From IMG/VR virus record IMGVR_UViG_3300042486_001111: a stretch of 64,000 nucleotides of DNA; one strand, 5' to 3'. Positions 1 through 64,000 of the stretch are shown piece after piece. Made by a program: the position numbers and the translations under genes. The DNA comes from a virus (taxonomy: Duplodnaviria > Heunggongvirae > Uroviricota > Caudoviricetes). Below the pieces are notes generated by a model. That model made no database searches. It saw only the letters and a program-made list of their open reading frames with translations, and was not told the origin of the DNA. How positions within the stretch are numbered: position 1 is the first letter of the stretch; each line of letters starts with the position of its first letter.

Positions 1-294
1 CCAATCTCTGTCAGATAATTTGACATCATAATGGTAAACATGATTAGTGATACTAACCTGACGATCCTCTAAAACGACAAACAAATTAAGTGTTGCGTTT
101 TTGATGTACCTTTTTTCAGATAGAGGTGCAATCATAAATTTAGAATCTTTGTGAGATATCATCTTTCTACAGATGGCATTACAAATAGCCTCATTCTGAG
201 TTTTTTCCTCTTTAGGTTTTAGGGCTCTGTAATGTATCCATAAAGTATACTTCACATACATTCTTTTCCAAAGTCTTTTAAAAAAATTTTTCAT
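1..294 (-). CDS. Hypothetical protein, 3' end runs off the window (MKNFFKRLWKRMYVKY...)
   Basis: Manual translation: open frame from ATG at 294 to the window edge; Bacteroidota-type promoter just upstream (315-345). Confidence 0.75.
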   Translation of the reverse strand, partial: MKNFFKRLWKRMYVKYTLWIHYRALKPKEEKTQNEAICNAICRKMISHKDSKFMIAPLSEKRYIKNATLNLFVVLEDRQVSITNHVYHYDVKLSDRDW

Positions 295-314
295 AGTTAT
301 TTGTTTTATTTAGA

Positions 315-345
315 CAAAGATACAAATAATTTTCAATCTACCAAA
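315..345 (-). promoter_or_regulatory. Bacteroidota sigma70-type promoter (TTTG-N19-TATCTTTG)
   Basis: Exact match to the -33/-7 consensus; near-identical copy at 7780-7810. Confidence 0.8.
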
Positions 346-374
346 TTTTTTTTTATTTTTTTTAGTTTAGTACG

Positions 375-1043
375 TTATCCCCTATTATCAATAAAAATTA
401 ATATCTCACTATAATAGTTAATAAAATCATCACTCCAACAATAATTGGTGATGTCTATATCATCTAAACTATATATTTTAAAGTCTGTAAACACTCTTAG
501 GTATACGTCTCTAAACACTTTAAACTTATCTTTTAAGTCTTGTGTATTTAAGTGCCACTCACCAGATATTTTTCTTACATTTTCTTTAATCCAAAATAAA
601 TTCTCTACAGTAAATATATCATATTCACCACCTTCACAGTCTGTCTTAAGAAAATCTATTTGTTTAATATTATGATCCTTAATGACTTTAGAGAATGTTG
701 TGGAATATGATTTATTATTAGTGGTGTCCTCAAACAGATATTCAAATTCCATCTTACCAACTTTGTCCGTTATACCTTTATTGATGTAGGTTACAGGACC
801 GTGATTAGTATTTAAAACTAAATAAGGGAATTCGGATAAACTAGGTTCAAAACAAAAAATATGTGATGGGTTCTTTTCAATTATATTAAATGTGAACGGT
901 CCGATACTGGCACCAATGTCAAACACGACATCTCCTTCTTCAACATCAAATACTCTAGTGTAGATACTTCTATCAAACAATTCATTAGTGATGTGTTCTT
1001 TAAACACTTCATTCGTTTTACCCCAATTAAAAATTTTATCCAT
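375..1043 (-). CDS. FkbM-family SAM-dependent methyltransferase
   Basis: VVFDIGASIG (SAM-binding motif), FEP, and LKTDCEGGEY (FkbM KxDxEGxE motif). Confidence 0.85.
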   Translation of the reverse strand: MDKIFNWGKTNEVFKEHITNELFDRSIYTRVFDVEEGDVVFDIGASIGPFTFNIIEKNPSHIFCFEPSLSEFPYLVLNTNHGPVTYINKGITDKVGKMEFEYLFEDTTNNKSYSTTFSKVIKDHNIKQIDFLKTDCEGGEYDIFTVENLFWIKENVRKISGEWHLNTQDLKDKFKVFRDVYLRVFTDFKIYSLDDIDITNYCWSDDFINYYSEILIFIDNRG

Positions 1044-1654
1044 TATATTTTTTCTTCTTTAAACATTTTTTTTATTTCATCAGATAGTTTGTCATAATCC
1101 ATATCAAATTTATCTGACATAGAGTTAAGTATTCTTTTATTACCGTATGGTGAATTTCCAGGAACTGACCAATTCCTACTAGTCTTTAAATGGTTATAAA
1201 ATAATACATATGCATTTGCCTTTTTAGTATATGTGGGTACATCAATGGGTAGATTCCATTTTTTAATCATCTCCACACTCCTCTTCTCATTATCCAATTC
1301 CAAATCTCTGGCAATATCAATGTGTGATCTAATACCCACAATTTTTTTATCTTTGTTACCTAACCATTCCCACATTTTTTCTAAGGAAACACTTGCCCTA
1401 TCCCACAACTCTATTTTATCTAACCACTGTGTCATATGACAGAACTCGTGAACTAAAAGTTCTAAATAATCTTCCCTACCTTTGGCATACGCCAGTGTTG
1501 GCGGTTTGGTATTATCATCAAAAAAACCTGCACATTTAATATTGTCAGTTAACTTGATATATCTCCTTTTGTATTCTTTTACTTTCACACCATGTTTCTT
1601 ACATTCACTCTCTACATACTTAATGAAATTTTCCACATTAGTGTTTTTACTCAT
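1043..1654 (-). CDS. Hypothetical protein with HExxH (HEFCH) zinc-metalloprotease-like motif
   Basis: True start probably MSKNTN at 1654, overlapping the stop of the upstream small ORF; LLVHEFCH motif. Confidence 0.6.
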   Translation of the reverse strand: MSKNTNVENFIKYVESECKKHGVKVKEYKRRYIKLTDNIKCAGFFDDNTKPPTLAYAKGREDYLELLVHEFCHMTQWLDKIELWDRASVSLEKMWEWLGNKDKKIVGIRSHIDIARDLELDNEKRSVEMIKKWNLPIDVPTYTKKANAYVLFYNHLKTSRNWSVPGNSPYGNKRILNSMSDKFDMDYDKLSDEIKKMFKEEKI

Positions 1655-1805
1655 CTTTGTCTTTGTTTTTATGTTTACTCTTTCTATTATATAAATTTTT
1701 AGGGGTTTCTGATCTAGCCACAAAACGACCATCAAAGAAACCATCCTCTATTTGTTGGTGTCTTTCTTGAGTTCTTTTCATTTTATGTTGATCATACTTT
1801 TTCAT
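1647..1805 (-). CDS. 52-aa basic peptide, ArfA-like ribosome-rescue factor candidate
   Basis: Manual translation MKKYDQHKMKRTQERHQQIEDGFFDGRFVARSETPKNLYNRKSKHKNKDKDE; F-x-x-R...Y-x-RK-x-KH motif; below the ORF-track length cutoff. Confidence 0.5.
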   Translation of the reverse strand: MKKYDQHKMKRTQERHQQIEDGFFDGRFVARSETPKNLYNRKSKHKNKDKDE

Positions 1806-1809
1806 AACC

Positions 1810-2436
1810 TTAAAATTCTTTGTCTAACTTTTCAATCTTTTCAACTTCTGGTTTATCCATCACACATTTAATTTTTGTGGATGAGTCATCTTTTCTATGT
1901 GAAAAATGAATATGAGAATCAACAGTCATATCTGATCTATGCGGATTTCTTTTCCACCTTTCATTTCGTATTACTTGTACAATATCAAATGACATTCTAC
2001 AACTATCATCCACATTTTCATTATAGATACCCCAAGAACCATTTCTAGTCATTAATGGATCATTAATCAACATGTTACGAGGTTGCACTAACATCTCATC
2101 AACATTATCTCTAATATTATGATACCTACCATAATCAGTACTCAATTTCACATCTTTTAGTTTCTTCCATTCCTTTTCCTTACACCAATGTCCAGTTTCT
2201 TTACTAACAGAACCATTTATTAACGCCTTACCATCTTTAATCTCTAATATTTCACCTTGTGGAGTTCTATCCCCAACCTCTGGTTGTCTTTTAGGTCTAC
2301 AAACTTCCTCTAAATATACTTCAAAGGTTGGGTGATCTTTGATAACCTCAAATTGCCCAATACCTACTCTAGAGTAAAAGTCTAATGCCTTTTCTACTAA
2401 CCAAAGTTGTTCGTCAGTTAATTCTAAATTATTCAT
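1810..2436 (-). CDS. Hypothetical phage protein
   Basis: 208-aa ORF in a tightly packed co-directional array. Confidence 0.75.
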   Translation of the reverse strand: MNNLELTDEQLWLVEKALDFYSRVGIGQFEVIKDHPTFEVYLEEVCRPKRQPEVGDRTPQGEILEIKDGKALINGSVSKETGHWCKEKEWKKLKDVKLSTDYGRYHNIRDNVDEMLVQPRNMLINDPLMTRNGSWGIYNENVDDSCRMSFDIVQVIRNERWKRNPHRSDMTVDSHIHFSHRKDDSSTKIKCVMDKPEVEKIEKLDKEF

Positions 2437-2815
2437 TTGTTTTGTCTTTTAAATATTGTTTTACATATTCATACGTTGATTCAAATGAGAAACAAATAGG
2501 GTTACCATTTTCATCGTGTGCACCATAAGATTTCACAGGATCACTTTCGATTACTTTACCAGACACACTATCTATTGTTGGGTATTTAGACCAATCTTTT
2601 TGTCCCCAATCATTTTCAAAAATAAACCAATTTATCCAATCAATCCCTTCTTCAGTATAATGTGATTCTAAACAGGACTCAAACATAATATATACGTTAT
2701 CCGACATACGGTACTTACCCTCTAAAAGATCGAAACCAATATCATATAATTCACTAATGTCCTCACTAATTTTTTTATATGACATTAATATTTTTAAAAA
2801 TTCTTCGTAAGTCAT
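2429..2815 (-). CDS. Hypothetical phage protein
   Basis: 128-aa ORF overlapping its neighbours. Confidence 0.75.
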   Translation of the reverse strand: MTYEEFLKILMSYKKISEDISELYDIGFDLLEGKYRMSDNVYIMFESCLESHYTEEGIDWINWFIFENDWGQKDWSKYPTIDSVSGKVIESDPVKSYGAHDENGNPICFSFESTYEYVKQYLKDKTNE

Positions 2816-3084
2816 AATCTTTTAGTATTTAAAATTATTTTATCGTCTATTTTTTCAATAGACTCTACAATTAAACCTTTTAAGTCATCATGTATATAAC
2901 CCATATCCATACCTAGTCCAATATATGGTCCACCCATAGGATCAACTGCAGTATATTTTGGATTACCATTTTCATCTAAATTAAATAGAGATCTGTAAAA
3001 ATCCCCACCTTTCATTTCAAATGATTCACCTTCACCAATGAAACTAATAGTTTCATCATGTCTATTTTTAAAATTATATTCCAT
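2812..3084 (-). CDS. Hypothetical phage protein
   Basis: 90-aa ORF with 4-bp overlap to the next gene. Confidence 0.7.
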   Translation of the reverse strand: MEYNFKNRHDETISFIGEGESFEMKGGDFYRSLFNLDENGNPKYTAVDPMGGPYIGLGMDMGYIHDDLKGLIVESIEKIDDKIILNTKRL

Positions 3085-3463
3085 CTTTCTTATTTTTTAT
3101 TTTCATATATTCCCCATCACAAAGAGTTCTATACCAACCTATGTCAGTTCTTAAAGTTCCTGGTTCGCCAGTTACTTCACAAATTTCATAACTCTTATTT
3201 TCTGCCTCTGTTATTCTTTTGAATATTTCATCACTACCACCATTAATATAGAACCTTAGTCCTCCGAACTTTTCTTTAACTTGAGTTACTTGTTTATCCC
3301 AACCCAATTTAATTAAATCTTCTATAAGTTCTTTGATGAGTTTTAACCACCCATTGTCCACTTCAAAATAACCACAATCTTTAATTGGTGGTTTTTCAGT
3401 TCTCCAACCGTTTTCTAATCCACCTATAGAAATTAGAAAATCATTCATTTCTTCTTCTGTCAT
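3074..3463 (-). CDS. Conserved phage hypothetical protein (QVKEKFGGLRFY family)
   Basis: QVKEKFGGLRFY plus C-terminal ICEVTG/TLC motif common in large phages. Confidence 0.75.
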   Translation of the reverse strand: MTEEEMNDFLISIGGLENGWRTEKPPIKDCGYFEVDNGWLKLIKELIEDLIKLGWDKQVTQVKEKFGGLRFYINGGSDEIFKRITEAENKSYEICEVTGEPGTLRTDIGWYRTLCDGEYMKIKNKKDGI

Positions 3464-3473
3464 ATATTTTATT

Positions 3474-3734
3474 TTAAACTATAAGTCTATCGATATCAAT
3501 ACCTCTTTCAGATAATTGTTCATTCAATTTTTCAAAAACTGAATCTATTCCATCATATACTGTAAGTTCCTCACCTTTTTCTTCTCTCCCTTCGAATTCA
3601 TAATATAATCTTTTTTTAATATTATAAACCATTTCAAATAGGACCAAAGACATATCAGTAGACTTAGTACATCTTTCGAATTCCATTTTATCGTCAAAAT
3701 CTGTTAAATCAAATTCCAATTTTGCTTTACTCAT
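3474..3734 (-). CDS. Hypothetical phage protein
   Basis: 86-aa ORF in the operon. Confidence 0.7.
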   Translation of the reverse strand: MSKAKLEFDLTDFDDKMEFERCTKSTDMSLVLFEMVYNIKKRLYYEFEGREEKGEELTVYDGIDSVFEKLNEQLSERGIDIDRLIV

Positions 3735-3747
3735 AATAATTTAATTT

Positions 3748-4098
3748 TTATTTCCAAAATAATTGTATCATTAATATTAAAAATGATAAAAATAAACAGA
3801 CATATGTTTTTGTTGTCAAAGGCTCATCAAATACTTTCCAACTTAATAATGTAAATACCATTGCCCCAATACTGAACCCTATCAATCTGGACGGCCACAT
3901 TTCACCATTAAATGCGGTTATCATATTTTTTACTGAATACATAAATAACATTGAAATTGGGATACCTGCCAATACTGTTAACCAGTAATTATCTCTAATC
4001 CAATTATATTTAAGTTGTCCTTGTAGTTGGAAGAAAGTTAATATTTGCGCAAAAAACCCAACCAACATACCAACTAAAAGATTATTTTTATTTATCAT
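3748..4098 (-). CDS. Small multi-pass membrane protein (SMR/DMT-like size, about 4 TM)
   Basis: 116 aa with four hydrophobic segments. Confidence 0.6.
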   Translation of the reverse strand: MINKNNLLVGMLVGFFAQILTFFQLQGQLKYNWIRDNYWLTVLAGIPISMLFMYSVKNMITAFNGEMWPSRLIGFSIGAMVFTLLSWKVFDEPLTTKTYVCLFLSFLILMIQLFWK

Positions 4099-4109
4099 TT
4101 ATTTTTTTA

Positions 4110-4262
4110 TTATTTAAAAATATTATGTTTTTCAAATTCATCGTCTAATTCTTTTTGTATCTTTTTATCGTTAATGAATTTAGAATCTTCCCACGCCTCT
4201 TTAATATCACCCCATTTTATCCACAACCTAAAAAAGTCATATATTAGTTTAATTTTATTCAC
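4110..4262 (-). CDS. Small hypothetical protein (50 aa, GTG start)
   Basis: Manual translation MNKIKLIYDFFRLWIKWGD...; fills the gap and overlaps the upstream stop. Confidence 0.55.
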   Translation of the reverse strand: MNKIKLIYDFFRLWIKWGDIKEAWEDSKFINDKKIQKELDDEFEKHNIFK

Positions 4263-4461
4263 CCTTTAATAATTTTTCTTTACAATAATTATAAATTTCT
4301 TTAGCCCTATCATACTTATCCACTCTTTCATTCCAAATCACAGTAACAATATAATAAGCCTCCCAATAACTACAATTTTCAATTACATTTATATACTCCT
4401 CAACAGGAACACCCAACTCTTGTGCAATTCCCTGATCCACCATATTAAATACACCTATCAT
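4255..4461 (-). CDS. Hypothetical phage protein
   Basis: 68-aa ORF in the operon. Confidence 0.65.
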   Translation of the reverse strand: MIGVFNMVDQGIAQELGVPVEEYINVIENCSYWEAYYIVTVIWNERVDKYDRAKEIYNYCKEKLLKGE

Positions 4462-4462
4462 A

Positions 4463-5035
4463 TTATTTTAAAAATTTAAGTATTTTATCTTTAATCCCTG
4501 ATTGTTTAATACCTTCATGTCCTCTTGGCGTTAAAACAAAATTATCCAATCCCCAATCTTTCCAATCTTCACCATTCTTACCCATATCTAGATCATCAAC
4601 CGCAACCCAATGTGTAATCTCAGGATGATCGTGTAGATATTGTTTTATCTCAATAACTCTAGTCATTTCTAAATCCCATCTCGGTGACCATATCCAAACC
4701 ATATCATTGTACCAATTACACTGTCCTAAGTTTGGTGTTAAATCTATTGGCTTTTTAATAATACCCTGAGATTCGTAATACTCACCCATCTCTTCTAAGT
4801 TTGCCCATCGTTTCCAATCGGATGAGGTGACAATCTCAGTACCAGTTTCTTCTATAATTTTATTAAGAATCTTAATTGCTTTTTGATTGAAGTTATCAAA
4901 TCGGTACTCCAAAGGGAAATCCCCCATAGACATAGATAACTTACGACCATCCCATTTTTCTTGTTTCTTACGTCTCCCACCCCATTCTGAAGATAAACAA
5001 ATTACCCCATCATGATCTAAAAATATAACTTTCAT
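4463..5035 (-). CDS. HAD-superfamily phosphatase (Swiss-Army-knife RNA-repair HAD type)
   Basis: N-terminal KVIFLDHDGVI (DxD), IVTSSDWK, VAVDDLD. Confidence 0.8.
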   Translation of the reverse strand: MKVIFLDHDGVICLSSEWGGRRKKQEKWDGRKLSMSMGDFPLEYRFDNFNQKAIKILNKIIEETGTEIVTSSDWKRWANLEEMGEYYESQGIIKKPIDLTPNLGQCNWYNDMVWIWSPRWDLEMTRVIEIKQYLHDHPEITHWVAVDDLDMGKNGEDWKDWGLDNFVLTPRGHEGIKQSGIKDKILKFLK

Positions 5036-5340
5036 ATATAAATTTTATTATCTAAACAATATTTTACAATATAGTTTTTTAAATTGATTATTGTTTCTTT
5101 AAAATCCACTCTTTTGAATTCATTCTCCCATCTTTCACCTTCATTATCCTCTTGTAATAAATCGGAACAACTTTTACTAATCTCAGAAATAAGTTGTTTA
5201 AGTGCTACAGTCTGATCAACTACTTGATTATTCTCAATAACCAAATCTTCCAATTCTCTACAATACTCAACTAACTCCATAACTTCAGGTTCATCCATTA
5301 GTGTGGTGTTATTTTTGAATATTTGGTTGATTGACTTCAT
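5032..5340 (-). CDS. Hypothetical phage protein
   Basis: 102-aa ORF with 4-bp overlaps. Confidence 0.7.
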   Translation of the reverse strand: MKSINQIFKNNTTLMDEPEVMELVEYCRELEDLVIENNQVVDQTVALKQLISEISKSCSDLLQEDNEGERWENEFKRVDFKETIINLKNYIVKYCLDNKIYI

Positions 5341-6029
5341 ACGAATTCCATTTCATTTGTTTCAGTATCCCAAATCACATTAACAGGTTTGTTTCGATAT
5401 TCGTATCTATCATTTAACACTGACGCATTAATATAATGCGTATTACCATCAAACACATACCCATAACCCTCATGTATGTGCCCAAATACGTGAATTTTTG
5501 GTTTTATTTCTTCAACACGTTTCATAAGTTCTTCACACCCAACGTTCTCATTTCCATAACGGACATAATCTAACTTCCCAAAAGGTGGACCGTGAGTGAT
5601 AAGAATATCCGTATCCACAGGAATCATATCCCATTTCTCTTTTAACTTTTCACCTCTAGGTAAATTAAATGCCCAATTAAAAAACTCTGGTTGCCAAGGT
5701 GTACCATAAATTACTAACTGTTGATCTTCATCGTCCCAAAGATCCATTCTTTCGTCCTGAAGATATTCAACGTTCTTATATCCTGTTAATAAACCTATTA
5801 GTTTTTCATAATCGTTCTCAAACCCAAAATCGTGATTCCCCGCAATAAAAACTTTAAAGTCGTAATTGTCTATACTATCAAACCACTTTAAAAAGTTTTC
5901 AATCTCAGTAATATACCCTCGACTAGATATGTCACCCGCACAAATAAGAATATCTCCACCAGTTAAAAAACTGTTTAGTTTTTCGTGTTTGGTGTGTGTA
6001 TCACTTATAAATGTTATTTTCTTTTTCAT
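5337..6029 (-). CDS. Calcineurin-like metallophosphoesterase (MPPED/239FB type)
   Basis: ISDTH, AGD, IAGNHD, LITHGPP and FGHIHE motifs. Confidence 0.9.
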   Translation of the reverse strand: MKKKITFISDTHTKHEKLNSFLTGGDILICAGDISSRGYITEIENFLKWFDSIDNYDFKVFIAGNHDFGFENDYEKLIGLLTGYKNVEYLQDERMDLWDDEDQQLVIYGTPWQPEFFNWAFNLPRGEKLKEKWDMIPVDTDILITHGPPFGKLDYVRYGNENVGCEELMKRVEEIKPKIHVFGHIHEGYGYVFDGNTHYINASVLNDRYEYRNKPVNVIWDTETNEMEFV

Positions 6030-6031
6030 AA

Positions 6032-6196
6032 TTAATCAAAAAAACCACCAAAATATAATAATGTTAGATGTATTGTTACACCTATCATAGTAACAAAGAC
6101 ACTGTGATTCCCTTCTTTTGGTTTACCGTGTAAATAAGAAGAAATCATTAAGTTAAGTCCAATAAGACTTAGTAAGATAATTTGTGGAACCCCCAT
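6032..6196 (-). CDS. Small 2-TM membrane protein
   Basis: Start likely MGVPQ at 6196 because the promoter at 6215-6246 overlaps the longer predicted start; two hydrophobic helices. Confidence 0.6.
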   Translation of the reverse strand: MGVPQIILLSLIGLNLMISSYLHGKPKEGNHSVFVTMIGVTIHLTLLYFGGFFD

Positions 6197-6214
6197 AATA
6201 TATAATTTAGTAAA

Positions 6215-6246
6215 CAAATATAGTTATTATTTCCCATAAAAACAAA
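6215..6246 (-). promoter_or_regulatory. Bacteroidota-type promoter (TTTG-N20-TATATTTG)
   Basis: Consensus match; drives the gene array downstream of tRNA operon 1. Confidence 0.75.
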
Positions 6247-6265
6247 TGTTTTAACATTTTTATAG

Positions 6266-6340
6266 TACCAAAGGTGAGATTCGAACTCACAAACCTTTGT
6301 TTCTAAGACAAAGAGGTATACCTATTCCCGTCACTTTGGT
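6266..6340 (-). tRNA. tRNA-Leu(UAG), short variable loop
   Basis: Acceptor ACCAAAG/CTTTGGT, anticodon arm TTTGT-CTTAGAA-ACAAA, T-arm GTGAG-TTCGAAT-CTCAC. Confidence 0.85.
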
Positions 6341-6346
6341 ATTTTG

Positions 6347-6419
6347 AGCAGGTGGAGAGAATCGAACTCTCGTCCTCTGATTGGAAGTCAGACATAATAA
6401 GCCACTATACGACACCTGC
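6347..6419 (-). tRNA. tRNA-Gly(UCC)
   Basis: GCAGGTG/CACCTGC, TCTGA-CTTCCAA-TCAGA, U73. Confidence 0.95.
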
Positions 6420-6428
6420 ATAATTAGT

Positions 6429-6554
6429 TTACCTAATTTTTAATTTTTTAAAGATATTGATTATCTTTTTGAGATTGAGATTACTTCTCCTACTCAAAAG
6501 AAAGTTCACATTTTCTTTTGATGATTTAAACGTTCCTTTTACTACTACTTTCAT
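6429..6554 (-). CDS. Small basic ORF (41 aa) inside tRNA operon 1
   Basis: Manual translation MKVVVKGTFKSSKENVNFLLSRRSNLNLKKIINIFKKLKIR. Confidence 0.4.
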   Translation of the reverse strand: MKVVVKGTFKSSKENVNFLLSRRSNLNLKKIINIFKKLKIR

Positions 6555-6569
6555 ATTATTTATTTTTTG

Positions 6570-6643
6570 TGGATACATCTCGGCTTCGAACCGAGGACTC
6601 CTGAGTGCAAATCAGGTATGATAGCCAGCTTCATCAATGACCC
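6570..6643 (-). tRNA. tRNA-Ala(UGC), one-nt bulge in the acceptor stem
   Basis: CCTGA-TTTGCAC-TCAGG; G3:U70 retained; 3' strand ATGTATCC has one extra T. Confidence 0.8.
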
Positions 6644-6648
6644 ATTAG

Positions 6649-6723
6649 TTGCGGGGGAGGGACTCGAACCCACGTAGTTCGGCTTATGAGACCGAGCTGG
6701 AACCACCTCCAGTCTACCCCGCA
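6649..6723 (-). tRNA. tRNA-Met(CAU), initiator-like acceptor
   Basis: TGCGGGG/CCCCGCA, TCGGT-CTCATAA-GCCGA. Confidence 0.85.
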
Positions 6724-6755
6724 ATTTTTAATTACACCGAATTCGGTATATTTAG

Positions 6756-6830
6756 TTCTCCCGACAGGATTCGAACCTGTGACTCCCTCATTAAAAGTGA
6801 GGTGCTCTAAACCAACTGAGCTACGAGAGA
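6756..6830 (-). tRNA. tRNA-Lys(UUU)
   Basis: TCTCTCG/CGGGAGA, CCTCA-CTTTTAA-TGAGG. Confidence 0.95.
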
Positions 6831-6836
6831 TTGTTG

Positions 6837-6908
6837 AGGTTCCGCTCAGATTCGAACTGAGGACACATGATTACAAATCAAGCGTTTTACCAACTAAACT
6901 ACAGAACC
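6837..6908 (-). tRNA. tRNA-Thr(UGU)
   Basis: GGTTCTG/CGGAACC, CTTGA-TTTGTAA-TCATG (one mismatch). Confidence 0.9.
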
Positions 6909-6955
6909 TTATTATCACCCGTATGGTAACCGCTTGATTAACGGGCGAAAAATAG

Positions 6956-7028
6956 TAGTCTCTGTAGGGTTCGAACCTACGACATCTTGCATGTAAAACA
7001 AGCACTCTACCAACTGAGTTAAGAGACT
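6956..7028 (-). tRNA. tRNA-Val(UAC)
   Basis: AGTCTCT/AGAGACT, CTTGT-TTTACAT-GCAAG. Confidence 0.95.
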
Positions 7029-7032
7029 GTTG

Positions 7033-7116
7033 CGGAAGAGTGAGGTATCGATCCCCATACCCGAAGGTACCACTAGTTTTCAAGACTAGGTCCAGCGCCA
7101 GCTGAATTACTCTTCC
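7033..7116 (-). tRNA. tRNA-Ser(UGA)
   Basis: GGAAGAG/CTCTTCC, CTAGT-CTTGAAA-ACTAG, long variable arm, G73. Confidence 0.9.
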
Positions 7117-7132
7117 AGTTTTTTTCAATACG

Positions 7133-7141
7133 TCAAAGAAC
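7133..7141 (-). promoter_or_regulatory. boxA-like antitermination element GTTCTTTGA
   Basis: Same 9-mer also at 8891, 13619 and 21370, each 5' of RNA genes. Confidence 0.6.
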
Positions 7142-7142
7142 T

Positions 7143-7176
7143 AAAAACAAAAAACCCTAAGTTTTCACTTAGGGTT
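7143..7176 (-). terminator. Attenuator intrinsic terminator of tRNA operon 1
   Basis: AACCCTAAG-TGAAAA-CTTAGGGTT followed by TTTTGTTTTT, located upstream of the first tRNA. Confidence 0.85.
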
Positions 7177-7203
7177 CCCATTTATAGTATTAAAATTTTA
7201 CGA

Positions 7204-7302
7204 TTAACTAATGTGACATACCCTAAGTATTGGATGAAGCGAATCCGCCCCTTCCATTTTCGTCTTAACGACCTCTAGTCTGTATGTGAATGTAGTTAAC
7301 AT
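7204..7302 (-). CDS. Leader peptide 1 (32 aa, MLTTFTYRLEVVKTKMEGADSLHPILRVCHIS)
   Basis: Manual translation; lies between promoter and terminator; contains the antiterminator strand CTTAGGGT (7220-7227). Confidence 0.8.
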   Translation of the reverse strand: MLTTFTYRLEVVKTKMEGADSLHPILRVCHIS

Positions 7303-7334
7303 TGAATTTTTATTTGTTTTTAATTAAATATACA

Positions 7335-7366
7335 CAAATATACAAAAGTTTAAACAAAAAGTCAAA
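7335..7366 (-). promoter_or_regulatory. Bacteroidota-type promoter of tRNA operon 1 (TTTG-N20-TATATTTG)
   Basis: Consensus match; 39-nt block 7315-7353 is identical to 9158-9196. Confidence 0.85.
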
Positions 7367-7385
7367 TATTTTTAAAAAAATATTT

Positions 7386-7760
7386 TTATTTCATATTATC
7401 CATAGTAAGTTTATCTGCAATATAAACGTGTTTTAATTCCATTTTGAATTTATTTTCGAACCACTCCTTAAAAAAATAAAGGAATGATTTGTTAGATTCA
7501 AATTCTGGTGATTCTTTAATAAAGTTTTTATAAACTTCATATCTTATTTCAAGAAAACCCCCAAACGCAAAATATGTCATAATAACATTAGGTAGTGTTA
7601 ATTCAATTGAATTAGGTTTTGTCCAAATTCTTTTTCTAATCGATTTACCGTTAAAAACATGTATCACATTTTTTTCCTTTTTAAACCTAACTTCTTTAAA
7701 TAAAGAATTAAATGTATCCTCACCAATTTTTTTTTCTGTAATTACCATATCTTTTCCCAT
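7386..7760 (-). CDS. Hypothetical protein between the two tRNA operons
   Basis: 124-aa ORF with its own promoter at 7780-7810. Confidence 0.7.
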   Translation of the reverse strand: MGKDMVITEKKIGEDTFNSLFKEVRFKKEKNVIHVFNGKSIRKRIWTKPNSIELTLPNVIMTYFAFGGFLEIRYEVYKNFIKESPEFESNKSFLYFFKEWFENKFKMELKHVYIADKLTMDNMK

Positions 7761-7779
7761 AGTTTTTGATTTATTTAGA

Positions 7780-7810
7780 CAAAGATATGAATAATTTTCA
7801 TTCTACCAAA
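7780..7810 (-). promoter_or_regulatory. Bacteroidota-type promoter (TTTG-N19-TATCTTTG)
   Basis: Consensus match, near-duplicate of 315-345. Confidence 0.8.
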
Positions 7811-7833
7811 TTTTTTAACGTTATTTTTATTTG

Positions 7834-7907
7834 AGGTCAGAGTGAGATTCGAACTCACGAAAAGTAGTTTTGCAGACTACCCCTTTAAACCACTCAGGCA
7901 TCTGACC
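7834..7907 (-). tRNA. tRNA-Cys(GCA)
   Basis: GGTCAGA/TCTGACC, GTAGT-CTGCAAA-ACTAC, U73. Confidence 0.95.
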
Positions 7908-7976
7908 GTTAGTTCACTAAACTATATTTTGCTTAATAAATTACATTTGTTTATTGTTGCAAAAATAAGTTTATCG

Positions 7977-8049
7977 TACACTCTGAGAGATTCGAACTCC
8001 CATCTTATGATCCGTAGTCATAGGTTCTGATCCATTGAACTAAGAGTGT
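7977..8049 (-). tRNA. tRNA-Arg(ACG)
   Basis: ACACTCT/AGAGTGT, TATGA-CTACGGA-TCATA. Confidence 0.95.
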
Positions 8050-8051
8050 AT

Positions 8052-8126
8052 TGGTAGGGATGGGTGGAGTCGAACCACCGAGACTACTGTATAAGAGTAG
8101 CATGTTCACCGTTACATCACATCCCC
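8052..8126 (-). tRNA. tRNA-Ile(UAU), encoded CCA
   Basis: GGGGATG/CATCCCT-A-CCA, CTACT-CTTATAC-AGTAG. Confidence 0.9.
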
Positions 8127-8134
8127 ATATTTTG

Positions 8135-8221
8135 CGGAAAGAATAGGATTCGAACCTACGGTACCCTTTCAAGTACAACACCTTAGCAGGGTGCCACAAT
8201 AAACCGCTCTGTCATCTTTCC
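8135..8221 (-). tRNA. tRNA-Ser(GCU)
   Basis: GGAAAGA/TCTTTCC, GCACC-CTGCTAA-GGTGT, long variable arm. Confidence 0.95.
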
Positions 8222-8225
8222 ATTA

Positions 8226-8299
8226 GGTGTACGATGGGACTCGAACCCACTATTGACGGAATCACAACCCGACGCCTCGACCACTTTGGCTTCATACAC
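8226..8299 (-). tRNA. tRNA-His(GUG)
   Basis: GTGTATG/CGTACAC, C73, anticodon loop TTGTGAT; no genomic G-1. Confidence 0.85.
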
Positions 8300-8301
8300 A
8301 G

Positions 8302-8372
8302 TTGTCTCCCAAGGATTCGAACCTCGATTAAGTGGACCAAAACCACTTGTCCTGCCATTAGACGAGGAGACA
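8302..8372 (-). tRNA. tRNA-Gln(UUG)
   Basis: TGTCTCC/GGAGACA, AGTGG-TTTTGGT-CCACT. Confidence 0.9.
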
Positions 8373-8379
8373 TTATTTG

Positions 8380-8468
8380 TCTAAGTGATGGGACTCGAAC
8401 CCACATAGAACTGTTACATTCATTCCTGATCCCAAATCAGGTCGGCGACCAATTGCCTACACACCTAG
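8380..8468 (-). tRNA. tRNA-Pro(UGG) with about 20-nt variable region
   Basis: CTAGGTG/CACTTAG, CCTGA-TTTGGGA-TCAGG, insert AATGAATGTAACAGTTCTAT before the T-arm. Confidence 0.85.
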
Positions 8469-8474
8469 TTATTG

Positions 8475-8547
8475 TGGAACAGGTAGGAATCGAACCTACA
8501 TTGTCGGATTTTCAGTCCGATGCCTTGACCAACTTGGCAACTATTCC
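8475..8547 (-). tRNA. tRNA-Phe(GAA)
   Basis: GGAATAG/CTGTTCC, TCGGA-CTGAAAA-TCCGA. Confidence 0.95.
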
Positions 8548-8552
8548 ATTTG

Positions 8553-8623
8553 CACACCCCCAAAGATTCGAACTCTGACCAAACGGGTTGGAGCCGTTTA
8601 TGCTACCGTTACACTAGAGATGT
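8553..8623 (-). tRNA. tRNA-Trp(CCA)
   Basis: ACATCTC/GGGGTGT, AACGG-CTCCAAC-CCGTT, G73. Confidence 0.9.
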
Positions 8624-8628
8624 GTATA

Positions 8629-8701
8629 AATGTTCAGGAAGACTTTTTTTACATTTCCAAATTAGTAGTTTTTTATTTGCTGAAATCTTCCTTTTAACAT
8701 T
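8629..8701 (-). ncRNA. Small structured element with CAGCAA motif between tRNA-Tyr and tRNA-Trp
   Basis: AATGTT...AACATT and GGAAGATTT...AAAGTCTTCC stems enclosing CAGCAA; resembles the RNAs next to the TROVE gene. Confidence 0.45.
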
Positions 8702-8703
8702 TG

Positions 8704-8786
8704 TGAGGGTAGTAGGATTCGAACCTACTCAGTCATAGACAACAGATTTACAGTCTGCCCCAACTCTCCAACTTTGGCGTACCCCC
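8704..8786 (-). tRNA. tRNA-Tyr(GUA)
   Basis: GGGGGTA/TACCCTC, GCAGA-CTGTAAA-TCTGT, long variable arm. Confidence 0.95.
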
Positions 8787-8798
8787 ATTAATTATTTG

Positions 8799-8872
8799 CG
8801 ATTCAGGCAGGACTCGAACCTGCGACAACTTGATTAACAGTCAAGGGCTCTAACCAACTGAGCTACTGAATC
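8799..8872 (-). tRNA. tRNA-Asn(GUU)
   Basis: GATTCAG/CTGAATC, CTTGA-CTGTTAA-TCAAG, G73. Confidence 0.95.
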
Positions 8873-8909
8873 ATTTAATTTTACATTATATCAAAGAACT
8901 TATGTTCTG

Positions 8910-8985
8910 TCGGTATGGTAGGGATCGAACCTACGAATCTTCTCGATATCAGCGAGATGCCTTAAACCTACTTGGCCACATACCG
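8910..8985 (-). tRNA. tRNA-Ile(GAU)
   Basis: CGGTATG/CATACCG, TCTCG-CTGATAT-CGAGA. Confidence 0.9.
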
Positions 8986-8994
8986 TAATAAATT

Positions 8995-9025
8995 AAAAAA
9001 CCCCAACTCATTTCTGAATTGGGGT
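8995..9025 (-). terminator. Attenuator intrinsic terminator of tRNA operon 2
   Basis: ACCCCAATTCA-GAAA-TGAGTTGGGGT plus T-tract, immediately upstream of the first tRNA. Confidence 0.85.
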
Positions 9026-9051
9026 ACTTTAATCCTTTATTTATTTATCTA

Positions 9052-9150
9052 TCAAAATTTAAATAACGACATAACATACCCCATCCTTCCGTAAATATAA
9101 AACGGTTGACACCACTGTATCGGATTACTATGTATGTTATTCATTATCAT
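9052..9150 (-). CDS. Leader peptide 2 (32 aa, MIMNNIHSNPIQWCQPFYIYGRMGYVMSLFKF)
   Basis: Manual translation; lies between promoter and terminator; contains the antiterminator strand TGGGGTA (9077-9083). Confidence 0.85.
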   Translation of the reverse strand: MIMNNIHSNPIQWCQPFYIYGRMGYVMSLFKF

Positions 9151-9177
9151 TTTTTACTGTTTTTAATTAAATATACA

Positions 9178-9209
9178 CAAATATACAAAAGTTTAATTAA
9201 AAAGTCAAA
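9178..9209 (-). promoter_or_regulatory. Bacteroidota-type promoter of tRNA operon 2 (TTTG-N20-TATATTTG)
   Basis: Consensus match; duplicate of the operon 1 promoter block. Confidence 0.85.
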
Positions 9210-9239
9210 TATATTTTTAAAATTATTTTTTTTAAAATA

Positions 9240-9262
9240 AAAAACCCCTAAAAATAGGGGCT
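9240..9262 (-). terminator. Intrinsic terminator after the lipoprotein gene
   Basis: GCCCCTA-TTTT-TAGGGGT plus T-run on the minus strand. Confidence 0.7.
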
Positions 9263-9286
9263 TAACAAAAATTTATTTTTTGTTTT

Positions 9287-9469
9287 TTACTTCACCTCCA
9301 CCGATGTGCTATCTACATTTTCGGTTCCTGCGGTATCATCAGAAGCAGTACCTGCATCTGTTGCCACACCATTTGTAGTTGCATCATTAGTTGTTGAATC
9401 TGATTGTGTGTTTCCACCACAAGACACTAAAAGTGTCATAACTGTCAATACCAAAAAAACTTTTTTCAT
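9287..9469 (-). CDS. Small lipoprotein (signal peptidase II type, low-complexity T/D/S tail)
   Basis: MKK plus hydrophobic stretch plus LLVS-C lipobox. Confidence 0.75.
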   Translation of the reverse strand: MKKVFLVLTVMTLLVSCGGNTQSDSTTNDATTNGVATDAGTASDDTAGTENVDSTSVEVK

Positions 9470-9598
9470 TTTTAAAAAAATTATTTAATTATTAGTTAGG
9501 CTTTTCACCCATCGGAGATTATAAGTGTCTCTAACTATACAAAACAAAATTATAAAAAAAATATGTGAAAGTAAAACTTTTTAACATTTGATAACAAT

Positions 9599-9904
9599 TT
9601 ATTTATTGTCACCATATTTTTCCTTCAAATACTTTACCCACTCTTCTTGCTTCCTACCATTAATAAAAAACCAACCCAAATTAATCTCAAACCATTTATT
9701 AAAACTGTATAATATATTTCTTATAATGAAAAAAATTGTAATAAAAAAAACTATTATTATCGGTGCAAAAGGTACCCAACCCATAAAATTTTGAAATTTA
9801 GATATGTCTTTTCTAACCACACCAGCACACATTAAAAAATATTGAACGAATAGTGTGAACGTAATCACAAAAAATACTGTAAATTTACCTATAATCTCAA
9901 ACAT
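9599..9904 (-). CDS. Membrane protein
   Basis: Two hydrophobic segments. Confidence 0.65.
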   Translation of the reverse strand: MFEIIGKFTVFFVITFTLFVQYFLMCAGVVRKDISKFQNFMGWVPFAPIIIVFFITIFFIIRNILYSFNKWFEINLGWFFINGRKQEEWVKYLKEKYGDNK

Positions 9905-9907
9905 AAC

Positions 9908-10312
9908 TTAATCTTTTATTATTCTTTTATGTGTCTTAGTGGATACCTCTTTAATTTTTTTCTGCGATGATGGTGATTCGCCTAAACCATTTGCCATCCA
10001 AGATTTAATCTCCATTTCCTGTAAAAAATCAGATACATTAGGTATAAACTTTTTACCATAATCCTCTAATATATGGTATTCACATATATCTTTAACTGAT
10101 ACAGTTTTACCATCAGAGTTTGTTATATATTCCCCAAATATAGGTATCATTACTTCAAATATGAAAAACATATTATGGGTTAACGCCCTATGTCTATTAT
10201 CACTAAAGTATTTTTTAGAGACATCCATTTTATTATGAAGTGGTAAGTAATCTTCTACATTACCACCCCACAGTTTTATGGAAGATTTGGAATGTACTAA
10301 AGGATTAGCCAT
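9908..10312 (-). CDS. DUF6915-like protein
   Basis: MANPLVHSKSS..WGG..EDY..H..MD..K....D.RHRAL.H pattern. Confidence 0.7.
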   Translation of the reverse strand: MANPLVHSKSSIKLWGGNVEDYLPLHNKMDVSKKYFSDNRHRALTHNMFFIFEVMIPIFGEYITNSDGKTVSVKDICEYHILEDYGKKFIPNVSDFLQEMEIKSWMANGLGESPSSQKKIKEVSTKTHKRIIKD

Positions 10313-10727
10313 TAGTTTCTTCTATATTAGAATCATTAGTTTCATCATCTAAACCATCACCAACCGTTACATCCCAAATTTTAGATTCCTCTACATCCTC
10401 TTCATAGATTTCACCCCAATACTCCTCACTAACAATTGTACTAACAGTAATCTCTTGTTCAGAATTCATATTATATTCTATTTTACCCGATGTACCAGCA
10501 TTATTCCAATTATACTCTACACCTGATTCATCTAATATCTGAAATAGAAAACTCCAATGATCATCTAAATTTAAAACACCTTCTCTTTGCGGGTATATCC
10601 CTACATATGAAAATGAACCGAAGGAATCTCCTCCTCCCTCAAATTCAATTTCAACTGTGTCATTTTGTGGATCAAAATCAGGGTACCCACTTTTAATCAT
10701 CTCAATAAAACTTTTTTTAATTCCCAT
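10305..10727 (-). CDS. Acidic protein, DUF6878-like
   Basis: IEFEGGGDSFG motif; commonly paired with the DUF6915-type gene. Confidence 0.5.
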   Translation of the reverse strand: MGIKKSFIEMIKSGYPDFDPQNDTVEIEFEGGGDSFGSFSYVGIYPQREGVLNLDDHWSFLFQILDESGVEYNWNNAGTSGKIEYNMNSEQEITVSTIVSEEYWGEIYEEDVEESKIWDVTVGDGLDDETNDSNIEETNG

Positions 10728-10953
10728 TTTTTTATTTTCTAAATTTTTCGGAAAACTCAGTATCCTCTAATTCTGGTGGGCAAACATCAATAATGTGTTT
10801 TCTCCACCAACTCTTTAATTTTATTTTAATTATTTTTAACATAAATCTCTACAGTATAAGTTTGCCAAAATTAATCTAGCAAATTTTAATTCTTTAGACC
10901 TATTTAAACGCAAACCATATGCGCGAGCAATAACATTTAAATGAGGGTATGCC

Positions 10954-11136
10954 TCACTTATCGTCATTTGTCCTATCGTTTTTTGATTCATAATCATTTT
11001 TATTTACACATACATAAACTTCTTGAAACCACCCAAAAACACATTCACCTGAAAATTTAACTGGTATAAATTCATCCCAATTGAAATTCGGTATTACGTC
11101 ATAATATGTTTCATTTGGAAAAATTACTCTAACCAT
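10954..11136 (-). CDS. Small hypothetical protein
   Basis: 60-aa ORF in the array. Confidence 0.55.
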   Translation of the reverse strand: MVRVIFPNETYYDVIPNFNWDEFIPVKFSGECVFGWFQEVYVCVNKNDYESKNDRTNDDK

Positions 11137-11445
11137 TTAGTTGGGGTATTTATTAACATAGTCTAATGCAGATAATGATAAATATTTAATTAACCTTTCG
11201 TTATCTAATTTTTTAACTTTTCCTAAATCTGACATCATCTCTAAATAAGACTCAACAATCTTATCAAACTTTCTTTTGTAATAATCTTCAGGTGGCATAT
11301 AATTATTTTTTTTACAAATATAGTAAATATTTTTTAATTAGTCACAAAATATGCAATAATTCCGATAAAAATAAACCAACCTATTACGATAATAGTCCAT
11401 TTGTAATCTTCTTTAATATTTCTCATATTATTATTTTTAAAAATT

Positions 11446-12081
11446 TTAGTCCCACCAACCCTTAAGTCCTGAACCATCAAACCATTTATAATATTGATCA
11501 GTTTCTTTTTTCTCTTCCTCAGTTAAAGTCTTCTTAAACTTTTTATAATCTTTATAATCCTGACCTTTTAAAATTTTGAATAGTTCTTTCCATTCTTTTT
11601 CCTCAATTTTACGGGACAGTTCAAAAACTTTACTATTATGATTCTCTTCTTCTTCAGTATTCTTTTCTACTAATCTAGAATATCCTGGTTTATCAGGTAC
11701 TTCCTCAAACTCCCAATCATGAAGGTGTAACGGTCCTAACTCAGATTCAGCCATTTCAATGTAGTTACTCTCATTATAATTTTTAATGATTTCTACTGCA
11801 CGTTTCATTGCGGCAACTTTTTTCAATCTTGATATGTCAATCTCCAACCCTTTTTTTTCTAAGTTTTCTGACATATGAGTTAAACCAACCTCCAGAAACA
11901 TTAAAGTTCCGTGATGATCCCACCAATAGTGGTTTGCCAATGGTTTCCTAAATCTCCATACGTTTTTTATGAAACGCATTATATCATACCTAAAAAAAGA
12001 ATAAAATTTATAAATCTTACTCTGATGCCACGATAATTTTTTTAAACTTTCCGCAAAAGTGTCCGCAAATTTTATTTCCAT
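11446..12081 (-). CDS. Hypothetical phage protein
   Basis: 211-aa ORF, aromatic-rich, ends GWWD. Confidence 0.75.
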   Translation of the reverse strand: MEIKFADTFAESLKKLSWHQSKIYKFYSFFRYDIMRFIKNVWRFRKPLANHYWWDHHGTLMFLEVGLTHMSENLEKKGLEIDISRLKKVAAMKRAVEIIKNYNESNYIEMAESELGPLHLHDWEFEEVPDKPGYSRLVEKNTEEEENHNSKVFELSRKIEEKEWKELFKILKGQDYKDYKKFKKTLTEEEKKETDQYYKWFDGSGLKGWWD

Positions 12082-12082
12082 A

Positions 12083-12421
12083 TTACCTAAATAGTCTTTC
12101 TAATATATTCAAATTTAATTTATCTATAAGGGATAAGTCATCACCCCAAATATTTTTTTCACACAAGTCCTCATATAATGAAAATAAGGGAGTTCTTAAA
12201 AATAAAAAATCCCACTTAGATATTCTGAACTTAGGAATGTTAGTTTTGTTGGGTAATTTAAACTCAAAAGAAAGTAATGAGTAAGCATTATGATTTTTAC
12301 TAATAGTAAAAAAATTAACACCCCAATTACTATGATAATCATTTATCTTTAATGTGATTAAATTAAAAATCAAATGAAACTTTCTAGTTTCCCAACTTAT
12401 TTTTTCTAAATGTCTTCTCAT
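12083..12421 (-). CDS. Hypothetical phage protein
   Basis: 112-aa ORF in the array. Confidence 0.6.
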   Translation of the reverse strand: MRRHLEKISWETRKFHLIFNLITLKINDYHSNWGVNFFTISKNHNAYSLLSFEFKLPNKTNIPKFRISKWDFLFLRTPLFSLYEDLCEKNIWGDDLSLIDKLNLNILERLFR

Positions 12422-12623
12422 TTTAATACTTATATGGTTTTAGAAAACTTATCACATACCCAAAAAAATAAATATATTTTTTAAAGCCATATTTTTGACT
12501 AAATGTGAATCTTTTTGTGAAGGATATTCCGTAACCGAATAACCTAAACCAAAAAATATCTTTACTTTTATGACAATAAAAAAACTTACCCATATTACAA
12601 TTATAACGTTTTTAAACTGAAAG

Positions 12624-13118
12624 TCAAATCATTAGATAAGGTTTCCATTCTTCATTGATGTTTCCGTTCATTCTTTCTATGAATTCTATATATGTTGGTG
12701 CATATGGTTTCCTAATCATTTCCATATTAGACTCTTCAGGTGTTTTATCACCTTTATTAAGATTACACTCACCACAACAAGTTACTAAATTTTTCCAACT
12801 ATTCCCACCACCTCTTGATTTTGGTAGTACGTGATCTAATGTCAGATTCTTATTTGTACCACAATAGACACACTTATGACCATCCCTCCTAAATATGTTA
12901 TACCTACTTAATGGTACTTTTTTATAAGGTAAGAAAATGTATCTCATTAATCTAATAATTGTTGGTCTCTTAAAAGTTTTTACGGTAGATACAATAGGGT
13001 TATTATCGTCAGAAAAAATAATTTCTGCCTTACCCTTGTAGACTAATTTAAACCCCCTTTTCAGTGTTGTAACATTCAATGGGGTGTAGTCATTATTTAG
13101 AACTAGTACCTTTTCCAT
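12624..13118 (-). CDS. HNH endonuclease (McrA-like)
   Basis: RRDGHKCVYCG..LTLDHVLPKSRGG.NSWKNLVTCC..CN..K. Confidence 0.9.
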   Translation of the reverse strand: MEKVLVLNNDYTPLNVTTLKRGFKLVYKGKAEIIFSDDNNPIVSTVKTFKRPTIIRLMRYIFLPYKKVPLSRYNIFRRDGHKCVYCGTNKNLTLDHVLPKSRGGGNSWKNLVTCCGECNLNKGDKTPEESNMEMIRKPYAPTYIEFIERMNGNINEEWKPYLMI

Positions 13119-13140
13119 ATCATTTATAAATATTTTATTA

Positions 13141-13170
13141 AAATAAAAACCCCCAAATAAATGGGGGTCT
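13141..13170 (-). terminator. Intrinsic terminator closing the tmRNA transcript
   Basis: ACCCCCA...TGGGGGT plus TTTTATTT. Confidence 0.8.
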
Positions 13171-13178
13171 TATAAAAT

Positions 13179-13240
13179 TGGGGCCGATAGGATCTCTATC
13201 TGGCGAATCCACCACTTTGTTTTTAAGGAACAAAGAAACC
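13179..13240 (-). ncRNA. 62-nt cloverleaf-like small RNA ending in CCA, directly 3' of tmRNA
   Basis: GGTT/GGCC closing stem, hairpins CTTTGTT/AACAAAG, GGTG/CGCC and GATAG/CTATC, then CCA. Confidence 0.5.
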
Positions 13241-13245
13241 TTTAG

Positions 13246-13613
13246 TGGAGGTGGAGGGTTTCGAACCCTCGTCCTTCCCATGTCCAAATGGATTTCTACG
13301 TGTGTAGTCAGTTTTTCTAAACTAACAAAATAGACAGTTCCCTTATTACACTGTTCGGTTTACTGACAACTAATCCTCAGTCTTCTTATTTATAAAGGTT
13401 CAAAAAGATAATAACCTGTATGTATTACTCGATTAGGCGAATACAACCTCTTCTTTTGCAATTGTACCTACAGTACCATTCAAAAGAATGTTTTCGTTTA
13501 GGGCTAAGCCCATGTTTGTATCGTTGCCGACTATTGTTTTTTTTAGATTAACGCTCTACCACGACACGCTTACGCCTACTCTTCTTACGCGAAGTCAAAT
13601 CCAATACACCCCC
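13246..13613 (-). ncRNA. ssrA: tmRNA
   Basis: 5' GGGGGTGTATTGGATTTGAC, 3' T-arm GAGGG-TTCGAAA-CCCTC and CACCTCC-A with G3:U70; resume context ATAGTC-GGC; tag ORF 13528-13433. Confidence 0.95.
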
Positions 13614-13786
13614 ATTTTTCAAAGAACTTTTCTTTAATGATTTATCGTAACCTTTGTTATAAGAAATAATATCATAACAATCAATTTCATGATCATCGTA
13701 CATCTTACTCTTCTCAAATAACTGTTTCGTTAAACTCATATATAAGTATAGTGATATTTATTTATAAAATCAAATATTTATTACAT

Positions 13787-14134
13787 ATGTCATTAAAATT
13801 ATTAGATATTTTAAACGAAGAAAAAGAAAGATGTGAATATCAAGTTAGAGATATCGGTGGTTCCGTATACTACAAAAAATGTGGTAAGGGTAAAAAATGG
13901 TTATTTACTGATGAAATAGATTTCTTAAAAAATTCAAAAAAATCTAACACTGAAGAGTGGGAAAAACCAAAAGATAAAAAATCTAAAATAAGACAACTAA
14001 ATGTTCCACAAAAAAAAGGAGACAAGTTAGAAGATTTAAAAATCTATTATACTAACTTATCTCCAGATAATTATAAAATCGAAGTGGAAGGAGATGCTAT
14101 AGTTATTAAACCATCTCCTCTAAAATACCAATAA
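13787..14134 (+). CDS. Hypothetical protein (starts MSLKLLDILNEE)
   Basis: Internal ATG at 13787 preceded by ATATTTAT. Confidence 0.65.
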   Translation: MSLKLLDILNEEKERCEYQVRDIGGSVYYKKCGKGKKWLFTDEIDFLKNSKKSNTEEWEKPKDKKSKIRQLNVPQKKGDKLEDLKIYYTNLSPDNYKIEVEGDAIVIKPSPLKYQ

Positions 14135-14546
14135 TTTCACTTAATACTAAAAGTATTGTGGCAATAATTAAATTAAACGGTATAAAACAATATCCAATAA
14201 TCCTTACACCACTTTTAATGAAAGATACTATTTGATGCCATTTTTGGTTAGGCATTTTATCGATATCAATTTTTTTAAAATCTTCTCTCACATATCTCGG
14301 TGGTACATCGATAACTAAATTAGTATCAACTTCAATTTTCTCACTCTCATTTACTACCCAACCTAATGATTCATCATCTTTTAAATCAGAGGCAATCTCA
14401 ATATTACTCAATAAAGTATTAACATTTTCATAATTACCATAAACAGACATATTTAAAACGTCATTTGGTAAACTTTCAATTAAACGTTTAACATCTTCAT
14501 TGATGAACTTTAATCTCTGTTGAAATTCTTTCTTTTTAGTACCCAT
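14106..14546 (-). CDS. Hypothetical protein with C-terminal hydrophobic hairpin
   Basis: 146-aa ORF. Confidence 0.65.
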   Translation of the reverse strand: MGTKKKEFQQRLKFINEDVKRLIESLPNDVLNMSVYGNYENVNTLLSNIEIASDLKDDESLGWVVNESEKIEVDTNLVIDVPPRYVREDFKKIDIDKMPNQKWHQIVSFIKSGVRIIGYCFIPFNLIIATILLVLSEIIGILEEMV

Positions 14547-14950
14547 TATATGTTGTTTTTAATTATTTTTTTAATAGTTTCTTTATGCGTATTTATCCTT
14601 TCTTCTTCTTTTTGAAGGTACTCTATAAAAGATTTAATAATCCAATATATTGTAGATTCATCAGTAACTCTATTACTATCGTTTGGTTCGGATTCAGTAT
14701 GAATTAAAAATGTGTTTGAATCAATAAAATATTTTTCTCTATCTTGTAGATGACACTCTAATACAATAATATCTTTACCTATAACAGTATTGATGTATTG
14801 TAAACTAAAAGGTTTTTTATGTCTACTTAAATAATCATTTTCCAAAATGTTCTCTTTATCATTAAATGTATTATAGATAGTTAGAATTTTTCGATCTTTG
14901 GACATTATTTTTTGATGTAACTCCCAATTTATGATTGATAAATTTTCCAT
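14546..14950 (-). CDS. Hypothetical phage protein
   Basis: 134-aa ORF. Confidence 0.7.
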   Translation of the reverse strand: MENLSIINWELHQKIMSKDRKILTIYNTFNDKENILENDYLSRHKKPFSLQYINTVIGKDIIVLECHLQDREKYFIDSNTFLIHTESEPNDSNRVTDESTIYWIIKSFIEYLQKEEERINTHKETIKKIIKNNI

Positions 14951-14951
14951 A

Positions 14952-15347
14952 TTATTTAAATGGTTTTTTCATTTGTATTTTAAACATCATTTCAGTCACC
15001 TCTTCAGGTGACAACCAACCAGCAACATCAATACTATCATCAGGTAAAGGATAACCTACCTCAAAGGTATTTACGCCATCACCATAAAACCCAACACTTC
15101 CCCCAATAACAGATACATAATGTCCGTTATCAAAATTAAGTAGGGCTTGTACCCCTTTGTCGGTATCAAAAAAATTGATTTTGTGTGGATTAAATTTTAA
15201 ATCTTGAAACGTTTTAAGTTCGTTTGGGTAAAGATTTTTAATAAAATCTAATTCATAAGACATCTCATTGTAAAGAATATCAAACTTTTCGTAGTTTGGC
15301 TTTTCATCTAAATAATCTTTAAGTTTCTTAATTAACGTCTCACTCAT
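14952..15347 (-). CDS. Hypothetical phage protein
   Basis: 131-aa ORF; promoter TTTG-N19-TAACTTTG at 15364-15394. Confidence 0.7.
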   Translation of the reverse strand: MSETLIKKLKDYLDEKPNYEKFDILYNEMSYELDFIKNLYPNELKTFQDLKFNPHKINFFDTDKGVQALLNFDNGHYVSVIGGSVGFYGDGVNTFEVGYPLPDDSIDVAGWLSPEEVTEMMFKIQMKKPFK

Positions 15348-15396
15348 TTATTATGATTTGTTACAAAGTTAAAATAAAAATATTGAAAAACAAAAT

Positions 15397-16311
15397 TTAT
15401 TTATTTCTTTCTTCATAAAGTTTTAACATACGATTTCTGGCGTAATCGCAGTAGTCCTCAACTAAATCAATACCAATATACTGTCTACCCATTTTAGAAG
15501 ACGCATATGGTGTGGTACCAGTACCTGAAAAATTATCGAGAACAATATCGTTTGGTTCAGAGTATAAGTCAATAAAGTACTTAGCAAATTCAGATGAGAA
15601 TGTTGCCTCATGACCCTCAACCTTTCCATCATTATTTTTTGCCTCAATGAAGTTATAGTAGGTTTTGAAATATCTTTGTCCTGTTTTAGAAATAGACATA
15701 ACTTTTTTATTTGCATTGAAGTTGGGTGTCTTAGCGAATATGTACACCATCTCAACAATTCTAGTCATTCTATTTGGGTGACCACTTAATGGTACACAGG
15801 ATTTCTTTTTCCAAGATGCAGTATCATATATCTCTAATCCCGTATTTTCAAAAACTTCATTAATCAAAATGTAAGGTAACGAAGGATTAAAGGTGGTATA
15901 ACTATAATTGAATACAATGACACCATCATCAGTTAATATTCTCTCATATTGTTTAAATACGTCCACCAACCAACTTAAATACTCCTTAACAGGTTGATTA
16001 TCTTTAATGACATCTTTTGCACCAGGATATTTATGATTATCTTTCCTAATAGACGCTAAGTATGGTGGTGAAGTTAGAATAAGGTTAATTGATTTATCAT
16101 TAATCAACTTCATAGTCTCAACTGTATCCCCACAATATATATCATTTGTAAGTATCCCTACATCTGTAGGACTTGTGGGATCATATATATCTTCTAAGTC
16201 ATTAAAAACTTCATCATATACCTCAACTTCAGTACTACCAGTAGTATACTCTTTAACATCGAACAAAACTCCTTGTACGACATCTAATTTTCTTTTTGGT
16301 CTTTTTGCCAT
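15397..16311 (-). CDS. DNA methyltransferase, beta class (probably m4C)
   Basis: LILTSPPY (motif IV) before H.ATF and VLDNFSGTGTT (motif I). Confidence 0.9.
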   Translation of the reverse strand: MAKRPKRKLDVVQGVLFDVKEYTTGSTEVEVYDEVFNDLEDIYDPTSPTDVGILTNDIYCGDTVETMKLINDKSINLILTSPPYLASIRKDNHKYPGAKDVIKDNQPVKEYLSWLVDVFKQYERILTDDGVIVFNYSYTTFNPSLPYILINEVFENTGLEIYDTASWKKKSCVPLSGHPNRMTRIVEMVYIFAKTPNFNANKKVMSISKTGQRYFKTYYNFIEAKNNDGKVEGHEATFSSEFAKYFIDLYSEPNDIVLDNFSGTGTTPYASSKMGRQYIGIDLVEDYCDYARNRMLKLYEERNK

Positions 16312-16312
16312 A

Positions 16313-17224
16313 TTATAATAAAAATGAATGTTTAAATAAATCTAACTGTTCACCGAACACAGGTAATATATTTTGGTTTTCTCCGTAGTTCATAACTAAC
16401 AGTTCTTCCCCCATATTTTGTTTTACACCACTTTTTGCTGCCGCGGCTTTAGCGAATTCTTTCATTTCCCACACATATTCGTGTTTAGGAAACCAAACCC
16501 TTAATAAAGGAAAGTCATAATAACTAAGTGAAAATTTACCACTAATAGATTTTAATGAATCAGCCAATCTTTCGTGATCATTTCTATCGAAGTCGTGATT
16601 AGAATAATAATTTTCTGTTTTCCAATATGGGGGATCCACATAAAAATATGTTTTCTCAGAATCATATTTTTCTATGACTTCCTGAAAATCCATATTTTCT
16701 ACAAATGTAATTTTATCAAAATGAGAACGATATTTTTTATCCTTCAGTTTATCCATAAAAATTAAAACCTTACATCTATATTTACCTTTATAGTCCATAT
16801 AGGACGATGTTTCAGGTTTAGAACCTGAGAATATTTGAGTTAATACATATACATATTTTGCCGCAACCTCAAATCTATTATCATCGGTAATTGTAACACC
16901 ACTATGAAAAACTTCTTTCTGATATTCATTGAACATTTCTTCATATGTAGTTGGTGTATCCTCAACACCTAATTGTTGACAGGGGTATTTGGACATTTCG
17001 TCCCACATTCTATCATAATCTTTACAACAACTAAATAAGTTTGCATTAAGTCCGTTAAAATCGTTATACACTACCGTCTTTAAATTAGGGTAATGATTTA
17101 AATCCATTTTAAAAAATACCCAAAACATACCACTGAATGGTTCAACGTATGTTTCTATATCTCTCGGTATGTACGGAACTATCCATTTAGATATTCTAGC
17201 CTTACCACCAATATAACTAATCAT
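16313..17224 (-). CDS. Dam-like (D12 class) N6-adenine DNA methyltransferase
   Basis: YIGGK, YVEPFSG, VYNDFN and FYVDPPY motifs. Confidence 0.9.
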   Translation of the reverse strand: MISYIGGKARISKWIVPYIPRDIETYVEPFSGMFWVFFKMDLNHYPNLKTVVYNDFNGLNANLFSCCKDYDRMWDEMSKYPCQQLGVEDTPTTYEEMFNEYQKEVFHSGVTITDDNRFEVAAKYVYVLTQIFSGSKPETSSYMDYKGKYRCKVLIFMDKLKDKKYRSHFDKITFVENMDFQEVIEKYDSEKTYFYVDPPYWKTENYYSNHDFDRNDHERLADSLKSISGKFSLSYYDFPLLRVWFPKHEYVWEMKEFAKAAAAKSGVKQNMGEELLVMNYGENQNILPVFGEQLDLFKHSFLL

Positions 17225-17268
17225 CTATTTTTTCTTTAATAATAATTATTTTTTTTTGAATTGTCAAC

Positions 17269-17856
17269 TCACCCTTTAAGTTTAACTATAATACTTATTC
17301 TATGATAATTATCGAATATAGTCCCATATTCACCTTTATTTATTACCCATTTATATTCTAACATATCATTTGGGATTGCACCGTCTTTAGTAAATAACCC
17401 ACAATTGGATTTACATATATTCTCTAAAATCTTTTTATTGTATTTCTTCCACCATTTAGAGTTAAAAATACTAACAATAAAATTATTATATTCTTCTGAG
17501 CCATTAAAATTGTCAAAAAAAGAATTTCCTTTACCCCACTTACTTCTAGTTGGGGATACTTTTATAATAGGTTCAGAATAAAGTCTAAATTTTTTCAAAT
17601 CTTTTTTAGAATATTTCTTTATTTCATAAAGATTACCCTCTTTATCTTTAGCGTCTGCCTTTATGAATCTTGACTCTTCCATAATTGGTTTAAAGAGTTC
17701 AGGATCTTTATTTAGACTTAATATCTTTTCCACATTGTTTCTTCCGTTACCAGTCCATTTTATGCGGGGAGATTTTATATACCTATCGAAATTGTATTTT
17801 TTTCGTACTTCCTTTTCAAAACTATAGCCCGCATTAACTCGTATGCGTCCATTCAT
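17269..17856 (-). CDS. Putative PD-(D/E)xK nuclease (restriction-enzyme-like)
   Basis: Helix GYSFEKEV, then ADAKDKEGNLYEIKK (D...ExK); basic protein next to two MTases. Confidence 0.45.
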   Translation of the reverse strand: MNGRIRVNAGYSFEKEVRKKYNFDRYIKSPRIKWTGNGRNNVEKILSLNKDPELFKPIMEESRFIKADAKDKEGNLYEIKKYSKKDLKKFRLYSEPIIKVSPTRSKWGKGNSFFDNFNGSEEYNNFIVSIFNSKWWKKYNKKILENICKSNCGLFTKDGAIPNDMLEYKWVINKGEYGTIFDNYHRISIIVKLKG

Positions 17857-17876
17857 AACTATTGTTTTAGAAATTA

Positions 17877-17900
17877 AGGGGTATCAGCTGATACCCCTTT
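17877..17900. terminator. Perfect palindromic hairpin, probable terminator
   Basis: AAGGGGTATCAGCTGATACCCCTT. Confidence 0.65.
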
Positions 17901-17910
17901 TAATTTAAGA

Positions 17911-18102
17911 TTAAGAATTCATCGATAAGGATTGTGACCTCATCTGTTCTTTAATCTGTTCTACCTTACTCAGAAGAAAAGTTTTATCTTCTTCTGAAAG
18001 TTCATTAGTTTCTGACCATTTCATTCCTAAAACACTCATCAACTCCCAATTCTTTTCTTGTTCAGTTAGGTTTGGGTCCGTTGCGTTTTTGTTAATACTC
18101 AT
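17911..18102 (-). CDS. Small hypothetical protein
   Basis: 63-aa ORF. Confidence 0.65.
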   Translation of the reverse strand: MSINKNATDPNLTEQEKNWELMSVLGMKWSETNELSEEDKTFLLSKVEQIKEQMRSQSLSMNS

Positions 18103-18105
18103 ATT

Positions 18106-18531
18106 TTATTTTTTTGAATCTTCTTCTATTTGTTTTTGCTCTAATAGAGTTATTATACTTTCTTTGATAGAAAGGTATGTGTCGATGTCAAAGTTTCTTA
18201 AAACCCCACTAAACGTAGTGATATCGTGTGACACAATGCTGATTTTGTCTTTTTCCATATCATAAACAATTTGTGCTAACAAATCCCTCACAACATATTC
18301 TTTTTGTTTGTCATCTAACTGATCGAAAATCGGTTCATTGACTTGAATCACTACATCGTAATCCGTCATAAACTTAACAATGTCATTAGTTTTAGAAACT
18401 TTACCAAACTCCTTCTTAATTGCATCGTTAGATAAAATTTTAATTTTCACCATTCTAGGAATAGATGTCTGATCAATGTGTTTTTGAAATAACGATAATG
18501 TGTCTTCGTAAACTTCTTCAAATTTTGCCAT
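18106..18531 (-). CDS. Hypothetical protein (phage metallopeptidase-like fold, catalytic HE not evident)
   Basis: 141 aa; YDVVIQVNE..FDQL..KQKEYVV...L pattern, SHDITTFSGV. Confidence 0.45.
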   Translation of the reverse strand: MAKFEEVYEDTLSLFQKHIDQTSIPRMVKIKILSNDAIKKEFGKVSKTNDIVKFMTDYDVVIQVNEPIFDQLDDKQKEYVVRDLLAQIVYDMEKDKISIVSHDITTFSGVLRNFDIDTYLSIKESIITLLEQKQIEEDSKK

Positions 18532-18585
18532 AAATTATAATTTTTTAATATTAATGTTTAATGATAGGTATTATTTTTACAAAAA

Positions 18586-19578
18586 TCAAATTTTTAAGTC
18601 TTTTATTTTTTCTTTTTCCTCCTCACTAATATTTTCTGGTATATCTAACCAAATCTCAATTAACATATCACCCTTTTCATTTTTTCTAAACAATCCTCTA
18701 TTTGGTATTCTTAACATACTCCCTACTTTAGTACCTTCTTTTATTTTAAATTTTATTTTACCTTCTAAAGTATCTACTTGAACATCATCATTACCTATTA
18801 CTAAATCTTTATATGGTAGGTTAATTCTTTGGTGTATGTCATTTCCAACCCTTCTATATTTTTCATGAGGTACCTCAACTATATTTAATATTAAATCACC
18901 GTCCATACCTTTTCTGATAGAATTACCCATACCATTAACTTTGAATGATTCACCATCCATAATACCCTTTGGTATATCGAATTCGAATTCTACTTCACCC
19001 GTATTAGTACCCACACCAAAACAGGTTTCACATTTTTTAATTATGACTTCACCCGAACCCGAACAATTCAGACAACTAGTCGCATTAGACATTCTACCGA
19101 ATGGTGTATCCTGTACCTGAGTTACCACACCTGTACCCCCACATACGTTACACTGAGTTGACTCCCCTCCAGTATTATTACAGGTGTTACATTTATTTGA
19201 TTTACGGTATTTTATTTTTTTGTGAGTACCCTCAAATATTTCTTCCAAACTTACTTTTACATTTACTCTAATATCTGCACCTTTTCTTCTCCTATTTTGA
19301 TTCCCAAAGAAGGATGAAAACATATCATTCATATTCATACCACCAAAAGGGTTAGTTTTACCATCTGCAGTCCCAAACCTATCATAGTTTGTCTTTTTTT
19401 CTTTGTCAGACAGTATTGAGTATGCTTCCGCAATGTCTTTAAATTTTTCTTCAGCCTCTTTATTGTTAGGATTAAGGTCAGGATGATACTGTTTAGACAG
19501 TCTTCTATACGATTTTTTTATATCGTTTTCTGTAGCGTTTCTCTCTACCTCTAATATTTTATAATAATCTTTATTCAT
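18586..19578 (-). CDS. dnaJ: DnaJ (Hsp40, class A) co-chaperone
   Basis: KDYY..L, HPD motif, four CxxCxxxG repeats, C-terminal substrate-binding domain. Confidence 0.95.
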
Positions 19579-19631
19579 TACTTCTATTTATATATTACAA
19601 ATAATAAGTATTTTTTATAAAAAATAAAGAT

Positions 19632-20282
19632 ATGCGTTACAGAATTATTATCACCCAAAATGGTAAAAAGAAAAAAATACTATATGAGGGTAATAGTGAA
19701 GATATCGGAAAACAAAACTATTTCAAAATTAGGGATAACAATAAAGTATTATTCCCTAAAAAAAGTAATGCATATAAGAAAATAAAATCTGTAACATATG
19801 AAATTCTTTTCTTAAAAGAAAAAGAAGAAAGAGATACTGATTATTTTGAAAGAGATGATTTAGGTAGAGTCATACCTATATCTATAAAAAGTGATAGATG
19901 GACTATAGTACACAAAGATGAATATTTTTACGAAGAAAAATTTACTGTTTTTGGTTTTAATTATAGAATGGAAACCAAAGAAATAATTAAAAAGATTCTT
20001 TTGAAGAAGTCTAAGGATGATAATATTAAAATGATAAATTATGTCACCAATAAAGTTTTAATACATCAGAATGGTGACTTTGATATTATAACCTGTAAAA
20101 ATACTAATGACTCAAAAAGGTTATACTTAACTATTAAGGAATTTTGTGATCATAACAAAATTAGTAATGTTGTCTTTACTGGTTTGGTTGGTATTAAAAG
20201 TAGAGTTAAATTATACAAAAGAATTTCAGAAAAGACTGGGTGGAGTATGAATAAGACTTATCGTACATCCACCCGTCCTTAA
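19632..20282 (+). CDS. Hypothetical basic protein
   Basis: 216-aa ORF, divergent from dnaJ. Confidence 0.7.
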   Translation: MRYRIIITQNGKKKKILYEGNSEDIGKQNYFKIRDNNKVLFPKKSNAYKKIKSVTYEILFLKEKEERDTDYFERDDLGRVIPISIKSDRWTIVHKDEYFYEEKFTVFGFNYRMETKEIIKKILLKKSKDDNIKMINYVTNKVLIHQNGDFDIITCKNTNDSKRLYLTIKEFCDHNKISNVVFTGLVGIKSRVKLYKRISEKTGWSMNKTYRTSTRP

Positions 20283-20756
20283 TTACTCAACCCCTACTTG
20301 AAATTTGTTTTCTAAATCAGATATTAAATCATTTAATTTTTGAATATCGTCAGATTCGTCAATGTAGACTGGATTAATACATTTAATCTCTTCTTTTCCT
20401 TCTGTTGGCATAAAGAATAATCTAACGTCATCACCTCTATTTTCTAAGTATTCTTTAACATTTTCACCGTAAATTCTAATCATATCTGTATTAGTGAATA
20501 ATGATTTTTCTAAATAAAATACTAAAATTAATGGTGTGTAATCCCTATTTTCTGATCTAAATTTTTCTAATGAAACGTACTCAACATCATCAGTTGTGAT
20601 ATCATATTTTTGACTGAACTCATTCTCTTTTGACGTTCTTTCTTCTTCACCTATAGCATCAACACACTCAATAGGATTATTATTATCATCAACTAAATAA
20701 ACTAAATAATGTCTAACACCTTTCTCTAAACGATTATTTTTAGTAATTATCTTCAT
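20283..20756 (-). CDS. Hypothetical protein
   Basis: 157-aa ORF. Confidence 0.7.
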   Translation of the reverse strand: MKIITKNNRLEKGVRHYLVYLVDDNNNPIECVDAIGEEERTSKENEFSQKYDITTDDVEYVSLEKFRSENRDYTPLILVFYLEKSLFTNTDMIRIYGENVKEYLENRGDDVRLFFMPTEGKEEIKCINPVYIDESDDIQKLNDLISDLENKFQVGVE

Positions 20757-20830
20757 AACTTTTTATATTACCTTTTGTTATTATTTAACAATGTTAATGA
20801 AAATATAATTAACTGTAAATGTTATAAAAC

Positions 20831-20857
20831 AAAAAAGGGAAGATTTCTCTTCCCTCT
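20831..20857 (-). terminator. Intrinsic terminator after the ncRNA pair
   Basis: GAGGGAAGA-GAAA-TCTTCCCTT-TTTTG. Confidence 0.85.
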
Positions 20858-20865
20858 TTAATTTC

Positions 20866-21191
20866 GGTGTCGGAATGGTGATCCTCTTTTATTTTCGGTG
20901 GTAGACTAACCACCCCTACATTATTACCCGTTTTGGTTCGGATGTCTTTTTTTTAATTGAGACAAACTCAACTATCTTTTTCACATGAGATAAACAAGAG
21001 GTATGTTTTACGACCTAGAGTGTGGGTCAACCCCACTTTAACTCACCTATGGTCGCCACTTTATACTTTAATCTGAAGTAAAGTGGTAAAACCCCGTCTG
21101 ATCAACTTGTTTTTTTGTAGTTTTTAAAGTTGCAGAAACCATTCGTTTATTGGACTTAAAGGGAGTACGTTAACCCCCAATCCTTTACACC
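20866..21191 (-). ncRNA. Structured ncRNA module 2 (about 326 nt), Y-RNA-like candidate
   Basis: Termini pair (GGTGT/ACACC; ACGAATGGT/ACCATTCCG with bulged C); several internal hairpins; no ORF. Confidence 0.65.
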
Positions 21192-21200
21192 TAATGACAT

Positions 21201-21362
21201 TGTGGTATCGGAATCGTCTGACACTTTTACATAACCTTGAGTGGTCCCTCCGCTTTCACGGTTTACACCCTTATAGTTATGTGGGTTATCAAAGCCCTCT
21301 TCCTGATTGTAGCTTAATTTATAGGTTTAAAATTTTGCTGCAATGATTCGTTAACTACCACA
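21201..21362 (-). ncRNA. Structured ncRNA module 1 (about 162 nt), Y-RNA-like candidate
   Basis: Termini pair (TGTGGTA/TACCACA; CGAATC/GATTCCG with bulged C); CAGCAA and CAGACG motifs. Confidence 0.65.
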
Positions 21363-21381
21363 AATATCTTCAAAGAACGTT

Positions 21382-22803
21382 TTATATAGTAACTAAACTA
21401 TATCTAATATCATTAATAGTCTCCATCAGTATTGATTCTGGTGTCATATTCTTTCCACCTAATATAGATTTAAGAATTGACGGACTGAATCCCGATACTA
21501 ACGCAGTACCATTTTTATCAAACTCAACTGGGAAATTCCCACCTTTAGCATTTAAATTCCAGTAAATGATATCAGGAATTTTATATCCCGCTTCATTATA
21601 CATTTCCTCAATCATAGATTGTGCTCCCAAACTATCTCTTCTGTTAGCCTGATTGAATTGCATATCTGACAAAATTAATATCTTAGTCGGCATAAATTCC
21701 TCCGTAATATTATTATTTTTTGCCTGTGTTAAAATTAGGTTAAACACTTTTTCTAAATTAGTGCTCATACCCCAATCAGCGTTTCTCAACTGTGATAGTC
21801 TTTGTTTTAGACTACCTCTTAGGTATTGTAATTCAGGATCTTCAGAGAATGTAATGAACGCATCTTTAAAGTTACCTGAATTTCTTTCTGAAATATACAT
21901 ACCTAACGATATTGCAATATCCATACAAGTTAGGTTAGGATTCCCTCCCACCTCACAAGCCATAGATCCTGAAACATCTACAACTGGTAAAATTCTTTCT
22001 TCAGAACCTTCCATCCAATTAGGTAGTGACTCCCATTGTTTATCATTAACAACATCATCACCACCCATATTCATAGATTTTATGATATCATATGGGTATA
22101 CTGCACCAGCATTAACTTTCGCAGTTCCATCAACTAAGGCAGTTTTATATTCCTCATACCTTGTCGAATCGTTTCTTTTGAATGACTTCTGATACCTTGA
22201 TGATGCGAGAGAAGGAAGTTTAGAATAATCAATTGCCTCCCAATCTCTAGCACACATCTTAGTCTCCACAACGTTAGTTAGTTCCACTAACATCTTTCGA
22301 TATTGTTTCGGTGTAAACTTAAACAATTTTCTAAGTCCGTTAGCGATAATACCTTTTCTCGGCATCCATTTAGCACATAGACCGTCTCCGTTTGTTAAAG
22401 CCGTTCTAATAAGTGAATACATATCGTCCTCTAACTCTGTACCAAATAAAACTAAAACATCATCCCATCTACCAAATTCTGGTATCAAAGCAATGTTCTT
22501 TCTAACAGTTTGTGGTGAGTTGGTGGTTAGGTGTGAAATAACGTCTCTAAAGACTTTTCTTTCTCCTGACCCACCTCTAACGTCTCTAGCCCAAAATAAG
22601 ACTTTAGACGCCACCAAAGGATTTTCATTAAAGGCTTCTTCGAAAACTTTAACTACTTTATCTTTTGATTTCCCTCTCATCGATCCGATAGAGAAAAACA
22701 AATCAACACATTTATTCAATGTGGTGTTGTTTGTAACCATACCATTATCAGTTAATGTTACGTTACTTTTATTTTCTACCAAAATTGTTTGAGAGTCGCT
22801 CAT
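21382..22803 (-). CDS. TROVE-like/vWA (DUF2828-type) Ro60-related RNA-binding protein
   Basis: FWARDVRGGSGER, FGRWDD, AKWMPR, VDVSGSM MIDAS motif, ILSDMQF, YWNL; promoter at 22830-22861. Confidence 0.8.
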   Translation of the reverse strand: MSDSQTILVENKSNVTLTDNGMVTNNTTLNKCVDLFFSIGSMRGKSKDKVVKVFEEAFNENPLVASKVLFWARDVRGGSGERKVFRDVISHLTTNSPQTVRKNIALIPEFGRWDDVLVLFGTELEDDMYSLIRTALTNGDGLCAKWMPRKGIIANGLRKLFKFTPKQYRKMLVELTNVVETKMCARDWEAIDYSKLPSLASSRYQKSFKRNDSTRYEEYKTALVDGTAKVNAGAVYPYDIIKSMNMGGDDVVNDKQWESLPNWMEGSEERILPVVDVSGSMACEVGGNPNLTCMDIAISLGMYISERNSGNFKDAFITFSEDPELQYLRGSLKQRLSQLRNADWGMSTNLEKVFNLILTQAKNNNITEEFMPTKILILSDMQFNQANRRDSLGAQSMIEEMYNEAGYKIPDIIYWNLNAKGGNFPVEFDKNGTALVSGFSPSILKSILGGKNMTPESILMETINDIRYSLVTI

Positions 22804-22884
22804 AATAAAACTTTTTTAATTTCTGAATACAAATATAGTTACAATTTTCTTAAAAGTCAAATATTTTAGAAAAAAAATATTTTT

Positions 22885-23520
22885 TTAATTATCAAACCAA
22901 AAAACTAATCTTACATCTTTAGGGTTACCTATATCTAACAATGCATCCACAACATCTCTGAAAAAGTAAGTACCCACACCAACTTCATGTAAGTCACTGT
23001 CAGACATCTTATAGTAAGAACTATTCATTATCTCATCTAAATAAAGATAGTTCGCAGAATGTGCGTCCATACCCCATTCATCAAATATATTACATAGTTC
23101 ATCAGAAACATCGTCAGGTAAACCCCTATCCATATCCGCAATTAATTCCATAGATCCGTCTCTAACACCTGCAAGTGCCCCAAATAAACTATAATTTCTT
23201 CCACCATATGGTTGATCTGTATATGGGTATGGGAATTTACTTTCATCTTTCCAGTATGGGAAATTTGGGTCGTCCGTAATAGACGGTTTCAAAAATTTAT
23301 TCATTATATAATCCTCTATTTTGTTTTTAGGATTATTTTTACCACTCAAATATCTATAGATAATATCTGTCGCTTCTTTATCTGTTAAACCAAAATTATG
23401 TGTTATTTTATCTCTCATAACGTCTATCGCGTATGAGTTATAAAACTTATCACTTACTTTTTCCCACTTTCTATTTTTAGGATTAAATTTTTCTGCGTAC
23501 ATATGAACATCACATCCCAT
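22885..23520 (-). CDS. Conserved phage hypothetical protein (MGCDVH...RNY.LF..LAGVR...VFWFDN family)
   Basis: Recognisable terminal motifs; promoter at 23535-23566. Confidence 0.75.
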   Translation of the reverse strand: MGCDVHMYAEKFNPKNRKWEKVSDKFYNSYAIDVMRDKITHNFGLTDKEATDIIYRYLSGKNNPKNKIEDYIMNKFLKPSITDDPNFPYWKDESKFPYPYTDQPYGGRNYSLFGALAGVRDGSMELIADMDRGLPDDVSDELCNIFDEWGMDAHSANYLYLDEIMNSSYYKMSDSDLHEVGVGTYFFRDVVDALLDIGNPKDVRLVFWFDN

Positions 23521-23570
23521 ATTCTTTTTTTTTACAAATATATTATTTTATTTATAAATATACAAATTTT

Positions 23571-24584
23571 TTACTTATATCTTGTTTTCAGATACTCCAA
23601 ATTACTTTTGAGTACATCTTTTCCGAAAAATCTTTCTTTGAAATCGTCTTCTCTATAATATAAGTTAATACCATTTAAATCTTTGGATTGTCCGACAAAT
23701 ATATCAATATATCTGTATTGTCTTTTAGTGGAACTTAATAACGCCGCCTTAGATTTACTCTTTACCTGTACTAAAGATATTTCACCTTCTTTTTCTACAA
23801 TGAAATCTATACCATACATCATATCAATAAAGTTACCATTTTGTCCCTCAAATATAATACTAAAACCATCTTTAATTAACAAGTCCTTAGTTAAAGATTC
23901 TACAAAGTCACCAACTTTAGTATTGTTTCTGGTATTATATGTAAAATCTTTATACTCATCGATAGTAAAATATTTCTTTAATAACTTATAGATACTATCA
24001 CCTTTCTTAAGTGTTAGTAAATAATTTTTAATTTCAGTTACATTAAGTTTAGATAACATTTCTATTTGTCCACCTTTCAGAAACAAAGTGGTTAGTAGTT
24101 CAGAAATGTCACTGTAGTTGGAGTTCAGTTTATTGACATAATCCCATTCTCCGTTTTCATCCTTTACTAAACAACAGTTTTTCAATTTGTCACTGAAGTA
24201 TGTACCATCGGTTTTTTTGATGATGTCTTCTATCTTTTTAGTTTTATATAAATAGGATAGTGGTTCTTGATAGGCAGGATTTAAATCCTCACATTCTCGA
24301 ATCTCATCTAAGATTTTGTTAATAACATCTTTCATGTTTAACCCATCTCTTTCACACACCCAAGAACCTAATTTTTTAATGTTATCACATACTAGTTTTT
24401 CATTACCATAGAATCTACCACAACAGTAATAATCAATTAACCTCTCTTCTAGTATTGTGTCAGCAACCTTACGTTCTTTTTCTTCGAATTCGACACTAGG
24501 GTGACTTAACCCATTATCAAAAACTTCTTTTTCATCATTTAAGATGAAATCAATAAAATCATTATGTATATCTTTATTTTCCAT
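23571..24584 (-). CDS. Protein with C-terminal PD-(D/E)xK-type nuclease domain
   Basis: GDFVESL, GIDFIV and VQVKS motifs. Confidence 0.55.
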   Translation of the reverse strand: MENKDIHNDFIDFILNDEKEVFDNGLSHPSVEFEEKERKVADTILEERLIDYYCCGRFYGNEKLVCDNIKKLGSWVCERDGLNMKDVINKILDEIRECEDLNPAYQEPLSYLYKTKKIEDIIKKTDGTYFSDKLKNCCLVKDENGEWDYVNKLNSNYSDISELLTTLFLKGGQIEMLSKLNVTEIKNYLLTLKKGDSIYKLLKKYFTIDEYKDFTYNTRNNTKVGDFVESLTKDLLIKDGFSIIFEGQNGNFIDMMYGIDFIVEKEGEISLVQVKSKSKAALLSSTKRQYRYIDIFVGQSKDLNGINLYYREDDFKERFFGKDVLKSNLEYLKTRYK

Positions 24585-24615
24585 ATAACAATTATATGGA
24601 TTATAGATTAAAATG

Positions 24616-24855
24616 TCAAACTCTATCTATTTCAAAAACAAATGTAATACCTGCGATGTTGATTTCAATCAAATCGTTATGTGTAAAATTATTTAGATTA
24701 TTGTTGGTATTATAAAACAATTCTTCATCTAATTTTTTATGTGTTTTCTCATCTAATTTATACATAATAGTTAGTCCATTGGTTTCTATTACTTCATTTT
24801 CAACACATTCATTCGCAATATCTAATACCTTTTCTAAATTCATACTAAAAAACAT
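24616..24855 (-). CDS. Small hypothetical protein
   Basis: 79-aa ORF. Confidence 0.65.
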   Translation of the reverse strand: MFFSMNLEKVLDIANECVENEVIETNGLTIMYKLDEKTHKKLDEELFYNTNNNLNNFTHNDLIEINIAGITFVFEIDRV

Positions 24856-25036
24856 TTATTAATCTTTCCCAAAACCTCCTCAAAAAAGATTTTTTTATTT
24901 TTTTGACTTTACTACCATTGGTTTTTATGTGATCACCAAGACCAGATTTTATCTGTTTTATAAATTGTTCTTTCTTAAGTTGGGTTCTTATTCTTTCCGC
25001 CTCAATGTCACCATTTACTTTTTCAAACTCATTCAT
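24845..25036 (-). CDS. Small hypothetical protein
   Basis: 63-aa ORF. Confidence 0.6.
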   Translation of the reverse strand: MNEFEKVNGDIEAERIRTQLKKEQFIKQIKSGLGDHIKTNGSKVKKIKKSFLRRFWERLINVF

Positions 25037-25050
25037 AAAAACAAATATAA

Positions 25051-25437
25051 CTATAAAATCCTAACAAGTGAAGAAAATAAGGTAGGAAATAATGGTTTAG
25101 GTAAATTATTCATATCAAACCACCCCCAATTTTGATTCTCCTCATTCAAATCACATTCATATTCTTCTTTACAGTAACCAATATAAAAATGATAAGGGTA
25201 ACCCATTTCCCATTGTTTTTCAAATAATTCATATCGTATATTATCCGATTCTATTTTAGTTTCCTCAAAAAGTTCTCTTTTAATACCTTCTAAAATGGTT
25301 TCCCCCTTTTCAATCTTACCTCCGAATAAACTCCAAGTGTTAGAAAAATTTACATTTTCCCCTCTCTGACCTAATAAAAATTTATTGGTTGTGGTACATA
25401 ATAATAATACACCACCATACTTTTTTAAATTTTTCAT
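25051..25437 (-). CDS. NUDIX hydrolase
   Basis: FGGKIEKGETILEGIKRELFEET Nudix box. Confidence 0.9.
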   Translation of the reverse strand: MKNLKKYGGVLLLCTTTNKFLLGQRGENVNFSNTWSLFGGKIEKGETILEGIKRELFEETKIESDNIRYELFEKQWEMGYPYHFYIGYCKEEYECDLNEENQNWGWFDMNNLPKPLFPTLFSSLVRIL

Positions 25438-25443
25438 AAAACA

Positions 25444-27687
25444 TTATTTAATTTTTCCTGTATCTAAATTAAGTAAACTATTTAGATTAACACCATAAGG
25501 TAATCCTACGTGAACGTGAGAACCTTTCGGACTAGTTTCCCATAAAGATATTTCCGCTAACGGAGTACCTAATGTTACTTCTTGACCCTTAACTACTTTT
25601 ATTTTTTGTAGGTGAGTATAGAATATATCAGTGTAACCATCTTTACCTTTTACTGTGATAGAACCACCGTATATTTTACCTGTATGATCTTCATCATTAC
25701 CACCTATTTTGGAAACAGTCCCTTTAGTGATGGAATATACTGTAGTACCAGGTGTACCAAATATATCCGTAGCGTTATCCGATTGCCAATTACCTAATGC
25801 TCTAGAGGCATGATTTTTAGGTCCATTTTTATCTACAACAATTGATTTACCCAATATATAACTATTGTTACCTACGATAGTTGGTGCATCTACAGTTTTT
25901 TTAGGTTCCTCAGTTTTTTTAGGTTCCTCAGTTTTTACTTTTTTTTTACAAAACTTTGGTTTGTTGACTACACCTGAACCACAAAAAGTAAAATGCCACG
26001 ACTCACTTCTCGCCTCACCCCAATACCAACCATATTTTTCACCATTTGTTCTAATCCAATCCTTTCCGTTTGCAATATCTATCGCATTACCAAAACCATG
26101 ATTAGATGTACAATACCCACCACCTTGATCAACCCATTTGGATTTGGTGTTAGGTACGGGTGATGCAGCATCTGGACCATTATGAAATTTTTTGTCTTCC
26201 CAAGCATACCATTGACTCCATTGATTTCTTTCATAATCACCAGGATTACCACAAATTCTATATCCATCTGTCAATGTTATTTTAACGCCATCATTCTTCG
26301 CATCTGCCACCATTTTTTTAAATTGGATTGCCGCTGCATTAGATAGGTATTCCGTTTTACCATTAACGTCATTCATTACTTGAGTTAATTCGCTCGATAA
26401 CAACTTACCATTTTTATTATAATCTCTACCACTATCGTCAGAACCATCTACACTTTCTTCAGGTTTTTTTGGTTTACCAGCATTTACCCAATCTTTACCC
26501 AATAATGCAAATGCATTTCTTAAATGTTCGTTTATACTACCATTAGAATCTAATTTAGGGTCTGGTAATCCACATTCAGATAATCTTTTATTAACTTTTT
26601 CCAATCTAGAAGAATCCTGATTAACCCAATATCTAAAATTTAAATTATCCTCATTATTAGTAATGTTTTGATTAAAATATCTAACATCACTAGAAGTTAA
26701 GGTACAACCAGCGGTTGAGGTTTGGGTATCGTATTTATTTAAATTATATCGTTCAATAATACTAATTAGAGTTTTAGCGTATGTACTACTAGTTGCATAT
26801 CCCGCTCTTTGTAACCCCTGAGCCCAACCTTTGTAGTCTGTAGTCCCTAAATCAAATAAACTATCATATCTAGAATTATCTTTTAAGAACTTTGAGTGAT
26901 CATCAAACGATAGAGAAATGTTAGGATATTTTCTAAAACAAGCCTTTTTTTCTGTACGACTAGATCCATCATTATTTTCTTCTCTCGTATCCAAATATAT
27001 TTTTTCACCCGACCAACTACTATGACATTTTATCCCAAAATGATTTTTACCTTTTCTAGCCAAACCTGAATTACCATCGCCAGACTCTAAAATTGCCTGA
27101 GCAATAGTTATAGATGCAGGTATTTTATGTTTTTTCATCTGACTAATTGCAATATCTTTAATTAATGCAATATATTCAGTTCTTGAATATTTTTTATTTG
27201 GATCATAATCTATTTCAGCAGTACCTTCATCTTCTAAATCAACATCATCTGTCGCACCATCATTTTCTAAATCAACATCATCAGTAGCACTATTGTTATT
27301 CTTATCTACAACTGCAATATCTTGATTTGGGTGTAAATCTTCCCAGTCGGTATCCGTACCAAAATCATAGGTTAAATCTTTAGTTCTTTTATCATTAGAA
27401 ATATTTGTAAAACTAACCCATCTATCAATCTCACCATTTATTAAATCTTTTTCTTCCTTAGTATATTTCGTTGAATCTATATAAATTATACCATTTTCAA
27501 CCTTATCAATATATAAAGATTTATTTGCAATACTATCTATATAAAATTTTAAATGTATTAATAATTGCATCATTTTGTTTGTAATATCAAATTCATCTTT
27601 CGGATCATTAAATACTACTTCTTGTTCGTTTAATCTTTTTTTAACTAAACGTTTATATTGACTTTCTGTTAAAATTATTCTTTTCAT
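25444..27687 (-). CDS. Multi-domain peptidoglycan hydrolase: GH73 glucosaminidase + M15 peptidase + M23 peptidase
   Basis: AQAILESG..NHFGIKC..GYAT (GH73); GYR..SNHGFGNAID..ESWHF (M15); FYTHL..HVHVG (M23). Confidence 0.85.
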   Translation of the reverse strand: MKRIILTESQYKRLVKKRLNEQEVVFNDPKDEFDITNKMMQLLIHLKFYIDSIANKSLYIDKVENGIIYIDSTKYTKEEKDLINGEIDRWVSFTNISNDKRTKDLTYDFGTDTDWEDLHPNQDIAVVDKNNNSATDDVDLENDGATDDVDLEDEGTAEIDYDPNKKYSRTEYIALIKDIAISQMKKHKIPASITIAQAILESGDGNSGLARKGKNHFGIKCHSSWSGEKIYLDTREENNDGSSRTEKKACFRKYPNISLSFDDHSKFLKDNSRYDSLFDLGTTDYKGWAQGLQRAGYATSSTYAKTLISIIERYNLNKYDTQTSTAGCTLTSSDVRYFNQNITNNEDNLNFRYWVNQDSSRLEKVNKRLSECGLPDPKLDSNGSINEHLRNAFALLGKDWVNAGKPKKPEESVDGSDDSGRDYNKNGKLLSSELTQVMNDVNGKTEYLSNAAAIQFKKMVADAKNDGVKITLTDGYRICGNPGDYERNQWSQWYAWEDKKFHNGPDAASPVPNTKSKWVDQGGGYCTSNHGFGNAIDIANGKDWIRTNGEKYGWYWGEARSESWHFTFCGSGVVNKPKFCKKKVKTEEPKKTEEPKKTVDAPTIVGNNSYILGKSIVVDKNGPKNHASRALGNWQSDNATDIFGTPGTTVYSITKGTVSKIGGNDEDHTGKIYGGSITVKGKDGYTDIFYTHLQKIKVVKGQEVTLGTPLAEISLWETSPKGSHVHVGLPYGVNLNSLLNLDTGKIK

Positions 27688-28595
27688 ATTACAGTAACTA
27701 ATCTTAGTAATTTCTTTTTTAAATATTCTCCTCTTATTTTAAATCTCTTTTCCACATCACTTAAAAACTTATCAAAAGATTTAATTTTAGGTAATTTATC
27801 TTCTTCACTATAAAAACATAATATTATTTGAGATAGTTCACTAACCCTATCTTTTGATAGTGTTTCAATCTCTTTTAAATAAATATCCTTATTGAAGTTA
27901 ATCATTGTCTCCGCAAAATTATAAAAAGGTAATTCCTTTAAATAAACCATAAATTCATTATGATCCTTTGGAGTTCTTTTTGTTATCATAGTTGCCGCCT
28001 GTTGTATAAACGCATTTAATTCATATGACTGACTAACATATAACATATAGGCAATCCGATCAACCGCATCCCCATCTATATTACCATTACTGTATATACT
28101 TTCACATCCCTTAATTTCTTTTGGTGTTTGTAAATATCTACTCACCCATTCATATAAGTGCATAAATTCATGAGATAAAAAAGAAGAAAAATAGTAATAG
28201 AATGTGTTAGTATCGATATCTTCCCTGTCTTTAGGTATAGTTAACATAATATTAAACTCCGCATCTAATATATTATACGTCCCATTATCATTTTCAATTA
28301 TCTGTGTGTAGTACGGAGAATACTCCATATCTATAGAAGCATCATCATCATCAACTTCATTTATTATAACCGTTAATATCACACTATCAACTGGGAACTC
28401 TTCATAAAAACTTTTACCTTTCAGTTTTTTAGATAATTTAGTTACCGTATATACATCTTCTTTAACATCCTGTTTCAATATTTTAGACAACATTTCATCT
28501 GTGATAAAATCTGCCCAATTTTCAACTACTTTTGAGTACCCTCTAGTTTCATTAATCACTTTATTATATTGTTTTCTATTTACAATAACCTTCAT
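27684..28595 (-). CDS. Hypothetical protein with HExxH motif, probable virion protein
   Basis: LSHEFMH and YELNAF; late-type motif upstream. Confidence 0.6.
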   Translation of the reverse strand: MKVIVNRKQYNKVINETRGYSKVVENWADFITDEMLSKILKQDVKEDVYTVTKLSKKLKGKSFYEEFPVDSVILTVIINEVDDDDASIDMEYSPYYTQIIENDNGTYNILDAEFNIMLTIPKDREDIDTNTFYYYFSSFLSHEFMHLYEWVSRYLQTPKEIKGCESIYSNGNIDGDAVDRIAYMLYVSQSYELNAFIQQAATMITKRTPKDHNEFMVYLKELPFYNFAETMINFNKDIYLKEIETLSKDRVSELSQIILCFYSEEDKLPKIKSFDKFLSDVEKRFKIRGEYLKKKLLRLVTVI

Positions 28596-28649
28596 TACTA
28601 CTATATTTTATATATAAATATTATAAAATAAATTAAAAAAGAAAGTATT

Positions 28650-28973
28650 ATGGAATTATTATTAATTATTTTACTAACTTATGGTATCTCAAACATTATT
28701 GTTTTCGGTTCCATATTTGACGGTTTAAGAGAAACTGCAGAAGTTTACAGTCCTAATTTTTTCGGTAAGTTAATTAACTGTATGATGTGTACTCCGTGGT
28801 GGGTTGGTTTATCCATCTCTACTACCGCACAAATTACTGGTTATACCTTACTATCACCGATGTACAATTACTTAGGTGTTGAGTTAGTTCCCTTAGCCTT
28901 GTTTTTAGATTCTTGTTTATTGTCAGGAACCACTTGGTTACTACACACAATTCAAGAAAAGTTAGAAGTATAA
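28650..28973 (+). CDS. DUF1360-like membrane protein
   Basis: Hydrophobic segments around LINCMMCTPWWVG. Confidence 0.65.
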   Translation: MELLLIILLTYGISNIIVFGSIFDGLRETAEVYSPNFFGKLINCMMCTPWWVGLSISTTAQITGYTLLSPMYNYLGVELVPLALFLDSCLLSGTTWLLHTIQEKLEV

Positions 28974-28974
28974 A

Positions 28975-29004
28975 AAAAGGGAGTTAATTAACTCCCTCTT
29001 TTTC
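28975..29004. terminator. Bidirectional terminator between convergent genes
   Basis: A-run, GGGAGTTAATTAACTCCC, T-run. Confidence 0.75.
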
Positions 29005-29457
29005 TTTTTCAAATGATTTACCATTACTATTCGTTGGTGGTAATTCAATTCCATTATGTACCTTTTTATTAGTATCTATTTTAATATCTCTTAGTGTTGG
29101 TTCATCAATCGATTCGATTACAAACTTTAGTCTTTCTAATTCCTTTAACGATTTTTCACTAAATAAGAACTTAAGTTCTTCGATTTTAGCCTTCAAAAGA
29201 GTAAGTTTATTCTCTTTCTCAACATTAAATTCTATCACATACTCAACATGATCTAAGACACTATCAATAGAGTCTTCAGGATTTTTTGGGAAAACCATAA
29301 AGTAGTTAATGTTATTAGTACTAGGTTTATATGTTACTGAATCTGATTCAAACATATCCCAATTCTCCAATAATAAAACGTCAACTACTGGTAAGTCTTT
29401 AACAAATCTAATTCCCGTTACATAAGGTCTTAATTGATTTAATTTATCTTGAAACAT
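28984..29457 (-). CDS. Hypothetical phage protein
   Basis: 157-aa ORF. Confidence 0.75.
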   Translation of the reverse strand: MFQDKLNQLRPYVTGIRFVKDLPVVDVLLLENWDMFESDSVTYKPSTNNINYFMVFPKNPEDSIDSVLDHVEYVIEFNVEKENKLTLLKAKIEELKFLFSEKSLKELERLKFVIESIDEPTLRDIKIDTNKKVHNGIELPPTNSNGKSFEKEKEGVN

Positions 29458-29461
29458 TTTT

Positions 29462-29653
29462 TTACCTTAAAAACGATATTATTGTCGTTATGAAAAATGA
29501 TATAGAAACCGCTAGTGTTATCAAAGATACATTATTCACTACAAACCGTTCATTCATCCTTACACTTCTTATTAAAAAAAACGTATTTCTAACTATCACT
29601 AATAGTGATAAAACGAATAGAAATAAATATGTATCTTTTACTATGTCAATCAT
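29462..29653 (-). CDS. Small 2-TM membrane protein
   Basis: Two hydrophobic helices. Confidence 0.65.
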   Translation of the reverse strand: MIDIVKDTYLFLFVLSLLVIVRNTFFLIRSVRMNERFVVNNVSLITLAVSISFFITTIISFLR

Positions 29654-29665
29654 AACTTTATTGTA

Positions 29666-29839
29666 TTAGACATTTTTTTTATCAGAAACATTAACTCTAA
29701 TTTCTTGACAAAGGTTTTTGATATCTTGACAACCTTTTCTAACTCTAGTACCAGCCGCTTTGTTATTTTTCTCATAGAATTTAGAAAAATCACCTTCTAA
29801 TTCTGCTACTAAATTTTTTAATTGTTCGTACAATTCCAT
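29666..29839 (-). CDS. Histone H1-like/Hc1-type small protein (Bacteroidota family)
   Basis: Manual translation (57 aa) containing NKAAGTRVRK; missed by the ORF track. Confidence 0.75.
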   Translation of the reverse strand: MELYEQLKNLVAELEGDFSKFYEKNNKAAGTRVRKGCQDIKNLCQEIRVNVSDKKNV

Positions 29840-29851
29840 TTTAATTTATTT

Positions 29852-30088
29852 TTATTCATTGTTATTATTAGTATCCACATTGTTAAATGCAGACATATAT
29901 TCACTCAACATTTGTATTTTGTTGTTGGTTACCGTTATAGAAGATAGTAATAAATCGAAATCGGTTTTCTTATCCTCGGTTCGTAAATTATCATCATTTA
30001 AAACTCTATTTAAGTCTAACTCTAATGTATCTCTTTTAGAAATTAAATCTGATAAAACTATCTGTAAAAATTTTATTTTATTATTCAT
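29852..30088 (-). CDS. Small coiled-coil protein
   Basis: 78-aa ORF. Confidence 0.6.
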   Translation of the reverse strand: MNNKIKFLQIVLSDLISKRDTLELDLNRVLNDDNLRTEDKKTDFDLLLSSITVTNNKIQMLSEYMSAFNNVDTNNNNE

Positions 30089-30132
30089 ATAAACAACTAT
30101 AACATAAAAAAACTATAAAATCAATAGTAAAG

Positions 30133-30594
30133 TCACTTTTTTGTCTTAAAATAGATACTTTTTTCAAATAACTTATACAATTCTATCATAATATCTATAT
30201 CAGATCTAGATTTTATACGATGAAAGTCAAATGAAAATTCTGCCAAATTATCTAATTTATTAAGTAATTTATCACTATCCTTATAGAATAATTCATCATA
30301 AAAGTAGAAAAAATACTCTTTCAATTTTTCTACATCATCAAATAAAATTTGTTCTTCTTTAAAATTAGACACAACTTTATTGAAACACCATAGATAGTGT
30401 TCCTTAACCTCTCTCTCAGTAGATATGTATTCTGACCCTAAATATGTATCAACAATGACTTTATTAAGTGATTTTATGAAATCATAATAAAGATTACATC
30501 TATCAAACTTAATGTCATTTGCCTTATATAACAAATTCATCTGATCAGATGTCAGTGGATTTGTAATATAGTTCATGAATTCTGAATTTTCCAT
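30133..30594 (-). CDS. Hypothetical phage protein
   Basis: 153-aa ORF. Confidence 0.75.
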   Translation of the reverse strand: MENSEFMNYITNPLTSDQMNLLYKANDIKFDRCNLYYDFIKSLNKVIVDTYLGSEYISTEREVKEHYLWCFNKVVSNFKEEQILFDDVEKLKEYFFYFYDELFYKDSDKLLNKLDNLAEFSFDFHRIKSRSDIDIMIELYKLFEKSIYFKTKK

Positions 30595-30622
30595 AAACTA
30601 AATATAATATATAATTATTTTT

Positions 30623-31513
30623 TTATAAAGATAATAACATATCTAAAAGTTCTGGTTGTGGGAACATATCGACCTTATCTTTTCTAGTGTTAGTGTGTGT
30701 CCACATACCCTTAACCCTTCCATAATATGCGTTTTCATTGAAGTCGAACCCTTTGGCACCGTTCTTTCTTACTTCCTCTACCAAACCTTTTCTCACATCG
30801 ATATTATCTCTTTCCGCAATGAAAAGTATCCATTGTTTAAGCACTTCTATTTGTTTATTAGAATAACGATGCCAATCTTTATGACCCCTAAATGGTTGTG
30901 GTAATGTAACAATCTGTGATTTATCTACAATTGTATTTGCATATGTTTTACCTTTTACTACATAACCAAAATTACATACCTCAATACCTACAGAATGTGA
31001 ATGCATACGTTGTGAACCATTATCACCTAAATGCCAACCGTATGCACCATTTGGTAAGCATTGGATTAGTTTACCGTCAAATTTATCATTATTACCAGAA
31101 GCACTTTGTCCACCTAATACGAATTCAGTGGCAATTTTACCTCTTGTGTCTCTTCCCCACATATCAACTACTTGATATGGGTTATGTCCACCCGCAGTAT
31201 GGTGTAAGAAAAGATATTCTTTATTAGTTGGTCCAACTAAGTACTCACCTTTAGGTAAAAAGTATTGTTCAATTATTAAACCACTATTCGACTCAACCAA
31301 TCTTTCACTATTATCTGTAGTTACTAATTGATCTAACCCCATCATCTCCCAAGTTTTTGGTCCAACTATACCATCATCTTTTAATTTATTTTCTTTTTGC
31401 CATTTTTTAACTGCCAATTCTGTTTTTGGGCCGAATGAACCGTCATCTTTTAATTTTAAAAATCTTTGTAAGATTTTAACATCTTCACTTTTACTACCTA
31501 ATTTTAATAACAT
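30623..31513 (-). CDS. Endolysin: peptidoglycan-binding domain + Amidase_2
   Basis: LKLG..DVKILQ..DG.FGPKTE.AVK.WQ..DGIVGP.TW; FLHHTAG, SVGIE, THTN. Confidence 0.9.
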   Translation of the reverse strand: MLLKLGSKSEDVKILQRFLKLKDDGSFGPKTELAVKKWQKENKLKDDGIVGPKTWEMMGLDQLVTTDNSERLVESNSGLIIEQYFLPKGEYLVGPTNKEYLFLHHTAGGHNPYQVVDMWGRDTRGKIATEFVLGGQSASGNNDKFDGKLIQCLPNGAYGWHLGDNGSQRMHSHSVGIEVCNFGYVVKGKTYANTIVDKSQIVTLPQPFRGHKDWHRYSNKQIEVLKQWILFIAERDNIDVRKGLVEEVRKNGAKGFDFNENAYYGRVKGMWTHTNTRKDKVDMFPQPELLDMLLSL

Positions 31514-31546
31514 AAACTAATTTTTTATTTATTTTTTATTTATTTT

Positions 31547-32317
31547 TTATTGTTGATTCATAAATTCTAAAAATTCATCAAACTTATAGTCATTTGGTTT
31601 GATAACTTTGTTAACTACTTTATTAAATAATTGTTCGAAATATTTTCTAAGTGTTTCGTCTTTTAAATCTTTTGGGTAATTAAAGTCTATCCATTCACTA
31701 TCTATCATTTCATCATATCCACCATCTTTATATTTTTCACCATTAAATTCCGCAAATTCATCATCCTGAATAACAAAATCTGCCCCAATTTTATTCGTAC
31801 TTTTGTTTGGTAGTGAGTCAAAATATATTGAACAAGGAGGATAAACTTCACTATTGTTTTGAATAAGTAATCCAAATGATTCCTCTAAAGATGCCTCAAA
31901 AGGTGTGAGAATTGTGTCTAAAACCCAAGAATTACCCCTATAATTATAGATTACTTTATTTCTATAATTTTTATAAAAGAATGTAAATAAAATACCCTCT
32001 ATCACTTCACGATCTTCTACAAAATTTATATCTATATCCTCAATTATGTCAGGCACCACATCGTTAAATAAAATATTACCATATTTTTCATAAAATTTAG
32101 ATATTGAGTATAATCTTTGGTAGTCACCAGTGTTTAACATTTCTTCTACCTTCATTATTTTATCCGCAACAGTTAAATTAAATTCTTTCCCACTAGGTAA
32201 ATAATTTTTTTCACCCCTTAATAAATGGAACGACTTAAGTATTGCCTTATCCATTTTAGATATGTTTAAGTTATCGATTACCGCTTCAGTTAATAAAGAA
32301 TTTAAAGATATTTTCAT
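31547..32317 (-). CDS. Hypothetical probable virion protein (starts MKISLNSLLTE)
   Basis: ATG at 32317 directly after ATATTTAT. Confidence 0.65.
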   Translation of the reverse strand: MKISLNSLLTEAVIDNLNISKMDKAILKSFHLLRGEKNYLPSGKEFNLTVADKIMKVEEMLNTGDYQRLYSISKFYEKYGNILFNDVVPDIIEDIDINFVEDREVIEGILFTFFYKNYRNKVIYNYRGNSWVLDTILTPFEASLEESFGLLIQNNSEVYPPCSIYFDSLPNKSTNKIGADFVIQDDEFAEFNGEKYKDGGYDEMIDSEWIDFNYPKDLKDETLRKYFEQLFNKVVNKVIKPNDYKFDEFLEFMNQQ

Positions 32318-32340
32318 ATTAATAAATATGTTATAAAACA

Positions 32341-32366
32341 AAAAAGGTACCGTTTGGTACCTTTTT
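32341..32366. terminator. Hairpin terminator
   Basis: AAAAAGGTACC-GTTT-GGTACCTTTTT. Confidence 0.7.
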
Positions 32367-32387
32367 ATAATGTAGTTTTTGTTAATA

Positions 32388-33221
32388 TTAAATCAATTTT
32401 TTACCTTTTGCAGATTCAAATAGTTTAGAAAATGTTTTTGTCTCTGTACCGTAATCATTGGTTTTACCCATAGAGTCTGAATGTTTATAGTTGAATAATT
32501 TTTTCATTTTATCCATATCTTCATTTATCATAGATTTATTTCTATAACCTAGTACAGTACCTTCATTAATTGACTCATCCCATCTTACTTTATAAGTTTG
32601 ATTACCATCTGTCATTAAAAATGTGTTACCATCAAATTTATAACTTTCAGGTACCAAATTAAGTACTTCTTTTTCTGAAGTGAATTCGTTTTTAAAGTTT
32701 AATCTTTTCATTTTACCGTTGTTTGATTCATTTGTTACTCTAACTTTAGGAGTTTGTCTATACTCATCAGGTTTATCGTATTTATGTTTTATATATTTCT
32801 CACTATTATCTTTTAATTTCTTATAAGTAGAATCTTTTTTCTTACCCTCTCCGAAACCATCTATTGTTCCAAATATATCATCATACTCTGAAGTATCATT
32901 TAAATTATCCATTCTTTCAGAAAAAGATTTAAAAACTTCAGTATCTTCGTTATCATATTTTAAACCTGACATTTTACCAGCACCTAAATCTTCTATTTCA
33001 TATGCCTCTTCATAGTCACTTCTATTATATTTTGGTGTGGTGAAGTCCTCATCATTATCAAATTCATAATACTTAGACATTCTTTTCTCAAAATCAGTGG
33101 TAGCCTCTTTATTGAATTCACCACTTTTAGTACGTGCACCCAAAGCAGTTCTTAAACCAATAGGTTCTTTTTCCTCTTTGATGGTTATTTTTGTTTTTTT
33201 AGTTAGAAATCTATTACTCAT
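32388..33221 (-). CDS. Hypothetical charged protein, probable head-associated
   Basis: 277 aa; late-type motif upstream. Confidence 0.65.
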   Translation of the reverse strand: MSNRFLTKKTKITIKEEKEPIGLRTALGARTKSGEFNKEATTDFEKRMSKYYEFDNDEDFTTPKYNRSDYEEAYEIEDLGAGKMSGLKYDNEDTEVFKSFSERMDNLNDTSEYDDIFGTIDGFGEGKKKDSTYKKLKDNSEKYIKHKYDKPDEYRQTPKVRVTNESNNGKMKRLNFKNEFTSEKEVLNLVPESYKFDGNTFLMTDGNQTYKVRWDESINEGTVLGYRNKSMINEDMDKMKKLFNYKHSDSMGKTNDYGTETKTFSKLFESAKGKKLI

Positions 33222-33294
33222 TTTCTTTTTTATTATAAATATCTATTTTTTTAAAAAAGATTTGGTGTGATGAAATATTATATTATAATTGTTA

Positions 33295-33453
33295 TTATAA
33301 AATAGGATTCACATCAACGTTACCGTCTTCATCAATTGTATTCGTAGTTTCGTATGTTTGACTCTCATCATTATTTAGTGGTTCAGTTTCGTTAAGTAAC
33401 CTTCTATTTGCCTCTGCAATCATTTCTCTTTTTAATTTATCAAGTCTTCCCAT
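33295..33453 (-). CDS. Small protein (52 aa, MGRLDKLKREMIAEANRRLLNE...)
   Basis: Manual translation; start adjacent to the upstream stop. Confidence 0.55.
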   Translation of the reverse strand: MGRLDKLKREMIAEANRRLLNETEPLNNDESQTYETTNTIDEDGNVDVNPIL

Positions 33454-33454
33454 T

Positions 33455-34759
33455 TTATTTTTTAATTTTTAAATCTCCTTTTTTTATTGTTTTTATAATT
33501 TTACTCTCATTGTAAAATTCTATCGCTTCAGGACTTTGATTACAATATGGGAATGTTTTACATTTTTCTTTAACTCTAACTTTTTGATACCCTAAGTTGT
33601 CTAATGATGGTTGTTCTTTTTTAACTCTAGCCTTACCTTTTTTACCTGCAGTACCCATAAAGGCACTAGGTGGGAAACCAGGTGTTGCGTATTCTCCCCC
33701 AACTACTGCGGCAGAAGATGCCTCCACTAATTCCTCTTCTCCTAACATAGTCATATTTCCAATAGGTCTATTTATACCACCTACAGAGACAGGTATATCT
33801 GTTTTTATTTTTCTCCTAATAGGTTTACGGGATAACGCCCCAACATACGAACCACCTACTGAACCAGCAGATGAAGCCTCTTCAACAGGTTCCTCAGTCT
33901 CTTCTTCATCAGTAAAATTATCTTCAATGAATTTTCTATATTCCTCAGCTTCTTTTTTTCTTAGGTCCATTTCTTCTTCACGTCTCCTTCTAATTTCATC
34001 AAATATCTCATCTTTAGAAAATCTTTTACTTGATTTGTTTCTTAATTGATCTCTAAGTTTTTGTGCAATTTCATTACTATCTAAATCTTCACTTAAATCC
34101 TCCCTATAAGATAATGATACCCCATCTAAATCAAGTTTACCTGTTTTATGTAATCTTTCCATTTCTTTTTTAGATATTCTTATAGACTTTTTATGCCCTT
34201 TCATATCTTCTACTGCCAAAATACCATAATCAGGATTAGTATAATAATCTGAAATTTCGGATATGTGATCGATTGCAATTTCTTTAGCAACATTTTTAGA
34301 TTTGGTGTGTTCCATTTCTATTTTAGTTCCAACTTCAATTTCCCTTTTGATTTTTTTTACATCTTCTTTGTGATAATCTGCAATATCTTTAATAGACATA
34401 TCATCACCTTCACCACCAATTAAATCTTCTTCTTCAGAAAACATAATTTTTTGTAATTCTGGATTTCCTGAGGTTACTGCAGCCTTTTTAAAGTCTTTAC
34501 CAATATTTGACATACCCTCATACATATCATGAACACCACATTTTATTTTCATTAACTCTACTACGTTATCTAACTTATCCACATATTGGGTAGGTAAATT
34601 ATGTAATTTAGTTAATTGGTTATACATTTTTATACCAACTTTTAATTGTTCTGGTGTCTTACAAGAAAGAATAACATCTTTAGTTCTTTCATAATCACCC
34701 ATCATTTTTTCTCTACTCATCATTTTATTGCAGTTAACCACATATTTCTTCTCATCCAT
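33455..34759 (-). CDS. Charged multi-segment protein with DUF5661-like segment
   Basis: GTKIEMEHT....AKEIAIDHI.E..DYY; C-terminal KCKTFPYCNQ. Confidence 0.65.
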   Translation of the reverse strand: MDEKKYVVNCNKMMSREKMMGDYERTKDVILSCKTPEQLKVGIKMYNQLTKLHNLPTQYVDKLDNVVELMKIKCGVHDMYEGMSNIGKDFKKAAVTSGNPELQKIMFSEEEDLIGGEGDDMSIKDIADYHKEDVKKIKREIEVGTKIEMEHTKSKNVAKEIAIDHISEISDYYTNPDYGILAVEDMKGHKKSIRISKKEMERLHKTGKLDLDGVSLSYREDLSEDLDSNEIAQKLRDQLRNKSSKRFSKDEIFDEIRRRREEEMDLRKKEAEEYRKFIEDNFTDEEETEEPVEEASSAGSVGGSYVGALSRKPIRRKIKTDIPVSVGGINRPIGNMTMLGEEELVEASSAAVVGGEYATPGFPPSAFMGTAGKKGKARVKKEQPSLDNLGYQKVRVKEKCKTFPYCNQSPEAIEFYNESKIIKTIKKGDLKIKK

Positions 34760-34980
34760 AATTCTTTATAGAGTTGGACGAGAACTTCTTTATTAATTTC
34801 TACGATATGTTTTTTTAATTTAGAATTCTTAAGTTCTTTTTCTAAAATCTTCAATACTTTAGATTCTAAATCTTCACCAAAAGACTTTTTAATTTCCTTT
34901 CGAATCATAGCACCAATTTGATTTTCATCAGTTTGGGTTAATGATTCTCTGATAATTTTTCTAAGTTTTTGATTGTCCAT
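34720..34980 (-). CDS. Small hypothetical protein
   Basis: 86 aa; ATATTTAT upstream. Confidence 0.7.
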   Translation of the reverse strand: MDNQKLRKIIRESLTQTDENQIGAMIRKEIKKSFGEDLESKVLKILEKELKNSKLKKHIVEINKEVLVQLYKELWMRRNMWLTAIK

Positions 34981-35023
34981 ATCCTATTTATATATAATAA
35001 ATATTAGGTTTATGGTAAAAATT

Positions 35024-35482
35024 TTATAGTGCAATAATTAAAGTGATAATGGGTAATACTACACAACCAACAAATCCTAAGTTTCTTAGTAATTTTTGTT
35101 TTTTTATCTCTTTTTCCTGTTGTTCTATCGTCTTATCTTTAAATAAAATAATTTGATCTTTATTGTTAACCACAGTTTCTAAATTAATAACTATTTTTTT
35201 GTAGTTTTCGTTCTGTAAATTTAATTTTAAAATTAATTCGTCTTTTAAGAATATCTTCTCACTATTTAGACTGTCTCTTTCCACATAAACGTTTAATAAA
35301 CTATCGGTTACTTCATAATGAAGTAAGTCAGTGAGTATTTTTTTTGCATCATTTAAATGCATTACTACTAATGTATCACCTTTTTGGTTTACAATAGTTT
35401 TAATTTCTCCTTTTGAGATAGTCTGAGATGCCACTGGCAACACCATCAGCATCCATAACATTAACGTTAGTAAGTATTTCAC
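35024..35482 (-). CDS. Signal peptide + coiled coil + C-terminal TM protein (spanin-like candidate)
   Basis: Topology read from sequence. Confidence 0.45.
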   Translation of the reverse strand: MKYLLTLMLWMLMVLPVASQTISKGEIKTIVNQKGDTLVVMHLNDAKKILTDLLHYEVTDSLLNVYVERDSLNSEKIFLKDELILKLNLQNENYKKIVINLETVVNNKDQIILFKDKTIEQQEKEIKKQKLLRNLGFVGCVVLPIITLIIAL

Positions 35483-35801
35483 CTTTTTTATTTTTTAATC
35501 TTCTAATTAAACCTTCGTTAGATATTAATTTTAAATTAATGTCATCTATTTTATTATTTAAATTAGTAACATCATTAGATAAAAGTAAATTAAGGTTTTC
35601 TAAACTATCATTATATAATAACAATTCTTTGTTTTTAGTATTAAGATTAGTTATTTCTTGTTGGTATTTTTCTATCTCCTTATCTGAGTTATTGAAAAAT
35701 ATTAAACCTGAAACTAATATTAATAATAAAATTATTACAATAGTTTTAATATCTATGATTATATTTTTTTTATTGTTGTCCACCTTCTTGTTCAATGTCA
35801 A
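35400..35801 (-). CDS. N-terminal TM + coiled-coil protein (i-spanin-like candidate)
   Basis: Topology; overlaps the downstream gene. Confidence 0.45.
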   Translation of the reverse strand: MTLNKKVDNNKKNIIIDIKTIVIILLLILVSGLIFFNNSDKEIEKYQQEITNLNTKNKELLLYNDSLENLNLLLSNDVTNLNNKIDDINLKLISNEGLIRRLKNKKGEILTNVNVMDADGVASGISDYLKRRN

Positions 35802-36285
35802 ATTCTGTTGATTCTACACTTTCAGGTCCTTCTTCAGCATTTTCCTCATCTTTTACTTCATTGGAATATTCCTCAGCAATTTTGGTTGCCCATTCATTAG
35901 ACCATGTTTCATAATATGCAACTAACTTTTGGATTTGTTTTAATGTTGTATCACTTAATTGTAATAAATCTGCCGTAATATAAACACCTCTAGAATCATC
36001 TAACGAGTAGAACCATTCTACATTATTATCAGTAAATTTACCACTAAACTCAACGTTTTGTGCTTTAGGGTATAGTTTAAATCTATTAAATGCTACTCTA
36101 GGAGAAACAGTATCTCTGAATTTTTTTTCTTCTTCTGAAAGTGCGGCAGGATCATCCTCACCTAAATCTTTATCTTCTACATTTCTTTCGTCTGCCTCTC
36201 TTATCAATCTAGTGTTTCTATTAGAAACAATTTTAGATTCTCTGATAAGTTCTAACATTCTTTTTGTTTCATCATGTTGACTCAT
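35770..36285 (-). CDS. Acidic hypothetical protein
   Basis: 171-aa ORF. Confidence 0.7.
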   Translation of the reverse strand: MSQHDETKRMLELIRESKIVSNRNTRLIREADERNVEDKDLGEDDPAALSEEEKKFRDTVSPRVAFNRFKLYPKAQNVEFSGKFTDNNVEWFYSLDDSRGVYITADLLQLSDTTLKQIQKLVAYYETWSNEWATKIAEEYSNEVKDEENAEEGPESVESTEFDIEQEGGQQ

Positions 36286-36305
36286 AGTATATTGTTTTTT
36301 GTTTT

Positions 36306-36914
36306 TTATTCTTCTATTAATTTTTTAAACTTATTAAAATCCCAACTAGGGTTTAAATCAGTACTTTCTTTAAAATAATTACTCCTATAAACTATACCTT
36401 CAAAATATTCGATACCATCTATAAAAGTATTGTGCCCAACGCATTTTTGTGGGATGTTGTATGTTTCACATAAATGTTTTATTAGATTCACACAAGATTC
36501 CATTTGTTTATTAGTATAAGAGTCCCAAAATGTAAAACCCCTCCACCTTTTTTCAAACACACTTTTCTTCCTCTTATAAATATTACCAACCCAATTAAAA
36601 TACGATTCATTTAACAAATCTTTTTCTAACCACCCTTGATTCTCTAATAAAACAACTATTATTTTTTTATCTACTGATTTATTACCTAAAAAATCTGAGT
36701 ACTTTGTTGGATCATAGTGTTGATATATGGTACCGTCTCTAAAAACAGTAAAGGGTGAGGTTTTTTTATATTCCCCACCCATTCTTTTTTTCCAACCAAT
36801 AATATGTTTGTCTTTTTCAGAAAAAGTATTTGCTAATACGATTTGTCTTTTCTCAAATTCAGTAGTGTAATAATTTTTTTCGTTTAAAAGATATTTCTCA
36901 CTGTCAATTACCAT
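36306..36914 (-). CDS. Amidase_2-like protein, partly degenerate
   Basis: RQIVLANT (no HHT), GTIYQH, YTNKQMES, VGHN, TDLNPSWDF. Confidence 0.65.
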   Translation of the reverse strand: MVIDSEKYLLNEKNYYTTEFEKRQIVLANTFSEKDKHIIGWKKRMGGEYKKTSPFTVFRDGTIYQHYDPTKYSDFLGNKSVDKKIIVVLLENQGWLEKDLLNESYFNWVGNIYKRKKSVFEKRWRGFTFWDSYTNKQMESCVNLIKHLCETYNIPQKCVGHNTFIDGIEYFEGIVYRSNYFKESTDLNPSWDFNKFKKLIEE

Positions 36915-37835
36915 TTAGTCGATTCTCTTTATATTCGTTTTAGTTTGTCTATATGGTTGATTAATTACTGTATTTTCACCTCTAGATTGTTTATATTTTT
37001 CTATCGCATTTTTAATGATATCATTAGGTTCTTTAGGATTTTCTATTTCTTCCATAAATATTTCACTATCTTTTTCACTTAAAGTAATTACTTCATCTGT
37101 TTGGGGAATTGTCTCATCTATACTACCTTCGATTTCATCCACTACATCATCTACACTACCTTCGATTTCATCCTCTACTTCATATGGTGTGAAAGCCAAT
37201 GCGGTTGGTTCATTTTCTAAATCCTCTTCAGTAATTTCAGGTAACTTACCCTCTTCTCTCAACTCATTAACTTTTTCCCAAACTTTATCCGCAACTTTTT
37301 CTGTTTCAGTTTTTGGTGTGTCAGTTATTTCAACATCAATTTTTGGGGAATTATCTTCCGTTTTTGGGGAATTTGCTGATTCATATTTAACAAAGAAGTG
37401 TAACGATGTTAATGATATAATCGGTAATAATCCACCTTCCAAAAACGCCAACCACCTTTTCATTGCTGGCACATCTGATGGATCAGATCCAATCATTTCC
37501 CATATAGGTCCAGTCAACTCAACCCAAGACTTAAATAGATCTCCGTTATTATCAATTTCTTTATAAGAAAAGAATATGTTACCTATCATTTGAATTAATG
37601 TAATCAATCCGAACATAAACCAAACACCACCTCTAATTTTATTAGTGGCAGCAACAAGTGCAGTCATAGCACCCACTTCTATCGCAATTGATAAGTATAT
37701 CGCCCAACTCATAGGGTTTGCGATATCATACCAAGCCACAACGTGTGAAATAGAGATTCCTGCAACCAATAAGATTGGTATGAGGAACATAGTCCTATTA
37801 GGGTTATTCCTAATCCATTTCCAAATAGACATCAT
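36915..37835 (-). CDS. Multi-pass membrane protein with acidic C-terminal tail
   Basis: About 4 TM segments, then a D/E-rich region with a short tandem repeat (DEIEGS x2). Confidence 0.7.
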   Translation of the reverse strand: MMSIWKWIRNNPNRTMFLIPILLVAGISISHVVAWYDIANPMSWAIYLSIAIEVGAMTALVAATNKIRGGVWFMFGLITLIQMIGNIFFSYKEIDNNGDLFKSWVELTGPIWEMIGSDPSDVPAMKRWLAFLEGGLLPIISLTSLHFFVKYESANSPKTEDNSPKIDVEITDTPKTETEKVADKVWEKVNELREEGKLPEITEEDLENEPTALAFTPYEVEDEIEGSVDDVVDEIEGSIDETIPQTDEVITLSEKDSEIFMEEIENPKEPNDIIKNAIEKYKQSRGENTVINQPYRQTKTNIKRID

Positions 37836-37836
37836 A

Positions 37837-38166
37837 TTAATTTTCTAATTTTTTAATATTATTCTTTACCACCATATGTAATTCCATCAACTGTTCACCT
37901 CTGTTTTTACCAGAAATATAGTTATCATACTCAGTATGTACTTTTAATTTCTCATCTTTAATTAGTTGGGGTATACCGTCAATTGTTTTTTTCTGTACAC
38001 TAATTACATTATTCAAACTATCAACAACAGTACTACTTTCGGTGTTGTTTTTACTAATCTTTCTAATTTCACCTGATTTTTGACAAGATCTAAAGAAGAA
38101 TATTAAACATAATGTTGCCAATATATACACTTTATATTTTTTTACAAATTCAATCACATTTTTCAT
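37837..38166 (-). CDS. Membrane-anchored protein
   Basis: N-terminal hydrophobic segment followed by RSCQ. Confidence 0.6.
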   Translation of the reverse strand: MKNVIEFVKKYKVYILATLCLIFFFRSCQKSGEIRKISKNNTESSTVVDSLNNVISVQKKTIDGIPQLIKDEKLKVHTEYDNYISGKNRGEQLMELHMVVKNNIKKLEN

Positions 38167-38266
38167 AATTATTTTTTTAATAAATATAATAATTTTTTAT
38201 TTTATAGTAAATAGAAAAGATAATGGGGGACAAATTGTCCCCCAGTAGTCATTAACTTTTTATGGT

Positions 38267-39064
38267 TTATATATCAAAAATACCACCTAAATTATTTCTA
38301 ACCTTTCTTATCGAAGTTTCTTTTATTTGTCTAACTCTTTCTTTAGTTAAACCTACCTCCTCACCAATCATTTCTAATGTCATTGGTTCACCGTTGATCC
38401 CGAAGTAACAATTAATTATTTCAATCTCTCTCTCACTTAAACCATTTAATGCCCTCTTCATTTCATTTTTTCTTAACATTTCTTCCTCATCCTCCATTTG
38501 ATCAGGACGAGTAAATGTTTTATCTTCAACCAAAGTCAGTAACTCATCACCGTCCTCATTGATGGTAGTATTTAGTGAGGTACAAGATGGTATGTGTATT
38601 TGTTCTACCTCATCATCATACGGAGATCTTTGATTTTCTTTTTCAAAAATATCAGTTTCCTTTCTGATTTTAGATAATTTATTAATTACACTTCCAGGTA
38701 ACCTTACCGTTCTAGAATTATCATTCAATGACTGCATTATAGATTGTTTAATCCACCATACTGCATATGTGTTAAATCTAAATCCTTTAGTGTGATCGAA
38801 TTTTTTTGCCGCAGTAATCAAACCATAATTACCTTCAGATATTAAATCTGCAACCGCCAACCCTTGATTCTGATACTCCTTAGCAATTTTAATGACAAAT
38901 CTTAAATTGGCATTTACTAATTCGTCTAAGGCTTTCTTATCCCCATGCTGAATTTTTTTAGCCAACTCCACTTCTTTTTCTGCAGTAATCACTTCAGATT
39001 TCCTTACATCTCTCATGTAGAGGCTAATACAATCCTCATTTGGATTTAGATACTTGTTTGACAT
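38267..39064 (-). CDS. RNA polymerase sigma70-family factor (RpoD/RpoS-like)
   Basis: ANLRFV, DLISEGNYGL, FD..KGFRFNTYAVWWIKQ, RTVRLP, TLEMIG..VGLTKERVRQI. Confidence 0.95.
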   Translation of the reverse strand: MSNKYLNPNEDCISLYMRDVRKSEVITAEKEVELAKKIQHGDKKALDELVNANLRFVIKIAKEYQNQGLAVADLISEGNYGLITAAKKFDHTKGFRFNTYAVWWIKQSIMQSLNDNSRTVRLPGSVINKLSKIRKETDIFEKENQRSPYDDEVEQIHIPSCTSLNTTINEDGDELLTLVEDKTFTRPDQMEDEEEMLRKNEMKRALNGLSEREIEIINCYFGINGEPMTLEMIGEEVGLTKERVRQIKETSIRKVRNNLGGIFDI

Positions 39065-39068
39065 ATAT

Positions 39069-39545
39069 TTATTTTTGTTTTTTATTTATTAAGTCTCTTA
39101 ATTTAGCCGCAGTTTCATAATCTTCATTCTCCAAAGCCTCATCAAGTAATTCCTCATCACTTTTAATTGGTATGTTTTCTATTTCATCAAATTTACCACT
39201 AAAAATTTTATCTTTAACTTGTTTCAATGATTCCTCAATTATATTGTAGGGTACCTTACTATTATCTATATCCCCACCAAATAATGCCACCTGAAATTCT
39301 TTATTTGCAATACTAGCAGAATAGAATCCTAATGTCATTTCAAATATGATAAAAGAACGTTCATTCATCTTTAACAAATCTTCTAATTCTCCTATTGAAA
39401 ATGCGGTTTGGAAAGTTGCTATAATTAAACCTTCACCACTAACAAAATTTACACTACTTTCAGATAATACAGTTAAATCTTCTTTAAGTCCTGAAACGTC
39501 TCCCAACCCTATTAAACATACCTTTTTTAAAAATGTGCTCTCCAT
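39069..39545 (-). CDS. Hypothetical protein with C-terminal UVR (UvrB/UvrC) motif
   Basis: ALENEDYETAAKLRD; promoter at 39597-39627. Confidence 0.7.
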   Translation of the reverse strand: MESTFLKKVCLIGLGDVSGLKEDLTVLSESSVNFVSGEGLIIATFQTAFSIGELEDLLKMNERSFIIFEMTLGFYSASIANKEFQVALFGGDIDNSKVPYNIIEESLKQVKDKIFSGKFDEIENIPIKSDEELLDEALENEDYETAAKLRDLINKKQK

Positions 39546-39611
39546 ATTCTTTTATTATAAATACCCACAAAAATTGTTCTTTTTTTATTATAGTGACAAA
39601 GATAGTAAAAA

Positions 39612-41987
39612 TTAATTGATTTGCAAAGAAGAAATGTCATTATTTTTCTCAACAGTAATAATTTTGTCTGCCCAATCTTGTACAATAGGGTTATGACTAA
39701 TTAAAAATATGATTTCGTACATCTTCTTAATCTTATCAAAAAATATCTTAACTTGATCCAAATTAATATTCGCAACTTTACCTAATACCTCATCAAATAC
39801 TATTACGTTTGGTTTTGGTAAGGTGGATATTCTACCTAAGACACTTCTCAATGCCAATGAAGCCAACGTAGTTTCTAAACCAGACCCTGTTCTAAGTTTT
39901 TTAATGATGTCGTTCTTAATAAGTATAAAGTCTACTTCATTTTTATCGTTAATCTCTAATTGGATTTCAAAATCACAAACTTCATCCAATAATCTGTTAA
40001 GTTCATGATTGATAATTGGTATAACTGAAGATAAAACTAATTTAGAAATTCCATTTTTACCAATCATTCTATTATACACTTCAAAAATTTTCAGTACCTC
40101 ATCTTCTTTCTTAATCTGTTCAATCAAAGAATTGTTTTCATTTATTTTTTCTTCTTTATTCTTACTATCATTTTCTATAGTCTGTATGTTAGATTTAATA
40201 GTGTCTTTTTCTACATCTAATGTCTCAATTAACTGATTGTAACCTAAAATTTTACTTTCTAACTTTCTATTTTCCTCAATAAAATCTGAATTTCTTTCAT
40301 AGTCTTTAAGTAAAGATGTTTTTTCTCTATAATCAACTCTCATTCTGTCGATGTCTATTTCAGTTTTATCTTTAGAAAGACTTAATTTATCGTATGAATC
40401 AGAGTTCTTTTTTTCCTCACTAATTTTAGTTAGTTTGTCACAAATCTTATCTATTTTTGTGACAATACCCTTCAGTTCCTTTTCCTTAACTTTTAAAAGT
40501 TTTTCATTATCCTTTATTTCTGAACTATGATCAACCTCGTCTAACGCTCTTTTACATGTGGGACAGATTTCCCCCTCCTTCAAATCCTTAATTAATTTTT
40601 CTATTGATTTAATTGAGGATTCAATACCATTTTTTTCTACCAGTAAGTTTTTCTCTTCTGTACGATACTCTTCATGTGTATCTTCATCGTATGAAAATTT
40701 AGGTATAACTTTTATTTGTTCATTAATACCATCTAATGTTTCTTTAAGTGTTACTCCCCTTTTAGTTAAAGAGTCAATCTCTTTTTTTAACGTATCAGGA
40801 TTTACTTTTTTAATCTCATCATCAATACTATATCTCTTTCCTAATAAGTCTTCTTTCTTATCCTTAGCCGTCTTTATTTTTCCTAAAACCTCATTTAATT
40901 TTGTATCGTTTTCTTTATTTGCAATTCTATTATCACTAATATTTCTTTTATATTCTTCAATATCTAATTCTAACTGTTTGGTGTTAAATAGGTTCGATTT
41001 CATTTTACTTTTAAATTCTGACATCAACCCTTTGTTTATATCCTCCTTCTTTTCTATAATTTCTAAACCAATAAATTTAGTTAACAACCTACCCCTTTGT
41101 GTAGGTTTAGTTTCCATTAAATCTTCTAAATTTTTTGAGGTAGCAACTATGGTTAACATGAAATCATCGTAAGAACCTATAGTATCTTCAATTAACTTAT
41201 CAGTCTCTCTTCTTTGTTCACCTTCTAAATTTTCTTTAGTACCATCAGATAAAATCCGATAAAACTCTAATGATGTGGAAATTTTATATTCACCATTTTT
41301 AGATAACTTTCTATTAAGTGTTCTCTCAATAATATACTCATCACCATCGATTTCTATATGTCCCCCAACTAAAACATCGTCCTTGTTAGAAAACGTATTA
41401 AACACTTCTGAGTTAACTTCGGTTTTAGTTGTCTTACCAAAAAATAAGAATAGTAATGAATCGATAGTAAAAATAGTTTTACCTCCTTGATTTGCAGGAA
41501 TAGAATTTACAACTGTTAACCCATCTAAATTTTTATACTCAATCTCATTATTATCTCCAAAAGAAAGAAAATTATTTAACCACAATTTCTTAATACTCCA
41601 TCTTCGATATCTAATGTCTTCTTCTTCATTATTAATAAGAATTTCGTTAATCTTATCATCTAACCTACAAAGTCTTTCGTAATCAACCGTAACCTCATTT
41701 AACTTTAACCATTCAACAAACAACCCCCTCTGATAGGCAGTGTCCATAATGTTATCTATCAAACCCTCAGTAATGTCTATAACTTTTCCCGCACTATTTT
41801 TAAGTATTGGGATGAAGTTTATCTTAATAGAAGATTTGTGTACACTATATTTTTCTGAAAAATACGTTTTAACCTTATTTACTGTTTCTATAGTTCTATT
41901 TTCAGGGTAATCTTGCCAATCAACTCTTATCTGCGCCTTTTCTGGTACATCAACCAATTTTGTTCTTTTTACTACTGTCTTTTCCAT
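39612..41987 (-). CDS. SbcC/Rad50-like (T4 gp46-like) recombination ATPase
   Basis: NFLSFG, NQGGKT Walker A, coiled coil with CPTC hook, GSGLE signature, VFDEV, LISH. Confidence 0.92.
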   Translation of the reverse strand: MEKTVVKRTKLVDVPEKAQIRVDWQDYPENRTIETVNKVKTYFSEKYSVHKSSIKINFIPILKNSAGKVIDITEGLIDNIMDTAYQRGLFVEWLKLNEVTVDYERLCRLDDKINEILINNEEEDIRYRRWSIKKLWLNNFLSFGDNNEIEYKNLDGLTVVNSIPANQGGKTIFTIDSLLFLFFGKTTKTEVNSEVFNTFSNKDDVLVGGHIEIDGDEYIIERTLNRKLSKNGEYKISTSLEFYRILSDGTKENLEGEQRRETDKLIEDTIGSYDDFMLTIVATSKNLEDLMETKPTQRGRLLTKFIGLEIIEKKEDINKGLMSEFKSKMKSNLFNTKQLELDIEEYKRNISDNRIANKENDTKLNEVLGKIKTAKDKKEDLLGKRYSIDDEIKKVNPDTLKKEIDSLTKRGVTLKETLDGINEQIKVIPKFSYDEDTHEEYRTEEKNLLVEKNGIESSIKSIEKLIKDLKEGEICPTCKRALDEVDHSSEIKDNEKLLKVKEKELKGIVTKIDKICDKLTKISEEKKNSDSYDKLSLSKDKTEIDIDRMRVDYREKTSLLKDYERNSDFIEENRKLESKILGYNQLIETLDVEKDTIKSNIQTIENDSKNKEEKINENNSLIEQIKKEDEVLKIFEVYNRMIGKNGISKLVLSSVIPIINHELNRLLDEVCDFEIQLEINDKNEVDFILIKNDIIKKLRTGSGLETTLASLALRSVLGRISTLPKPNVIVFDEVLGKVANINLDQVKIFFDKIKKMYEIIFLISHNPIVQDWADKIITVEKNNDISSLQIN

Positions 41988-41990
41988 ATA

Positions 41991-42542
41991 TTATTTTTTT
42001 AAAATATTTGATCCAAACCAACCACCTCTTTTTTCATCACCATATATATCAGTTTCTTTTTTAGTTTTTTTCTTTTCAGATTCTAATTCTGATTTAAGTT
42101 TTTCCAATTCAATATCCTTTAAAGATAACTTATCTTGGAAAATATTTTCCATTTCTATTACTTTAGTGGAAAATTTTTGTAACTCAGACTCATTTTCTAT
42201 TAGTTTAGTGGAAAATATTTTCTTTTCCTCTTCCAACTGAGTTAGTTTATTACTCAATTCGGTAATCTGTATATCATCAGTTATTATAACTTCTTTTTCA
42301 ATAATCTTTTCAACGGGTACTTCCCTAATTACTTCAATAATCTTTTCAACAGGTATTTCTTTAATTACCTCAACGATTTTTTCTACTTCCTTAACTTCGG
42401 TAGACCCTAAAGGTGTTGAACCAAATTTTTCAACTGTATACCCTTGACGAACCATTTTAATTATGAATTCATCTATATTGGATATATCATTTAATCGACA
42501 ATATTCCCATATTTCATCTTTTAAATTTTTAGGTATTTCCAT
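41991..42542 (-). CDS. Coiled-coil protein with VEKIIE/EVP repeats
   Basis: VEKIVEVIKEIPVEKIIEVIREVPVEKIIEKEV. Confidence 0.7.
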   Translation of the reverse strand: MEIPKNLKDEIWEYCRLNDISNIDEFIIKMVRQGYTVEKFGSTPLGSTEVKEVEKIVEVIKEIPVEKIIEVIREVPVEKIIEKEVIITDDIQITELSNKLTQLEEEKKIFSTKLIENESELQKFSTKVIEMENIFQDKLSLKDIELEKLKSELESEKKKTKKETDIYGDEKRGGWFGSNILKK

Positions 42543-43363
42543 TATGAATTTGTTAGGTATTCTCTTTCATTGTCAATATCATCCAATGAATTTATTTTAA
42601 ATACATAGTACCCATAATCAGTTTTTATGTCGTGTTCAGTATAGTCTAAATGTTCCACATCCCACACAAGGTATCCGTGACCGCTCACTCTTTCACCAAA
42701 ATCTTGTTGTATTAAACTACCACAATATGTGATATTAGTACCCTTCCTCACAAAATTTTGTCTGTGATGAATGTCTCCCATTAATACGGCATCACAACCA
42801 TCGAACTGTTCTAATTCAGAATGATCTTCAAATTCAAACCCTATAGAGGTGATTGCCCCATTAACAGGTGCGTGAAATAATCCAATATATTTTTTATCCT
42901 TACCATATAGTTTTTTAGCCTCTTTAATATTCGGTCTCACATTTTCTTCAAAAATAGAATAAACACACCATACAATATTATCATCTAAATAACACTTACT
43001 TTCTTTAAAGTATGAAACATTTTCACTGAATGTTCTTTTTTCAATAACAGGTGTTAGTGAATCCACTCTTTCTTTATTATTCTCTAATAAATCGTGATTA
43101 CCTGCAATTACTATAACAGGACAAAGTTTTGTGCATTCATCTAAAAACCAAGTTACTAAAACAGATAACTCATTAGAAATCGTAATTTTTTGATGTACAA
43201 TGTCCCCCGCAATTACAATTCTAACCTCATTGTGAATTAAATTATTATCTTCAATGTATTTAGATACCTCCTCTAAAAATTTTTGACAGACTAACTCTGA
43301 CTCATCTAATCTTTTAAACGTCCTAAAGTGTAAGTCCGCAATATGGAATAACTTTTTTACCAT
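42542..43363 (-). CDS. SbcD/Mre11-like (T4 gp47-like) nuclease
   Basis: ADLH, AGD, AGNHD, GDIH, YCGS motifs; adjacent to the SbcC-like gene; promoter at 43368-43399. Confidence 0.9.
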   Translation of the reverse strand: MVKKLFHIADLHFRTFKRLDESELVCQKFLEEVSKYIEDNNLIHNEVRIVIAGDIVHQKITISNELSVLVTWFLDECTKLCPVIVIAGNHDLLENNKERVDSLTPVIEKRTFSENVSYFKESKCYLDDNIVWCVYSIFEENVRPNIKEAKKLYGKDKKYIGLFHAPVNGAITSIGFEFEDHSELEQFDGCDAVLMGDIHHRQNFVRKGTNITYCGSLIQQDFGERVSGHGYLVWDVEHLDYTEHDIKTDYGYYVFKINSLDDIDNEREYLTNS

Positions 43364-43402
43364 TTTACAAATATAATATATTTTTTTTATTATTACAAAT
43401 AA

Positions 43403-44314
43403 TTAATCGAGTGATGTTTTGTTAGTTTTTAACACTTCGAACATATTATCTACATGATGTGAAAAATCATCACAGTTAATTATTTTATAGTTATCATTTT
43501 CTTCATTGAACCACACTAAGTGACAACTACCCAATTTTAGGTTAGTGTTCCTTTCAATAATTTTTTTATAGATTGATAATTGGAGTGAGTATGTGTTAAA
43601 TTCACACTCATCTAACATCCAAAGACAGTCTTTCATTTTATTTCCGAAGTCGTTCTTCATCCTAAGAGTGGTATTTGTTTTCCAATCCCATATCTGTAAA
43701 CACTGATGCCTTTCATTCCAAAATAACTGATCAACCATTCCGCATAATAACAATTCACTATCCCCAATCACTAACTCAGACTTAACAGGTATTAATTTAC
43801 CCTTTACTACGGTATCCTCATAGAAATTATGGAAGTGTCCCTTCATAACTTCGAAGGTGTCTTTAATTTCATCAAATTTTAAACCTTCGGGACTAAACTG
43901 AGGGTAAGGTTTTATTTTATTACTCAAATAGTTTTCAATGTAGTCATGTAGTGTAGAACCCTCATAAGTTGCATGATGATTTTTGTATTTCCATAGTTTA
44001 TCTATATCTGATTCGGTAACCCATTCAGATTCAGGTTTTGGTTTTGAGTAATCTGGTCTACCATAAGGATCATCTTCCATTGGAAAGAAGTTTTGTTTAT
44101 GGGCGTATTTATCTGCCATACTTTTGGCTTCATATATATGACCCTGTCTCTCCGCCCATTTATCTACCTTACCTACATTATCTTCAAAATGATGTTCAAA
44201 TTTACCGATAAACCCAGTACAGGATAGTGTTTGAACCCCATCTATGTAATATTTATGGGGTTCATCGTAGTATTTTATATGGTTAAATTTTGATAGTTCC
44301 TTAATTATATCCAT
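43403..44314 (-). CDS. PD-(D/E)xK exonuclease (lambda-exo/Cas4-like)
   Basis: GSTLHDYIE, SEL, GMVDQL, WDWKTN, Y.LQLSIY; start likely MDIIK. Confidence 0.85.
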   Translation of the reverse strand: MDIIKELSKFNHIKYYDEPHKYYIDGVQTLSCTGFIGKFEHHFEDNVGKVDKWAERQGHIYEAKSMADKYAHKQNFFPMEDDPYGRPDYSKPKPESEWVTESDIDKLWKYKNHHATYEGSTLHDYIENYLSNKIKPYPQFSPEGLKFDEIKDTFEVMKGHFHNFYEDTVVKGKLIPVKSELVIGDSELLLCGMVDQLFWNERHQCLQIWDWKTNTTLRMKNDFGNKMKDCLWMLDECEFNTYSLQLSIYKKIIERNTNLKLGSCHLVWFNEENDNYKIINCDDFSHHVDNMFEVLKTNKTSLD

Positions 44315-44369
44315 TAGCACAATATTTATTATTAACAATTATACTGAAATTTAATTAGAAAGACAAATT

Positions 44370-44819
44370 ATGACTCATTTAACAGACAATTATTTAAAAA
44401 AAATATTTAAGATAATCTATAACTATATAGTAGGATCAGACCCAAATTTCGATATCTCCGATTTATTTGATGATTCAAATGTATATGAAGACATTTATAT
44501 GTTCATACAAGATAAATTGTCTCATACTGACTCAGATGAGGTTGACTTCATTTACGCTAGTTTTAGTCGTAATTGGGAAATGTATGGTAGTTCATTTCCT
44601 GAAATATACGGTGAGGTTATTAAACCTGAATTAAAAATGTATGAGGGTGTTAGAAATTACGGGGCTACTGTAGTATACAATGAATATTATCACCATAACA
44701 CATACTTACCAGTAATGTTAGAATATATGATAAATGAATATCAAATAGATGAGGATAACGTAGAGACAGATATTCGAGACACTTGGGATCACCAAATAAA
44801 TATAAACGAAAAGAAGTAA
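44370..44819 (+). CDS. Acidic hypothetical protein
   Basis: 149-aa ORF. Confidence 0.65.
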   Translation: MTHLTDNYLKKIFKIIYNYIVGSDPNFDISDLFDDSNVYEDIYMFIQDKLSHTDSDEVDFIYASFSRNWEMYGSSFPEIYGEVIKPELKMYEGVRNYGATVVYNEYYHHNTYLPVMLEYMINEYQIDEDNVETDIRDTWDHQININEKK

Positions 44820-44824
44820 TAGTT

Positions 44825-45403
44825 ATGAAATTCTCAGATATATTAAAAGAAGGTATTCCCATTTATAAAGAATACGAACCATCAACCAACAAAAAAATGT
44901 ATGATAGGTTGAAAAAGTACTATGGTAGTACACCAGAATATGTTTTAAAAGATATATTTTTTAATAATATTGCAGTTAACTCTATGGAAGACATCAACAA
45001 AAATTATTATGGTGACCCTATTTTATTTTTAGCAAGATTTGATGGTGGTTATTGGGATAGATTTCTAAAAGGTCCTTGGAAATTAGAAGTACTTAATGTT
45101 AATCCCGAAGACTTTGACAATAGTACTGTTAATGCCTTTATAGAAAGGGACTTTGGTAATGTTGACGCTTATTTAGTACCTAACGATGAAGAAAGGATGC
45201 AAACTCAAAAAAGAATGGCTTCGTCTACTGGTATGAATGAACCAATAATTGTAGAAAGAAATCGCACAGGTAAATACGAATTAATTGAGGGTTGGCACAG
45301 AGCAATGTCAATACTATTATTAGGTAATAACGGTGAGGATTTAAAAAATTGGAATAGAGTAAAGATAAGAGCCTTTGTAAGAGACCCTTATCAACAAATG
45401 TAA
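44825..45403 (+). CDS. Protein with ParB/Srx-like C-terminal domain (starts MKFSDILKE)
   Basis: EPIIVE...YELIEGWHRAMS. Confidence 0.6.
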   Translation: MKFSDILKEGIPIYKEYEPSTNKKMYDRLKKYYGSTPEYVLKDIFFNNIAVNSMEDINKNYYGDPILFLARFDGGYWDRFLKGPWKLEVLNVNPEDFDNSTVNAFIERDFGNVDAYLVPNDEERMQTQKRMASSTGMNEPIIVERNRTGKYELIEGWHRAMSILLLGNNGEDLKNWNRVKIRAFVRDPYQQM

Positions 45404-45811
45404 TTAAACAGTGTGTTCTATCTGAACTCTCACACAATTTTGTGGTAATCTATTTATATGTCTGTAGTTATTAATGTAACCCATCATATTAGCACTACCT
45501 ATTGCATTAGCAGAGTGGATAACTACTTCGACAACAGTTTTTCCGTCCAACCATTGTTCTACTAACCATTTAGTACAATCCATACCAGTTTTTTCTGTAA
45601 TGTTATCATAATTTAATTCGTAATTATAATAAACATTTTTATGCCATTCATTCATCGCACTATCTCCCAAATCATGATCTAACGAAATAAGTTCGATGTT
45701 ATCTAAACCGATTTCTTCTACTTTTTTCACAAACTCATCATAATTTCGAACTACAACCCAATCGCCCTGTATTGGTGTTCTTACATCATCCAAATAGATT
45801 TTACTTTTCAT
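45404..45811 (-). CDS. Stand-alone cyclic-phosphate-processing receiver-like domain
   Basis: IYLDDVR, VVRNYDEF, ISLDHDLG, TGMDC..WL, IHSAN..G. Confidence 0.75.
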   Translation of the reverse strand: MKSKIYLDDVRTPIQGDWVVVRNYDEFVKKVEEIGLDNIELISLDHDLGDSAMNEWHKNVYYNYELNYDNITEKTGMDCTKWLVEQWLDGKTVVEVVIHSANAIGSANMMGYINNYRHINRLPQNCVRVQIEHTV

Positions 45812-45816
45812 ATTTA

Positions 45817-46767
45817 TTATATTAAACTTTCTTTTATTTTTTTTGCGGTTGATAGTATATCTATCACACCTTTCTTCCCAATCCTTTGGTTTATGTCAGA
45901 TATGTCATAACCATCAGGTAATTTAACTATTAAAACTCTACCGTGTAATTTAGTAGAGTTTAATTTTTTATAGAGGTTTATCGCATCCTTATATGCGTCA
46001 GAGTCTAATAATATTATTACTTTACATTCCGCCCTCTTTACTAATTTAGTGAATAGTTCATCACTTATAACTTTACCTAACATAGGGATACTGTTGGGTA
46101 CCACTATATGATCGAAAACACCTTCAACAATGTATATATTCGAATCCCAATTAACCTTTCCCTCATTAAAAACAATTTCACTTTTAGGTATGTCAGGGTT
46201 CTTATACTTTAGTTTGGTGTACTTATCATAACTTCTACCTAAGAAGTAGTTTATGTCACCGTGAATGTCGTATGAAGGGAATATTACCCTATTAGAGTAT
46301 TCACCAGTTTTACAAAATCCTATATTATATTTTTTAATAGTGTCTAAACTAATATTCCTTTTAACTAAATAGTCCATTGCAAGTTTATAGTCCTCACTAC
46401 TATCTTCTAAACTTAACGGTATAAATTCTTTAGGTAACCCTTTTAAAACAACCTTTTCTTTAACTTTCTTATCCTTTATAGATTCAGGATTAATTAATTT
46501 ATATTGTTTTAAATCGTTTTTGTTTCCGTAATTTTTAATTAACTTATATAAACTACCGTGTGTATCGTTGGTTTCTGAACAAGCCCAGCATTTATATACA
46601 TTATGTCCATAGTTTACCTCTAAATTACCTTTACCGTCACCTTTACTTAAACCTTTAATTTCATAAGAACAAACAGGACAGTCAAAGGACATTTGTCCCT
46701 TATCTTTGTGATGATTTTTAGGTTTCCCTAAAATACCTTCTAATATTTCAACTATTAGTTCTGACAT
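45817..46767 (-). CDS. DNA primase (Zn finger + Toprim)
   Basis: CPVC..CWAC, RVIFP, YKN, VEGVFD, LDSD; promoter at 46776-46806. Confidence 0.9.
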   Translation of the reverse strand: MSELIVEILEGILGKPKNHHKDKGQMSFDCPVCSYEIKGLSKGDGKGNLEVNYGHNVYKCWACSETNDTHGSLYKLIKNYGNKNDLKQYKLINPESIKDKKVKEKVVLKGLPKEFIPLSLEDSSEDYKLAMDYLVKRNISLDTIKKYNIGFCKTGEYSNRVIFPSYDIHGDINYFLGRSYDKYTKLKYKNPDIPKSEIVFNEGKVNWDSNIYIVEGVFDHIVVPNSIPMLGKVISDELFTKLVKRAECKVIILLDSDAYKDAINLYKKLNSTKLHGRVLIVKLPDGYDISDINQRIGKKGVIDILSTAKKIKESLI

Positions 46768-46871
46768 AACTTTTACAAATATAGTAATTTTTTTAACATA
46801 AACAAAAAAAAAGGCAAAAAAAATATCGGTTAAAGAACCGATATTAATATTTATAGGTTAATAGACCGATA

Positions 46872-47504
46872 TTATTTCCACTTACCTTCTTTTCTCATCT
46901 GTCCTAAAACACATGTATAAGCATCCGTCATATCATAATTTTCTTTAGTTAATTTTTGGTGTCTATCATACATCCACACAATTTGAGGCTCTCTTTCGTT
47001 TACTTTTTCCCAAACTACTACTTTTTTATCGATTTCCCAATCATAGTTACCGAAAAGAACTGGTTGTTTACCACTAATTTCTTTTTCACTATAATTTTCA
47101 CCTTTTTTATTAGTTTTTCTTATTTGCATAAGTTCTGGATAAGCAAATTTTCTTGCATCATAAGAAGAAATAAATTCAGGTATTATGTTAAGTACTTCAT
47201 AAACTGATCTACATATCATACCGTTAAATCTAAGTAGTGTTGCAACTGTATTTACATTGTTTGACCTAACTAACGGTTCTTCGATTATAACTCTACTAAT
47301 ATCGATATCACTATACTTTTCTAAAAACTCAAATTGAAATATTTGTGCTTTTTTAATCAATAATTCAATATTGTCTTTAGGATTTGGTTTCACTTTAGGT
47401 GTGATGTGTGTCAATAATTGTAATTTACCACTCTCCCCTCCATCTTCAAAAAGTGAAATACCTATTGTTTTGGTAGACACGTCTAACCCCAATATTCTAC
47501 TCAT
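46872..47504 (-). CDS. RuvC-like Holliday junction resolvase
   Basis: ILGLDVST, IIEEP, L.RFNG, YDMTDAY. Confidence 0.8.
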   Translation of the reverse strand: MSRILGLDVSTKTIGISLFEDGGESGKLQLLTHITPKVKPNPKDNIELLIKKAQIFQFEFLEKYSDIDISRVIIEEPLVRSNNVNTVATLLRFNGMICRSVYEVLNIIPEFISSYDARKFAYPELMQIRKTNKKGENYSEKEISGKQPVLFGNYDWEIDKKVVVWEKVNEREPQIVWMYDRHQKLTKENYDMTDAYTCVLGQMRKEGKWK

Positions 47505-47523
47505 AAAAAACTTTTTTTTTAAC

Positions 47524-48819
47524 TTATATAATTATCTGTACGTCAAATACAACAAAATCATTTTTCTTTTTAACTATTTGTCGATCTGTCTTACCGATAG
47601 CCAAAATATTTCCCGCCACATCTGTTATTGCGATTTCACTTATCCTTACATCATCATTAACAGTTAATGTAGCATTTTGTGAGTTATAGAATTCTCCTCT
47701 AGCCGCAATACACACTATGTTTTGTACAAAATCATTTTGTATACTATCTATTGTCGTATTATATGTACTAGCACTATAATAGTAAAGTCCTAAACCATTA
47801 TTAAGAATATTTGTATTACTATTACCACTAAAATCTAAAGCGATGTTTTCTACAATATATTCGTCAGTTATTGCAAATATACCTTTATCTAAATACATTA
47901 CACCCGCTATCTTATCAGAATATATTTGTGTATCGGCAACTGTTTGTACATTTATTAATTCTTTACCATTTAAACTAAATGGTTTAAATGAATCGTATCC
48001 AGTTGACCAACTTTTATTAGAATCGTTATTTGGTTTCTGTACACTATCTGACACCAAATATGAAACGTTAATATCATTTGTAAATAATGCTTTAGGGTAT
48101 GAACTAATATCTCTGTACTGAGTATCTAATGTCGCCTTTGGTATAGTGGTTTTTGGGAATGTACTATAAATTTCATATGTCGTCATACCTGTAGGTACTC
48201 CACCAGTAGTAAATCCAGTATATACTGGTAATTTTATTTTTATACTTTTACCGTCAATTATTTCACCATACTGACTGTTATCAATTACACCCAATAATAT
48301 ATTATTAACACCTAAACCACTAAATGGTGTGTCTGACCAACCACCGTTTTTAGAAGTAGTACCAGTAAATACATTACTATCAACACTTCTTATTGGTAAA
48401 GATAAACTTTTAAATAGGTTGGTGAATTTATCGGATGTATCACTTTTATCTAAAGATACATAAGTTAAATTAGTACCACTTACCGTAGTCTCACCAACGT
48501 TAAATGCATTCATACTTATAGAAGATGAGTTTGGTTCAACTTGTTTTTTAGTGTTAGGTGAAACGGTAACGTATAATTTACTATTAACAAATACATTTTC
48601 AGAAATGTTATCATTAGTATTTAAGTTATACCCTATATCACCACTATTAGTCGGTATTAAACCAGATGTTAGTTTTTCACTAGTGTTGTAATTAGCATCA
48701 GAGTCACCTAATGTGAAATGTGAAAAAATTTTATTATTATTCAATAATATTTTCTCTCTACCAACCTTAGTTAATCTAGCCTTTACAGTTATTGTTGATG
48801 CACTATTTATAAATCCCAT
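47524..48819 (-). CDS. Virion structural protein (baseplate/tail-associated)
   Basis: ARLTKVGRE..GDSDANY N-terminus and ISEIA..LAIGK C-terminus shared with the next gene. Confidence 0.6.
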   Translation of the reverse strand: MGFINSASTITVKARLTKVGREKILLNNNKIFSHFTLGDSDANYNTSEKLTSGLIPTNSGDIGYNLNTNDNISENVFVNSKLYVTVSPNTKKQVEPNSSSISMNAFNVGETTVSGTNLTYVSLDKSDTSDKFTNLFKSLSLPIRSVDSNVFTGTTSKNGGWSDTPFSGLGVNNILLGVIDNSQYGEIIDGKSIKIKLPVYTGFTTGGVPTGMTTYEIYSTFPKTTIPKATLDTQYRDISSYPKALFTNDINVSYLVSDSVQKPNNDSNKSWSTGYDSFKPFSLNGKELINVQTVADTQIYSDKIAGVMYLDKGIFAITDEYIVENIALDFSGNSNTNILNNGLGLYYYSASTYNTTIDSIQNDFVQNIVCIAARGEFYNSQNATLTVNDDVRISEIAITDVAGNILAIGKTDRQIVKKKNDFVVFDVQIII

Positions 48820-48831
48820 TTTATTATTTTT

Positions 48832-51060
48832 TTAAAAGTCTATTGTTAATTCTATGGATGCAGTTGTAGAGTCAGAAATTTTTATAGGTCTCGACAATTT
48901 ACCAACTAAAACCAAATTCTGATTATTATCTAATATACCTATCTCACTAACATATCTATCATTACCGAATTCAAATGTTGAATTACTAGTTGATGCGATA
49001 CTCGCACCATCAATAGTAATATTAAATAATGATTTATATATTGTTGCCGATATGTGAGTTCTTAAGTTACCATAGAATAACCTTTCATCACCTAATGTCA
49101 TTTTACCATAATAACTAGCAGAAGACATATCTAATTCACTACCTAAATTGAAAATGGTTCCACCCGTATATAAATTACCTGTTAAAATAAATCCAGTAAT
49201 ATTTGGGTTTTGATTCTCAAATAGTGTCGGACTTATTGTTTCACCACTGTTAACCGTAATATTTGTGGACGTAAAATCAATTACTTTCCAATTAGATGGT
49301 AAAGGTCTAGATTGTGTTGTTTTATCAACCACCTGTGCCAATACTTTAAAAGTATCTGCAAAAAATCCATATCCATCATAATTAACGTCTTCCCTTTTTC
49401 TCATATAAGGTAATTCATTAAGATTACCTATTCTAAACTGTACGTCTTTATCCGTATTAGTTTTATTATCGATTACTGTATATCTTTGACAAGGTAATAT
49501 AGGTGTAGTGACTGTGGTAGTACCAGTTGATCCAGTACCTAAATTCTCTAACCAATATGTTAAATATAGGGATTCACCAGCCTTTAAAACACCAGTACAG
49601 TTACCACTCAAAGGTGAAACTAACTCTGCCGCTAAATCAGGTAGTGTATAATTTCTATTAGATTTGTATGACATTCCAGCAATTAACTCTTCGTTATCAA
49701 TAACTACAATTTTTAATTGTGGGAAAACTTTACCTACTGCCAACGGTAATGTAGGACTAACTGACATACCACTATATTCAATTAAATCATAATATTCAAT
49801 GTCATTATTACTAGATAATGTTTTTCTAATTGTATCCGAAGTAAATCTCATACCTAATGTAGTTCCACTACCAGTACCTAAATCATTTCTTCTATGCCAC
49901 ATAACAGGTATATCTAAGTTAAGTAGTTTTCCTGTCTCCTCATCAATATAGAATTGTTCTCCGTAAAAATTAGAAATACAACTATTTGTGTAGTGAAGTA
50001 TTGATATGGATTTATTATATGTATCCATATAACTCTTACTATCCATCATAGAATTTGTGTTAGTAACAGTTAATTGTCTATTATAACCTAAGTATTGTTT
50101 CGTACCAACAAATTGTTCTGAACCAAATAAATTGTTTTCATGATAATTAACTGGCGAATCTTTATATAATCCCGCAGGATTTTCTGTCCAAACATTATTC
50201 ATATTCCAAACAGGAATATTATCTACACATATATCACAACTGTTCTGAAATGACAATGTTCCTGAATTCCAATATGCCGAAAGACTACTTGCCCCATAAT
50301 ATGTGTCCATAGGATCATCACCTCCAGGTAATGTATAATAAGTTATGATAGTTCCTGAATATGCACTAAGTGTTGGTAATGCCCTATCCACTTTAATGGT
50401 TGACCCTGCAATGTTAGTTATGTTATAAACCGTATTTATTGTTGCAGAAGTCATTGTTGATCCCGTAACATTACCCAATGTGGGGTTACTAAATCTAAAA
50501 ATAATATAATCATTTACACTTGTTGCAGTTAAAGCGGTGTCTAATGTTAAAACACCTTGTGTAAATGTAGTATAATCAGTAGTACCACTAAATTTACTTA
50601 AATTAATAGTACCTTGTTCTAAAATAAATGTAGAATTTGTTTGTGCCACTAATCCAGTATCTACAGTAGAACCTGAGAAAAATCCTCTATCATCCGCTTC
50701 ATTTGTAATAATACCTTTTATTAATTGTATATTACTTTGTTGATTAAGTGGGAAAATAAATTGATTGGCTTGATCAAGTAAAAAAGAAGAAAAGAATGGG
50801 TTATCATCTTTAGGTCGTAAAACTTTAGAATATATATTTTTTACAATATTACCATCTGCTTCAGGAAACCAAAATTCCCCAGTCGCTGCACCTATACTTG
50901 GTACGAACTCACTCCAACCTTTTACATAGTTATAATCAACCTCAGAATCACCAATCATATAGTTGGCAAAAGTTAATTGTCCTTTCGCTAATTGTTCCCT
51001 ACCTATATCAGTTAATTTTACTCTTACTAAGGTAGTACTCTGTTTATTTATGTAACTCAT
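48832..51060 (-). CDS. Virion structural protein (baseplate/tail-associated), paralogous to the downstream gene
   Basis: VKLTDIGRE..GDSEVDY; YVSEIGILD..LVGKLSRPIK. Confidence 0.6.
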   Translation of the reverse strand: MSYINKQSTTLVRVKLTDIGREQLAKGQLTFANYMIGDSEVDYNYVKGWSEFVPSIGAATGEFWFPEADGNIVKNIYSKVLRPKDDNPFFSSFLLDQANQFIFPLNQQSNIQLIKGIITNEADDRGFFSGSTVDTGLVAQTNSTFILEQGTINLSKFSGTTDYTTFTQGVLTLDTALTATSVNDYIIFRFSNPTLGNVTGSTMTSATINTVYNITNIAGSTIKVDRALPTLSAYSGTIITYYTLPGGDDPMDTYYGASSLSAYWNSGTLSFQNSCDICVDNIPVWNMNNVWTENPAGLYKDSPVNYHENNLFGSEQFVGTKQYLGYNRQLTVTNTNSMMDSKSYMDTYNKSISILHYTNSCISNFYGEQFYIDEETGKLLNLDIPVMWHRRNDLGTGSGTTLGMRFTSDTIRKTLSSNNDIEYYDLIEYSGMSVSPTLPLAVGKVFPQLKIVVIDNEELIAGMSYKSNRNYTLPDLAAELVSPLSGNCTGVLKAGESLYLTYWLENLGTGSTGTTTVTTPILPCQRYTVIDNKTNTDKDVQFRIGNLNELPYMRKREDVNYDGYGFFADTFKVLAQVVDKTTQSRPLPSNWKVIDFTSTNITVNSGETISPTLFENQNPNITGFILTGNLYTGGTIFNLGSELDMSSASYYGKMTLGDERLFYGNLRTHISATIYKSLFNITIDGASIASTSNSTFEFGNDRYVSEIGILDNNQNLVLVGKLSRPIKISDSTTASIELTIDF

Positions 51061-51105
51061 TTTCCTTTTTTATTTATTTAATAAATATATTGAATGTTAT
51101 TATTT

Positions 51106-54012
51106 TTAATATGCATCACCACTATTATATTGTATTACTATCTCACTAACATCACTATATGCATAACTATATATTACTTCACCCATAATAGGTGTGTAAA
51201 ACTTTTCGTTTTTTATTCTATATATAAATTTATCACCAGCCAAAGCATTTGTCAATGTTACTAAAATTTTATATGTTTTTTCACCAATAACATAATCTGT
51301 TACTCCACTATATAGTATGTTTTGGAAATAAATGTCTGATGGATCAGTAAACTCTAAAGTAAATTTACCATTTACACTTAAAGGTGCAGAATTTATTGAC
51401 CAATTTATATCTGGTGTATTTGTTGGCACTAATCCATTTATACCTGAATTCGGTACATAAAATCCCTCAATTATGTCACCAACATTTAATGTTTCTTCTA
51501 ATATAATTCTTCTATCGTTAGATGTTGATAAATAATATTCAATATCTTTAGATAGGATAGAACCATTTATTGATAATACAATATCACTTGCAGGTGATGA
51601 AAGTAAATAAAATTCATATTTATTATGTGTTGTATTATAAAATACCCTATCATTTGTAGTTTCAGTACCAGTCGCACCACTAGTTATCGGTGTTGTAATA
51701 TTATATACATCTCCATATAAATTATTTGATGTTCCGTTATCTACATACGCATATGTAAGAACTTGTCTATCCAATGGTGTAAATAATAATTGTATATATG
51801 GTGTAGATGCAGTTGTATTTGCACTATACTCTATTCCCTTTGCCAAAACTGAACCATTATAACTAACTATTGGATCAGATAACCCATTAACTACATATTG
51901 CGTTGTCCCTGTGTTAGTAAATACCGTTTGTACTACTAAACTATCTATACTAGGAGGTGCGGGTGCAGTTGAGTTATTGAATAATGGTTTTTCTGCCTCA
52001 AACATACTGATAAAATACCAATCAGTTTCTGGATAATATATACCATATAACGTACCCCTTTTGTAGGTATCTAAAGTATTTTTTCTAAGTTGTTGTTGTT
52101 TTGCTAAAAATGTATTAACGTCATAAGTCCAATATGATTTAATAAGAAACTCACCTTCACCTAAATTTACCGTTGGTAAATAAACAGTATTTCCAGTATT
52201 TCCTGTTAAATTTTCATAACCAATACTAAAATTATATAGTGCTGAATTACTAAATCCACTATTGATTTGATCATACTTATAAACCTCACCATAATATGAT
52301 AGTTTTTTAGGTTCCACCACATTATTAACATTATTCACTAAGACATTAAATAGGTATCCTAATCTACCACTATTGATAAGATATACAAACCTATCTGGTG
52401 ATAATGTTTTGTTTGTAATAACATTAGGTAATCCCCAATAAGAGGTAGTTCCCGTTACACCTGATGTGGTTAAATTAAACCCATTTTTTTCAAAATTACA
52501 TAATACACCTAAACCATTAGGTCGGTGAATCATATGTAAGAATCCAACTCCGTAATCCGCAACATATATTTTTTCATCAGGACCCATCTGTAATGCACCT
52601 AAACTACTACCACTTAATGAAGCAATTTCTATAACATTTTCAGTCATTTCAGTTGCTGAAGTATATGATAAATTAAACTGATAAATTTCTTCACCAGCAC
52701 CTTCTGAAACATAGAATTTTGATGAATCTGAAGAAAACTCTATTCCGTAAGGTCCTACATTAAAAGTAAAACCTGTAATCGTAATAAGGTTACTTAAGGT
52801 ACCTGCAGATGATTCAAAATCAAATATATCGATAATATCTTCATCGTATATTAAAGAAACTAATTTAGTACCATCAGGAGATGTTTTCATATAACCTCTT
52901 GCAGTATTATGTGTACTACCAATACTTGTTATCACAGGACCACTTAAACCAGTCTGAGAAACTAAAAATGAATAATAATTAGTATCACCACTAGTATGTG
53001 CTAACACCCAATAGTCTTCTCCATTACTATGTGAACAAGATGTAACTTTTTCTGTTATAGGGGTATTAATAATTTTATTATTTTTTACCTCTACTTCACC
53101 ATTACCATTTTGTAAATCCATATTAACTACTGAATACTCAAATCCATTTGGTGATCCATTGTAATCAGTTGTAAATACATAGTACTTATTTGAATTAGGT
53201 TTGGGTACTATAATTGACGATTGTGTCGATGTACCAGAACTAGATAATCCTGTTCCGTTAACCATAATAGTATTACCACTAGTATAAATTGTTTCTCCAT
53301 TAGTATAGAACAATAGTTTACCCTCTACGTTTGATATAGATGAAACTCCCTCCTGTGAAATTACTGATCCAGTTATTGAAACTGGTGTTCCACCAGATTG
53401 TATTGGATTAAATGAAATACCTGCGTTACTACCAAAGAACCAATTATAATTTAATCTATCATATGTATAACCAGTATATGTGACAGGACCACAAAGTGTG
53501 TCTGCAGTAGTTGTTGGTATTTTCCTAGTACCACTTATACTAACTTGTGGGAAATCAAAACTATCAAAATCAGTTCTCTCTATGTGTGAATACTGATACC
53601 TATTACTAACTGGCTCCCACCCAAAATTTTTACTTTCATTTCTACTGGAAAGTAATTTATATTTTTTACCGCCATCAATATATAATAATTCATTATTAGG
53701 TTCTACCTTAATAGACATATTACTATCACTACTATTACCCGATAAAGAAAATATAATAAATTTTTCTGTTAATAAATTAGAAAAAATTGTGTTACCGTAA
53801 TTTTGTGGATTACTTAAAACATATAAATTTTTTGCATTAGATAAATCAGTTGGTAAAAATAATGCGGTTTCTGTTTCTATGAAAGTAGATAAAGATGAGG
53901 CATTATAATGTACGTCAGTAGATATATTCACATTTACAGGTGATTCTATTTCACTTATCACATTTGCCGAAATAGACACTGGATTTTCTATTTTACCTCT
54001 TATACTAGCCAT
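51106..54012 (-). CDS. Probable tail/receptor-binding protein with Bacteroidota-type beta-propeller
   Basis: NWFFGSNAGISF..EG..SIS..G.LLFYTNG..STQS.IIVP..YYVFT..LQMGPD.KIY; C-terminal NGS.L.K.IEY repeats. Confidence 0.6.
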   Translation of the reverse strand: MASIRGKIENPVSISANVISEIESPVNVNISTDVHYNASSLSTFIETETALFLPTDLSNAKNLYVLSNPQNYGNTIFSNLLTEKFIIFSLSGNSSDSNMSIKVEPNNELLYIDGGKKYKLLSSRNESKNFGWEPVSNRYQYSHIERTDFDSFDFPQVSISGTRKIPTTTADTLCGPVTYTGYTYDRLNYNWFFGSNAGISFNPIQSGGTPVSITGSVISQEGVSSISNVEGKLLFYTNGETIYTSGNTIMVNGTGLSSSGTSTQSSIIVPKPNSNKYYVFTTDYNGSPNGFEYSVVNMDLQNGNGEVEVKNNKIINTPITEKVTSCSHSNGEDYWVLAHTSGDTNYYSFLVSQTGLSGPVITSIGSTHNTARGYMKTSPDGTKLVSLIYDEDIIDIFDFESSAGTLSNLITITGFTFNVGPYGIEFSSDSSKFYVSEGAGEEIYQFNLSYTSATEMTENVIEIASLSGSSLGALQMGPDEKIYVADYGVGFLHMIHRPNGLGVLCNFEKNGFNLTTSGVTGTTSYWGLPNVITNKTLSPDRFVYLINSGRLGYLFNVLVNNVNNVVEPKKLSYYGEVYKYDQINSGFSNSALYNFSIGYENLTGNTGNTVYLPTVNLGEGEFLIKSYWTYDVNTFLAKQQQLRKNTLDTYKRGTLYGIYYPETDWYFISMFEAEKPLFNNSTAPAPPSIDSLVVQTVFTNTGTTQYVVNGLSDPIVSYNGSVLAKGIEYSANTTASTPYIQLLFTPLDRQVLTYAYVDNGTSNNLYGDVYNITTPITSGATGTETTNDRVFYNTTHNKYEFYLLSSPASDIVLSINGSILSKDIEYYLSTSNDRRIILEETLNVGDIIEGFYVPNSGINGLVPTNTPDINWSINSAPLSVNGKFTLEFTDPSDIYFQNILYSGVTDYVIGEKTYKILVTLTNALAGDKFIYRIKNEKFYTPIMGEVIYSYAYSDVSEIVIQYNSGDAY

Positions 54013-54035
54013 TTACCTATAAATACTATTTAATT

Positions 54036-57000
54036 TTATTCTGTTGTACAATTATGTATTAATTCTTGATTATAAAAATACCCACCTTCTTCCCAGTCAG
54101 GATCACCAAGTATTGTTACATTACCCTCATATTCATTTGTATCATAAATTTGAGTTATAAATACCTTATTATAATCACTAATTAAAGTGTTAGAAACTCT
54201 AACACATTTATTAACTTTATCTCTTAAAATAGAAATATAATTTCTTTGTCTTTCGTACAGTGTAGTTCCTGGTATAAAATTAACCAAATTATTTTCTGCC
54301 TGTACTAAAGTTTCTGTAAGTCCACTACAACTCATAAAATTACTATAATAATTTTGTTGTTGTAATAAATATTGGGTTTCCTCATTACTTAAATTAGTAA
54401 GTAAATTACTTAATTGTGTTTCTAAATTAGTAAGGTTACCAGTCAATAATTGTATTTGTGCCGTCACCACATCAATCTGAGATTGTAGGTTAGGTGTATC
54501 TAAATCTTGTAAGTTTAACGAACACAATATTTTATTTTGTGCAGCGATATTATCCTTAACTAATTCTATTTGAATGTTTTTTATTTTTATTTGATTTTTA
54601 ATATTGTTTATCACATCATTAGTAGGGTAAATTGGTATTTGTTCTACTAATGAATAAACGTCTTCCGAACCAATACTAAAATCTGTATACGCACTTAACG
54701 TACAACCTGTTGTCGTTTCAATAAAGTTTAAACTATATTTTTTATACTGAAATTTGTTTTGATCGAAAATCGTGTTTCTATATACTTTACCTGAATTATC
54801 ACAACCTTCCCAAATCGTAGTTGCTGGGACAACTTGTTCTAATAAATTTAACCAATAGTCCCCAATTTTATCCATAAATTCAAACATAGTATTATATGTG
54901 AATTTACCTGACAATTCTTTACCACAATTATTGGCGTTTAGATATAGTTCATAGAATAACCTTAGTAATGGATAATCACTAATAGTTTGTCTACTTTTTA
55001 CATCAATTAGATTTGATTGTACTAATTGGTCAAACATATCTTTTACATTGATTTCTGATGGTTGTACATCTAAATAATCTAATGGGTTAATACAGATATT
55101 ATATGTATTACCTGTGTAGTATCCGTTAGAACATTCATTTAAAGTTCCACAGTATTCACAATCACCTTCACATACACTACATCCATCAATTGGTTTCCAT
55201 ACACAATATCCGTTGTTACTGTCCCACTGGTAGTTTTTACCCAATCCTAACCCATCTAAACCTTCACCGTTTAAAATACTGTTTAATGTTTTACAACAGT
55301 TTTCATCCACAAAAGTGGTTTGATTAAATGTTTGTGCAGTTACACCACTTAAAACTTCAACTAAAGTACCACCAGTATAAGGTGTACTACCACTATAGAT
55401 ATATGTCTCATAAACAGATAAAGTACCATCATAATTTTCAGTTATTAAACCAAATAAATTATCTGTTTGTTGATTGTTATTAATAACCAACGTATCTGTA
55501 CCACAATTATTATTTTGTATTTCAAAACCTGAAAGACTTGATCCTAAATTTAATAAATCATAGTATGATGCATTTAAGGAATTTGTATAATCTGAGGTTA
55601 ATGCATAGTATTCATTTTTTAACTCAGTAACTTGATTTACCAAAGTATTTGTAAATGTCGAACAACTAAATGTTAATCCTGTTGTGGATGCGGACAAATC
55701 TAATGAATAATCAAATAGTGTTGTAGAACTATATACCTGCCCACTATAAACTACAGTACTAGCAGATGTACAATTTGTAGGACAACTACCACTACAATCT
55801 ATATTTTTCCAAAAATTAAATACGTCACATTCTATAGCCTTCGCAGGATCTATACTAAATGTGGTGTTTTTAACATTAATAATTAAATCTGAATGATTAA
55901 CGTCATAATTCGTATATCTATATTCTAAGTCAGTCCACAATCTTTCTTCAGGTGTACCTAATTTTACTACCTGATAATTACTTGTTGATGCCGTATTACA
56001 AGGTCCATCAGGATATATAGTTTCTGTAATTATTCCCTGATCAGTGTAAACCCAAGATTTTTTATTGTCAATAACACAACTCAATTGTGGAATTAAACAA
56101 TTATTCAATGAAACTAATCGTTCTGTTTTACAATCAGAAACATTAATTATAATGTTATCAATTAATAAACATACTGAACAGTTATAGTTTTCTATCTCAA
56201 CTGAAAAGAAAAATTCTTTTTCGGGATATAATCTCCTTAAATCATCACACACACATTCTGGTATAGTGAAATTAAAGGTATTCCAATTAGGTTGGAATAA
56301 GTTTGAGTTATATGGTGTGTTTGAGTTAGATAATTCTGTGAAAACAGAATCCTCTATTAAGGCAATATCTTGTTCAGAACCTTCCAATATAATACCACTA
56401 TATCCAACTGAAGGGTTAAATACCCAAAATGGGTTAACTGACTGTGTATACGGTAAATAAGTTAAATTAGAGTCAACTTGACTAGTATAAACTAAATTAT
56501 TATTATCCACAAACAATTTAAAATTAAGTTTTAAATCATCAATTAATGTTAAATAACTTTCAGTACTATTAATATAGTCGTTATATTGTGTTAGTATTTC
56601 AGAATACCATTCATCATAAACAGACTCTGTAATATTTTCTATCTCTATTAATTTTGTTTGTAGTGTTTCTAATGTATTATTTAGATAATTAAATAATTCT
56701 TGACTACAACAAGGGTTAGGTAATGTTGGATCACATGGACTAGGTATTTCTGCCTGTGCTTCCGCTATAACATCTACAATTTCATCTATAGTAATTGTAG
56801 TTTTTAAGGTTGAATTATCGTTTTGTACGATATCATATGTTATATCTTCCTTTTGTTTTTCTAATGCACTAACCTGTGTTTTATTTTTTTGTAGTTCAAT
56901 ATTTAACGTAACCTTTTGACTATCATTTAATACAATTTGACCTTCAGCATTAGTAATCGATTTAGGTGTAACACCTAATATTATTGCAGTTTTATTAATG

Positions 57001-60000
57001 GTATTAATATAATCATTATTATCTAAAGTAGATTTTTGAGTTGTTTCATCACCAATTACTAAATAATTTTTAGATAATGTGTTGATGTTCTCTTTTACTA
57101 CATTAATATCTTTTACTAAAGTATTTTCTACTTCTTTTTGGTTTTCAAATTTTGCAACAACTAATTGTTCTTCTAAATAATTATTTTGTTGACAATTATA
57201 TAATAAATTTGAGTAGACTGTTTTTTCAGAACTTAATCTAGCATTTTCAGTTTTAACACAATTATTATATAATTCTCTATCTCTTGTATTAATTGTTTTA
57301 GTATTACCATAAACTTGTGCTTTACAATAAGATTCAACGTCAAAGGTATTTATTTCATTAATCTTATCTTCATAAATTTTACAATCTAATGGTAATGTAG
57401 CATTAGATAATGCCTTATTAATTACCTCAATTTGACTATTTTTTTCTGTAATCTGAGAATCAATTAATGTCTCAGTAATTTTTAACTTATTATTTTCAGT
57501 AGTTAATATATCTACTTGAGTTTCTTTACTTGAGATTAATGTATTCTTTTGTTTTTCAGAATTTATAATTTCATTAGATAACACAGACTTAGTTGGTTGA
57601 TTTTCGGGTACCTCCTCTAAATTACAGTTAAATTCGTATTGTGATATTACCCCAATAATTCCTTCTATAGTATTCTTATAATCCATATATAGATTAGTCC
57701 AAAGTCCATATTCTAATGGTATTTCTAACATACAAATATTTGTAGTAGTTATATATTCATTAAAGTCTATAAAACATCCTGGTTGAACTATGTTTAAAGT
57801 GAAACAATCACCTATTGATATGTCTACCTCTTTTTTAATGTTATTTAAATCTGTACCATATGTAATCAATTCACTATAATCAAAATCAAATGAACCTAAT
57901 AACTCACTATTTGGTGTTGTAACTATTTCTTCATATGTATCAGAAATATTTTTAACCCAATTAGCATTAACTGAATACGAATCCTTCAATGATGCGATGT
58001 TTCCACCTACCGCATTACAACATTCAACAATTGGTTCGTTTTGTTGTGTGTTTTGCCATATAACATATTCTTCAGTTACATCCTCACTATCATTAAAGTT
58101 ATTTTCTAAAATAGAACTTTCTTCCGAACTGTTAGTAAAAGAAACAAAGTTCATACATAATAAACTATTTAATGAATTATCATGAATAATTGCTGGATAA
58201 CAATCTATTCTTGTTACACACTCTTTTAAATTTTCTGTCTGATATTTTACCATATAGTCAAAAGAAAAGTCTACTTTACAAGAACAATCTGTAACTTCAG
58301 GTAATTTAAATCCTGACCAAGCCTCACTCGCAAATACAATTGATACGTTATCTAAACTACCACACCCTATATGATTTGGATCAACAACCGCATTACTTAT
58401 TGAGTTAGGGTTTTCTACATATAGATTACCATTATCAACATACGGTATTAAATTATTTGTTGTTGTATCAATATAAAAAGAACCATATGTATACTGAGTA
58501 AACAGTTCTCCAACTGACTGATACAATTCTGCCAATTGTCCTGTTGCGTTCCAATCTAAAATGAAATCATTATAATATTCGATAGGAGTAAAACTTACTC
58601 TACCATATTCGTCTATTACGTGAACAACCCAATTTGCTGGATTCATAAAATCAGGATCTTCAAACAAAGAATTTAAAATAACTTCAAAACAATCAATACA
58701 ATCTTCACCAACACCTTTAACTATTATAGCCTCTTCTAAACAATCATCATATATTGTTGTCGAATAATATTGTGGTACTTCACCGATTGGGTTTTGTAAT
58801 TCTACATAACCAATAGATGTATCAAATAACGATGGTGGTATAACATACGTTGTTCCACCAGTTACAGTTGATAATTGATTACTATATGTCTCAATTTGTG
58901 TCTGTATTGTTGATTTTTCTATTTCAGTATTTAATGACTTATATGTTGTACCACCTATTGGTGTCTCTACAGTTTCTTTACCACTACCAGTCATACCTAT
59001 AGGGTTTACATTAGGAACTGTAACACCACCTAAACCAATAACTGGTGAAGAAGGTAACGCAGGTACTGACGTGTTAGTAGTATTACCAACTGTCCCATTT
59101 GTTCCTGAAGTAGATGAGGTACCATTTAGTTCCCCCTCTAATCCCCCAATGTAATTTTGAATATCGTTTGTATTCGATGTTGGTGTAGTTAATGAACTAC
59201 CTGAAATACATACAATATAACTTATATCATCTTCTTCAATAATTTGAAAATTGTATCCGTACCACGCACAACATTCAGGACTACTAATTATTGTTGTTAA
59301 TTCACAATCAACTTCAACAAACCACTTAAAGAAATTAGACGGTAGACTGTTTGGGTTCAATCCGTTTAAATAAGTCTGTGGTGGAATTGTAGAGGTGTTT
59401 GATGATGGGGATGTCGAAAACTGTGTTACACCATTAGGTGTTAACTGATAACATTTATTATTAAATGAATATATGTTATTTGGCATAGTATTATTAGTCA
59501 ATTCAAACACTATAATACCATTAGGTAAAGTATCAACTGGCTCACCAACACAAGGTGCAGTTTTAGAACAGTATTCAACTATTCTACATTCTTCATTAGT
59601 ATATGTAACATATTGTCCACCTTCAGAAATACAACAACTAGCAAATTCATTAAATGAAACCTTAGTACCACCAGAATTAACAAAGTATATATAAGGGTCA
59701 CAAGTCACCGCACTTAAGGATGAACAATCTATTTGGAAATTATCCTGTGGTATCTCATCAACACATATTTGTAATGTTTGATTAATGTCACAATTTTCAG
59801 AAGAAACTTCTAAAAGTGCATTGTTTTGTGCCACCATATAGTTATTTTGTATTACATACCATTCTGGTGAATACGCCAAATAACTATTTTGTTGTATTTG
59901 TTGTTGGAAATTTAAATATGCTTCTTCAGCCGCCTCAAATTGTTGTTGGAATGTTGTCTTACCATCATTCTGTAGTGGCGTTTCAATAATACTATAATTA

Positions 60001-62054
60001 ACGTTTACACAATCCTCTATGAATTGGTATGTATTAATTGCGGGATTAAATGTTAATTGTGTTGTAAAAAATTCACTCGTCCCTGAAGGTACGCTATTAA
60101 ATAATCCATGATTATAATTTAAAAAGTAATTTTCACCTAAAGTTGTTGCCGTAACAGTAACTGTGGGTTCTGAATTAAAGTTAGGGATAAAACACCTACT
60201 AAAATATTGTAGATATTCACTACCACCATCATATGCACCAACGTGTGGGTTGTTACCCTCTAAATTAGTTACTACATTAGAACCGTAAGTCTCCCTATAC
60301 CAACCTCCCGCTTTTTGGAAATACATTTCGGTATAATCATTCTCCACTAACTCACCCGTATTAGGATCAATAAAATTTGTAATTACTATATCACCATTTA
60401 TTGGTGGTAGTGGGTACCCATTTTCATCGTATGGGATATTTTGGAAGTTTACTTCTCCTGTATATATGTATAATAATCTTTTTATTTCCTCTACATCTAA
60501 AGGTTTGTCTAATATTACAATGTATTCATTGAAATTAACTAAGGATTCAGGTGCACCAATAAATCTGAATAAGAACTCAACTGCCTTCCTACTACCCTTA
60601 CTTTTCCACAACCAAGCAATGTTCAATATTAATCTTCTGTAAAGTTCAATATCAATCTCACTTTGAGTCATATTAGTTGATGTACCGCTAAACTCTCCAC
60701 CACCGTTACTAGGTAAAAATAATTTACTAAATGTATTATCCGTAACAAAAGTTATAGGGTCTAAACCTAACATATAAGCCAAATCTTTGACTAATACATC
60801 TGGTACGTTGTTTTTCTTATCGTATGTAACAACGTGTGCGAATTTTATACCATTAATATATTTTTTAATGAAATCAAATTCTACTCCATATATTCTTAAT
60901 AGTTTAGATGCTTTCTCACCATTTAATACATAATCATTACCATCCCCTCTAGGTATGGTATCAAAACTACTTATTGCTTCCGTAGTATATTTTCTTATAA
61001 TGATATCCGTTCTAGAATTATCTAAATCCTCACCCAATTGATTCATCTTATCTAAAAAGGCAATATAATAACTATCAAAAAAGTTTAGGTTATAACCGTC
61101 TTCTAATAAAGGGAAATTAAATATCTTTTTAGATGTGAGTAATACACCATTATCTGTATATTTCGTACTATAGAATTGTGATGTATATTTTGGATAAATA
61201 TTTCTATCTAATAAGTTTAATTGTAAGTCATTTAATCCCGTAAAGAATTTCTCAATCTCCGATTCGTTTGGTTTTATGAAATACGGTATTGACGAATCTA
61301 TTGGTGTCGTTAAGAATGATATTTGTGGTAAAATTAAACCAGTTAATTCTGGAAAAGGATTTCCCTCAACAACTAATTCTACCTCAGAGTTAGTTTTTTG
61401 TGTTGCAGGTGCGATACTTTTTATTTTTTTCGAAATACCGTTATGTTCAATTGTATATGAACCATATTTTAACGTAAAATTTCTTAAAGGATTTTCTGTT
61501 TGTTCTGTAGGTGTAAATTGTGCATCTACAGTATATTTTATATTGTATGGGTTAACAAAGAAATTACTATTTACCTTAAATGTTGATTCGTCCGCAGATA
61601 AATTATACACATAATTAGTAATATTATTACCTGTAACACTACCAACTTTATTATCCACATAAATTGCTGCAGGATAATTATTTTGTATGTCTATTAGGGA
61701 AGCCCTAATCAATTCTTTTGCAGAACCATACCAAACATAACTTAATGGATTTGTAATATCTAAATTAAGTTTTGTTTTTAAATTTTTTTGTATCTCTAAT
61801 TGAGGTGTGTCCGCATCTACAATATCGTCTAAGGTAAAAAATTTAGATTTTGTACCCTGAGTAAATAAAACATTTGGTTTGGGATCTAAATTTACTGATA
61901 TTGAAAAATTACCATTAGTAAATAACGTAGTCCCTCCCTCACTAGTAAGTTGGAACCCTACTAAGTCAGGACTAAAATTCCTATACTCAATGTTGTCATT
62001 GAAAAATATTCTTTTAGCGTATCCCGCAATTTTTATTCTCTTATTGTTAGCCAT
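54036..62054 (-). CDS. Very large (2672 aa) baseplate/tail protein
   Basis: LYRRLILN..LWKSKGSRKAVEF.F..IG segment typical of tail/baseplate wedge-type proteins; Cys-rich and coiled-coil regions. Confidence 0.6.
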   Translation of the reverse strand: MANNKRIKIAGYAKRIFFNDNIEYRNFSPDLVGFQLTSEGGTTLFTNGNFSISVNLDPKPNVLFTQGTKSKFFTLDDIVDADTPQLEIQKNLKTKLNLDITNPLSYVWYGSAKELIRASLIDIQNNYPAAIYVDNKVGSVTGNNITNYVYNLSADESTFKVNSNFFVNPYNIKYTVDAQFTPTEQTENPLRNFTLKYGSYTIEHNGISKKIKSIAPATQKTNSEVELVVEGNPFPELTGLILPQISFLTTPIDSSIPYFIKPNESEIEKFFTGLNDLQLNLLDRNIYPKYTSQFYSTKYTDNGVLLTSKKIFNFPLLEDGYNLNFFDSYYIAFLDKMNQLGEDLDNSRTDIIIRKYTTEAISSFDTIPRGDGNDYVLNGEKASKLLRIYGVEFDFIKKYINGIKFAHVVTYDKKNNVPDVLVKDLAYMLGLDPITFVTDNTFSKLFLPSNGGGEFSGTSTNMTQSEIDIELYRRLILNIAWLWKSKGSRKAVEFLFRFIGAPESLVNFNEYIVILDKPLDVEEIKRLLYIYTGEVNFQNIPYDENGYPLPPINGDIVITNFIDPNTGELVENDYTEMYFQKAGGWYRETYGSNVVTNLEGNNPHVGAYDGGSEYLQYFSRCFIPNFNSEPTVTVTATTLGENYFLNYNHGLFNSVPSGTSEFFTTQLTFNPAINTYQFIEDCVNVNYSIIETPLQNDGKTTFQQQFEAAEEAYLNFQQQIQQNSYLAYSPEWYVIQNNYMVAQNNALLEVSSENCDINQTLQICVDEIPQDNFQIDCSSLSAVTCDPYIYFVNSGGTKVSFNEFASCCISEGGQYVTYTNEECRIVEYCSKTAPCVGEPVDTLPNGIIVFELTNNTMPNNIYSFNNKCYQLTPNGVTQFSTSPSSNTSTIPPQTYLNGLNPNSLPSNFFKWFVEVDCELTTIISSPECCAWYGYNFQIIEEDDISYIVCISGSSLTTPTSNTNDIQNYIGGLEGELNGTSSTSGTNGTVGNTTNTSVPALPSSPVIGLGGVTVPNVNPIGMTGSGKETVETPIGGTTYKSLNTEIEKSTIQTQIETYSNQLSTVTGGTTYVIPPSLFDTSIGYVELQNPIGEVPQYYSTTIYDDCLEEAIIVKGVGEDCIDCFEVILNSLFEDPDFMNPANWVVHVIDEYGRVSFTPIEYYNDFILDWNATGQLAELYQSVGELFTQYTYGSFYIDTTTNNLIPYVDNGNLYVENPNSISNAVVDPNHIGCGSLDNVSIVFASEAWSGFKLPEVTDCSCKVDFSFDYMVKYQTENLKECVTRIDCYPAIIHDNSLNSLLCMNFVSFTNSSEESSILENNFNDSEDVTEEYVIWQNTQQNEPIVECCNAVGGNIASLKDSYSVNANWVKNISDTYEEIVTTPNSELLGSFDFDYSELITYGTDLNNIKKEVDISIGDCFTLNIVQPGCFIDFNEYITTTNICMLEIPLEYGLWTNLYMDYKNTIEGIIGVISQYEFNCNLEEVPENQPTKSVLSNEIINSEKQKNTLISSKETQVDILTTENNKLKITETLIDSQITEKNSQIEVINKALSNATLPLDCKIYEDKINEINTFDVESYCKAQVYGNTKTINTRDRELYNNCVKTENARLSSEKTVYSNLLYNCQQNNYLEEQLVVAKFENQKEVENTLVKDINVVKENINTLSKNYLVIGDETTQKSTLDNNDYINTINKTAIILGVTPKSITNAEGQIVLNDSQKVTLNIELQKNKTQVSALEKQKEDITYDIVQNDNSTLKTTITIDEIVDVIAEAQAEIPSPCDPTLPNPCCSQELFNYLNNTLETLQTKLIEIENITESVYDEWYSEILTQYNDYINSTESYLTLIDDLKLNFKLFVDNNNLVYTSQVDSNLTYLPYTQSVNPFWVFNPSVGYSGIILEGSEQDIALIEDSVFTELSNSNTPYNSNLFQPNWNTFNFTIPECVCDDLRRLYPEKEFFFSVEIENYNCSVCLLIDNIIINVSDCKTERLVSLNNCLIPQLSCVIDNKKSWVYTDQGIITETIYPDGPCNTASTSNYQVVKLGTPEERLWTDLEYRYTNYDVNHSDLIINVKNTTFSIDPAKAIECDVFNFWKNIDCSGSCPTNCTSASTVVYSGQVYSSTTLFDYSLDLSASTTGLTFSCSTFTNTLVNQVTELKNEYYALTSDYTNSLNASYYDLLNLGSSLSGFEIQNNNCGTDTLVINNNQQTDNLFGLITENYDGTLSVYETYIYSGSTPYTGGTLVEVLSGVTAQTFNQTTFVDENCCKTLNSILNGEGLDGLGLGKNYQWDSNNGYCVWKPIDGCSVCEGDCEYCGTLNECSNGYYTGNTYNICINPLDYLDVQPSEINVKDMFDQLVQSNLIDVKSRQTISDYPLLRLFYELYLNANNCGKELSGKFTYNTMFEFMDKIGDYWLNLLEQVVPATTIWEGCDNSGKVYRNTIFDQNKFQYKKYSLNFIETTTGCTLSAYTDFSIGSEDVYSLVEQIPIYPTNDVINNIKNQIKIKNIQIELVKDNIAAQNKILCSLNLQDLDTPNLQSQIDVVTAQIQLLTGNLTNLETQLSNLLTNLSNEETQYLLQQQNYYSNFMSCSGLTETLVQAENNLVNFIPGTTLYERQRNYISILRDKVNKCVRVSNTLISDYNKVFITQIYDTNEYEGNVTILGDPDWEEGGYFYNQELIHNCTTE

Positions 62055-62061
62055 TTACGTT

Positions 62062-62964
62062 TTAAAAATTAGTTATATCATCAAAATCTTTTGTTGGGTC
62101 GATAGTAAATTTCTGTTCCCTAACTTCATACAACGGTTTACCAGTAAACTGATCTTTAACTTCATATAAGTTATATTGTCTGTAAATCTGATTACCAAAA
62201 TTGTATATAGTATAAATACCATCTTCCAAAGATTTTGTTTGGTTAGAGAATAGTGCATATGCCAATGTTTCTTCATCGAATTCCACCATTTCTATTTCCA
62301 ACATAACTGGATTAAAAAACGTATTTGTTATAATTACATCCTGAAGAGGATTACCTATAAAAGGTATTGCGTTTGGTTTAACTGATGGTGCCGAAGAAGG
62401 GGATACAGTACAAAATACACTAGTCGAATTATCATTAAATGTGTATGCCTGTGACGCATTTGAATTACCTTGATTTTGTGAAATAGGTAATGCCCTATTA
62501 TTAGACGTTACAATCCTAAATAAATTTTGGATTTTATCTTGTCCAGTACCAGTCTGTTCTTTTATATATTCTATTCTATAACCAACAAGATTACCATTCT
62601 CAAATCTATTTTGTAATTCAAGTGGTATTTGATTGATATCGAAAACGATTCCTTTCACATCTTGATTATCCACCAAAACTGCACAATCTTGTATCGTAGT
62701 TCTAATTTGTTTAGGTCTTATTACAATACTATAAAATCCTTTAGAACCAAATACTGATGTAGGTAATTTTAATGTATATAATCCACCAAAAATTTCATTT
62801 ACATTGTTTGGGTTGTTTGCAGGAATCAATACCTCTGCAGGGTCTAACGATTGTAATTCTACTGTTGTTAATGATTCCCTATTGGGTGTGTAACTGTAAA
62901 ATATCTCAACGTCATCAATTGATACATCTGCTGGTCTTATAGTTCCGTAATTTCCTGTAGCCAT
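62062..62964 (-). CDS. Probable structural protein
   Basis: 300 aa in the structural operon, beta-rich composition. Confidence 0.55.
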   Translation of the reverse strand: MATGNYGTIRPADVSIDDVEIFYSYTPNRESLTTVELQSLDPAEVLIPANNPNNVNEIFGGLYTLKLPTSVFGSKGFYSIVIRPKQIRTTIQDCAVLVDNQDVKGIVFDINQIPLELQNRFENGNLVGYRIEYIKEQTGTGQDKIQNLFRIVTSNNRALPISQNQGNSNASQAYTFNDNSTSVFCTVSPSSAPSVKPNAIPFIGNPLQDVIITNTFFNPVMLEIEMVEFDEETLAYALFSNQTKSLEDGIYTIYNFGNQIYRQYNLYEVKDQFTGKPLYEVREQKFTIDPTKDFDDITNF

Positions 62965-62974
62965 AACTTTATTT

Positions 62975-63850
62975 TTATATTCTTATAAATCCACCTCTAT
63001 TTGTGTCGATGTCATTACTTGTTTTTATTTCTGATAATATTCCGTGTCTTTCAAATATATCTTCTATACCTCTATTTATAAATACTGCACTATCAACTTC
63101 TGGTTTAAAAACTACACCTAAATATTCTTCTTTTTTTAATGAAGCATTTAATGACGTATTATATTGATTCCACCCACCATTTTTAGAAACGAATTTAGTA
63201 GTATTATAACTTAAAGATTTACCATATTCATCAACAGTTTTGGTGAATTGGTTTTTAAATGTAGTAAACTCTACACCTGTACTCTGTACATTACTATTGT
63301 TTGATCCAATTTTATAAACTGTCTCAAAATTACTTTCATAAATTACACCATTAAAGTTATCTTTAGGGTTATTAGAAACATTTAAATTAGGTACATATAT
63401 ATCATTACCTTGTGAATCTTTTCTATAAGATTTAACTTGTTTTAATAATGAATCATCCGTATAACCACTAACCGTAACACTATTTGTATAATAAAAACTA
63501 ACAGGTGCACCAGCCAAACGACCATAAGTAAACGAGTTAAAATTATTAGGTTTGATTGTTAATTGACTACTTTTAGGGACAAATGGTTCATCAGTAAAAA
63601 TACCCATATCATCTATATCCTGTGTTAAAAATAAAGTCACATCTATAGTATTAACTATTTTCTGACCTAAAGGAGTTAATATAAAATTACCTTCAGAATC
63701 TATCTTATAATCAGGTATTTTACCATAATAATACTTAGGATTACTTTCATCTATGACAGTTTTACCTTCCGAATTTTTAATCAAAACACTTTTAGGTATA
63801 TTTCTTACCGTATGGTATTCTAAATTTATCTTTTTTCTAATGTATTCCAT
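62975..63850 (-). CDS. Probable structural protein
   Basis: 291 aa; TATTTAT motif just upstream. Confidence 0.55.
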   Translation of the reverse strand: MEYIRKKINLEYHTVRNIPKSVLIKNSEGKTVIDESNPKYYYGKIPDYKIDSEGNFILTPLGQKIVNTIDVTLFLTQDIDDMGIFTDEPFVPKSSQLTIKPNNFNSFTYGRLAGAPVSFYYTNSVTVSGYTDDSLLKQVKSYRKDSQGNDIYVPNLNVSNNPKDNFNGVIYESNFETVYKIGSNNSNVQSTGVEFTTFKNQFTKTVDEYGKSLSYNTTKFVSKNGGWNQYNTSLNASLKKEEYLGVVFKPEVDSAVFINRGIEDIFERHGILSEIKTSNDIDTNRGGFIRI

Positions 63851-63867
63851 AACTATTTATAAATATA

Positions 63868-64000
63868 TTAAAGTATAGTTTGCCAAAATGTTAGTGTAGG
63901 TATACCGTTACTTGATGGATTTAAATTAACTCCTGGTGGTATTAATTGTTGTCTATAGTTTGGTGTGAATTTATATTTATAAATACCATTATCATTTTTT
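63868..64000 (-). CDS. 3' end of a gene entering from beyond the window
   Basis: Open frame ...KNDNGIYKYKFTPNYRQQLIPPGVNLNPSSNGIPTLTFWQTIL*. Confidence 0.6.
   Translation of the reverse strand, partial: KNDNGIYKYKFTPNYRQQLIPPGVNLNPSSNGIPTLTFWQTIL

Follow-up and report, generated by a model that had tools for sequence, protein, structure and literature searches.

Probable leader-peptide attenuators in two phage tRNA cassettes

Multivalent leader peptides are familiar from enterobacteria, where the thr leader carries Thr and Ile codons and the ilvGMEDA leader carries Ile, Leu, and Val codons, alongside the trpL, hisL, leuL, and pheL leaders; Rfam holds leader families for Trp, His, Leu, Thr, and Phe. 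In E. coli, the pheST attenuator, with its pheM leader, controls phenylalanyl-tRNA synthetase. We found no published account of leader-peptide attenuation applied to tRNA genes.

The window analyzed here, a 64-kb stretch of DNA from an AT-rich uncultured phage, contains two paralogous cassettes on its minus strand, each of which reads from a promoter through a leader ORF and an intrinsic terminator into a tRNA array (all features described below lie on this strand). This anatomy is observed directly, and the cassette features listed in the original prediction, which had been made from the letters of this locus alone, were all located, with some details corrected. In the absence of any experiment, we infer that a trp-type ribosome-mediated transcription attenuator stands before each of the two tRNA operons, a reading to which we assign a probability of roughly 0.78.

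The phage cassettes share with the enterobacterial amino-acid leaders (i) a short leader, whose translation is inferred here, that is rich in codons reporting on supply; (ii) an intrinsic terminator ahead of the first gene; and (iii) an ORF-proximal strand that can pair alternatively with the 5' arm of the terminator, together with a further segment, lying upstream, that is able to pair with this strand. They differ in that they would regulate tRNAs rather than biosynthetic enzymes, and in being phage-borne, paralogous, and dividing a tRNA set between them. Moreover, the sensing block of the phage leaders draws on 5-12 amino-acid families, mostly represented once or twice each, whereas enterobacterial leaders repeat one to three amino acids in a run. 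The pheST attenuator is similar in placing leader-peptide attenuation on a gene of the translation apparatus, so that the speed of decoding acts back on the capacity for it, but it responds to a single amino acid and yields a protein product, whereas in the phage the tRNAs themselves would be controlled. An Rfam cmscan of positions 5500..14500 at E ≤ 1 returned no match to a leader family, the only strong matches being to tRNA, tRNA-Sec, and tmRNA, and none of the weak, sub-threshold matches to unrelated families fell in either leader region. Across 15 related loci scanned at the gathering threshold, only tRNA and tmRNA appeared among the best 150 of 162 matches.

Promoters of the two operons

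The promoter of operon 2 (9163..9208) comprises a -35 element, TTGACT (9208..9203), a 17-nt spacer, and a -10 element, TATATT (9185..9180), and can also be read as TTTG / TAtaTTTG. That of operon 1 (7320..7365) has its -35 element at 7365..7360 and its -10 element at 7342..7337. The 39-nt promoter block that had been predicted to be identical in the two operons was found at 9196..9158 (operon 2) and 7353..7315 (operon 1); no other copy exists in the 64-kb window, and none of 100 shuffles matched it. Since the sigma-70 -35/-10 pair fits these promoters as well as the Bacteroidota -33/-7 pair does, the proposed Flavobacterium or Bacteroides host remains undecided.

Leader codons and the tRNAs that follow them

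Both leader ORFs have 32 sense codons, exactly as predicted. Leader ORF 2 (9052..9150) ends in TGA, and its sensing block, codons 2-20 (9147..9091), encodes IMNNIHSNPIQWCQPFYIY. It precedes array 2 (7833..8985), which consists of 12 tRNAs, namely Ile-GAU, Asn, Tyr, Trp, Phe, Pro, Gln, His, Ser-GCU, Ile-UAU, Arg-ACG, and Cys. Among the 19 codons of this block, 18 are read by the tRNAs of operon 2, and 17 of these follow one another without interruption; 10 of the 11 tRNA families of the operon are named in the leader. An own-array run of 17 codons occurred in none of 200,000 samples drawn from the codon usage of the window and in none of 20,000 nucleotide shuffles, and runs in the other five frames of leader 2 did not exceed 7.

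Leader ORF 1 (7204..7302) ends in TAA, and its sensing block, codons 2-22 (7299..7237), encodes LTTFTYRLEVVKTKMEGADSL. Operon 1 (7116..6265) contains the tRNAs Ser-UGA, Val, Thr, Lys, Met, Ala, Gly, and Leu-UAG. The first of these genes, which is tRNA-Ser(UGA)-like (7034..7116), was missed by ARAGORN and was detected only by Rfam, where it scored 47.9 bits against the tRNA-Sec model, at the threshold of 47. The remainder of the array (6265..7028) comprises Val, a Glu remnant, Thr, Lys, Met, Ala, a small ORF, Gly, and Leu-UAG. The small ORF is basic and resembles a real gene. All eight of the tRNA families in operon 1 are named in leader 1, which carries Glu and Asp codons (E, E, D) in addition, while the operon 1 of the window has no tRNA-Asp and no intact tRNA-Glu. 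Relatives have both, and the tRNA-Glu remnant (6909..6954) bears a 41-nt internal deletion, relative to the related locus L068, that removes the anticodon arm. Sequence comparison indicates that the operon 1 of the window has lost its tRNA-Glu and tRNA-Asp. Leader 1 matches its present array only weakly (run of 6, P of about 0.05) but its ancestral array strongly (run of 14, P of about 2e-4).

The original prediction held that the two leaders split the genetic code as the operons do. Its amino-acid exclusions (no T, V, K, A, G, L, E, or D in codons 2-20 of leader 2, and no N, I, H, P, Q, W, or C in codons 2-22 of leader 1) are true as read, as is the division of Ser between TCG in leader 1 and AGT in leader 2. 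The correspondence between codons and tRNAs is an observed feature of the locus, but it is not complete: the E, E, and D codons of leader 1 lack tRNAs, and the Arg-ACG tRNA of operon 2 has no CGN codon in leader 2.

Terminators and alternative pairing

Terminator 2 (8990..9027; stem 9025..9000) and terminator 1 (7142..7182; stem 7179..7150) each have a GNRA-type GAAA loop followed by a T-run, with hairpin energies of -15.5 and -16.5 kcal/mol. The distance from the stop codon to the 5' arm is 27 nt in leader 2, within the 26-27 nt predicted for both cassettes, but 24 nt in leader 1. As had been proposed, both ORFs contain a shared core, GGGTATGT (9086..9071 and 7228..7215), whose complement lies in the terminator 5' arm; the predicted duplexes have energies of -14.4 and -15.3 kcal/mol, respectively. 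The leader RNAs also fold far better than their shuffled counterparts (z-scores of -4.7 and -5.6).

In leader 2, segment 1 (ATAACATAC, 9132..9140, codons 4-7) pairs with the 3' half of segment 2 (GGATGGGGTATGTTAT, 9071..9086, codons 22-27), in a helix that shows one compensatory C-G to U-A change among relatives. The 5' half of segment 2 pairs with the terminator 5' arm and is predicted, from this pairing, to be the antiterminator. In leader 1, the segment 1 core, ACATAC (7282..7287), occupies codons 6-7, which accounts for the out-of-set Tyr codon of this leader, and segment 2 (ACTTAGGGTATGTC, 7215..7228) spans codons 25-30, with its ACTTAGGGT pairing with ACCCTAAGT of the terminator 5' arm. 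The ACATAC/GTATGT helix between segments 1 and 2 is conserved, has one compensatory pair, and lies within the minimum free energy fold; equilibrium modelling, however, does not show that it excludes pairing of segment 2 with the terminator 5' arm (2:3). Ribosome-free equilibrium folding of a shortened transcript still favors 2:3, which leaves unresolved how the leader behaves in the absence of translation and what segment 1 contributes.

In a ribosome-footprint model, pairing of the 5' arm with segment 2 has a P of 0.7-0.9 for A-site positions as far as codons 18-20 or so and drops to a P of 0.05-0.4 for positions at codons 20-30. The codon-matched block thus ends about where a stalled ribosome would begin to cover segment 2. 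In leader 2, segment 2 lies outside the physical footprint of a ribosome positioned at the stop codon, and the proposed blocking by such a ribosome rests on a steric argument.

Each operon also contains a boxA-like motif, located after the first tRNA in operon 2 (GTTCTTTGATATAATG, 8884..8899) and between terminator 1 and the first tRNA in operon 1 (GTTCTTTGACGTATTG, 7126..7141). Relative to the rrn-type BoxA consensus for Nus-factor antitermination, GYTCTTTAANA (bioRxiv 10.1101/091223), the 11-nt cores GTTCTTTGACG and GTTCTTTGATA both have G instead of A at position 8, and the operon 1 copy deviates at position 11 as well, with no host boxA consensus available for comparison. Like rrn-type BoxA, the motif occurs early in both untranslated operons, and it recurs at a corresponding position in relatives from five leader classes, although there are no NusB/NusE binding data; unlike rrn-type BoxA, it lies downstream of a proposed attenuator and ahead of tRNAs, in a phage.

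Co-variation of leaders and arrays among relatives

Relatives were sought in metagenomes and in IMG/VR with a pattern that covered the promoter alone, and the search was therefore unbiased with respect to the ORF, terminator, and tRNAs; additional relatives were reached through a neighboring protein. The original prediction would have been refuted by homologs lacking the ORF or any codon/tRNA correlation; the outcome favored it, since the ORF and the correlation are both present among the relatives. All promoter-pattern matches with enough downstream sequence, except two that are leaderless (L062 and L073), retained the full layout: an ORF of 24-36 codons, a terminator 23-34 nt past its stop, and then tRNAs. 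These relatives resolve into six independent leader/array classes: op1 (array S, D, V, E, T, K, M, A, G, L), op2 (I, N, Y, W, F, P, Q, H, S, R, C), L061 (P, Q, T, G, K), L094 (N, H, W, S, I, M, R, R, S), L074 (C, V, L, L), and L104b (F, E, H, D, A). Contiguous own-array runs span 8-16 codons in these classes (P ≤ 1.5e-4 for each of the six). A leader rich in F, E, D, and A codons was first noted on a truncated contig (L067); in L104, the homologous leader stands ahead of tRNAs for Phe, Glu, His, Asp, and Ala, and the prediction was borne out.

The strongest challenge to an array-specific sensor is that the attenuator reports global translation capacity or infection timing, such as host shut-off, with the codon content being incidental. 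The geometry of ORF, terminator, and antiterminator would indeed serve any slow codon, and the leaders of certain variants no longer match their arrays: L058, L065, and L080 retain a full op1 leader ahead of arrays reduced to Gly and Leu, the op1 leader of L064 retains T, K, A, and S codons for which its array has no tRNA, and the array of L059 is chimeric. These imperfect matches are found in recent deletion variants. Leader composition is nevertheless array-specific in all six classes, since no other of the 720 possible leader-array pairings does as well as the true one, whether scored by coverage, by run length, or after correction for array size, and the rare residues W, C, and H occur exactly where their tRNAs follow. 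Individual codons co-vary with individual tRNAs, too. Where op1-type arrays include both Glu and Met tRNAs (L004, L005, L008, L055, and L068), the leader has E and M16; L064, with Glu but without Met, has E and no M16; L099, with Met but without Glu, has M16 and no E; and L017, with neither tRNA, has neither codon. We thus consider a merely global signal unlikely.

A second possibility, which we regard as very unlikely, is that the ORFs encode functional micro-proteins, that the hairpin ends a tiny gene, and that the tRNAs arise from other promoters or by read-through. In its favor, ORF length is conserved and start codons are present, and a different small basic ORF, the one within operon 1, is itself gene-like. 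Between classes, however, the peptides are wholly different while the architecture is kept, their sole constant being a composition that mirrors the downstream tRNAs, and the window contains no further copy of the promoter pattern between terminator and array. The conserved parts are instead the RNA pairing segments: the antiterminator strand within the ORF changes along with class-specific terminator stems (seven terminator types), and only two of 5040 permutations did as well.

Direct RNA sensing in the manner of a T-box, in which tRNAs or their anticodons would bind the leader codons without a ribosome, has slightly less still to recommend it. T-box RNAs (RF00230) do read a tRNA anticodon, and, like them, the phage leaders list the codons of tRNAs, lie upstream of translation-related genes, and would antiterminate according to the state of specific tRNAs. 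A T-box, though, binds uncharged tRNA directly through one specifier codon and has no ORF, whereas the phage match is confined to a frame with a conserved AUG/GUG start and a conserved stop, and aligned op2-type leaders differ in length by whole codons. There was no RF00230 match in 5500..14500, nor a match to any other Rfam family in the leaders, at E ≤ 1, and specifiers of up to 17 consecutive codons for 10 different tRNAs have no known precedent. Finally, some other frames of leader 2 also show high coverage (17-20 of 31), owing to the AT-richness of the codons for Ile, Asn, Tyr, and Phe. An origin of the pattern in chance or in the composition of AT-rich intergenic DNA is nevertheless scarcely credible, since neither shuffles nor other frames reproduce the run length and family recall, the architecture recurs in independent classes, and both the antiterminator co-variation and the class pairing test contradict it.

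The attenuator interpretation of the original prediction is supported by the leader/array match and the antiterminator co-variation, both of which are observed across relatives; there are no expression data.

Proposed mechanism

In the attenuation model, the strong shared promoter would start transcription, and a ribosome would enter the 32-codon leader. A ribosome moving smoothly would be on or just past segment 2 (codons of about 21-33) as the terminator is being synthesized by RNA polymerase; with segment 2 unavailable, the GC hairpin and U-run would form, and transcription would end before the tRNAs. If aminoacyl-tRNA were scarce for any codon of the sensing block (about 2-20/22), the ribosome would be held and segment 2 left free to pair with the emerging terminator 5' arm, such that no terminator would form and the array would be transcribed. 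The downstream boxA-like element may then make the polymerase processive over the untranslated array. Leader translation, the direction of this switch, its physiological trigger, and the dependence of read-through on translation and cognate aminoacyl-tRNA are all inferred.

Because amino-acid starvation is not cured by additional tRNA, the sensed signal could be either the amount of tRNA or its charging. A trigger by anticodon-nuclease cleavage of tRNAs, as originally suggested, is conjecture with no supporting data here, although RNA-repair-type genes adjoining the arrays lend it some added plausibility. Because each sensing block is spelled in codons read by the tRNAs of the same array, the product would relieve the signal. 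Each tRNA block would in this way have its own any-of-N sensor of tRNA supply, working by negative feedback, and production of a block is probably confined to times when the codons of that block are decoded slowly.

Layout of the two tRNA cassettes

The window (29.7% G+C) is crowded with short same-strand ORFs, among them phage hallmark genes, namely those for an endolysin/tail-peptidase protein, an SbcC-like nuclease, an HNH endonuclease, two DNA methylases, DnaJ, and tmRNA. It contains 19 tRNAs called by ARAGORN, plus a Ser-UGA-like gene detected at threshold by Rfam, and every feature described in this finding lies on the minus strand. Cassette 2 comprises a promoter (9208..9163), leader ORF 2 (9150..9052), a terminator (9025..9000), and an array of twelve tRNAs (8985..7833; Ile-GAU, Asn, Tyr, Trp, Phe, Pro, Gln, His, Ser-GCU, Ile-UAU, Arg-ACG, and Cys). 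Cassette 1 comprises a promoter (7365..7320), leader ORF 1 (7302..7204), a terminator (7179..7150), and an array ending at 6265 (Ser-UGA, Val, Thr, Lys, Met, Ala, Gly, and Leu-UAG). On re-examination of the sequence, the identical 39-nt block, the two 32-codon ORFs, the terminators, and the shared core GGGTATGT were as the original prediction had described them, and the amino acids that it had stated to be excluded from each leader are indeed absent. The promoter, TTGACT-17-TATATT, matches sigma-70 at 10 of 12 positions and reads equally well as TTTG ... TAnnTTTG; the host is therefore left open.

The cassettes are separated by a 124-aa ORF (7760..7386(-)) that has no family match, is present in the lineage of the related locus L008, and is absent from L004 and L005, where promoter 1 directly follows tRNA-Cys. 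Within operon 1, between tRNA-Ala and tRNA-Gly, lies an ORF of ∼41 aa (6554..6429(-)) encoding a very basic protein. This is probably a real gene of unknown function, to judge from its sequence, because the protein is conserved in L004, L005, L010, and L017 despite many nucleotide changes.

Leader codons match the tRNAs of their own array

In leader 2, codons 2-20 (IMNNIHSNPIQWCQPFYIY) constitute a sensing block in which 18 of 19 codons, 17 of them consecutive, are covered by the tRNA families of operon 2, and 10 of these 11 families are named. Neither 200,000 samplings of the phage's codon usage nor 20,000 nucleotide shuffles of the leader yielded a run of 17 codons, and the five alternative reading frames gave runs of no more than 7. 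The sensing block of leader 1 (codons 2-22, LTTFTYRLEVVKTKMEGADSL) names all eight operon 1 families, and its match with the present array is weak (run 6, P ∼0.05).

In relatives, the array behind the same leader contains Ser, Asp, Val, Glu, Thr, Lys, Met, Ala, Gly, and Leu tRNAs. Measured against this ancestral array, leader 1 shows a run of 14 (P ∼2e-4), and the only exceptions, F/M5, Y7, R8, and L9, lie in or beside the pairing segment ACATAC. Alignment with the near-identical cassette of L068, a related locus, showed (i) a 41-nt internal deletion in the window's tRNA-Glu, with a remnant at 6954..6909, and (ii) that tRNA-Asp and the canonical Ser gene are missing from operon 1. The Ser-UGA gene (7116..7034(-)) is a divergent allele with an odd T-arm, and ARAGORN does not call it. 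The E, E, and D codons of leader 1 are thus relics of a recently lost match, as inferred from the fit of the ancestral array and from the loss of tRNA-Glu and tRNA-Asp from the window. This absence of Asp and Glu tRNAs applies to the window only; the rest of the phage genome was not covered.

Conservation and covariation in related loci

Relatives were collected by three routes, namely (i) the neighbouring metallophosphoesterase, which led to 39 IMG/VR loci, (ii) a promoter-only pattern, which led to 27 metagenome loci and 28 IMG/VR loci, and (iii) searches of two whole viral records. The second route is unbiased with respect to ORF, terminator, and tRNAs, because its pattern specifies nothing downstream. 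The relatives of the window are viral contigs from IMG/VR, up to 326 kb in length. No close GenBank phage was found, either by a distant search with the locus or by a near search with 20-kb flanks, which returned tRNA-level matches or nothing. The exact promoter 27-mer had no match in IMG/VR, a search of IMG/VR with the leader 1 peptide alignment returned known loci only, and the 124-aa inter-operon ORF as a query found contig ends only. Two promoter-pattern matches, L062 and L073, lack both leader and tRNAs; they look like unrelated or accidental matches and were set aside. L056 (second site), L071, L072, and L054 were left out because contig ends cut them. With these sites and the shortened contigs excluded, all remaining sites share one layout, in which an ORF (24-36 codons) is followed by a GC hairpin and T-run located 23-34 nt past the stop, and then by tRNAs.

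The leaders fall into six classes with differing arrays. Besides the op1 and op2 types, these are the L061 type (sensing block QPKQQTQGGKP; Pro, Gln, Thr, Gly, and Lys tRNAs), the L069/L094 type (NNIHRMSISNWRRNS; Asn, His, Trp, Ser-UGA, Ile, Met, Arg-ACG, Arg-UCU, and Ser-GCU), the L074 type (LVLNLCLLLVVV; Cys, Val, Leu-UAA, and Leu-UAG), and the L104b type (FDFAFFAAEADE; Phe, Glu, His, Asp, and Ala), each named after a locus. In the L069/L094 type, the AGA/CGU and UCG/AGU splits also match between leader and array. The F/E/D/A-rich leader of the L104b class was first noted on a shortened contig (L067), and a longer contig later revealed the array, so that the array of this class was predicted from the leader and then borne out. 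Own-array codon runs are 8-16 per class (P ≤ 1.5e-4, nucleotide shuffling), and, of the 720 possible leader-array assignments, the true one alone ranks first on coverage, on run length, and after array-size correction. The suspicion that ARAGORN had mislabelled the long-arm tRNAs of L061 was not confirmed, as inspection upheld the anticodon assignments. In this locus (2029..3339), Gln, Thr, Gly, and Lys are each represented by a pair of same-anticodon isoacceptors, one of normal length and the other with a long type-II-like variable arm, and the array also has a 70-nt tRNA with anticodon UCA.

Within the op1 type, leaders have both E and M16 where tRNA-Glu and tRNA-Met are both present, E without M16 in L064 (Glu tRNA only), M16 without E in L099 (Met tRNA only), and neither in L017, which has neither tRNA. 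Exceptions to the match are the window, L058/L065/L080, and L059, which are deletion or chimeric variants with leaders otherwise identical or nearly identical to those of intact relatives, and L064 op1, which keeps some codons without their tRNAs. The original prediction would have been refuted by homologs that lack the ORF or show no correlation between codons and tRNAs; the ORF is kept across six classes, and the true assignment ranks first. The cassettes are genuine and conserved, and the pattern far exceeds what chance would give.

A predicted RNA switch

Both leader RNAs fold far more stably than their shuffles (z -4.7 and -5.6). In each class, the 3' portion of the ORF contains a strand (segment 2) complementary to the 5' arm of that class's own terminator; the terminator stems vary by class, and the ORF strand varies along with them (CCCCAATTCA, ACCCTAAGT, CCCTGGGTC, CCTTGACCC, CCCTAGTC, CCCGACCTA, and CCCGAAGCGA). 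Only 2 of 5040 permutations of ORFs against terminators were as good as the true pairing. TATGT, the 3' half of segment 2, forms a conserved helix with ACATA in codons 4-7 (segment 1), and this helix carries one compensatory change (C-G in four op2 sequences and U-A in three).

We modelled transcripts ending before the terminator's 3' arm with a 30-nt ribosome footprint. In this model, the probability that segment 2 is paired with the 5' arm is 0.7-0.9 when the A site is at codons up to ∼18-20 and only 0.05-0.4 at codons 20-30. The end of the codon-matched block therefore lies approximately where a stalled ribosome would start to cover segment 2, as the attenuation model requires. Equilibrium folding gave no support to a trp-like blocking of the antiterminator by the helix between segments 1 and 2. 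As this helix was not shown to prevent pairing of segment 2 with the terminator, the role of segment 1 and the untranslated state remain unresolved.

Mechanism and its alternatives

We interpret the cassettes as ribosome-mediated attenuators, a reading that is well supported by comparative evidence, that has no experimental proof, and to which we assign a probability of about 0.78. A stall anywhere in the sensing block would lead to read-through, smooth translation of the leader would lead to termination, and tRNAs produced from the array would relieve the stall. Rfam scans showed no known leader or riboswitch family and no T-box, either in 5500..14500 of the window (E ≤ 1) or among the best 150 of 162 matches in 15 related loci (gathering threshold). 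A global translation timer, a micro-protein gene, T-box-like direct sensing, and chance are, taken together, contradicted mainly by the short runs in other frames, by the whole-codon length differences among aligned op2-type leaders, by the superiority of the true leader-array pairing, and by the lack of any match to the Rfam leader or T-box families in these scans.

A motif, GTTCTTTGAYRTATTG, is conserved directly after the attenuator in operon 1 (7141..7126(-)) and after the first tRNA in operon 2 (8899..8884(-)), and it occupies the same relative place in L004, L005, L008, L017, L055, L061, L064, L068, L069, L081, and L104. Compared with GYTCTTTAANA, the BoxA consensus of gamma-proteobacteria, the core of the motif deviates at position 8, and in the op1 copy also at position 11. 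This boxA-like motif may recruit Nus factors that make transcription through the untranslated array processive, for which there are no binding data.

Genes of an RNA-repair type neighbour the arrays (4463..6029(-) and 21382..22803(-)), namely a HAD_SAK_2 domain protein, a metallophosphoesterase, and a DUF2828/DUF7788 protein (phrog_850, 'RNA-binding protein'), along with tmRNA (13245..13613(-); Rfam 110.9 bits; predicted tag AKEEVVFA). The tmRNAs of L005 and L006 have a long predicted tag quite different from that of the window. PHROGs and Pfam confirmed only HAD_SAK_2 and the metallophosphoesterase among the repair-type candidates, and did not confirm an RNA ligase, kinase, or CCA-adding enzyme among the ORFs at 375..4098. 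In L003 (IMGVR_UViG_3300027659_000009), the flanking phosphoesterase is 94% identical and no tRNA arrays lie between tmRNA and that gene; thus, the whole two-cassette block behaves as an insertion/deletion unit. In the Asn/His/Trp class (L069/L076/L094/L103, ∼+190 to +355 after the promoter; L054), the terminator is separated from the first tRNA by a short protein-coding ORF, and the attenuator of this class would also control a protein gene.

A role in counter-defence is speculative, and we consider it rather doubtful. The cassettes would then be codon-resolved sensors of the host tRNA pool, in which cutting or depletion of a host tRNA (by anticodon nucleases or host RNA decay) would cause stalling on the matching leader codons and would switch on only the block with the replacements, the boxA-like element would provide processivity, and the RNA-repair-type neighbours would take part in the same response. 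There are no data on an anticodon-nuclease trigger.

Relation to known attenuators and implications

In logic and geometry, the phage cassettes resemble the classical leader-peptide attenuator; the multivalent thr and ilv leaders are the closest known leaders, and the pheST attenuator is the closest known system by target. What is new is (i) that tRNA genes are the inferred target of attenuation, (ii) that the sensing block enumerates 5-12 families, and (iii) that the tRNA set is partitioned between paralogous cassettes. Our full-text literature search found no published description of leader-peptide control of tRNA genes.

If the attenuation reading is true, the known reach of leader-peptide attenuation would extend from amino-acid and synthetase genes to tRNA genes, in a direct loop in which slow codons switch on the tRNAs that decode them. 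An array would be predictable from its leader, a rule that succeeded once here, prospectively. The cassettes would be compact natural sensors of codon-specific translation speed and possible tools, and they would be directly testable with reconstituted translation and defined tRNA pools. Such control would also offer a reason why the tRNAs of large phages are split into separate operons, would mean that phages monitor host decoding capacity codon by codon, and would bear on the still unsettled function of phage tRNAs, be it codon usage, host tRNA decay, or anticodon-nuclease defence.

Follow-up and report, generated by a model that had tools for sequence, protein, structure and literature searches.

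The region at 7,133-7,366 of the window (the whole 64,000-nt stretch of Caudoviricetes DNA analyzed here, IMG/VR record IMGVR_UViG_3300042486_001111) contains an element that, with a probability of roughly 0.8, we identify as a ribosome-mediated transcription attenuator of the trp/ilv leader-peptide type that would gate a phage tRNA array. The phage probably makes the tRNAs of this array only when ribosomes run short of them. An attenuator had been proposed in the initial annotation of the sequence, and comparison supports this interpretation in that all sequence-level features were found to be present and each was specific when set against controls.

The window is AT-rich (GC content about 30%), and its minus strand holds all long ORFs. 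These include members of SbcC-like and primase PHROG families as well as genes for a glucosaminidase/M23 lysin, an RNA-repair-type HAD domain, and a metallophosphoesterase, and from this gene content the window looks like part of a large phage; its relatives are IMG/VR viral contigs with sizes up to 380 kb. A BLAST search of positions 6000-9600 against GenBank phages matched the tRNA genes only and found no close relative, and the exact promoter core had no match in IMG/VR. The two tRNA arrays of the window have a common layout in which an 85-nt repeat is followed by an ORF of 32 sense codons, a strong hairpin with a T-run, and the first tRNA gene (Table 1). The distance from the T-run to the first tRNA is 33 nt in array 1 and 15 nt in array 2, and neither interval contains a promoter or a TAnnTTTG element. 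Within array 1, a gap of 151 nt separates tRNA-Ala-UGC from tRNA-Gly-UCC. The Ser-UGA gene that opens this array is missed by ARAGORN and obtains a tRNA score only via the Rfam tRNA-Sec model (47.9 bits); its T-arm is degraded relative to the copies in relatives.

Table 1. Positions in the window of the two tRNA arrays, the putative attenuators ahead of them, and their parts
Feature	Position	Strand	Description
Array 1	7116-6265	-	Ser-UGA-like, Val, Thr, Lys, Met, Ala, Gly, Leu-UAG
tRNA-Ser(UGA)-like, first gene of array 1	7034-7116	-	Found with Rfam; T-arm degraded
Remaining genes of array 1	6265-7028	-	Val-UAC, Thr-UGU, Lys-UUU, Met-CAU, Ala-UGC, Gly-UCC, Leu-UAG
Array 2	8985-7833	-	Ile-GAU, Asn, Tyr, Trp, Phe, Pro, Gln, His, Ser-GCU, Ile-UAU, Arg-ACG, Cys
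Promoter block	7306-7390	-	Repeat of 9149-9233, 88% identical over 85 nt, with a 33-nt identical core
Promoter element TTGACT	7365-7360	-	Followed by a 17-nt spacer and TATATT
Bacteroidota-type -7 element TATATTTG	7342-7335	-	TAnnTTTG type, also in relatives
Leader ORF, peptide MLTTFTYRLEVVKTKMEGADSLHPILRVCHIS	7302-7204	-	32 sense codons and TAA
Region 1 (5' part of ORF)	7275-7302	-	ACATAC at 7287-7282; pairs with 7226-7200 in MFE fold
Central hairpin TGGAAGGGGCG-GATT-CGCTTCATCCA	7231-7256	-	Within the sensor codons; MFE fold and covariation
Region 2, putative antiterminator strand TACTTAGGGT and GTATGT	7216-7229	-	ORF codons 25-29
Intrinsic terminator, regions 3 and 4	7143-7179	-	13-pair stem 7179-7150, GAAA loop, T-run to 7143
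boxA-like GTTCTTTGACGTATTG	7126-7141	-	Between terminator and first tRNA of array 1
Sister attenuator 2 (putative)	8995-9233	-	Promoter copy 9149-9233, leader ORF, antiterminator, terminator, then tRNA-Ile
Leader ORF 2	9150-9052	-	32 codons
Antiterminator strand 2 TGGGGTA (putative)	9083-9077	-	
Terminator 2	9025-9000	-	tRNA-Ile begins about 15 nt beyond

The leader ORF ahead of array 1 (leader 1) is preceded by an A-rich stretch without an SD sequence, its sensor codons are approximately codons 2-22, and the leader stop codons lie 24-27 nt ahead of the terminator. Leader 1 uses 29 distinct codons in its 32 positions, with ATG, ACA, and CTT being the only ones repeated (twice each). Fourteen of the 21 codons at positions 2-22 are cognate to tRNAs of array 1 (Thr four times, Leu CTA and CTT, Val twice, Lys twice, Met, Gly, Ala, and Ser TCG), so that all eight tRNA types are covered. 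Both counts, along with the proposed pairing of a segment of the ORF with the terminator, agree with the initial annotation: TACTTAGGGT (7229-7220) pairs with ACCCTAAGTG (7175-7166), which represents the terminator 5' arm plus the first base of the loop, to give 10 bp including one G-U. Taken by itself, the match of leader 1 (14/21 codons; 18/31 for amino acids) does not reach significance when compared with the composition of the phage proteome, about half of which consists of the eight amino acids concerned. Significance instead comes from relatives that retain tRNA-Asp and tRNA-Glu, from the sister leader at 9150-9052, and from a set of 29 leader clusters. At the end of leader 1, eight of the ten codons at positions 23-32 are of array-2 type, which we judged not to be significant after multiple looks. 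The motif ACATAC recurs across all three reading frames.

Related contigs were gathered by searching IMG/VR with two flanking proteins together with a DNA pattern. Homologs of leader 1, with many synonymous differences, were found on five of these contigs (L002, L003, L006, L015, and L020). The leaders of L002, L003, and L006 start with MKTTMTYRLEVVKTKMEGADSL and precede arrays of Ser, Asp, Val, Glu, Thr, Lys, Met, Ala, Gly, and Leu tRNAs; here, 19 of the 21 codons at positions 2-22 match the array, and all 10 of its types are covered. Leader 1 of the window retains two Glu codons and one Asp codon, and array 1 lacks the corresponding tRNAs. Because the leader still samples these amino acids, the sequences suggest that the window has most likely lost tRNA-Asp and tRNA-Glu from array 1. 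Judged by its flanking genes, L001 is the closest relative (94% identity), but its sequence has no tRNA region at all. Within the leader-1 family, terminator and antiterminator are conserved, and the exact register of the 1:2 pairing in the window is not conserved base for base among the relatives. The central hairpin, which the initial annotation had put forward as a possible pause site, is present in the MFE fold at 7256-7231, is conserved in this family, and covaries, with a compensatory change of GCG/CGC to GTG/CAC in L015 and L020. A structured central segment (z < -1.5) was detected in about half of the families compared (13/25). The hairpin itself thus stands, and pausing or synchronizing RNA polymerase is a candidate role for it, plausible on these comparisons and not universal.

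To compare leader codons with the tRNAs behind them across phages, we collected units in which a perfect hairpin with a T-run is accompanied by an ARAGORN tRNA within 160 nt and by an ATG-initiated ORF ending 8-50 nt ahead of the hairpin. This resulted in 56 distinct units from related uncultured phage contigs, which fall into 29 peptide clusters and, grouped conservatively, 18 superfamilies. In the 29 cluster representatives, 330 of 840 residues match the array of the same unit, compared with 202 ± 15.5 when arrays are permuted (z = 8.2), and none of 20,000 permutations reached this value (maximum 263). The amino-acid types of the arrays are represented in their own leaders in 134 of 137 cases (96.6 ± 5.5 permuted, maximum 115), and cognate codons for 145 of 155 anticodons occur in the leader of the same unit (99 ± 6.5, maximum 124). 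The result also holds for the 18 superfamilies, with 198 of 515 residues matching versus 121.7 ± 12.3 (z = 6.2; maximum 171 in 50,000 permutations) and a type coverage of 81/82 versus 56.5 ± 4.2. Moreover, cognate triplets account for 36.4% of the triplets in the ORF frame versus 19.1% and 18.2% in the other two frames (p about 1e-6 and 5e-8), and their enrichment is 2.0- to 2.5-fold at codons 10-18 and about 1.0 over the last nine codons. A qualifying ORF is open in all 29 representatives and in 16% of dinucleotide shuffles.

The correspondence persists within a single leader family whose members precede differing arrays (182 matches versus 139.6 ± 9.4, reached by 2 of 50,000 permutations). 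In this family the scaffold of the peptide is conserved and the middle segment is rewritten: MSFTICSKWADER is found ahead of Ile/Phe/Lys/Trp/Arg/Cys/His arrays, and TSPMNQQNWNEQP ahead of Pro/Asn/Trp/Gln/Thr/Met arrays. Elsewhere in the data set, six or seven consecutive Gln codons lie ahead of two to four tRNA-Gln genes, and leaders with QPQPQHHPQ, LLNLLDLL, and DDDAEE precede a Pro-His-Gln-Gln array, four tRNA-Leu genes, and an Asp-Asp-Glu array, respectively. Leader codons show a modest preference for the supplied isoacceptor family: at split codon boxes for which one isoacceptor family is supplied, 41 codons are matched and 24 unmatched where 31.4 matches are expected (p = 0.012), a test that is weakened because some arrays end at contig ends. 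A third-position test for coding was mixed, as the excess seen in clusters 10 and 15 was absent from the fast-evolving family A, and we set aside a dN/dS-style argument for coding on account of this divergence between families.

We then compared the pairing potential of each leader with that of permuted combinations. The summed duplex energy of the 3' part of the ORFs with the 5' arm of their own terminators is -322.5, compared with -220 ± 10.7 for permuted pairs, and the lowest of 20,000 permutations gave -268.7. In the window, region 2 duplicates the terminator 3' arm as a 10-nt stretch of the ORF, and such copies inside the ORF were found for terminators of unrelated sequence: ACTTAGGGT in the window, AAGTTCGG in L164, AGTCGGGTTT in L105, and CGAGGT in L099, where it extends to an 8-bp CCCGAGGT:ACCTCGGG pairing. 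The 1:2 pairing, between the 5' part of the ORF and its own 3' part, is likewise stronger than permuted (-605 versus -442 ± 18). The full leader 1 folds with an MFE of -48.0 kcal/mol into a 1:2 stem (7302-7275 with 7226-7200) and the terminator, whose hairpin has -16.2 kcal/mol when folded alone. As a mimic of a stalled ribosome, the first codons were removed (stalls at codons 5-19) and the transcript was ended in the terminator loop, and the free RNA then adopts the 2:3 antiterminator, with -15.5 kcal/mol for that element. With the 3' arm included, the terminator reaches about -16 to -20 kcal/mol and thereby slightly exceeds the antiterminator in stability; the switch must therefore operate kinetically, like that of classical attenuators.

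Downstream of the attenuator, the boxA-like motif of array 1 has a second copy at 8899-8884, inside array 2. We take this motif to resemble the boxA of rrn operons (E. coli GCTCTTTAA), which serves as the NusB/NusE loading site in the leaders and spacers of rRNA operons. In the phage loci it lies 14-37 nt ahead of tRNAs, directly following either a TAnnTTTG promoter or an attenuator terminator. An exact 16-mer variant, GTTCTTTGACATATTG, matched at least 120 genome contigs, nearly all from Bacteroidota. Of the sites examined there, 55 of 121 have a 16S 3'-end motif 200-800 nt upstream and 38 of 105 have a 23S 5' motif 40-220 nt downstream, placing this variant in the Bacteroidota 16S-23S spacer. 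The likeness to rrn boxA thus consists of GTTCTTTGAYRTATTG downstream of the attenuator and of the variant in the 16S-23S spacers; the differences are that the phage element precedes phage tRNA genes and that its antitermination role is putative. We read it as a putative antitermination element that would act after the decision of the attenuator, and the motif and the TAnnTTTG promoter element, taken together, suggest that the host belongs to Bacteroidota. A reading of GTTCTTTGA as a bypass promoter was rejected because the motif is located behind promoters or terminators and because the Bacteroidota 16S-23S spacers contain its exact 16-mer variant.

Sequence and comparison show the parts of the element, how specific they are, and how they vary together with the content of the array, and from this we infer translation of the ORF, stalling, pausing, and read-through, as well as a cause of tRNA scarcity, for which the codon demand of infection and tRNA cleavage by host defenses are candidates. 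In the proposed mechanism, host RNA polymerase would initiate at the duplicated Bacteroidota-type promoter and transcribe a leader of about 190 nt, and a ribosome would read the 32-codon ORF, whose early and middle codons would be decoded by the tRNA species encoded downstream. With these tRNAs plentiful, the ribosome would enter the last nine or so codons and mask region 2, so that the terminator would form and transcription would end ahead of the tRNA genes. If no ribosome is loaded, region 1 would sequester region 2, and the terminator would form as well. If any sampled tRNA is scarce, the ribosome would stall upstream and leave region 2 free to pair with the emerging 5' arm of the terminator, allowing the polymerase to read through, to pass the boxA-like element, and then to transcribe the entire array. 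The outcome would be negative feedback on tRNA supply with an OR gate across about eight to ten tRNA species. The mechanism assumes coupling of transcription and translation in the presumed Bacteroidota host. As most tRNA types have one or two sensor codons, the stall signal should be weaker than that from the codon runs of classical leaders.

In most units the first tRNA begins 7-33 nt past the terminator and the interval contains no promoter; the tRNAs would thus depend on read-through. A few related units (L093, L114, and L020) have a promoter-like TAnnTTTG between terminator and tRNAs, and their arrays may therefore also be expressed independently of the attenuator. Basal expression may thus exist besides attenuated expression in some related arrays, which include neither array of the window.

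Other explanations were weighed against these data. The region could be an independent small-RNA gene, consisting of a promoter, a structured ncRNA, and a terminator that happen to lie upstream of the array, with the ORF being incidental. The leader RNAs of the window indeed fold well compared with shuffles (z = -5.1 and -5.9), and the presence of ACATAC in all three frames points to some constraint at the RNA level. An incidental ORF, however, would not be expected to stay open in every one of the 29 families when this is so in few of the shuffles, nor would its codon content follow the downstream tRNA set in the ORF frame only, and an independent gene leaves unexplained how most tRNAs, positioned close behind a terminator without a promoter of their own, would be transcribed except by read-through. 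We consider this explanation improbable, and a terminated leader RNA that acts in trans could still be a secondary role of an attenuator. Slightly less probable still is that the ORF encodes a functional micropeptide for which the hairpin is the terminator, with the tRNAs being transcribed from another promoter or by constitutive leak-through. The fairly conserved peptide of the closest family, the third-position excess in clusters 10 and 15, and the promoter-like element past the terminator in a few related units are compatible with such a gene, but the peptides are unrelated across families and yet always mirror array content. Moreover, a change of array is accompanied by a rewritten middle in an otherwise conserved scaffold (MSFTICSKWADER versus TSPMNQQNWNEQP), homopolymeric Gln runs lie ahead of tRNA-Gln arrays, and the 3' end of the ORF shows complementarity to its own terminator, a feature that would be superfluous for a plain terminator.

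The correspondence between triplets and tRNA identity might also reflect a sensor that is independent of ribosomes, as in T-boxes, where the terminator would be controlled through direct base pairing between leader triplets and the anticodons of tRNAs. Such an element would respond to tRNA identity by design, and a terminator/antiterminator pair is present here as it is in T-boxes. A search of 7130-7400 against Rfam found no leader, T-box, or sRNA family either at gathering thresholds or at E ≤ 10, where the matches were at chance level (E values of 1-5) and fell on a different terminator (9235-9320). The conserved bulge with which T-boxes bind the acceptor end is absent, the cognate triplets are in frame with the ATG and the frame is kept open, and recognition by a specifier loop is implausible given that a single leader of only about 100 nt samples up to 10-11 tRNA types. 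This explanation is hardly credible, and we retain the leader-peptide attenuator as the preferred reading. A more specific proposal within that reading is that the on-demand arrays, with the translated leader serving as an OR-gate test strip, evolved mainly as sensors of host anticodon nucleases and induce replacement tRNAs, beside the neighboring tRNA-repair genes, only upon tRNA destruction; we regard this as a rather doubtful possibility.

Among known systems, the multivalent enterobacterial leaders of ilvGMEDA, with Ile, Val, and Leu codons, and of thr, with Thr and Ile codons, are the closest analogues of the phage element. They have in common a short translated ORF with codons for several amino acids, an intrinsic terminator, an antiterminator that overlaps the end of the ORF and excludes the terminator, and a 1:2 pairing that leads to termination if the leader is not translated. 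Whereas the ilvGMEDA and thr leaders regulate biosynthetic enzymes, the phage attenuator would regulate tRNA genes, and a single phage leader covers 8-11 tRNA species, devoting one to four codons to each of them. The logic of regions 1, 2, 3, and 4 is shared with trpL and hisL, and the six or seven Gln codons in relatives resemble the run of seven His codons in hisL. In contrast to trpL and hisL, which act on amino-acid synthesis, the output of the phage element would be the tRNA itself, and the loop would thus feed back directly on the molecule that is sensed. The pheST attenuator and T-boxes control aminoacyl-tRNA synthetase genes via tRNA charging, with T-boxes binding the tRNA directly without a ribosome. 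They resemble the phage leader in that the status of a tRNA is sensed to control a component of the translation apparatus; they differ from it in having synthetases as their targets, and no features of T-boxes were detected in the phage leader. The leader is encoded by the phage and does not resemble in sequence any of the leader families of Rfam, such as Trp_leader, Phe_leader, and His_leader.

Genes for tRNAs are usually regarded as constitutive or as controlled by growth rate, and we know of no case in which transcription of tRNAs is fed back from the speed of decoding at the codons that they read. In open-access papers and bioRxiv preprints, we did not find leader-peptide control of tRNA genes described, and a search of the same sources for the boxA motif yielded irrelevant matches only. 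What would be new is thus the target (tRNA genes), the number of tRNA species that one leader samples (8-11), and the occurrence in phages, and the mechanism is the textbook one. If correct, the attenuator would explain how tRNA arrays are regulated in large phages and would provide a direct readout of the tRNAs that become limiting during infection, be it through mismatched codon usage, host shut-off, or anticodon-nuclease defenses. It would also represent a compact, programmable sensor of tRNA availability with multiple inputs. For annotation, the content of an array can be predicted from its leader peptide, and the peptide can also reveal recent losses of tRNA genes, as with the window leader that samples Asp and Glu.

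Finally, we determined the distribution of such units beyond the contigs related to the window. The unit pipeline identified none in the crAss-like phage cr111_1 or the T4-like Citrobacter phage Merlin and none in 120 Bacteroidota rrn-type loci with 126 tRNAs. Three units are present in the isolated Cellulophaga phage phi4:1 (KT962245), two of them with a shared duplicated promoter. In one unit, the leader MKIQRLHLQELEQP... is followed by Pro, Glu, Gln, His, Leu, Leu, and Arg tRNAs, and in another, MKTNYCTYNNSNWSFSY... by Tyr, Ser, Asn, Trp, and Phe. The leader of the remaining unit is GTG-initiated, lies inside the CDS Phi4113_075 (hypothetical protein), and precedes an array of Ala, Lys, Ile, Gly, Met, Asp, Thr, Val, Arg, Met, and Tyr. 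One of the three phi4:1 leaders is annotated merely as a hypothetical protein and two have no annotation. Because the design occurs in this phage, which can be cultured with Cellulophaga baltica, the proposed mechanism is directly testable. A further leader of this kind was found in a 634-kb uncultured phage (LR745206), where it is rich in Thr, Met, Asn, Leu, Val, Ile, and Arg and the array behind it consists of exactly Thr, Met, Asn, Leu, Val, Ile, and Arg tRNAs.

Each of the two tRNA arrays is associated with a boxA-like motif (table), and the exact 16-mer GTTCTTTGACATATTG matches almost only Bacteroidota genomes (at least 120 genome contigs in all), where it is located in the 16S-23S spacer. 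This distribution suggests that the phage tRNA arrays borrow the rrn antitermination system of the host and points to a member of the Bacteroidota as host of this phage.

Features of the window and of related phage contigs
Feature	Position	Strand	Remarks
boxA-like motif GTTCTTTGAYRTATTG	7126-7141 and 8884-8899	-	ahead of tRNA genes
ACATAC in the two leaders	7282-7287 and 9132-9137	-	also in many related leaders
tRNA-Ser(UGA)-like gene	7034-7116	-	Rfam tRNA-Sec model only, 47.9 bits
Intra-array gap, array 1	6420-6570	-	151 nt, tRNA-Ala to tRNA-Gly
tRNA-Ile	8052-8126		anticodon UAU
Phage-encoded tmRNA	13243-13613	-	Rfam 110.9 bits; tag peptide AKEEVVFA
Putative permuted tRNA-like element	L002:3165-3324		~150 nt, between tRNA-Ser and tRNA-Asp; also in L003, L006, L008
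Leader ORF and odd tRNA, Cellulophaga phage phi4:1_13 (L179, KT962245)	record 87989-88108 and 90117-90218

In some related units (L093, L114, L020, and L163) the spacers that separate the first tRNA from the terminator of the attenuator are 41-87 nt long and contain a promoter-like element, TAnnTTTG, sometimes with a boxA 3' of it, an arrangement that suggests tandem control of these units by an attenuated promoter and a basal promoter.

Within the leaders, ACATAC is found 12-20 nt downstream of the ATG in many leader families; its recurrence is partly due to the search pattern used, and several independently found leaders carry it too. Because the motif is read in all three frames across leaders (Thr-Tyr, His-Thr, and Ile-His), its occurrence implies a role at the RNA or DNA level. 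A pairing partner, GTATGT, adjoins the antiterminator strand (region 2) in both leaders of the window. At the end of leader 1, eight of the ten codons 23-32 (7204-7236, minus strand), namely those for His, Pro, Ile, Arg, Cys, His, Ile, and Ser-AGT, are of types decoded by array 2 and not by array 1; this pattern (p about 0.03 before multiple-testing correction) could be due to chance or to an RNA-pairing constraint.

In the relative whose flanking genes are most similar to those of the window (L001/L041, IMGVR_UViG_3300027659_000009; 90-94% protein identity), the DUF6915 and metallophosphoesterase genes are only about 550 nt apart, compared with window positions 6200-9300. Judged from this spacing, therefore, the entire 3-kb two-array module has been either inserted or deleted among close relatives.

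ARAGORN made no call for the tRNA-Ser(UGA)-like gene, the T-arm of which is degraded in the window (T-loop ATCGATA) and canonical in relatives, and the window copy may be decaying. The gap inside array 1 contains an ORF of 41-49 codons (MKVVVKGTFKSS...) and weak structure (z=-2.8), and a terminator is absent from it. The tmRNA gene lies ~4 kb upstream of the arrays.

The L002 element, which is not present in the window, resembles a tRNA-like gene in circularly permuted form: its T-arm is followed by the acceptor 3' strand, a loop, the acceptor 5' strand, and the D-arm, and a long outer stem encloses all of these. In the isolated Cellulophaga phage, the attenuator leader ORF ahead of tRNA-Ala lies inside the annotated hypothetical CDS Phi4113_075, the leaders preceding tRNA-Pro and tRNA-Tyr carry no annotation, and Phi4113_076, which overlaps the odd Ser-UGA/Sec-like tRNA gene, is probably a spurious CDS.

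Follow-up and report, generated by a model that had tools for sequence, protein, structure and literature searches.

Enterobacterial leader-peptide attenuators include trpL, hisL, pheL and leuL as well as the multivalent leaders of ilvGMEDA, with Leu, Val and Ile codons, and of thr, with Thr and Ile codons. These classical leader peptides use runs of one to three amino acids. Attenuation is also found in pheST, where the pheM leader senses one amino acid and controls a synthetase, and in the T-box riboswitches, which carry a specifier loop and a T-box sequence and bind uncharged tRNA directly without translation. To our knowledge, all described leader-peptide attenuators control amino acid biosynthesis or synthetase genes, and neither the pheM attenuator nor the T-box controls tRNA genes.

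Here, a unit located in front of 12 tRNA genes was analyzed in a 64,000-nucleotide stretch of phage DNA (Caudoviricetes; IMG/VR virus record IMGVR_UViG_3300042486_001111), hereafter called the window. We consider it likely that the unit, at 9209-8995 on the minus strand, is a ribosome-mediated leader-peptide attenuator that couples the decoding speed of cognate codons to the transcription of the tRNA operon, the mechanism being inferred. By analogy, the multivalent ilvGMEDA and thr leaders are the closest known mechanistic match. They share with the phage leader (leader 2) a short leader ORF, an intrinsic terminator and an antiterminator that uses the 5' arm of the terminator, and in both cases the position of the ribosome on the regulatory codons would select the helix, so that several codon types act as an OR gate.

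The differences are of several kinds. The genes regulated by the phage unit are tRNA genes and not enzyme genes, and the loop would thus close on the tRNA supply itself; we regard this as the new element of the attenuator and not as a mechanistic mismatch. Leader 2 devotes one to three codons to each of up to eleven tRNA species, whereas the enterobacterial leaders use runs, and its sensing codons are mostly located in the loop between segments 1 and 2, whereas those of the enterobacterial leaders are in segment 1. Unlike the enterobacterial leaders it is phage-borne, initiates without a Shine-Dalgarno sequence and matches no Rfam leader family. With pheM and the T-box the unit shares the principle that attenuation lets the state of a tRNA pool set how the decoding machinery is expressed, but the specifier loop and the T-box sequence were not found in the phage leader with Rfam. 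Full-text literature searches retrieved no description of codon-matched leader-peptide attenuation of tRNA genes, nor of the instances in phi4:1 and LR745206.1 (see below).

Layout of the locus

The window is AT-rich (about 30% GC), carries nearly all of its genes on the minus strand and encodes, among others, an endolysin-type protein and an SbcC-like protein. All features described below are on the minus strand and are given in the order 5' to 3' on that strand. The anatomy of the attenuator can be read directly from the sequence. Upstream of it, a gene for a 60-aa protein (9469-9287) ends with its own terminator hairpin (9242-9263), a 9-bp stem followed by a T-run, which insulates the unit from upstream transcription. 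The promoter of the unit, P2 (9178-9209), is compatible in form with both the sigma-70 and the Bacteroidota consensus: in a sigma-70-style reading it is TTGACT-17 nt-TATATT (9208-9180), and in an alternative Bacteroidota-style reading it is TTTG-20 nt-TAtaTTTG. A stretch of ~55 nt here is nearly identical to the promoter region before a second tRNA operon, operon 1 (7375-7316).

P2 is followed by leader ORF 2 (9052-9150), which comprises 32 codons and a TGA. Codons 4-20 form the sensing zone (9091-9141; NNIHSNPIQWCQPFYIY). Segment 1 (9132-9140; ATAACATAC) has its pairing partner at 9079-9071 within segment 2 (9071-9083), and segment 2 is composed of the antiterminator strand TGGGGTAT (9083-9076) and of this segment-1 partner, GTATGTTAT (9079-9071). 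An A-rich spacer separates the ORF from the terminator hairpin. Segments 3 and 4 (8995-9027) contain GTACCCCA (9027-9020), which pairs with segment 2, the hairpin itself (9025-9000) and a T-run that extends to 8995. The terminator (9025-8995) has an 11-bp stem, a GAAA loop and a predicted energy of -16.7 kcal/mol.

The T-run ends 9 nt before Ile-GAU, the first gene of tRNA operon 2 (7833-8985), which is followed by Asn, Tyr, Trp, Phe, Pro-UGG, Gln-UUG, His, Ser-GCU, Ile-UAU, Arg-ACG and Cys. A separate promoter for the operon cannot fit into these 9 nt. A scan of positions 6000-9700 revealed only three terminator-like sites, the terminators of the two leaders and that of the upstream gene. As the terminator sits between the promoter and the tRNA genes, without a second promoter, we read this arrangement as support for an attenuator.

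A 124-aa ORF separates operon 2 from a repeat of the same layout. Attenuator 1 (7145-7375) consists of a promoter (7365-7337), leader ORF 1 (7302-7204), which also has 32 codons, and a terminator (7179-7150). Within this ORF, the sensing zone is formed by codons 9-22 (7278-7237; LEVVKTKMEGADSL) and the antiterminator strand is at 7228-7220 (ACTTAGGGT). The tRNA operon 1 that follows (6265-7116) carries the genes for Ser-UGA, Val, Thr, Lys, Met, Ala, Gly and Leu-UAG, of which Ser-UGA (7116-7034) was detected by Rfam only. Scanning of positions 5500-14000 against Rfam 15 at E ≤ 1 returned only tRNAs, a tmRNA and chance matches, none of them at 8995-9209, and neither the T-box nor any other leader family matched the leader at this threshold.

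Translation of the leader ORF is inferred. Its start lacks a Shine-Dalgarno motif and has an A-rich upstream context, like the other genes of the phage: the motif is present in none of the 57 long ORFs of the window, and positions -12 to -5 before their starts are A-rich. Such starts, like the form of the promoter, are typical of Bacteroidota-type hosts and favour a host of this kind, which is not proven, and a search of bacterial genome contigs with the exact tRNA-Ile pattern gave no match.

Match between leader codons and tRNA genes

Codons 2-11 of leader 2 are ATA, ATG, AAT, AAC, ATA, CAT, AGT, AAT, CCG and ATA, and codons 12-20 are CAG, TGG, TGT, CAA, CCG, TTT, TAT, ATT and TAC. The initial annotation had claimed that operon 2 supplies a tRNA for each of the 18 non-Met codons between positions 2 and 20 and that only Arg-ACG has no sensing codon. 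Comparison of the codon list with the array (8985-7833) bore out both statements, the other 11 of the 12 species being represented. The uninterrupted run extends over codons 4-20, in which 17 of 17 codons are read by operon 2 tRNAs, and ends sharply, as only three of the 12 codons in the tail (21-32) are in the set. The match is specific to the frame (17/17 in the ORF frame versus 12/16 and 2/16 in the other two) and to the operon, since in neither leader of the window does a single zone codon belong to the set of the other operon. Two points weaken the case. A sensing codon for Arg-ACG is absent in all relatives, and since each tRNA is sampled by just one to three codons, whereas classical leaders use runs, the sensitivity to a mild shortage may be low.

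How often such a match would arise by chance depends on what is counted. Codons of the operon 2 set occur with a probability of 0.38 in the genes of the window (long ORFs) and of 0.48 in spurious or six-frame ORFs. Leader 2, with 18/18, ranked first of 282 small ATG ORFs, one spurious low-complexity ORF reached 17/18, and an in-set run of 18 codons, longer than the 17 of leader 2, is present elsewhere in the window. Run length by itself is thus a weak argument, and what sets leader 2 apart is coverage: in a six-frame scan of about 128,000 positions of the window, the run of leader 2 covers 11 of the 12 species and the next best run nine. The joint probability of run and coverage is about 1 × 10−7 per position under the six-frame null, with an expected count of about 0.014 in the whole window, and about 1 × 10−9 per position under gene codon usage, so that the match, when checked against a codon-usage null, is beyond chance. 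The exceptional run is located exactly in the leader of its matching operon. Chance or composition as the full explanation was rejected on the basis of coverage, frame specificity and operon specificity, with run length alone being unexceptional.

The zone of leader 1 contains codons for Leu, Glu, Val, Lys, Thr, Met, Gly, Ala, Asp and Ser. In relatives (L001, L003, L035, L036 and others), operon 1 additionally contains Asp-GUC and Glu-UUC, giving ten species, and all ten are covered by the 14 codons of the zone, which corresponds to about 4 × 10−8 per position. The window's own operon 1 is without the Asp and Glu genes, and leader 1 still has GAG, GAA and GAT, indicating that the match between codons and tRNAs is not maintained instantly.

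Variants of leader 2 were collected by a tRNA-Ile pattern search of IMG/VR and metagenome contigs, which gave eleven loci and, with the window included, six distinct leader 2 sequences. The match is conserved among them. Every replacement observed in the zone stays in the set (N/H, S/I, P/F, I/S, I/N/Y and Y/S/I), the sole indel inside the ORF is an in-frame deletion of 6 nt (two codons), and the ORF is kept open in the six variants; the 32-codon length and the motif QWCQP are conserved. Outside the zone, at positions 2-3 (I/K/T and M/I/T) and in the tail, the residues vary freely and leave the set, with Lys and Thr often found at positions 2-3. The "18 of 18" is thus the lucky top of a robust zone of codons 4-20. 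In leader 1, the variants (V to A, T to A, E to D and A to V) are likewise all in the set, and one of them starts with GTG. On account of the in-set replacements and the in-frame indel, selection appears, as far as can be judged from these alignments, to act on the tRNA that reads each codon and not on the peptide. A synteny search with a 134-aa DUF6915 protein identified 28 loci, only one of which has the same tRNA operons; the other loci carry different tRNA arrays without such leaders.

The same order of promoter, codon-matched leader ORF with a copy of the terminator 3' arm in its tail, terminator and tRNA array was found in the window, in Cellulophaga phage phi4:1 (KT962245) and in the 634-kb uncultured phage LR745206.1. 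The sequences of leader, terminator and tRNA set in the latter two are unrelated to those of the window, the ORF lengths range from 22 to 38 codons, and the design recurs in two phage lineages unrelated to that of the window. In phi4:1, a different repeated promoter precedes two leaders, each followed by a terminator. The 11-codon zone of leader A, QRLHLQELEQP, matches seven of the seven downstream tRNAs (Pro, Glu, Gln, His, Leu-UAG, Leu-UAA and Arg-ACG). Leader B, which overlaps the annotated hypothetical CDS Phi4113_075, has a 17-codon zone with 10/10 coverage (Ala, Lys, Ile, Gly, Asp, Thr, Val, Arg-UCU, Tyr and the codon ATA), where the coverage of ATA presumes that one of two CAU tRNAs is of the Ile2 type. 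In LR745206.1, codons 2-21 of a 38-codon ORF are exclusively those of Thr, Met, Asn, Leu, Val and Ile. The downstream array of 15 genes includes Asn, Arg-UCU, Leu-UAG, Val, Ile-GAU, Thr, Leu-UAA and Ile-UAU; a Met gene is missing from it, and the next block, about 200 nt further on, adds Thr-GGU, Met and Leu-CAA. The tail of this ORF holds CTGAGGGT, an 8-bp perfect complement of the terminator 5' arm and thus a copy of the 3' arm.

Scoring of four units assigned all 59 zone codons to the cognate set and not one to that of the sister operon. No convincing leader was found for a third tRNA block of phi4:1 (Ser, Asn, Trp and Phe), and the tRNA arrays of the crAss-like phage cr111_1, of Caulobacter phage Cr30 and of the relatives L007 and L009 have no such leader. 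As these two phages and several relatives with other arrays are without a leader-attenuator, the design is not universal.

The codon sets bear on the possibility that the attenuator is real but senses general translation capacity, amino acid starvation or the stage of infection, the codon match merely reflecting the codons preferred by the phage. This seems unlikely to us, although it has the most in its favour among the other explanations. Stalling looks alike whether the tRNA is absent or merely uncharged, and it is only inferred, without experimental data, that the natural signal is the abundance of the tRNA and not its charging. Any global slow-down would have a similar effect where each tRNA is sampled by single codons, and the untranslated default looks like read-through in the family of the window (see below). 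On the other hand, a general sensor would have no need for operon-specific codon sets, and the leaders 1 and 2 of the window and A and B of phi4:1 use disjoint sets with full or near-full cognate coverage. Moreover, the replacements in the relatives remain in the cognate set.

RNA structure and ribosome position

The RNA of leader 2 is strongly structured (-48.8 kcal/mol; z = -6.3 relative to shuffled sequences). Its minimum-energy fold at full length is a long hairpin that joins the 5' and 3' ends of the ORF, together with the terminator. The core of the long hairpin is a 9-bp helix between 9140-9132 and 9079-9071 (segment 1:2), which the initial annotation had overlooked; across the relatives it contains one compensatory column (C-G, U-G and U-A). 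The pairing that it had proposed, between TGGGGTA (9083-9077) and TACCCCA (9026-9020) in the 5' arm of the terminator, was confirmed and extends to 8 bp, TGGGGTAT with GTACCCCA. Due to an overlap of 4 nt, the segment 1:2 helix and this antiterminator are mutually exclusive. All variants retain at least 7 bp of the pairing between 9083-9076 and 9027-9020, and 93.8% of the cells are paired. Covariation of the antiterminator or the terminator was not seen within the family, where both barely vary.

The antiterminator was compared with codon shuffles. The duplex of leader 2 has an energy of -14.6 kcal/mol against -8.9 ± 2.1 kcal/mol for the null (P = 0.015), and significance was also reached for leader 1 (P = 0.033), leader 2 of the relative L003 (P = 0.001) and leader A of phi4:1 (P = 0.016). 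With the arm definition used, leader B of phi4:1 showed no duplex better than the codon shuffles, so that four of the five units were significant. The terminators of the significant units differ in sequence, and the tail of each ORF holds the matching copy. When the transcript of leader 2 is cut at segment 3, the antiterminator and the state in which segment 3 is free are isoenergetic (-26.4 versus -26.5 kcal/mol), while in the full-length transcript the terminator state is better by 13 kcal/mol. The choice between the two must therefore be kinetic, as in trp.

The effect of the ribosome was modeled by deleting all RNA as far as 14 nt beyond the A-site codon and scoring the pairing of segment 3 as it emerges. 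Folding with the ribosome position imposed in this way met the expectation of the initial annotation, as the antiterminator was present with the A-site inside the matched zone and disappeared directly behind it. For leader 2 (zone 4-20), the probability that segment 3 is paired was 0.7-0.8 with the A-site at codons 2-16 and 0.62 at codon 18, and the pairing was lost at codon 20 (0.18). In leader 1 (zone 9-22), the antiterminator persisted up to A-site codon 20 (0.95) and was lost at codon 24. Leader A of phi4:1 (zone 4-14) formed it at A-site codons 2-13 and lost it at codon 15, and the leader of LR745206.1 (zone 2-21) formed it at codons 2-22 and lost it at codons 24-26. The end of the zone coincides with the loss of the antiterminator also in the L003 leaders and in leader B of phi4:1. 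This coincidence is an unexpected regularity and the strongest mechanistic argument that we have.

The initial annotation had further suggested that a stalled ribosome leaves the strand TGGGGTA free and that a ribosome at the stop codon masks it. The footprint folding supports the first part. The second part does not hold, as a ribosome at the stop would cover about codons 28-33 and not codons 23-25. Masking is expected with the A-site at about codons 20-30, and later the helix of 9140-9132 with 9079-9071 can re-sequester the strand. A weak point is the behaviour without a ribosome. In the truncated transcripts of the window's family the antiterminator is then still favoured (P = 0.77-0.9, with 0.77 for leader 2). 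For leader A of phi4:1 the corresponding value is 0.02, and the default is clearly the terminator, which is the classical behaviour.

Taken as an attenuator, the unit would work as follows. Transcription would start from P2, a strong promoter, about 22 nt upstream of the 32-codon ORF, and codons 4-20 would sample 11 of the 12 downstream tRNA species. If any codon of the zone were decoded slowly, the ribosome would linger in the zone, the helix between the 5' and 3' ends of the ORF would be held apart and TGGGGTAT (codons 23-26) would be free. Once RNA polymerase had made GTACCCCA, this would pair with TGGGGTAT as the antiterminator, the hairpin would be blocked and the tRNA genes would be transcribed. 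If the zone were read quickly, the ribosome would be on or past codons 20-30 at the time of terminator synthesis. The antiterminator strand would then be covered, or re-paired behind the ribosome, the hairpin with its T-run would form and transcription would stop 9 nt ahead of the first tRNA. The net effect would be a multi-input OR gate with negative feedback on the tRNA supply. All structural criteria of leader-peptide attenuators that can be tested in silico, namely the leader ORF with its regulatory codons, the terminator and the alternative pairings, are met; the response of read-through to stalling remains inferred.

The structures and variants also speak to the idea that the promoter, ORF and terminator are a self-contained micro-gene for a small functional peptide, with an incidental pairing and with tRNAs that stem from constitutive leaky read-through or another source. 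Short peptides can be functional, and the conserved 32-codon length and QWCQP motif would be in line with this. We nevertheless give it very little weight, as the order and identity of the residues change while membership in the set is kept, and unrelated peptides in three unrelated lineages follow the same rule. Furthermore, the antiterminator pairing beats the shuffles in four of five units, the matched zone stops where the ribosome begins to block the antiterminator, and the 9 nt before the first tRNA are too short for a separate promoter. Least credible is an untranslated structured RNA (an element for the processing or stability of tRNA precursors, a switch that binds a protein or a tRNA, or a small RNA that is released) with an accidental ORF in AT-rich sequence, since the strong structure (z = -6.3) and the ease with which AT-rich DNA yields long in-set runs by chance (the 18-codon run and the 17/18 spurious ORF) are outweighed by the unique and frame-specific 11/12 coverage, the retention of the ORF with its in-frame indel, the recurrence of the design in lineages with other sequences and the lack of an Rfam match to the T-box or a leader family at E ≤ 1.

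Possible role in infection

The role of phage tRNAs has been debated for decades, and they have been proposed to provide codon compensation, to stand in for degraded host tRNAs or to help the phage evade defences that cleave tRNAs (PMC10264068, PMC11464382, PMC11555353). How the expression of phage tRNAs is controlled is hardly addressed in these papers. Beyond the attenuator itself, we tentatively suggest, with somewhat less than even confidence, that codon-matched leaders are a widespread and undescribed demand sensor of large phages, by which the tRNA block would be switched on when any matching host or phage tRNA becomes limiting, for instance when it is depleted by host nucleases. Triggers may be the cleavage by host anticodon nucleases or a phage-induced decay of host tRNAs, and the phage may in this manner notice gaps in the tRNA pool and mend them as they arise.

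If this is true, phages gauge the speed of decoding codon by codon and supply tRNAs on demand, and classical attenuation is extended from the supply of amino acids to that of tRNAs in the form of a compact natural multi-input sensor of the tRNA pool. Read-through of a defined terminator would then report which tRNA is limiting during infection, which offers an experimental handle. The idea is already open to testing, as one instance belongs to phage phi4:1, which is in culture with Cellulophaga baltica.

Two other ORFs of the window, located near the tRNA operons, are of the RNA-repair type: an ORF with a HAD "Swiss army knife" domain (4463-5035) and a phosphoesterase (5337-6029). If the leaders do act as demand sensors, these two may belong to the same tRNA-maintenance programme.

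Gene content of operon 1

The first gene of operon 1 (7034-7116, minus strand) is a tRNA-Ser with the anticodon UGA and a long variable arm. No tRNA was called at this position by ARAGORN, and the Rfam tRNA-Sec model scored 47.9 bits there against a threshold of 47, barely at the cut-off. The homologue of this gene in the relatives is identified as tRNA-Ser(UGA) by ARAGORN.

In the relatives, tRNA-Asp(GUC) and tRNA-Glu(UUC) are located between tRNA-Ser(UGA) and tRNA-Thr. Both are absent from operon 1 of the window (6908-7034, compared with 3084-3560 of the related locus L003), although leader 1, the short ORF preceding the operon, has retained GAG, GAA, and GAT codons.

The approximately 150 nt separating tRNA-Ser from tRNA-Asp in relatives (3171-3318 of L003 and 470-618 of a second related locus, L001) contain tRNA-like pieces in an unusual order, with a part resembling a T-arm and 3'-acceptor followed by one resembling a 5'-acceptor and D-arm. 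No tRNA was called in either stretch; it may represent a tRNA that has been permuted or split, or else an RNA that merely resembles one. On a single metagenome contig (L039, 2537-3144), operon 1 runs on past the Lys gene into genes for Cys, Trp, Asn, Tyr, and Gln. This array may have arisen by recombination, or the contig may be chimeric through misassembly.

tRNA-Pro of operon 2 and the following ORF

The tRNA-Pro(UGG) of operon 2 (8379-8468, minus strand) carries an extra 13 nt past the anticodon stem and ahead of the T-arm when compared with its 76-nt homologue in L003. Because of this insertion, which is also present in the related locus L036, the gene does not reach the tRNA cut-off of Rfam (26.7 bits). 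An ORF of 124 amino acids (7386-7760, minus strand), for which no family match was found, separates operon 2 from promoter P1. The ORF is missing from L003, where the promoter directly follows the Cys tRNA. Two IMG/VR contigs end within this ORF.

A leader candidate in Cellulophaga phage phi4:1

In phi4:1 (KT962245, region 5446-5716), which belongs to a separate lineage with codon-matched leaders, an annotated CDS of 33 amino acids precedes the third tRNA block (Ser-GCU, Asn, Trp, and Phe). Its N, W, F, and S codons are mixed with many others and no clear terminator was found at this block, so the CDS was rejected as a convincing leader and not counted.

A repeated 9-mer and further RNA-related genes

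The 9-mer GTTCTTTGA occurs five times in the window, with 0.8 occurrences expected. One copy is on the plus strand (3328-3336), and the four minus-strand copies (7133-7141, 8891-8899, 13619-13627, and 21370-21378) adjoin RNA genes, at sites that include those directly past the leader-1 terminator, directly past the tRNA gene that opens operon 2, and directly ahead of the tmRNA. The 9-mer may act in processing or in antitermination. The phage-encoded tmRNA (13245-13613, minus strand) has the tag AKEEVVFA, from which the tags in relatives differ.

Genes of RNA-maintenance type were also observed close to the tRNA operons, all on the minus strand: one encoding the HAD domain found in 'Swiss army knife' RNA repair proteins (4463-5035), a calcineurin-like phosphoesterase (5337-6029), and a DUF2828/DUF7788 protein (21382-22803; 'RNA-binding protein' in PHROG).
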